This document shows, piece after piece, positions 1-20,000 of a DNA stretch of 20,000 bases. The translations under genes were made by a program, and so were the position numbers. The notes beneath the pieces are model-generated. The model was not told where the DNA came from. It searched no databases and saw nothing but the letters and a program-made list of their open reading frames with translations. The stretch lies in the IMG/VR virus record IMGVR_UViG_3300017754_004896. One strand, written 5' to 3'. Source of the stretch: an uncultured virus (IMG/VR IMGVR_UViG_3300017754_004896) (taxonomy: Duplodnaviria > Heunggongvirae > Uroviricota > Caudoviricetes). Numbering within the stretch: the first letter of the stretch is position 1; each line of letters opens with the position of its first letter.

Positions 1-151
1 GGGTCGATTGTCTCCGGGGTAGTCCACCTCAAGTAGCTCAAGCTAGGGCCCCGAGGGAGTGTCGTGAAATGAACGCCCGCAGGAAGCCGAAGGACATGGC
101 GACCTAACTTGGCTCGGATAGTTTCACGGCACCCCCTTGGGGCCCTTTTCC

Positions 152-160
152 TGATAGGAT
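152..160 (+). promoter_or_regulatory. Extended -10 promoter (TG-A-TAGGAT), probably giving a leaderless mRNA
   Basis: TGnTAnnnT match ending 6 nt before ATG 167; no Shine-Dalgarno upstream of the ATG. Confidence 0.55.
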
Positions 161-166
161 TCGACC

Positions 167-976
167 ATGCCGTTTCAACGCTACCAGGCTCCCGACCTGC
201 TCTCGCAGGATGCGCTCCCCCGAGTTATCCCCGCGCCCCCAGGGAGGGATGTGGCTCCGTTCATCAAGGAGCTTGCGCAGGAGATCCCAGCGGAATTGCA
301 GAAGCTGGGGACGTTGACTCCTTGGGCTGTGCGGGAGGGCGATATTCGCTGGGCTCAGGTGGTCCAACCGTCGTCCGTCAATATTGAGGTGTACGCGCTT
401 TCGGACGCGAAGATCCAGGAGCTGTACCGAGAGCACTACATGCTCGAGCTGCCCTATGTGGCAGCCGTGTTCGAGTACCCTCCGACGATAGGAGAGCTCC
501 AGCAAGCGTTCGAGAGCACCCTGTATGACCCTGTGGAGGTGACTGCTGTGTACTCCCAGGACGACAGAGCGGCCGTCCCTACGCCCGTGTACATGGTTTG
601 GCTTCACAAGGAGGAGGAAGTCACAGGCTCGAGGAAGCATCGGGGGAGTGTCGAGCAAGCCGCGCTCCGGCTGAAGGGTCGGCTGGTGTACGCGCAGCAG
701 GTGCCGGCGGCGCACACGACGAAGCGTGGGGCTCCTTCGGCTTCGTATGCGGAGGCCGGCAGCATGCATCGAGTAGCGCGGCAGGTGAAGGCTTTGCCGG
801 AGTCGTTGCCGGCAGCTTCGACCTTGCCCGCGTACCAGCCCGTTGCCGTTGGTGCGGATCCGCCAGCAGTCCCCGCAACACCTCCAACTACGGAGAAGTC
901 CTCGATGACTCCCTACTACTTGTTGGGAGGGGGTTTGGCGGCAGGGATACTCCTTTATATGGTGGTGCGCAAATGA
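167..976 (+). CDS. Hypothetical protein with Pro/Ala linker and C-terminal TM anchor (269 aa)
   Basis: Ends in YYLLGGGLAAGILLYMVVRK (TM plus basic tail); stop overlaps the next start (ATGA at 973-976). Confidence 0.85.
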   Translation: MPFQRYQAPDLLSQDALPRVIPAPPGRDVAPFIKELAQEIPAELQKLGTLTPWAVREGDIRWAQVVQPSSVNIEVYALSDAKIQELYREHYMLELPYVAAVFEYPPTIGELQQAFESTLYDPVEVTAVYSQDDRAAVPTPVYMVWLHKEEEVTGSRKHRGSVEQAALRLKGRLVYAQQVPAAHTTKRGAPSASYAEAGSMHRVARQVKALPESLPAASTLPAYQPVAVGADPPAVPATPPTTEKSSMTPYYLLGGGLAAGILLYMVVRK

Positions 977-1206
977 AGCTGAATCTTGAGCCGGATTACC
1001 TGAGCCTGGCGCAGCACGCATTTCCCCAGCTGCAAGCAACGGCAAACCAGTATGGGGGCCCTGTGGGCATCCTCGGAAAAGTTGTTGGACTCGGGGGAGA
1101 CGAAATCAAGCAAGGAGTCCCTTGGTGGGGCTGGATGAGCATAGGACTAGTCGGTGGTGTGGTGCTTGGGTACGCACTCCGTGATAAGATAAGCAAGGTG
1201 GTGTAA
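973..1206 (+). CDS. Small membrane protein (77 aa), C-terminal TM
   Basis: Start reassigned to ATG 973 (MKLNLEPD...) using the ATGA overlap; TM segment PWWGWMSIGLVGGVVLGYAL then RDK. Confidence 0.8.
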   Translation: MKLNLEPDYLSLAQHAFPQLQATANQYGGPVGILGKVVGLGGDEIKQGVPWWGWMSIGLVGGVVLGYALRDKISKVV

Positions 1207-1208
1207 TC

Positions 1209-2327
1209 ATGGCATTTTTCAGCAACCAGGGAGTGCCTTTCGCTCAGGCGGTAGGTTCCGTTGAATCGACAAGCAGGCCTCTAGGCCCTTTGACTGCATA
1301 CCGGGACGGTTCGTTGGGGTCGGATTGCCCTCCTTGTAACTGTGCGTCTGGCGGCGGTGGCGGTGACAGAGACGGCATGCAAGAGGAGGTAGATTCTCGG
1401 TTTGCTTTTGATACGCCTAAAGCGTGGCATGACGGGATTTTTCAGGCCCACGAAGGCGTGCCCGGGATGCTTCACGCGCATTCTTCCGGAACGGTAGGAG
1501 CCCCATCGGAAGCGCTCGGCCTTCCCCTTTACTTGAACGGGAGAGAGGTCACGATGCCTCTGACCATTCACCATGGCACGATGGGGCTAGGGGCCGACAC
1601 GTCTGCGGAAGATTTGACGCTAGATGTGAGTAAAGCTCCAGGATTGGCTGACCTCAAGAATTTGATCAGATTCTGGGTCGCGTCTCCGCTAGGTAAGAGC
1701 GTTGGACTAGATGCCAGCACTATTCCCGCTGATTGGGTCAATACACCTTGGAGCATCACTGATGGTATGTTGATTCAGACCATTCTGAATCGAAAGGCTG
1801 TCCCTTCTCCAGAGCAGCTGAAAATCAGCTCGTATGACACCCTGGTGGCGCCGAAGTTGACTGTGGGAGACCAGTTCTACCCATTGCCCCAGTTGATTTT
1901 CTACCTAGCCACTTCTCTTCGAGGAGCCGCTCCTGCTGCCTGGGAAGGGTATGCGAAGTCTTGGATCAGCCCATTTTTCAAGAACCTGATACCATTCTGG
2001 ACAGAGGCGTTTCAGCAAATGTCTAAGATGGTGTCGGCGGGCTCGACTCAGGATGCGCAAATTATGGCGGCGGGTTTGCGAGTATATCCGGAGTCCCTGA
2101 CCATCACTTGGCCAGACGGCACCGTGACCCGGGGTTCTGGAGTACTCAAGCAAGGGGCCACTACCGCGAAGGAAGCAGTGATTCCTCCCAGTGTGGTACC
2201 AGGCACCCCTGAGGCGAAGAAAGCCGCCGAGGCCGCGCCGACGACCAACTACATATTGTACGGGGGGCTCGCGGCGTTGGCTGTCGCTGGGCTCTACTTG
2301 ACGATGAAGGGGCCGTCCCGAAGGTAA
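1209..2327 (+). CDS. Hypothetical protein with C-terminal TM anchor (372 aa)
   Basis: Starts 2 nt after the previous stop; Gly-rich N-terminal region with CPPCNC; C-terminal YILYGGLAALAVAGLYLTMKGPSRR. Confidence 0.85.
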   Translation: MAFFSNQGVPFAQAVGSVESTSRPLGPLTAYRDGSLGSDCPPCNCASGGGGGDRDGMQEEVDSRFAFDTPKAWHDGIFQAHEGVPGMLHAHSSGTVGAPSEALGLPLYLNGREVTMPLTIHHGTMGLGADTSAEDLTLDVSKAPGLADLKNLIRFWVASPLGKSVGLDASTIPADWVNTPWSITDGMLIQTILNRKAVPSPEQLKISSYDTLVAPKLTVGDQFYPLPQLIFYLATSLRGAAPAAWEGYAKSWISPFFKNLIPFWTEAFQQMSKMVSAGSTQDAQIMAAGLRVYPESLTITWPDGTVTRGSGVLKQGATTAKEAVIPPSVVPGTPEAKKAAEAAPTTNYILYGGLAALAVAGLYLTMKGPSRR

Positions 2328-2329
2328 GC

Positions 2330-2914
2330 ATGAACTGGTGGCAGGATATCTTCGGGGCCTTGGGCGGCAATGTGCAGGCGATGCAGGATTCTGCCGCGCC
2401 TGCACAGGTGCGCGCCCAGGTAATGAAGTGGCTGGGTTACTTCTCAGCTAACTCTGTCATGGCCGCGGGACCGAATCTTCTCGACCCGCAGTCCTGTGAC
2501 TTTTGCTCGGAGTTAGGGTTGCTGGACTGTCAGGTTTGCGGCGCCAGGGTGTGCCTGGCGCATGCATTCGTGAGCCATCAAGCCCACGCTATTTGCCATG
2601 ATTGTGTCCGTGGAGTTACTGGCACCAAGGAAGAGCAGCGGAGAGCTCGAGCAGCTCAGCATCGGCAGCAGAAGGCAGAGCGGGCGACACGTAGGCCGGA
2701 TGCCGACGAGCAGTTGGTGGCGGCGTTGAAGGAACTCGGGCTGGAAAGAGGGGCCGCTTGGGAGGACGTGAAAGCGGCCCATCGGTATCTAGTGCTCAAA
2801 CATCATCCAGACAGAGCTAAGAGTCAGTCCGCCAAGGAAAAGGCGAACGAGAAGCTAACGAAGATCAATGCGGCTTACGCGCTGCTGAGGTCACATTACG
2901 AAAGGGCCGCATGA
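2330..2914 (+). CDS. Zn-finger plus C-terminal J-domain (DnaJ-domain) protein (194 aa)
   Basis: J-domain pattern LKELGL...WEDVKAAHRYLVLKHHPDR...KINAAYALL with intact HPD; Cys/His cluster CDFC-x7-CQVC-x4-CLAH...HAICHDC. Confidence 0.9.
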   Translation: MNWWQDIFGALGGNVQAMQDSAAPAQVRAQVMKWLGYFSANSVMAAGPNLLDPQSCDFCSELGLLDCQVCGARVCLAHAFVSHQAHAICHDCVRGVTGTKEEQRRARAAQHRQQKAERATRRPDADEQLVAALKELGLERGAAWEDVKAAHRYLVLKHHPDRAKSQSAKEKANEKLTKINAAYALLRSHYERAA

Positions 2915-3321
2915 TGGCAAAGCGAAGAAGGGCTCGAAGAGTCCGAAGGAATCCAGACAATACGACGACAGTGCTCTTGGTGGCCGGGGGCGCTATCGCA
3001 GCAGGGCTCGCCGTGTACTTCTTGACGAAGACAGAGAAGAAGGCGGAAGCACCGAAGCCAGTAACTCCGGTAACGCCCGTCACTCCCGTTCTTCCGGCTG
3101 TTCCGGGAATTCCTGCGGATTGCCAGACTAAGGCATCCGTGTTGATGTCAATTGCAGCGGAGAGGGCGAAAGCGCTTCCGAATTGTAAAGCGTCTGTAGA
3201 TGCTGCGGCTTTGTGCGATGCCCTCAAGGTAAAGTTCGATGCAGCTGTCTTGGACGTGCAGAAGAGCTGCCCCGGGTTGGACCTGACTAAGATTCCCGGA
3301 ATCCCTGGGTTGACGGCGTGA
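2911..3321 (+). CDS. Membrane protein with Arg-rich N-terminus, TM, (PVT)n linker and Cys-containing domain (136 aa)
   Basis: KRRRARRVRRNP, TM VLLVAGGAIAAGLAVYFL, PVTPVTPVTPV at 3058-3090, four Cys; ATGA overlap with the upstream gene. Confidence 0.85.
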   Translation: MMAKRRRARRVRRNPDNTTTVLLVAGGAIAAGLAVYFLTKTEKKAEAPKPVTPVTPVTPVLPAVPGIPADCQTKASVLMSIAAERAKALPNCKASVDAAALCDALKVKFDAAVLDVQKSCPGLDLTKIPGIPGLTA

Positions 3322-3328
3322 GGTAAAA

Positions 3329-3880
3329 ATGTCCTATCCTTTGATGCCCAGTGAGTCATACGCACAGTCAATAGGCCCGTATGCAACTCCTGGTTGGCAG
3401 TTTGCGCCAGTTCCAGGATGGGGCATTGACCCAGACTTTTCGGCCCGCTCTAGTGTTGTAGCGGTGGGGAGCGTGCCTCCTCGTGGAGATGGTATGTTGA
3501 CTACAATGAATGACCTAGTTCTTCCTCGGTACTCCCCGGTGCGGGCACAGGTCCCTACCTCAGACGCATTCGAGCACCTGACGCTGCAGCATGGGGGTGT
3601 GGAGCAGACCTCCACGCTGCCCATGAGCATGCAGATCAGCATGGCGGCGAAGAAGCCGGCGGCCCCCTACCAGCCGATTGCTCCGGCTTCTACCGCGCCC
3701 CGGTACGGGACGCGCACGTGGGAGTTGAAGCAGGGCGGATACTACCCCGTGGGTGCAGATCCGCAGCCCGTGCCTCCGGCGCAGCCGGCAGCACAGTACG
3801 GCATCGGGTACGTACTGCTCGCAGGGGCCGGTGGATTGCTCGTAGGTATGGGGCTGACTTACGCTTGGATGAGCAAGTAG
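3329..3880 (+). CDS. Pro-rich hypothetical protein with C-terminal TM anchor (183 aa)
   Basis: GAGGT Shine-Dalgarno just upstream; C-terminal YVLLAGAGGLLVGMGLTYAWMSK. Confidence 0.85.
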   Translation: MSYPLMPSESYAQSIGPYATPGWQFAPVPGWGIDPDFSARSSVVAVGSVPPRGDGMLTTMNDLVLPRYSPVRAQVPTSDAFEHLTLQHGGVEQTSTLPMSMQISMAAKKPAAPYQPIAPASTAPRYGTRTWELKQGGYYPVGADPQPVPPAQPAAQYGIGYVLLAGAGGLLVGMGLTYAWMSK

Positions 3881-3886
3881 GCCGCC

Positions 3887-4183
3887 ATGTATCGCGCGAG
3901 CTATCGGAGCCTGGGGGCCAGTAACGGCGATAAAGGGGCCGAGCTTCTCGTAGAGACGGCGCCCCCCGTTATCACGGCGTGCCCCCAGTGCTCAAGGCTG
4001 GAGGCGGGGAGCTGTGTCGTCTGCAAGCCCGGCGAGCAGCATCCGTCCTGTCAGGGCTGCAACGGGGGGGTACCGGAGAAGACGCCGTGGTATCAAACCC
4101 AGTTTGCGGCGACGGTAGGTGCGATGGTAGTGGCTTCGGTGCTGACCGCTATCATCGTGGAGAGAATCACGCGAAAACGTTGA
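3887..4183 (+). CDS. Small Cys-rich protein with C-terminal TM anchor (98 aa)
   Basis: Three CxxC motifs (CPQC, CVVC, CQGC); TM FAATVGAMVVASVLTAIIV then ERITRKR. Confidence 0.8.
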   Translation: MYRASYRSLGASNGDKGAELLVETAPPVITACPQCSRLEAGSCVVCKPGEQHPSCQGCNGGVPEKTPWYQTQFAATVGAMVVASVLTAIIVERITRKR

Positions 4184-4199
4184 AGTTTCTCGTCGGAAC

Positions 4200-4235
4200 T
4201 TGACTTCTGCGGGGTGCAAGTGGCACGTTAGTGCC
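4200..4235 (+). promoter_or_regulatory. Putative sigma70-type promoter overlapped by a short palindrome
   Basis: TTGACT (4200-4205), 18-nt spacer, TG-G-CACGTT (non-consensus -10); inverted repeat GGCAC-GTTA-GTGCC at 4222-4235; ATG at 4239 has no SD. Confidence 0.35.
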
Positions 4236-4238
4236 GCC

Positions 4239-4961
4239 ATGTCCAACGAGAAAACTACGCCCGCGGGGGAGCCTGCGGAATCTAAGGTCGTTCTGAGTAT
4301 CCCAGTTGCCAGCGGAACCCCTGCACCTGTGAAGGAAGAGGGGGTATCTTGGTCTGGCAACGTCGCACCGATGGTCATAATGAAGGGGGGCACGACAAGC
4401 TCGTCCTATGACCAGCTGATGCAAGCCAAGGAGGCCGACGCAAACCGGCGTCGAGATCATCAAGACACCGTCCGCAAGATGATTGAGGATGATGTGGACG
4501 CCGGGGGAGGCGTCGGAGGGTTCCACGAGCAGAAGCTAGTGACGCAGGAAACGCCCAAACTTCTGCTTCAGTACCTCAACCTCGACGGCTCTGTGTATCA
4601 GGAGTGCATCTCCGAGATAACAGGAGATTTCGATCCGTTTGGCAACAGTACTAACATGATGTTCACACTTGTCTGTCCTGACTGTGTGGCTCGTGGGTTG
4701 CCGCAGAGTGAATGTCAGATTATGGTTCGAGACAGTCACCGGAAGTGGTTCCTCGACGATAAAAAGAGAGGAATCGTGCCGGTTGAGACGCCGTGGGGCA
4801 CGCAGGTGTTGAACAGGGCGGGTACTGTTACCGTGCAAGATGTCGTCAAATGCTCGAACTACATGTGTACTTGGGCAGCCAATATTGACGACTCGAAAGT
4901 GAGGCGAGTGTCGAATAAGAAAGGCCGGCTACATCCCGCCAAGCCTTCGAGGGGGAGATGA
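4239..4961 (+). CDS. Hypothetical protein with probable Zn-binding C-terminal domain (240 aa)
   Basis: Start reassigned to ATG 4239; CPDC and CSNYMC pairs; ATGA overlap with the next gene. Confidence 0.75.
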   Translation: MSNEKTTPAGEPAESKVVLSIPVASGTPAPVKEEGVSWSGNVAPMVIMKGGTTSSSYDQLMQAKEADANRRRDHQDTVRKMIEDDVDAGGGVGGFHEQKLVTQETPKLLLQYLNLDGSVYQECISEITGDFDPFGNSTNMMFTLVCPDCVARGLPQSECQIMVRDSHRKWFLDDKKRGIVPVETPWGTQVLNRAGTVTVQDVVKCSNYMCTWAANIDDSKVRRVSNKKGRLHPAKPSRGR

Positions 4962-6319
4962 TGACAGAGCCGTTATCTGAGATTCCGGATCCAGGCGCGA
5001 GGGAGTTCCGGAAAGAAGACGACTACACGGCAAGGGGGGAAAAGGCTGGGTTACCTGTAGGTATTGTGTTTCGAGGCTATTGGAGGATTGCCGCGGACGG
5101 AGTTGCCAGGCACACTCGAGAGACAGTCAAAGCGCTCGTCAAAGCCGGCGTTCCTATTCACTTGCAATCTGTCACTGCAGGGAGCGGGATAGTAAACGAC
5201 GAGCTACCGGAAGATGTCAGGGCACTGGAGCACTTGACCCGGACCACGTTCGAGCGAAACGTACTCCGTATCCTGCAGGTCATTTGGACCAGGATCGACG
5301 GGCTGAAGCAGCAGGTGCTTCCCCCGAGCACGCCCTTTATCAGTGACGACCTGTTGAACTCGGTTCTTTCGAGGACCATCGTTTATACAGTTTGGGAGCG
5401 AGACCGCGTCGAGAAAGACGAAGTGGAGCTTCTGAACAAGTTGGGACAGGTGTGGGTTACTAACCAGGATACGAAGAAAGCGTTCCTGCGAAGCGGTGTG
5501 TTGGAGTCGAAGCTAAGAGTCGTTCCCTATTGTTACGACCCGGACGATTACCTGATTGACCCCGACCCCGAGCAGACAGACAGGCTCGAGTACTTCCGAG
5601 GCCCGTCGTGGCTTTCCTTTCCGAGAGCCGTTACCGGGGAGGTCCCCCCAGGCAGGCGCTTCTATCACATAGGGAAGTGGGAGATTCGCAAGGACCATCA
5701 CCGGATGATCGGGTGCTTCCTGAAGGCGTTCAAGCCAACGGAGGATGCGAGTCTGTTTATCAAGACCTCCCCATACCCAATGGGTACTAGCTATTCTTCG
5801 CCCGAAGAATCGGTAGCGTATTGGCTTTCAGACCCTACCGTGCAGAAGCAAGGGTGGACTACCGAGACCTTCCCAAAGCGGGTGAGGATTCTCCAGAAGA
5901 AGCTATCGGAGCGAGATATTCTGGAACTTCACCGAAAGAACAACATCTACCTGTCAATCGGGCACTGCGAGGGCTGGGATATCCCGGCTTTCGAGGCGAA
6001 GCAAGCAGGCAACAGACTAGTGTACACCGACTACGGGGGGCCGCCCGAGTTCGCCAGTGCCTCGGATATCGCGTTGCCGTGGAAGTTTGTGACGATTGAC
6101 CGTATCTATCAGTGGGATAAGGCTCAGTGGGCGCATGTAGACACGCACAAGATTATTGATGCTCTGCGGGCAGTGAAGCCACCCGAGAGGCGGATTCAAG
6201 AGCCGAGGTTGTATCGGACGTGTGGGAGAGTCCCTGCGGGCCTTCGCATGAAGCAGTACATTCAAGAGCTTCTTGCAGAGGTAGAGCCAGGGCTTGTACT
6301 GGACGGGAGCATGGGATGA
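4958..6319 (+). CDS. GT-B fold glycosyltransferase (GT4-like) (453 aa)
   Basis: FYHIGKWEIRKDH and EGWDIPAFEAKQAG (E-x7-E) motifs; TDYGGPPEF. Confidence 0.85.
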   Translation: MMTEPLSEIPDPGAREFRKEDDYTARGEKAGLPVGIVFRGYWRIAADGVARHTRETVKALVKAGVPIHLQSVTAGSGIVNDELPEDVRALEHLTRTTFERNVLRILQVIWTRIDGLKQQVLPPSTPFISDDLLNSVLSRTIVYTVWERDRVEKDEVELLNKLGQVWVTNQDTKKAFLRSGVLESKLRVVPYCYDPDDYLIDPDPEQTDRLEYFRGPSWLSFPRAVTGEVPPGRRFYHIGKWEIRKDHHRMIGCFLKAFKPTEDASLFIKTSPYPMGTSYSSPEESVAYWLSDPTVQKQGWTTETFPKRVRILQKKLSERDILELHRKNNIYLSIGHCEGWDIPAFEAKQAGNRLVYTDYGGPPEFASASDIALPWKFVTIDRIYQWDKAQWAHVDTHKIIDALRAVKPPERRIQEPRLYRTCGRVPAGLRMKQYIQELLAEVEPGLVLDGSMG

Positions 6320-7383
6320 TTCGGTTATACTCGAAGAAGCACAGGGGCTCGTTTGATATCGTAGAGCTCGGGTTGATACGAGCTTTGAGGGCGAGTGACA
6401 ACCTTGCGGGCATCGTTGACCTAGACAAGGACGAGCCCGACCCTGGAGTCACTGCGAAGCGCGCTATTGTTGTCAGCAACCCGTTCTTGACGCAGTTGGC
6501 ACACCTGCGAGGGATCCATGAAGAGGTTTGGCTCGTTCTAGCCCCCAACAGCGAGGGAGTATCCCCCAACGTCCGGGAGTTACTGAGCGAGGAAATCTAT
6601 TCGGTGGCGAAGGGGAAAGCAGTACCGCTAGTTCAAGGGCTTTTCAGCCCCTCGAAGTGGGGAGAGCAAGTTTTGAAACGCACCTTCCCAACGATCCCCG
6701 TAAGACTTCTTAGGCACGGTGTGCTGAAAGAGTTCTTCTGTGACGTGCTGCAAAGGGACAAGGTCAGAAAGTCTTTCACCAACGAAGGCAAGTTCATTGT
6801 TCTGCACTCGACGAGTACCTTCAGCGACAGGAAGGGCACGAAAGAGCTGCTGGAAGCCTGGGCAGGATTCCAGAGGAAGGTGCCGTCTGCGGAGCTCTAC
6901 ATCGCTTGTCAGCCAGGCTTGTGGATGCAATTTCAGCAGCTAGCCGCCAAGTTTGGGGCGAAGAACGTCCACATGCAGAAGTTCTTCGGGACGCTGCTTG
7001 AGCCGTGGGCGCGGGTGCTGGGCGGAGTACATGCGGTCGTCCAGCCGTCGCGCGGAGAAGGCTTCGGGCTCGTTCCCCTGGAGGCGAGGGCTACAGGAAC
7101 CCCCATCGTAGCTACTGATTGCACAGGGCACTCGGAGCATGTGACGGTAGAGGATGGAGTTGTCGTGGTACCAACGCATGAGCTTTCGGATATCAACGAT
7201 TATCCGAGGGCGAGGGCTCCAAGTCTGGAGGCCAAGGACATCGAATCGAGCCTGTGTGCTCTGTACGATACTTACTTGAAGCACCATGATGCAGCGGTCG
7301 AACGGGCGCCCTTCCTTCTTCGGGATTGGGCTTGGGAAAAGGTCGTCAACGAGGATTTGGAGTCAGCAGGATGGAGAAAATAA
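6316..7383 (+). CDS. GT-B fold glycosyltransferase (GT4) (355 aa)
   Basis: Start reassigned to ATG 6316 (ATGA overlap); DRKGTKELLEAW and PSRGEGFGLVPLEARATGTPIVATD motifs. Confidence 0.9.
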   Translation: MIRLYSKKHRGSFDIVELGLIRALRASDNLAGIVDLDKDEPDPGVTAKRAIVVSNPFLTQLAHLRGIHEEVWLVLAPNSEGVSPNVRELLSEEIYSVAKGKAVPLVQGLFSPSKWGEQVLKRTFPTIPVRLLRHGVLKEFFCDVLQRDKVRKSFTNEGKFIVLHSTSTFSDRKGTKELLEAWAGFQRKVPSAELYIACQPGLWMQFQQLAAKFGAKNVHMQKFFGTLLEPWARVLGGVHAVVQPSRGEGFGLVPLEARATGTPIVATDCTGHSEHVTVEDGVVVVPTHELSDINDYPRARAPSLEAKDIESSLCALYDTYLKHHDAAVERAPFLLRDWAWEKVVNEDLESAGWRK

Positions 7384-7715
7384 CCCCGCAAGTTGAGCCC
7401 CAGGTGCCAGCTGCACCCCCTGTGCCGGAGGTCGCACCTGTAGTGCCCAGCCATTGGATGGACTACGACGGGGCCGCGGTTCTCGTTCAGCTCCGGCGGC
7501 CCATGCTGCTCGTGAGCTATCCAAACCAGGCAATCGAGCAAGACGGTGAGCTCGCTAAGACAGAGTACCTGCGGGGGATTTGTTCGGTGAGGGGCCCTGA
7601 CCTGCATCGGAATATCACCGTGATCACGCAGGACCCCTTTCAGCAGGGGCTGGTCGTTACGACGCTGATCCCTGTGGACCTGATCGCGTATATCTCGAAG
7701 GTGGATGCGCGCTAG
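7371..7715 (+). CDS. Hypothetical beta-rich protein (114 aa), possibly Sm/LSm-like fold
   Basis: Start ATG 7371 with GGAG upstream; Pro-rich N-terminus; stop overlaps the convergent gene's stop (CTAG 7712-7715). The fold is a pattern guess. Confidence 0.7.
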   Translation: MEKITPQVEPQVPAAPPVPEVAPVVPSHWMDYDGAAVLVQLRRPMLLVSYPNQAIEQDGELAKTEYLRGICSVRGPDLHRNITVITQDPFQQGLVVTTLIPVDLIAYISKVDAR

Positions 7716-8161
7716 GAAGCGTCGCCATCTTCGATGGACCGGAGGAATCTCATGAAGTGAGGGTTCGCAAGGGCCCTCACTCCGTACCGGTCTTTCCGCA
7801 GTCTCCGGACATGAGCTATGATATATCGCATCGACATGCCGGAGACTCGGAAGATAGCGAGAGCCGTCACGAGGGCGGAGCGGTTCCTCCCTAGATGGCA
7901 AGTGATGAGGATGGTTCGGCCCCTCTCCCACTCACGTTTGACCGCTTCCGCCGCCAGAACAGCCAGCGAGCAGTTCTCCGGGGATTCGTCGTCGGTCATG
8001 GGCGCATGGATCACGCAATCCAGGCCAGGGAACATCTCGAAGGGCGGCTGGTATTCCTCGGCGCAGAGCACGAGGGTGTGGAAGCCGGCATCCGCGAGCC
8101 CCCTTCCCGTTTTGGGTGCGGAACCTATCCAGATTCGGGGGTAGAGGTTGGTTATGTCCAT
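7712..8161 (-). CDS. Dual-specificity / protein-tyrosine phosphatase family protein (~149 aa)
   Basis: Cx5R P-loop TCHLGRNRSA; IWIGS N-terminal strand; acidic loop PMTDD; C-terminal NPHF. Start is ATG 8161 or GTG 8164. Confidence 0.9.
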   Translation of the reverse strand: MDITNLYPRIWIGSAPKTGRGLADAGFHTLVLCAEEYQPPFEMFPGLDCVIHAPMTDDESPENCSLAVLAAEAVKREWERGRTILITCHLGRNRSALVTALAIFRVSGMSMRYIIAHVRRLRKDRYGVRALANPHFMRFLRSIEDGDAS

Positions 8162-8172
8162 CACGACGTTGA

Positions 8173-8182
8173 ATGCTAACAT
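8173..8182. promoter_or_regulatory. Putative bidirectional extended -10 element ATGCTAACAT
   Basis: Reads TG-C-TAACAT on + and TG-T-TAGCAT on -, between divergent genes whose candidate starts are only 19 bp apart. Confidence 0.5.
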
Positions 8183-11100
8183 GGCCCAGCTCGCGGTGCT
8201 GCGAGGAAAGAACCGGCTGCAGGACCTGGAGGCATGGGTTCAGGGGTTCGGGAAGGGAGACCCGAAGCGCGCCGAGCGCTACCTGGACGTCGTGCGTTCG
8301 TACTTCGGAGGGGCAGGAGCCGCCGCGCCGCAGGGAGAATGGCGAAGCTACGTCGGGGGAAAAAGCCCCCAAACGAAGAAGATATACCTGCACGCGATTA
8401 CTGAATTCTTCGAGTGGATATCCCGTCTGAAGGGGCGTGTTGTCTCCCCGGAGGACGTGACGCGCGCGGATGCGGCCGAATACGTGCAGTTCTTGTCAAA
8501 CCCTCGTCCCGGTATGGAGGCCGAGAAGGTAAAGGACGGGGACCGAAACTTCGACCGAAAAATCCTCGAGTACATCGAGAAGAAAGGGGAGGTCAGGTTT
8601 CACGAGCTTCTGCCCGTGCTCGCAAAGTGGAAAGGGAAAACCGACCAGCAGATTGCCGCGTTGATGGACATTGACCCAGCCAACGCCCAGGACTACGGGG
8701 TGGAGAGACGCTCCGAGTATCGTGGGATTCTAGGGCGGCTGGTAAACCAGCAGATTATAAAATGCACCCCTAGCGTGAGGACCCTTCGGAGGGAGAAATT
8801 CACTGAACACGGGGTGACACGATACCCTTACTCTCGATTGGGTATAAATCTCTGGGAAAAGGATGGGGTTCCTTTTGACTTCCTTTTCACATACGGTACC
8901 GTCGGGGAGCGGGTTGCCAAACGGTCAACGGTTGCGCTGAAAATCTCGGCGCTTTCGTCTTTCTGGGATGCACTATCCCAAGGGGAAAACAAGCCCGGGG
9001 GTGAACCTATTCTCAAGCACAATATCTGGAAGGAGCATGTCAAAATGCTCTCTTCGAGACTTCGTCAGGAGAAGAAGGACTCAGCATCGAAGAAGCTCCT
9101 GACAGCCGAAGAGATAGGGCAGTTGTTCGCCGCCCCGGTCAAGGACCTCGCTGGACTACGGGACCGAGCCATCATCTACCTACTTGCGTTCACCGGCATT
9201 CGCTCGAACGAGTTGCTCCAGCTGAAGCGGGGGACGCCGACGCAGCCGGAGAAGACCGCTGGCTGGTTCGAGGGAGGGGAAACACCCAAGATATTCGTCA
9301 CCAGAAAACGAGGAAGACGGGAGTACATACCCTACCCTCACATTGCCTTGCACCATCTGCAGATATTCCAGCGGGAGATGGCCGCGTTGGCCGCAAAAGA
9401 AGGCGACCAATGGGAGAACCCGCAGAACCCCAACTACATCCCTAGCGAGGACAAGCGCTGGTTGTACCAGGCGCTCGGGTTGCCCAGTGCTCCGCTGTTC
9501 CCGCTACTGGGTGCATGGGGACGCAACAAGGGGGTGACGGGGCGGGTAAGACACCTTTCGAGGTCGGGGTTATTCTTGCTGCTGCGGCGTGCCGCGCAGC
9601 GAGCAGGGTTTACAGAGCAGCAGGTCAAGAGGGTTCACCCGCACGCCTTCCGACACTTCTTTGCGACGACCGCGAGGGCTGGAGGCATGCCTATCCACGA
9701 GATACAGGCGCGCCTCGGGGTAACCAGCTTGACGACGCTTGAGGTGTACTTTGACGCGCCTCCTGAGGCTCAGACCCGTACCGCGGAAAGTGCGGTGCTT
9801 CGAGGGATGGGAGGAGCTTTCGGAGGAGGCGTCGAGCCCATACCCGAGCCCCCTCGAAGAGAGATCCAGGTGCCGCCGGAGAAGGTACCCGGGAAGCGCG
9901 CAGTGGGCGCCGAAGAGGTAATCGAGACCGTGGGAGAGCCTGCGCCGTTGGAGTCCCCGTTGGAGGTCGAGCCGGCACAGGTGCTGCCTCACGAGGGGTT
10001 CACCTTCTTCCGGGGGGTACCAGAGATGCCTCCCAACAAGCAAGCGGAGCCTCCCACAGTATTGCCGGTGCAGGTCGCCGCGGGGGAACTTGAGCGGGTG
10101 GACGAGCACGCGCGGAAAGCGCTTGTTGCAGAGAAGGCCCTCGTTAGCCTAGGCGCCCCCGAGTATTCCTACGAGGGGCTGCGGCAGCACGGAACGGGGG
10201 AGCTTATCTCTTTCACGTCTCGGAAGGATGAGAAGACAGGATTCAACCTTTCCCTTCCGCCTGACAAGCCGAAGTACCAGGGGAACAAGTTCCTGCTCGA
10301 GTACTACGACCCCTGGCCTCTCAACTACGGGGTGGGGCAGAGGTCGCTCTTGCCGTGGTTCTTCGTAGGGGGGGCACCGGACAAGTACGGGTTCTTTTCT
10401 GGCGCCGCCCCGCTGCCCGTATGGAGCCGGGACCAGCTTTGCCCAGATACTGAGACGGGGGAGCACTTCCTCGTCGAGATAGAGGCCCTTTACCTAAAGT
10501 ATCTGACCGGGGACGCGGAGAAGGGGCTATCAGCCAACCCAGCCCAGGCATACGGGCTGCTTCGCTGGTTCGGGTTCTTCGTGTATGCAGGGCACCGGCT
10601 GACGAAGTACTTCTATCTGCAGGACGAGCGCCCAGAGCCGGAAGAGGGCCTGAACACGGTTCTAAGCTGGCATCCTTGGGCTTCTGACATCCCGCTTACT
10701 AAAGGGGAGAAGAACATAAGGGAGCACGACGAAAGGTGGCTGTTAGACTGGCTAGGTCGAAACGCACATACCTATAAGACATCCCTTAGAGAGTACAGAA
10801 ACGTGGCTCGCAAGGAGTCAGGGGACCAGTGGCTGCTGGCTACCCTTGAAGGGGTAAGCCTGGTTGAGACATCGCTGCCGGCATGGTTTGCCGAGGACGA
10901 CCCGCTGGCGTTACCGGAGGAGGAATGGGGAACGTTCGTCCGGTGGCTCGCCAATATCACGGGCAAGCGGTTCACCATGAAGCGGCAGGAGTCTCGGATG
11001 CAGACGGCGGCGTTGTCCGCGTCCAAGCAGCAAGCCAAACGTGCGCAGGTCGAGAAGGCCTTGCTGCTGTTCTTCGAGGCGAACACGGAATTTTACGAGG

Positions 11101-12359
11101 CAGAGAAGCTCCGGGACACCTCGGCGCAGGACGAAGCAGCCCAGACGATGCGTGCGGCGCTCGCGTCCTACATCGGGATCACGGTTGGCCTCGAGAAGCT
11201 ATCCAAGGACGAACAGAAGGTGATGTTCGCCGAGCGAGTGAAAATGGACACCTTCGTTCGCGTTTTCCAAGGGGTAGCGGAGCGGCTGAAGGTGCCCAAC
11301 CCTCTCTCGAAGGAGTGGAGGGAGCATCCACGAGTTGCACAGCGCGCCGTCGAGATGGTGAACCGGTTGTACCCTCAGGTGAACGAAGAGGACGTACTTC
11401 TGAGCGGCAACGTAGTGGCCGACAGTGAACTTTTCTCCCAGTTGGAGCTCGACCCGGATACTCGCAAGGTGGGGGTGAAGGAGGAATACCGGGAAGATTT
11501 CATCGAGAAGTTTGGGCAGGATCCAGAGCTGCTTCTTCGCCGGGCGCTTCGCGGGATGTGGGAGGCCGCGAAGGAAGAGGCCAAGAAGAAGGGTAAAGAG
11601 GTCCAGGCGGCAGGGAAGACGACGGAGGTTCGGGAACGCAGCTACAATGTCATGCTCTCTTACCTGTCTTGGATCATACCTTCAGGGAAAGAGATGGAGC
11701 GGCGCGCGTTTGACATGCCCGACGTGGGCAAGAGCCTTTTCAGGCGGTTGCCAAAGCAAGCCGAGTCAGGGGGAGCTCGCACGACCCGCAGTTACGAGCA
11801 ACTGACCGACGAAGAGCGCATGTTCCTCCGGCTTGAGTGGATCCGGAAGTACCAGGAAAACATCGCCTCAATTGCTCAGGGGGACCGGTACTGGCAAGAA
11901 GAGCAGCAATACTGGCTGGAGGCAGAGCAGGAGCCCGAAGAGGAGGGTCGCTGGGGAGGACGCGTCGGTGTCCTCAGCATGCAGCGCAAGGCGGGTGGTA
12001 CTACGCCGAACCCTCCAAATCGGCTATCAGATATCGGCGTAGCCGTGGCTGCATACGACTTGATGCTGGTTGCGTCAATCGAGGGCAGCACGGATGCTTC
12101 GGAAAAGGTCCGAAAGCAGGACCTGGCCGGCGGACGCGCCACCGGTCGCACGATGCGTCGCAACGGGGCGTATCAAGACTATGTGTACTCCGAGGCCGAC
12201 ACAGAGGAGACCGGTCGCTGGCATCGCTCCATGACCCCCAATGGACGGAAGGTGCTGCTCTCCGAGTCCGTGGTGGAGCGCGTGCTCGACTCCGTCTACG
12301 TCCCCACGATGCTGCTCCCGAGCCCCTTCCGGCAGATCATTGCAACGACGCTGGTTTGA
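8181..12359 (+). CDS. Giant tyrosine recombinase/integrase-domain protein (~1390 aa) with long unknown C-terminal extension
   Basis: Core-binding helices (SPQTKKIYLHAITEFFEW; AKRSTVALKISALSSFW); RDRAIIYLLAFTGIRSNEL (R at 9201); HPHAFRHFFAT (H 9642, R 9651); LGVTSLTTLEVY (Y at 9747). Start uncertain (ATG 8181 or GTG 8196). Confidence 0.9.
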   Translation: MAQLAVLRGKNRLQDLEAWVQGFGKGDPKRAERYLDVVRSYFGGAGAAAPQGEWRSYVGGKSPQTKKIYLHAITEFFEWISRLKGRVVSPEDVTRADAAEYVQFLSNPRPGMEAEKVKDGDRNFDRKILEYIEKKGEVRFHELLPVLAKWKGKTDQQIAALMDIDPANAQDYGVERRSEYRGILGRLVNQQIIKCTPSVRTLRREKFTEHGVTRYPYSRLGINLWEKDGVPFDFLFTYGTVGERVAKRSTVALKISALSSFWDALSQGENKPGGEPILKHNIWKEHVKMLSSRLRQEKKDSASKKLLTAEEIGQLFAAPVKDLAGLRDRAIIYLLAFTGIRSNELLQLKRGTPTQPEKTAGWFEGGETPKIFVTRKRGRREYIPYPHIALHHLQIFQREMAALAAKEGDQWENPQNPNYIPSEDKRWLYQALGLPSAPLFPLLGAWGRNKGVTGRVRHLSRSGLFLLLRRAAQRAGFTEQQVKRVHPHAFRHFFATTARAGGMPIHEIQARLGVTSLTTLEVYFDAPPEAQTRTAESAVLRGMGGAFGGGVEPIPEPPRREIQVPPEKVPGKRAVGAEEVIETVGEPAPLESPLEVEPAQVLPHEGFTFFRGVPEMPPNKQAEPPTVLPVQVAAGELERVDEHARKALVAEKALVSLGAPEYSYEGLRQHGTGELISFTSRKDEKTGFNLSLPPDKPKYQGNKFLLEYYDPWPLNYGVGQRSLLPWFFVGGAPDKYGFFSGAAPLPVWSRDQLCPDTETGEHFLVEIEALYLKYLTGDAEKGLSANPAQAYGLLRWFGFFVYAGHRLTKYFYLQDERPEPEEGLNTVLSWHPWASDIPLTKGEKNIREHDERWLLDWLGRNAHTYKTSLREYRNVARKESGDQWLLATLEGVSLVETSLPAWFAEDDPLALPEEEWGTFVRWLANITGKRFTMKRQESRMQTAALSASKQQAKRAQVEKALLLFFEANTEFYEAEKLRDTSAQDEAAQTMRAALASYIGITVGLEKLSKDEQKVMFAERVKMDTFVRVFQGVAERLKVPNPLSKEWREHPRVAQRAVEMVNRLYPQVNEEDVLLSGNVVADSELFSQLELDPDTRKVGVKEEYREDFIEKFGQDPELLLRRALRGMWEAAKEEAKKKGKEVQAAGKTTEVRERSYNVMLSYLSWIIPSGKEMERRAFDMPDVGKSLFRRLPKQAESGGARTTRSYEQLTDEERMFLRLEWIRKYQENIASIAQGDRYWQEEQQYWLEAEQEPEEEGRWGGRVGVLSMQRKAGGTTPNPPNRLSDIGVAVAAYDLMLVASIEGSTDASEKVRKQDLAGGRATGRTMRRNGAYQDYVYSEADTEETGRWHRSMTPNGRKVLLSESVVERVLDSVYVPTMLLPSPFRQIIATTLV

Positions 12360-12361
12360 CC

Positions 12362-12432
12362 AAAGTAGAAAGCCGCCGGTTCGACGGCGGCTTTCTTGAT
12401 GGTCAGAGAGGAAGGAGATTCTGCGACCATAC
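12362..12432 (-). ncRNA. Candidate small RNA A (~70 nt): anti-SD-like hairpin plus terminator
   Basis: ATGGTC...GACCAT stem (12399-12430) enclosing AUCUCCUUCC on -, followed by the 12367-12396 terminator; preceded by GTGCTAT (12437-12443). Confidence 0.35.
12367..12396. terminator. Bidirectional intrinsic terminator
   Basis: Perfect 12-bp stem AGAAAGCCGCCG / CGGCGGCTTTCT with loop GTTCGA, 7 nt after the recombinase stop, between convergent units; T-rich 3' side on both strands. Confidence 0.85.
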
Positions 12433-12462
12433 TTTGATAGCACGTTTCTTCGACGGCGCACC

Positions 12463-12500
12463 AAAAAAGAAAACCCCCGGCACCATTGCCGAGGGTTCTC
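12463..12500 (-). terminator. Intrinsic terminator on the minus strand
   Basis: GAGAACCCTCGGCA-ATGG-TGCCGGGGGTTTTC followed by TTTTTT. Both stem mismatches are G-U wobbles only on the minus strand. Confidence 0.85.
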
Positions 12501-12540
12501 CCCTAACCATGACCGGAAATTGGGGTTTTCCGTTCCCCCC
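12463..12540 (-). ncRNA. Candidate small RNA B (~75 nt): C-rich loop hairpin plus terminator
   Basis: CGGAAA-ACCCCAA-TTTCCG hairpin (12514-12532), then the terminator; preceded by TTGCCC...GTGCTAT (12545-12551). Could instead be the 3' UTR of the SGNH gene. Confidence 0.3.
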
Positions 12541-12586
12541 TCCAATAGCACTTCCCTTCGGAGGGGCAAGAAGAAAGTTTCGGCCT

Positions 12587-13258
12587 CTATGCGGCGCCGC
12601 CCCGAAGCCATTGCCAGACGGCCCCGGCCCACCCTGCGTAACCTTTGGGCGTGGCGTGGATCCCGTCGAATTGTGGGATGTCGAGCAGGGAGCTGTCGAA
12701 GTAGGGGACGTCTAAGCCAGCAACCGTCTCGCGCATCGCCTTGATGATTTCGGGGCGCAGGGTGCTGTTGACGTACCGCGCCGGAAGCTTCGGAGGACCT
12801 ATCCAAATCACAGAGGCGCCGGCCGCTCGAAGCGCGGCGACGAGGTCTTTCACGCTCTGCACGATGGTAGCGGCGTCTACGGTGCCGAAGGCTTCATTGG
12901 TGCCGAAAGAAACGAGCACCAGAGAGGGCTTGTATTCGTCGAGGGTCTTTCGCAGGGTCGTGCTGCAGTTGCTCGTGGGGAAGCAGCTGCCGCAACCTCC
13001 CGCATACCGAGGGTTCGTGTATTGAAAGCACGCGGTCCCCCCGCAAGCGATAGCTCCGAAGGAGGCATCGAGCGCCTTTTCGTCGAGTACCAGCGCTTTC
13101 AGCGGCGTGGCGAGACCTACCCCCAAGCTATCGCCCATCACGAGCACCCGTTCGCCTTTGCGCACCGTAGGGCGTTTGGAGGCGGGAGTGACGGCGGTGG
13201 CTAGGCCTACTCCGGCTACAATCACCAGGCCGGCAAGGATCCAGTCTCTGTGACTCAT
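12587..13258 (-). CDS. SGNH/GDSL-family hydrolase with N-terminal membrane anchor (223 aa)
   Basis: Block I GDSLG, block III FGTNE, block V DGIH(ATPKGY); N-terminal WILAGLVIVAGVGLATAV; start reassigned to ATG 13258. Confidence 0.9.
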   Translation of the reverse strand: MSHRDWILAGLVIVAGVGLATAVTPASKRPTVRKGERVLVMGDSLGVGLATPLKALVLDEKALDASFGAIACGGTACFQYTNPRYAGGCGSCFPTSNCSTTLRKTLDEYKPSLVLVSFGTNEAFGTVDAATIVQSVKDLVAALRAAGASVIWIGPPKLPARYVNSTLRPEIIKAMRETVAGLDVPYFDSSLLDIPQFDGIHATPKGYAGWAGAVWQWLRGGAA

Positions 13259-13266
13259 GAGGAAGC

Positions 13267-13276
13267 ATGGTATCAT
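13267..13276. promoter_or_regulatory. Putative bidirectional extended -10 element ATGGTATCAT
   Basis: Reads TG-G-TATCAT on + (10 nt before ATG 13287) and TG-A-TACCAT on - (8 nt before ATG 13258), inside a 28-bp divergent intergenic gap. Confidence 0.65.
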
Positions 13277-13286
13277 ATCTGGCGTC

Positions 13287-13997
13287 ATGGCTGCCAGTTG
13301 CCCAGGATATGCGTCGTGGGAGACCCTCCCGAACTTCCAAACCCGCGTGACCTATCAAGGACAGACCTACATCCCGGTGTTCACGGGCGCTACCGCTTCG
13401 GAGAAGACCTTCATCGCACGCCTCCAGGAAGCATGGGCGAAGTACGGAGACATGATTACCCGTGCGACGGAGGGAACCGGCTTCCCTATCCCGTGGTTCA
13501 TGGGGATTCTCTGCGCGGAGAGCTTGGGCAACATCAATGCCTGTGCTCCTTGCGGCAAGGAAAACGGGTGTGGTCTGACTAACTGCACTCAGTGCTGCGC
13601 GTTCGGCATCATGCAGATCATAGACAGCACCGCACGAGCCTACGGGGGCGTGACGGGGGCTTCTCTCCTCGGTAATCCAGAGCTTTCGTTCAAGGTAGCC
13701 GCGAAGCTGTTCGTGTCTATCGTCTCGCGATACGGCATGAACTTGCCGATGATCGCAGGGGCTTATAATTCCGGAGGGTTTACTTGCAGGCAATTCTCGT
13801 CCCCGAACATGTTCGGCAACATCGAGAACAACGGGTACACCCAAAGGGTAGTAACTTTCGCAAATACCGCGGTGGCGTTGGGTATCGGTACAGGTGCTTC
13901 CGGTACGGCGTCAGCACGCACGGCCCCCGCAACCATTGTAGGGGGGCTACTAGTAGCAGGGTCGGCGTTGGCCCTGATGTGGCATTGGAGACGCTGA
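13287..13997 (+). CDS. Lytic transglycosylase (SLT family 1) with Cys-rich insert and C-terminal TM anchor (236 aa)
   Basis: Motifs AESLGN (catalytic E), FGIMQI, AYNSG, GYTQRV; C-terminal IVGGLLVAGSALALMWHWRR; start reassigned to ATG 13287. Confidence 0.9.
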   Translation: MAASCPGYASWETLPNFQTRVTYQGQTYIPVFTGATASEKTFIARLQEAWAKYGDMITRATEGTGFPIPWFMGILCAESLGNINACAPCGKENGCGLTNCTQCCAFGIMQIIDSTARAYGGVTGASLLGNPELSFKVAAKLFVSIVSRYGMNLPMIAGAYNSGGFTCRQFSSPNMFGNIENNGYTQRVVTFANTAVALGIGTGASGTASARTAPATIVGGLLVAGSALALMWHWRR

Positions 13998-14003
13998 ACC
14001 ACC

Positions 14004-14234
14004 ATGTACTATATCTGGGAGCTAACCGACAAGTTCACTCTGCGCTTCGACGTCCCCACAGGGCAGGCCTTTACCTTCTACGACGCGAAAACCGCCGCTA
14101 GAATAGCTGCCACCATGGGCTCGAGGCATCGCATGGTGACGAAGGGCAAAGGACCGAACGCCGAGATTCTTCGTATCTATCGCAAGAAGACGGGGGAGAA
14201 AATCTACCCTAAGCCTAACAAGAACGCGCACTAG
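14004..14234 (+). CDS. Small basic hypothetical protein (76 aa)
   Basis: Fills the gap between the SLT stop and the convergent GT stop; Lys/Arg-rich C-terminal half. Confidence 0.7.
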   Translation: MYYIWELTDKFTLRFDVPTGQAFTFYDAKTAARIAATMGSRHRMVTKGKGPNAEILRIYRKKTGEKIYPKPNKNAH

Positions 14235-14237
14235 TCT

Positions 14238-15041
14238 TTAGGGGGGTGGAGGCCTTCGGCCCCGAATCGGTTTGAGACCGTTCACCATGTCATAGTCTAC
14301 TTCTTCGCCCAGGTACATGACATGCAGCCCCCATTGCTGGGCGCGGGCAACGGCATCTCGCTTGTAGGCGTGGGATTCGCCGCGGCGCTCCCAGAGGAAG
14401 TGGAAGGGGCTGGTGCAGTACAGGTGCCCCCCTCGAGACTCGACTTCAAGCACGAAGTGAACGTCTTCGGCAACGGGTTGCTCCCGGAACCGTCTCACCT
14501 TGGCCAGGTCGAAGCTTTGGACGCCCCCTGAGCACCAGGCATACTTCGTGTGGGCCACATACCGGTTGAGCAACCAAAACCCTCGGTCGTCTACGATGAA
14601 ATGTTGGCACTTGCCTACGATATCGTGTTCCCCGCCGGCTAGGACCAGCATCTGCTCTTCGAGGTAGCCTGGCCCATAGTAATCGTCGTCGTCGAAAACC
14701 GAGACGAAGAGAGAGTCTTCCCCGAGTTCCTTTCGCAAGAAGTCGAGGGCCACATTCTTCGCCGCCCCTGCCGACCTAGCGTTGGGGGCTTGAAGTACAT
14801 GCCCCGAGCCTGTCCAGCACCCGAGGGCCCGCCCATTTTCGACGATGAGCAGGTCCTTGTAGGGGTACCTTTGCCGAAGGAAGCCATCCAACACCGCTTG
14901 GCAGCGCTCGGGGCGCGAGAAGGGGACGATCACCGTAACAGGAGGAGGGGCTCCTGGTGGCGAAGAATACCCAAAGGATAGTTCAGTTGAGTCCGAGCAG
15001 CTGGTTGACCGTGCGTTGTCGAGGTCCCTGATGCTGTTCAT
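14238..15041 (-). CDS. GT-A fold glycosyltransferase (GT2-like) (267 aa)
   Basis: VTVIVPFSRP, QRYPYKDLLIVENG, GAAKN, FDDDDYYGPGYL (DxD), AEDVHF; GGAGG upstream of ATG 15041. Confidence 0.85.
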   Translation of the reverse strand: MNSIRDLDNARSTSCSDSTELSFGYSSPPGAPPPVTVIVPFSRPERCQAVLDGFLRQRYPYKDLLIVENGRALGCWTGSGHVLQAPNARSAGAAKNVALDFLRKELGEDSLFVSVFDDDDYYGPGYLEEQMLVLAGGEHDIVGKCQHFIVDDRGFWLLNRYVAHTKYAWCSGGVQSFDLAKVRRFREQPVAEDVHFVLEVESRGGHLYCTSPFHFLWERRGESHAYKRDAVARAQQWGLHVMYLGEEVDYDMVNGLKPIRGRRPPPP

Positions 15042-15732
15042 AGCCCAATGTCCTCCCCACGTACTTGCGGAATCGAGCGTCCAAGTGGTCCAGTGTCGTG
15101 GAGAACTGGGCGCGAATGTCCTTGTTTTGATAGTACCTCAGCCGGAGCTCGTCCGGGTGAGGGATGGCGTCCACCATCCGAGACTGTATCAGTGAGACGG
15201 GCATCAGAGAGGGCTCCAGCCCCGCCAAAAAGAACAGCCGCAGTCGGAGGTCGATGTCCTCGTGACCGTAGGTGGCCCCGAAGGAGGTATCGTATCCTCC
15301 AACCGCGGCGAAGGCGCTCGACGGCACCAGGAGCAGCCCCACGAGCTGCTTGAAAGTTTGCCCTTGGGGGTCTCGTCCTGGCGTGATGAGCTGCCGGCCG
15401 GGGTCTCGATTCAGCGACAACCAGCCGAGGGCCGGCGGGTGCAAGATGGTGTCGGCGTCGGCGAAGAGCAGATACTTGTATCCGGCTTCGATAGCGCACT
15501 TGGCCCCCAAGTTCGCGGCCCGGGTTTTCTCGAACCCCTTGGCCTCGGTCCTAATGACCCTGGCCTGGGGGAACGTCTCCTTTAGCCATTCCCCCGACTG
15601 CTCAGGGCAGCCCCAGTCTACTAGGTGATACCCGATAGGCACAGGCGGCGACGCCCCGAGCAACAGCGGCGCGGTTCGCCGAAGGTGCTCGAGGCGGCCT
15701 TTGCAGGTAACTATGACGGCAACCGCGTCCAC
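14983..15732 (-). CDS. GT-A fold glycosyltransferase (GT2 / galactosyltransferase-like C-terminus) (249 aa)
   Basis: LVDWGC, RAANLG, LLFADAD (DxD), VGGYDTSFGATYGHEDIDLRLRL; start reassigned to GTG 15732, with GAGGA supplied by the adjacent repeat unit. Confidence 0.85.
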   Translation of the reverse strand: MDAVAVIVTCKGRLEHLRRTAPLLLGASPPVPIGYHLVDWGCPEQSGEWLKETFPQARVIRTEAKGFEKTRAANLGAKCAIEAGYKYLLFADADTILHPPALGWLSLNRDPGRQLITPGRDPQGQTFKQLVGLLLVPSSAFAAVGGYDTSFGATYGHEDIDLRLRLFFLAGLEPSLMPVSLIQSRMVDAIPHPDELRLRYYQNKDIRAQFSTTLDHLDARFRKYVGRTLGYEQHQGPRQRTVNQLLGLN

Positions 15733-15735
15733 TGA

Positions 15736-15979
15736 GGTGTCCTCACGGTGTCTCACGGTGTCCTCATGGTGTCCTCGCGGTGTCTCACGGTGTCCTCGCG
15801 GTGTCCTCACGGTGCCTCACGGTGTCCTCGCGGTGTCTCACGGTGTCCTCGCGGTGTCTCACGGTGCCTCACGGTGTCCTCTCGGTGTCCTCACGGTGCC
15901 TCACGGTGTCCTCTCGGTGTCTCACGGTGTCCTCATGGTGTCCTCACGGTGTCCTCTCGGTGTCCTCACGGTGCCTCAC
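15736..15979. repeat. Tandem array of 23 units of 10-11 bp, consensus GGTG(T)(C)CTCAC
   Basis: Hand-parsed: 14 11-mers (GGTGTCCTC + AC/GC/TC/AT) and 9 10-mers (GGTGTCTCAC or GGTGCCTCAC) over 244 bp, with no spacers. Confidence 0.97.
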
Positions 15980-16185
15980 GGCATCCGCCCCTCTTCCATG
16001 ACCTGCCACATTTCGGCGGTAGAACGGGCCAGTTGATACGTCGGGGCCTGGTAGGCGTCGATGACGTCCCAGTCGCGACTAGGAGGCGCAGCTCGCCGAG
16101 TCCGGGTCACAACGAACCCCGCATTGTTTGACCGGATTTGTACCTTCCGGTCTTCCCCGTTGTACTCCCAGAGCAGCTGGTTCAC
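15976..16185 (-). CDS. Hypothetical protein (69 aa)
   Basis: GTGA overlap with the upstream gene; its stop codon lies inside the outermost repeat unit. Confidence 0.7.
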   Translation of the reverse strand: MNQLLWEYNGEDRKVQIRSNNAGFVVTRTRRAAPPSRDWDVIDAYQAPTYQLARSTAEMWQVMEEGRMP

Positions 16186-16523
16186 GGTTTCGATTCCCCT
16201 CTGCTCGGTTGTACTACCTGAAACTTTTTAGTAGGCAGGTCGGTAGGAAGGGTGTCCTCAATGTACTTTGGAACGGGAGGCGGGGGTGGAATCGGAGGAA
16301 GAATCGGTTCCTTCTTGATGACCTTCGACAGAATTCCGTTGAGGTTCGCCACCGCCGCGAGGGAGATAGCAACCCAACCCCATTTCACGGCGTCAGGGTG
16401 AGCGGCCACCAGAATGTTCAGGAAGACGCTGTACGCGATATAAAGCAACCCAATCACACGTAAGGTGTGGTCGAGCCAGGGCACCCCTGTAGACAGGGAC
16501 GCTAGAATTGGTATTAGATCCAT
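16182..16523 (-). CDS. Small multi-TM membrane protein with Pro-rich tail (113 aa); holin-like size and topology
   Basis: Hydrophobic segments VIGLLYIAYSVFLNILVAA and WGWVAISLAAVANL; GGGAG SD; charged C-terminus. The holin role is only a guess. Confidence 0.75.
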   Translation of the reverse strand: MDLIPILASLSTGVPWLDHTLRVIGLLYIAYSVFLNILVAAHPDAVKWGWVAISLAAVANLNGILSKVIKKEPILPPIPPPPPVPKYIEDTLPTDLPTKKFQVVQPSRGESKP

Positions 16524-17131
16524 AGTTTCTCCCGTATGTCCTCTATTTGCTTAGCTCTGGCTCTCTTGCAGTCGTCGCAGGATTCGGCCAGTTCCTCGGC
16601 AAGTTGCTTGATTGTTTTGGCAGAGGGGGCGATGTAGAGGCGGTGGTCCTCGGTCTCGGAGACGACGACTAGGCACTTCGCCCCAAACACGCTGCCTTTC
16701 CAGTAACTGAAGGCCCCTTCGACGGAAGGGGCTTTCGTCAGCAGCAAGAAGTCGATAGCCGCTTCGGTCGTCCCCGGGTCGATAACAAGCTCCAAGTAAT
16801 CCGGCAGCAGGTTCTCTGCATGCCGCAGGAACCCGCGCCGGTACTCGGGGGATTCATCCACGGGTTCGTCGGATATGTACCAGGGACGAGACACCTCGTA
16901 GAGGGCTCGGGCCACATCCGTAGTGACCAGGATGGGGCCTTGGCCTTTCGTCCAATCGTAGACTACCCCCAGTTCCGCTTCCTCGGTTTTCCCGTCCACT
17001 TCGACGTAACACGGGCCCTCTACCAGTATTGGCTGAGGGCTCATGTAGTGCTCGTAATCGTTTGGCTCGAAGTGGAAGGTCGCTCGGTCGAGAACCCTTT
17101 TTGCGTCCGCCTTGGCGGTCGTGTATGTCAT
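16514..17131 (-). CDS. Acidic hypothetical protein (205 aa)
   Basis: Start reassigned to ATG 17131 (MTYTTAK) using the ATGA overlap; C-terminal CDDC. Confidence 0.75.
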   Translation of the reverse strand: MTYTTAKADAKRVLDRATFHFEPNDYEHYMSPQPILVEGPCYVEVDGKTEEAELGVVYDWTKGQGPILVTTDVARALYEVSRPWYISDEPVDESPEYRRGFLRHAENLLPDYLELVIDPGTTEAAIDFLLLTKAPSVEGAFSYWKGSVFGAKCLVVVSETEDHRLYIAPSAKTIKQLAEELAESCDDCKRARAKQIEDIREKLWI

Positions 17132-17517
17132 GGGGCGCCCCGGGTGCCCGCACTTCCCCCGATACCTCGAGGAGCTTGCGGCGCTTCCCCCGTCGTGCAG
17201 GCGTCCACTTCCTCGCAGCTCGTAACCTCTGCAACGCAGTTTGCGTTGGCCTTCAAGTTGGGGATCTGCCGGCATAGCTGCTCGCAGGTAACCCCGTCGA
17301 GGGGCCTCGCGAGTTCACAATCGAGCCGCTCGAGGTGTCCGCACGCGCGGTAGCACGGGTCTGAGGAGGGGCTTGCGCCCCCGCTTCCGGTGCCTCCCGC
17401 GCCCGCGGTGTTGATGGGTGGGTACACGGGGGTCTTTTCACAACCCCCGCAGGCACCCGTGGCTACGCCGATGATGGTGAGCAGCACAAAGGTGCCGAGA
17501 TATGTATTCGTAGTCAT
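17128..17517 (-). CDS. Cys-rich putative lipoprotein (129 aa)
   Basis: Signal peptide ending ATGA-C; Gly/Ser linker AGAGGTGSGGAS; eight further Cys (CxxxC pattern); GAAAGG upstream. Confidence 0.8.
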   Translation of the reverse strand: MTTNTYLGTFVLLTIIGVATGACGGCEKTPVYPPINTAGAGGTGSGGASPSSDPCYRACGHLERLDCELARPLDGVTCEQLCRQIPNLKANANCVAEVTSCEEVDACTTGEAPQAPRGIGGSAGTRGAP

Positions 17518-17528
17518 GGTCTTGCCTT

Positions 17529-18308
17529 TCAGCCTCGAACGTCAATCGCCCAGGCGCTGTTGCACTGGGCAACAAAGTCCGCGCTCGCGCGGAACCGCCC
17601 GTCAACGCGCCAACTCGTGCCCCACGAGTTCACGATCATGAAGGTATCTCCCTCGAATCGCTCTAGCATCATTGCGTGACCGCCGATGCTCGGACCTCTA
17701 CACGGGCCCTGCACCCCTGTATCGGTTTCGTTCAGGAAGGCATTGTCTATTTGCCACCCAGCAACCACAGGGATTTTGGCGGCAATCGCTTGTTTGATTC
17801 GATTCACATCCCCATTCGGAATGGCATAGTAGCCTCGAATGCCGCGGCGGGAGATAGCATCTCGATAGGCACTCCAGCTGGGGGCGGTATTGACGCGGCT
17901 CTCCACGAACTTCCAGCTCAGTTCGGTGCATTCGCCGAACTGCTGTAGTGTCTTGATGCCGTCTCGGATGTAGGCCCCGTCATCAACAATCTTGTTAGGG
18001 GTCTGCAAGGCCCGGCTGCAGTAGTAAACGAACAGCGCGGAAAGGTCGGGGCAAGGAAGGCCAAGGGCAAGGTAGGCCGCTCGCGTAGCATTGGCCACGC
18101 TTTGCCCTTCGCACGAGCCCGTGCCCCCCTGGTCCTTGATCTTCAGCTCGGGCGAGTAGACTGAGCCCTTCAGGGGCACCATTGCCGGCGCCCCTACCCG
18201 AGCCAGTAGCTTGTCTACGTGCCAGTCCCGGGAGTCCTCGGGGTCCATCTTGTGCCCCAGCTTGGGGAAAACTTTGAGCCCCAGTGCCCGCTTGAGGGTG
18301 TTGATCAT
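17529..18308 (-). CDS. Papain-like cysteine peptidase, family C1 (259 aa)
   Basis: IKDQGGTGSC (oxyanion Q and catalytic C), LSALFVYY, GGHAM (H), VNSWGTSW (N). Confidence 0.92.
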   Translation of the reverse strand: MINTLKRALGLKVFPKLGHKMDPEDSRDWHVDKLLARVGAPAMVPLKGSVYSPELKIKDQGGTGSCEGQSVANATRAAYLALGLPCPDLSALFVYYCSRALQTPNKIVDDGAYIRDGIKTLQQFGECTELSWKFVESRVNTAPSWSAYRDAISRRGIRGYYAIPNGDVNRIKQAIAAKIPVVAGWQIDNAFLNETDTGVQGPCRGPSIGGHAMMLERFEGDTFMIVNSWGTSWRVDGRFRASADFVAQCNSAWAIDVRG

Positions 18309-18760
18309 GGCTTAGCGGCCTTCGGGGGGAGGGTCGAGGACACCGGCTTGGCCTTCGGGGGGGTCGCAGAGGACACCGAGGACACCGAAGACGCCGGCTT
18401 GGCTTCCGCCACGCCGTGCGCCGAAGCCACGGACGGGGCCGGGTAAAGAATGGCCGAGGGTGCGGCGGACGCAGACGGCGCGGCACCCGTGGCACCAGCA
18501 GCGGCCAACTTCTTCGCGGTCAAGAGAGCGTCGATGAACGGCTTCAGGGCCTCTTCGGTGGCGCAGAATGCCCTGCCGATGTCCTCGGGGGACAGCTGCG
18601 GGGCGGCCTTGCTGCGCTCGGCAACGCAAAGGTCGTAGGCGATGTCGTTCACGGTCTTGAGAATCGGCTTGAGTGTCGGGCACCCGGTCAGCGCGGCCAG
18701 GGACACGATGATAGGGAGGGCCGCGATAAGATGGGACGATGGACGAGCAGTGGTGGTCAT
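18305..18760 (-). CDS. Putative lipoprotein with Ala/Ser/Pro-rich tail (151 aa)
   Basis: Lipobox LAALTG-C; GAAAGGT SD; low-complexity, internally duplicated C-terminus; ATGA overlap with the peptidase. Confidence 0.8.
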   Translation of the reverse strand: MTTTARPSSHLIAALPIIVSLAALTGCPTLKPILKTVNDIAYDLCVAERSKAAPQLSPEDIGRAFCATEEALKPFIDALLTAKKLAAAGATGAAPSASAAPSAILYPAPSVASAHGVAEAKPASSVSSVSSATPPKAKPVSSTLPPKAAKP

Positions 18761-18793
18761 ATTTGTACCTTTCGAGATACGTGAGACGCGAGG

Positions 18794-18802
18794 AGAGTAT
18801 CA
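18794..18802 (-). promoter_or_regulatory. Extended -10 promoter (TG-A-TACTCT)
   Basis: In the 59-bp gap upstream of ATG 18760, followed by an SD-containing leader. Confidence 0.5.
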
Positions 18803-18819
18803 AATCTAGGGGTCAGCAG

Positions 18820-19683
18820 TCAGCTTTCTTCAGGGTCTGCACGCACTTTTTCGATGAATTCCCAGACCTCGGGGGCGAACTTACTGCGGATCTCCGGATG
18901 GTCGAACCCGAGCTCTTTACTAGGCCACGACCCGCCCGCCATGTGGAGCAATCGCACGCGCTTCTCGATGCCCGACGCGGCAGACGCCAGCCACAACGTG
19001 TCTTCCCGGCAGAATAGCTTCTTCCAGCTATCCAAGAAGCCGTCCACCCCACCTATTCCGCAGTCTCCCCCCCACTTCGTTGCAGTGTTCCAGTACTCGT
19101 TGACCTCCGGGGGGTCGAGCAGGGAGGTTCGGTATTTCCCGGACCAGAATAGGTCATTGAGGGTGTCCTGCTCGCGCAGCGGCATCTGAGGGCCGTAGCG
19201 GCGATTCGAGGCGATCCAATCGTCCCAAACTTTGGGGTTTCGTACGCCGAAGACCCCGGCGTTGAGCTCTTCGAGCACCGCGATTGGGTCACCCGTAAGA
19301 ACATTCGCCCTTAGGAATTCGTTTTCACCCGACCCCTGGTCCGGTTGGGCTCTCGTACCGGTGATTTCTGCGGGTGATTCGAGGAGCTGGGTCAGGGGTC
19401 CCGTGACGATGATATCTCCATCCAGGTGGACGACATGATCGTAGCCCTCCCTATGTAGCCGACGGCCAACATGGGCGAACAGGTATTCAATGGTCGTATT
19501 TTCCTCCTTGCATATCTGCATGCACTCGTCCCACTCGTACACTCGGAAAGGGATGAGGGGGTGGAAGTAATGGAACGACCGCTTACAGTGCCGTGCCATC
19601 TCGTGGTAGTCCTTCACGAAGGTGAAGACGGCTACCTTTTCAGGGTTCAATAAAGATTGTATGGGCATGTTTTCTTTCGTCAT
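18820..19683 (-). CDS. GT-A fold glycosyltransferase, GT8-like (287 aa)
   Basis: VVHLDGDIIVTGPL (DxD), LNAGVF, EQDTLN, LLHMAG; start reassigned to ATG 19683 using the ATGA overlap. Confidence 0.85.
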   Translation of the reverse strand: MTKENMPIQSLLNPEKVAVFTFVKDYHEMARHCKRSFHYFHPLIPFRVYEWDECMQICKEENTTIEYLFAHVGRRLHREGYDHVVHLDGDIIVTGPLTQLLESPAEITGTRAQPDQGSGENEFLRANVLTGDPIAVLEELNAGVFGVRNPKVWDDWIASNRRYGPQMPLREQDTLNDLFWSGKYRTSLLDPPEVNEYWNTATKWGGDCGIGGVDGFLDSWKKLFCREDTLWLASAASGIEKRVRLLHMAGGSWPSKELGFDHPEIRSKFAPEVWEFIEKVRADPEES

Positions 19684-19796
19684 TCTCGCAACTCCAGGAT
19701 CAAGAGTGCAATCGTGGCCGCCACCATTCCTACGATGACGGCGGCATCTCTGGCCATGTAGAGGGCGTCTTCCCAGGTATCCTTGGGCGCCTTCAT
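19680..19796 (-). CDS. Very small membrane protein (38 aa)
   Basis: MKAPKDTW...AAVIVGMVAATIALLILELRE; ATGA overlaps at both ends (19793-19796 and 19680-19683). Confidence 0.65.
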   Translation of the reverse strand: MKAPKDTWEDALYMARDAAVIVGMVAATIALLILELRE

Positions 19797-20000
19797 GGTA
19801 GCGGGAGGTCTTTCTTCGGGAGTTCCCGCGGCAATACATGCGACCACAACCAGTTCGTGAGCTCGCTGAGACACGTTCTCTCGAGGATGGCTCGAAGCTC
19901 GGATATCTCTCGGGCGGAGAGCACAACCGAACCGGGCTCGACGGCGCGAAGCGCACGGGTCGCGAGGTCCATCGCATCCCTCACGCGCTGGGCGTCTTTC
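19793..20000 (-). CDS. Hypothetical protein, possibly 5'-truncated by the window edge
   Basis: Frame is open to the window end; its stop overlaps the next start (ATGA). Confidence 0.55.
   Translation of the reverse strand, partial: KDAQRVRDAMDLATRALRAVEPGSVVLSAREISELRAILERTCLSELTNWLWSHVLPRELPKKDLPLP

What the first reader, a model, noticed from the sequence alone, without database searches (positions are those of the whole stretch)
8181..12359. Giant (~1390 aa) tyrosine recombinase with ~870 aa of unrecognised C-terminal sequence
Seen: the catalytic Tyr is at about residue 523. A Pro/Glu linker follows, then a Trp/Tyr/Pro-rich region (YYDPWPLNYG, SLLPWFF, LLRWFGFF, WHPW) and a long helical, charged region in which I recognise no motif. 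Established: XerC/D and phage integrases are typically 300-450 aa and end shortly after the Tyr. Inference: a multi-domain recombinase whose extension could provide target capture, host-factor independence, genome resolution or virion packaging. This is the strongest candidate for a new enzyme architecture in the window.
Basis: partly seen in the sequence, partly recalled or inferred. Interest (0 to 1): 0.82.

Follow-up and report, generated by a model that had tools for sequence, protein, structure and literature searches.

The report
Giant phage tyrosine recombinase family
This is a real 1,392-residue gene in which an ordinary-looking DNA-cutting "tyrosine recombinase" is permanently fused to a large, conserved protein module of unknown shape and function, and it defines a small family found only in a group of large, uncultured bacterial viruses.

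Summary
Window 8181-12359 (+) is one uninterrupted ORF of 1,392 aa, identical in contigs of two runs from two studies. Residues 1-545 are a Xer-like "simple" tyrosine recombinase (R327, K376, H488, R491, Y523). The usual second His is Val514 here but His in 35 of 36 relatives. An acidic Pro/Glu/Ala linker follows, then a ~740-aa module.

The module folds confidently in AlphaFold2 (pTM 0.84). It matches nothing in Pfam, PHROGs, NCBIfam, PADLOC, PDB sequences, PDB folds or BFVD. For its most conserved part the best VIA Z is 3.1.

The fusion is not an artefact. An exhaustive search found 51 representatives, 35 of them 1,136-1,618 aa. All 36 full-length proteins scanned carry the integrase domain, and no convincing stand-alone C-terminal protein was seen.

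Members sit in GC-rich, phage-like genomes of about 110-140 kb, several of which assemble as circles. In 16 of 20 loci a Cys-phosphatase gene lies back-to-back with the recombinase gene.

Function is inferred only: probably the phage's own site-specific recombinase, with integration slightly favoured over Cre-like resolution, and the module acting as a built-in accessory part. No att site or prophage was found. Verdict: new variant of a known kind.

The parts
8181..12359 (+). Whole gene of the giant tyrosine recombinase: 1,392 aa from ATG 8181. Alternative starts are ATG 8154 (1,401 aa) and TTG 8148.
8181..8915 (+). Residues 1-245: enlarged N-terminal/core-binding region. It holds a SAM-like integrase domain at residues 60-107 and a family-specific insertion at about 110-245.
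   Evidence: Pfam PF13495 at 21.9 bits is below its cut-off of 27 in this protein, but matches 34 of 36 relatives at E<=0.01. Conservation.
8916..9815 (+). Residues 246-545: catalytic domain. Catalytic residues are R327 (9159-9161), K376 (9306-9308), H488 (9642-9644), R491 (9651-9653) and Y523 (9747-9749). V514 (9720-9722) sits where 35 of 36 relatives have His.
   Evidence: PF00589 at 52.6 bits (cut-off 27.1) and phrog_1 integrase 9e-24. Residue counts. PDB hits to XerA and XerD.
9816..10145 (+). Residues 546-655: acidic Pro/Glu/Ala-rich linker. Its length varies across the family (67-251 aa).
   Evidence: Low pLDDT at the start of the model.
10146..10985 (+). Residues 656-935: domain A, an alpha/beta, Trp/Tyr/Pro-rich domain. 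Invariant residues are Y709, P746, W796, H849, W857, N861, P900, P908 and W922. No known fold was found.
   Evidence: pLDDT 83.8, pTM 0.78; best Z 3.1; mean identity 0.35
10986..11405 (+). Residues 936-1075: long helical hairpin region. It is helical in the model but poorly conserved in sequence (mean identity 0.16).
11406..11720 (+). Residues 1076-1180: conserved core C. It holds the SELF..D and RRAxRxMWE motif, with invariant R1120, R1121, R1124 and P1167.
11721..12200 (+). Residues 1181-1340: variable, charged region. Much of it has low model confidence.
12201..12356 (+). Residues 1341-1392: conserved C-terminal strands and helices ending in the LPSPFRxIAAxTL tail.
7712..8182 (-). Divergent neighbour: a 156-aa dual-specificity (Cys) phosphatase-like gene. 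It carries the CX5R motif (C95...R101) and D64, all invariant in 16 of 16 homologues. It lies back-to-back with the recombinase gene in 16 of 20 loci that have upstream sequence.
12367..12396 (.). A 13-bp-arm hairpin followed by T/A runs, just after the stop codon. It is terminator-like on both strands, lying between the convergent recombinase and GDSL-lipase genes.

Best explanation
The gene encodes a catalytically equipped, Xer-like 'simple' tyrosine recombinase: a core-binding domain plus a catalytic domain, with no arm-binding domain detected. A flexible acidic linker tethers it to a ~740-residue, three-part module specific to this family. The module has no catalytic motif and no known fold. 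It is the only integrase-type recombinase recognised in the two complete phage-like genomes annotated here. It most likely carries out site-specific recombination of the phage DNA itself. I favour integration into and excision from a host chromosome. On that reading the C-terminal module acts in cis as the accessory part (partner or site choice, synapsis or directionality control) that small recombinases get from arm-binding domains, excisionases and host factors. Shown: the ORF, the catalytic residues, the conserved fusion, the confident but unmatched fold, the phage context and the linked phosphatase gene. Inferred: that it recombines DNA at all, which DNA it acts on, and every role given to the module.
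For: Recombinase identity. PF00589 scores 52.6 bits against a cut-off of 27.1, and phrog_1 integrase gives 9e-24. The best NCBIfam models are XerA, XerD and XerC. A profile search of PDB sequences hits XerA (3e-16), XerD (7e-14), IntI4 and the mycobacteriophage Brujita integrase gp33 (1e-8). R327, K376, H488, R491 and Y523 are each kept in 36 of 36 relatives.

The module is functional and always fused. 35 of 51 representatives are 1,136-1,618 aa, with the match starting after about residue 600. 36 of 36 full-length proteins carry PF00589. Domain A (mean identity 0.35) and core C (0.34) are conserved about as well as the catalytic domain (0.37). The AlphaFold2 model has pTM 0.84. Two distant 1,225-aa relatives (G408, G411) still keep the N-terminal half, domain A and core C.

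Phage context. Related contigs of 111-140 kb are held in IMG/VR. G403 and G404 are classed there as having direct terminal repeats; I confirmed exact end repeats of 123 bp in G403 and 141 bp in C182. They encode an endolysin (7.7e-37), DnaB/DnaC, RecE/RecT, ThyX and Ku. No other integrase-type PHROG hit was found in C182 or G403.

Accessory rather than essential. Three related genomes rated complete (G407, G410, G413) have no match, and G409 has an ordinary 441-aa open frame matching only the catalytic motif.

Precedent. Simple recombinases without arm-binding domains do serve as phage integrases (PMC8138268, passages read).
Against: No att site, host junction or integrated copy was seen. The scan of 185,579 species genomes returned one locus, on an episomal contig with identical ends, but that scan used only two peptide patterns. 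400 further genomes of the same phylum showed only ordinary recombinase matches among the 150 places listed, with 616 places not listed. No tRNA gene lies next to the gene in any of 17 loci scanned. No repressor or excisionase family was recognised, but most proteins of these genomes match nothing. Contigs of two runs show no joints, though contigs cannot show rare junctions. This copy has Val at the His-III position, so it may be slower or inactive. The closest characterised relatives (XerA, XerD) resolve dimers rather than integrate.
Confidence: 0.4

Rival explanations
1. Cre/Xer-like genome housekeeping. The enzyme acts on a single site in the phage genome. It would circularise terminally redundant DNA after entry and/or resolve replication or plasmid-prophage multimers, as Cre-lox does in P1. 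The C-terminal module would couple the reaction to another phage or host machine.
For: The closest characterised relatives are the dimer-resolving XerA, XerD and XerC. It has the simple architecture with no arm-binding domain detected. The genomes are large (111-140 kb), and contigs with identical ends of 141 and 123 bp fit circular or circularly permuted DNA. No integrated copy was found. That Cre is itself dispensable is recalled, not tested; if so, the patchy distribution fits this reading too.
Against: No candidate lox/dif-like site was found beside the gene; only hairpins with 4-nt loops of terminator type turned up. No partition genes were recognised in C182 or G403. C182 already encodes RecE/RecT and Ku for end joining or circularisation.
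Confidence: 0.27
2. A non-recombination role. The protein would use the recombinase fold mainly as a DNA-binding or nicking (topoisomerase-like) module on a large scaffold. Examples: a virion-packaged or injected protein, or a DNA-end or replication factor. The C-terminal module would be the main functional part.
For: The module is larger than the enzyme and equally conserved. In one gene order the gene follows a ~35-kb co-directional block of unknown, presumably late genes. Jumbo phages are reported to carry topoisomerase IB enzymes with a tyrosine-recombinase-type catalytic domain (PMC7824862, one passage read). This copy lacks His-III.
Against: The full recombinase residue set, including the HxxR motif, is kept in 36 of 36 relatives, and the SAM-like core-binding domain is present in 34 of 36. 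That topoisomerase IB has Lys in place of this His is recalled, not tested. In the other gene order the gene is not in the late block. Related complete genomes lack the gene.
Confidence: 0.15
3. A DNA-inversion switch, shufflon-like or host-range switching. The recombinase would flip a segment of the phage genome.
For: The two-gene cassette (phosphatase plus recombinase) is found in both orientations relative to the conserved glycosyltransferase block in different phages. Tyrosine recombinases such as Rci do run shufflons (PMC8138268, passage).
Against: No significant inverted repeats flank the cassette or lie within the window; the best pairs are 15-28 nt at 73-94% complementarity and none bracket the cassette. 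No invertible segment was found among the fibre-like genes of G403; its repeats are collagen-like 9-nt periodic repeats. Contigs of two runs show a single orientation and no joints.
Confidence: 0.06
4. Artefact: a fusion of two genes by a lost stop codon, a frameshift or a mis-assembly.
For: One related locus, L026, has its N-terminal part and the rest in different reading frames.
Against: The break in L026 lies inside the catalytic domain (query residues 461-471), not between enzyme and module. Among the other 19 loci examined, the open frames not cut by a contig end are 1,252-1,562 codons long stop to stop. 35 long representatives exist. The sequence is identical in contigs of two runs from two studies. 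Seven of the 10 short proteins looked up lie on contigs of 5.4 kb or less, and two have full-length cluster mates.
Confidence: 0.01

Closest known systems
Xer-type simple tyrosine recombinases (XerA, XerD/XerC, integron integrase IntI4)
   Same: They share the catalytic fold and the R-K-HxxR-(H)-Y residue set, and a SAM-like core-binding domain. They are the best sequence matches.
   Different: Those proteins are 290-320 aa (chain lengths) and end shortly after the Tyr. This family scores far below the equivalog cut-offs: 88 against 220 bits for XerA and 62 against 329.6 for XerD. It also has a ~135-aa insertion in the N-terminal region and about 850 extra C-terminal residues.
Simple phage integrases without an arm-binding domain (the IntBrujita group; Brujita gp33, PDB 5vfz)
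   Same: They are phage-borne, have only core-binding and catalytic domains, and give a detectable profile match of 1e-8. The class is described in PMC8138268 (passages).
   Different: gp33 is 318 aa with no C-terminal module. No att sites are known for the present family.
Cre of phage P1
   Same: It is a simple tyrosine recombinase encoded by a large phage with circularly permuted DNA. This is a functional analogy only, recalled and not tested here.
   Different: Cre is about 340 aa (recalled) and no sequence match was obtained. No lox-like site was identified here.
Large serine recombinases (phiC31-type integrases)
   Same: The resemblance is by analogy only: a recombinase enlarged by C-terminal domains that take over site recognition and directionality (recalled).
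   Different: They belong to an unrelated catalytic class. No resolvase-type family is among the 5 Pfam families that matched any of the 36 members at E<=0.01.
Protelomerases (TelK, TelN, ResT)
   Same: They have a tyrosine-recombinase-type catalytic core enlarged by extra domains. One weak language-model lead was seen (0.89, below the 0.9 mark).
   Different: PF16684 is not among the 5 Pfam families that matched any of the 36 members at E<=0.01. Related genomes assemble with identical direct ends rather than as hairpin-ended linear DNA.

Membership tests
Tyrosine recombinase superfamily (Pfam PF00589, Phage_integrase) | The catalytic-domain profile matches above the curated cut-off. | tested here: met
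   52.6 bits against a cut-off of 27.1. 36 of 36 family members match at E<=0.01.
Tyrosine recombinase superfamily | The catalytic residues Arg-I, Lys-beta, His-II/Arg-II (HxxR), His/Trp-III and the nucleophile Tyr are present. | tested here: inconclusive
   R327, K376, H488, R491 and Y523 are present and each is kept in 36 of 36. The His/Trp-III position is Val514 in this protein only, and His in the other 35 of 36. The Val codon lies in a stretch with 0 differences in a contig of the second run. Assignment of each column to a catalytic role rests on alignment plus recalled knowledge of the motif order.
Simple tyrosine recombinases (core-binding plus catalytic domain, no arm-binding domain; Smyshlyaev et al., PMC8138268) | A SAM-like core-binding domain lies N-terminal to the catalytic domain, and there is no arm-binding domain. 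| tested here: inconclusive
   PF13495 scores 21.9 bits, below its cut-off of 27, in this protein, but matches 34 of 36 members. PF02899 matches 20 of 36. No arm-binding family was hit, which is only absence of a Pfam match. The first ~55 residues and the 110-245 insertion were not folded.
Xer chromosome-dimer resolvases (XerC/XerD/XerA equivalogs, NCBIfam) | The score reaches the equivalog cut-off. | tested here: not met
   XerA_Arch scores 88 against 220 bits, XerD 62 against 329.6, and XerC 54.4 against 335.15. The gene is phage-borne, not chromosomal.
Xer chromosome-dimer resolvases | The enzyme acts at a dif-like site of two inverted ~11-bp arms around a 6-8-bp spacer. | tested here: inconclusive
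   Only hairpins with 4-5-nt loops were found within 600 bp downstream of the gene in 20 loci. The site need not lie there.
Phage integrase (functional class) | attP/attB recombination, with prophages bounded by attL and attR. | tested here: inconclusive
   No integrated copy was found: 1 episomal locus in the species-genome scan and nothing among the listed matches in 400 other genomes. No adjacent tRNA was found and there were no joints in contigs. All these searches have limited sensitivity.
Protelomerase (Pfam PF16684, ResT/TelK catalytic domain) | The profile matches, and the replicon is linear with hairpin ends. | tested here: not met
   PF16684 is not among the 5 families that matched any of the 36 members at E<=0.01. 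Related genomes have identical direct ends of 141 and 123 bp.
Large serine recombinases | An N-terminal resolvase-type catalytic domain with a Ser nucleophile. | tested here: not met
   No resolvase-type family is among the 5 Pfam families that matched any of the 36 members at E<=0.01. The resemblance is one of logic only.
Dual-specificity / Cys-based protein phosphatase (the neighbour, PF00782 DSPc) | The profile matches, and the CX5R active-site loop and a general-acid Asp are present. | tested here: inconclusive
   PF00782 scores 31.0 bits, below its cut-off of 33.5. phrog_10650 dual-specificity phosphatase gives 1.2e-6. C95, G98, N100, R101, S102 and D64 are invariant in 16 of 16 homologues.

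The most novel reading that the evidence does not exclude
These proteins would be 'large tyrosine recombinases', the tyrosine-class counterpart of large serine integrases. The new-fold C-terminal module, possibly working with the Cys-phosphatase that is nearly always encoded back-to-back, would supply site choice, synapsis and directionality in one polypeptide. That would make recombination independent of arm sites and host factors. A bolder form is that the PTP-like partner acts on the recombinase's phosphotyrosyl-DNA intermediate or on the enzyme itself, as a switch.
Probability: 0.15. Interest if true: 0.85.

Novelty: new variant of a known kind. Interest (0 to 1): 0.62.

Why it matters
Tyrosine recombinases are textbook enzymes and genome-engineering tools (Cre, Flp, lambda Int). 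In the survey I read (PMC8138268, passages only), their known architectures stop at about core-binding plus catalytic domain, with or without an N-terminal arm-binding domain.

This family carries an obligatory C-terminal module of about 740 residues. The module is as conserved as the enzyme, folds confidently, and has no detectable relative in sequence or structure. That opens a testable question: what extra task does such a recombinase perform in cis?

If the module gives autonomy or directionality, the family could yield new integrases for large DNA payloads. The family also marks an uncharacterised group of phage-like genomes of about 110-140 kb whose virion genes are not recognised by current profile libraries.

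Tried and rejected
Libraries with no match to the C-terminal region:
- Pfam, PHROGs, NCBIfam and PADLOC.
- PDB sequences, searched by phmmer and by profile.
- Foldseek against PDB and BFVD with the whole 753-aa model: no hit at E<=0.001.
- VIA-align against 48,161 chains with the whole model: only helical-hairpin matches, Z<=6.6, over model residues 309-432.
- Domain A alone: Foldseek PDB found nothing and the best VIA Z was 3.1. Core C and the helical part were not folded alone, so 'no known fold' is firm only for domain A.
- The language-model atlas gave no score of 0.9 or more.

Collections with no match:
- tblastn of the whole protein against cultured-phage records.
- tblastn of the C-terminal part against plasmids.
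- tblastn of two large neighbouring proteins of C182 against phages.
- The first IMG/VR scan with a 3-sequence alignment found nothing. A second scan with other patterns found 7 loci.

Virion genes:
- Terminase Pfam families were not found in G001 or in 5 IMG/VR genomes.
- Relaxed PHROG scans of 25 large unknown proteins gave no capsid, portal or terminase.
- The 'tail fibre' hits in G403 rest on collagen-like repeats.

Other checks:
- Complex prediction of the C-terminal module with the phosphatase returned 'no answer' (score 0.00, mark 0.32). This is not evidence either way.
- No RNA holder was listed among the sequencing runs.
- A GGTGTCC motif cluster occurs near the gene in the window and in L015 only, not across the family.
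- The ordinary recombinase of G409 is not at an equivalent locus.
- A tmRNA near the gene in L102 was considered as an integration target and rejected, because conserved phage genes lie on both sides of it.

Unavailable: the window's own genome and earlier findings.

Literature: four searches found no description of such proteins. I read only passages of PMC8138268 and PMC7824862. Supplements were not opened and could list such proteins.

Full report
**Observation**

Window 8181-12359 (+) translates into 1,392 residues with a single terminal stop. The ORF list gives 8148..12359, and the next longest ORF in the window is 453 aa. Three starts are possible: TTG 8148, ATG 8154 (the 1,401-aa form on record, P0002) and ATG 8181. 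I number from 8181. Codon composition is that of a gene, GC3 0.73 against GC2 0.43.

Contigs of two public runs from two studies carry the stretch. In X1, which may be the source, one contig covers 1-15775 with no difference. In X2, contigs cover 4600-8767 and 8760-12242 with no difference and no indel. The listed X2 pieces leave 12243-12290 uncovered.

**The first 545 residues are a tyrosine recombinase**

- Pfam Phage_integrase scores 52.6 bits against a cut-off of 27.1.
- A SAM-like core-binding domain scores just below its cut-off here but is found in 34 of 36 relatives.
- PHROG phrog_1 'integrase' gives 9e-24.
- The best NCBIfam models are XerA, XerD and XerC, all far below their equivalog cut-offs.
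- A family profile hits PDB XerA (3e-16), XerD (7e-14), IntI4 and the Brujita phage integrase gp33 (1e-8), always through the catalytic motif.

In an alignment of 36 full-length proteins, R327, K376, H488, R491 and Y523 are invariant. The position that is His in 35 of 36 is Val514 in the window's protein only. That codon lies in a stretch with no difference in the second run's contig. This copy may therefore be a slower enzyme. Assigning these columns to catalytic roles rests on the alignment and on recalled knowledge of the motif order.

**The extension is real, conserved and always fused**

An exhaustive phmmer search with residues 640-1392 against 1.84 billion representatives found 51 proteins at E<=0.001, of which 31 were at E<=1e-30.
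- 35, including the window's own, are 1,136-1,618 aa, with the match beginning after about residue 600.
- 16 are shorter (56-978 aa).
- Of the 10 short ones looked up, 7 lie on contigs of 5.4 kb or less, and two have full-length cluster mates of 1,382 and 1,249 aa.
- The three I read begin inside a domain.

All 36 full-length proteins scanned carry PF00589, and nothing is recognised in their C-terminal halves. At the DNA level 20 loci were examined. The open frames not cut by a contig end are 1,252-1,562 codons long stop to stop. One locus, L026, has a frame change inside the catalytic domain. I found no case of two separate genes.

**Anatomy**

| Residues | Part | Notes |
|---|---|---|
| 546-655 | Linker | Acidic, 43% Pro+Glu+Ala; 67-251 aa long across the family |
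| 656-935 | Domain A | Alpha/beta, with nine invariant aromatic or Pro/His/Asn residues; mean identity 0.35, against 0.37 for the catalytic domain |
| 936-1075 | Helical hairpin | Long helices; sequence poorly conserved (0.16) |
| 1076-1180 | Core C | RRAxRxMWE motif; mean identity 0.34 |
| 1181-1340 | Variable region | Charged; much of it low model confidence |
| 1341-1392 | C-terminal tail | Conserved LPSPFRxIAAxTL ending |

AlphaFold2 with a 45-row alignment gives mean pLDDT 80.7 and pTM 0.84 for residues 640-1392. For domain A alone it gives 83.8 and 0.78.

The catalytic domain is basic (net +18, pI 10.3). Domain A is acidic (net -8, pI 5.4) and so is the linker. Most of the module is therefore unlikely to be a general DNA binder. 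No nucleotide-binding or metal-binding motif is conserved: H849 is invariant, but the residues beside it vary.

**No known relative of the module**

Nothing matched in Pfam, PHROGs, NCBIfam, PADLOC or PDB sequences. Foldseek found nothing at E<=0.001 in PDB or BFVD. VIA-align over 48,161 chains gave only helical-hairpin matches (Z<=6.6) for the whole model. For domain A alone the best Z was 3.1, well below the 7-8 the tool quotes as typical for unmatched models. Core C and the helical part were not folded on their own.

**Context**

No genome is held for the window; its contig on record is 71.8 kb. Relatives lie on:
- a 122,730-bp contig of a metagenome bin, C182, with 141-bp identical ends;
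- 14 metagenome loci;
- 8 IMG/VR contigs of 61-140 kb, two of which IMG/VR classes as having direct terminal repeats.

Gene order upstream of the gene is shared with the window at about 30-45% protein identity. The shared genes are a DnaJ-domain protein, several unknown proteins and two GT4 glycosyltransferases.

C182 and G403 encode DnaB, which in C182 carries an intein, and DnaC. They also encode ThyX, lytic transglycosylases and an endolysin. C182 alone has RecE/RecT, Ku and MoxR-VWA. No capsid, portal or terminase family was recognised. The 'tail fibre' hits rest on collagen-like repeats. No relatives were found in cultured-phage or plasmid records. I call these phage-like genomes on the strength of the lysis and replication genes and their IMG/VR status. 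Their virion module is unrecognised.

**A linked gene**

A 156-aa Cys-phosphatase-like gene lies back-to-back with the recombinase gene. Its CX5R motif and Asp64 are invariant in 16 of 16 homologues. The pairing holds in 15 of 19 loci with upstream sequence, plus L117, giving 16 of 20. In C182 the phosphatase gene lies elsewhere, at about 78.8 kb. The two-gene cassette occurs in both orientations relative to the glycosyltransferase block in different phages.

**Distribution**

A conserved glycosyltransferase was used as bait in IMG/VR.
- 8 of the 24 loci returned have the recombinase within 10 kb.
- Ten of the remaining contigs were searched in full with the whole protein.
- Two of them, G408 and G411, carry distant 1,225-aa members that keep the N-terminal half, domain A and core C.
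- Three genomes rated complete (G407, G410, G413) have no match, even to the family profile.
- G409 has only an ordinary 441-aa open frame matching the catalytic motif.

The gene is therefore conserved within a subgroup but dispensable in the wider group.

**No integrated copy was seen**

- The species-genome scan, which used two peptide patterns, returned only C182.
- In 400 other genomes of that bin's phylum, the 150 listed places match only the catalytic motif. 616 places were not listed, and the tally includes one unpublished genome, G384.
- No tRNA gene lies next to the gene.
- A tmRNA in L102 lies inside conserved phage genes.

**Mechanism**

Shown: an intact recombinase active-site set, an obligatory and constrained accessory module, a phage context, and a linked phosphatase gene.

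Inferred: the protein recombines the phage's own DNA. I give 0.40 to integration and excision. This rests on four points. It is the sole integrase-type gene. Its presence is patchy. A relative carries an ordinary recombinase. Simple phage integrases exist (PMC8138268, passages read). I give 0.27 to Cre/Xer-like circularisation or multimer resolution, on the Xer likeness, the circular assemblies and the lack of any prophage. A scaffold or topoisomerase-like role gets 0.15, an inversion switch 0.06, and an artefact 0.01.

In each recombination reading, the acidic module on its flexible tether most plausibly works through protein contacts. These could be partner choice, synapsis or directionality, by analogy with the C-terminal domains of large serine integrases (recalled).

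**Comparison and novelty**

[quoted passage not shown] It is not a Xer orthologue, a protelomerase or a serine recombinase (see the membership test). The survey of architectures I read describes core-binding plus catalytic domains, with or without an arm-binding domain, and small additions such as an extra helix or a second core-binding domain (PMC8138268, passages). Four full-text searches found no description of such giant forms. I rate it a new variant of a known kind, interest 0.62.

**What led nowhere**

This is listed under Tried and rejected. It includes the complex prediction of the module with the phosphatase, which returned no verdict.

Noticed in passing
window 15736-15981: A tandem array of about 23 copies of an 11-nt unit (GGTGTCCTCAC, 85% matches) lies between two minus-strand genes. 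It breaks the contigs of both runs and has about double depth. It could be iterons, a centromere-like site or another protein-binding array. A cluster of the GGTGTCC core, in both orientations, also lies just downstream of the recombinase gene in L015 (14774-14945), but not in the other relatives.
   Followed up: partly
window 1-7715 and 12587-19977: The neighbouring genes are a DnaJ-domain protein (2330-2914), two GT4 glycosyltransferases (4958-6319, 6220-7383) and two GT2-like genes (14238-15810). There are also a GDSL lipase-like gene (12587-13288), an SLT transglycosylase (13257-13997) and a papain-like peptidase (17529-18308). Most other ORFs match no family in Pfam, PHROGs or NCBIfam.
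   Followed up: partly
L102 14799-15150 (-): A full-length tmRNA gene (Rfam 94.6 bits; tag ENDNAQLVAA) lies inside a block of conserved phage genes in an IMG/VR contig. It therefore appears to be phage-encoded rather than a host integration target.
   Followed up: partly
L006 15399-15595; L105 1323-1552: C182 has two tRNA-Ile genes with the unusual anticodon AAT, and G403 has one. G403 also has a tRNA with anticodon CTA, which would read the amber codon.
   Followed up: no
L008 13007-15724 (C182 73007-75724): The DnaB helicase is 906 aa and is interrupted by an intein with a LAGLIDADG homing-endonuclease domain. In G403 the DnaB is 479 aa and has no intein.
   Followed up: no
L005 (C182 6.5-17.2 kb): C182 has a MoxR-type AAA ATPase next to a VWA protein, a Ku homologue, and WGR and RyR domain proteins in a phage-like genome. 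A 70-bp inverted repeat (8972-9039 and 10917-10986, 96% identical) brackets a 1.9-kb segment with a central palindrome.
   Followed up: no
window 7712-12359 compared with L017, L018, L020, L025, L026 and L096-L102: The phosphatase-recombinase gene pair sits in opposite orientation relative to the conserved glycosyltransferase block in two subgroups of these phages. This is an in-place inversion of the cassette during evolution. No flanking inverted repeats were found.
   Followed up: partly
C182 80-115 kb; G403 86-114 kb: A co-directional block of about 28-35 kb holds some 30 genes, including proteins of 770-840 aa, with no match in PHROGs or Pfam. It is presumably a very divergent virion module. 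No capsid, portal or terminase family is detectable anywhere in these genomes.
   Followed up: partly
L105 9372-14607 (G403): Several fibre-like genes consist largely of collagen-like Gly-X-Y repeats with a 9-nt periodicity. These repeats drive their 'tail fibre' PHROG matches.
   Followed up: partly
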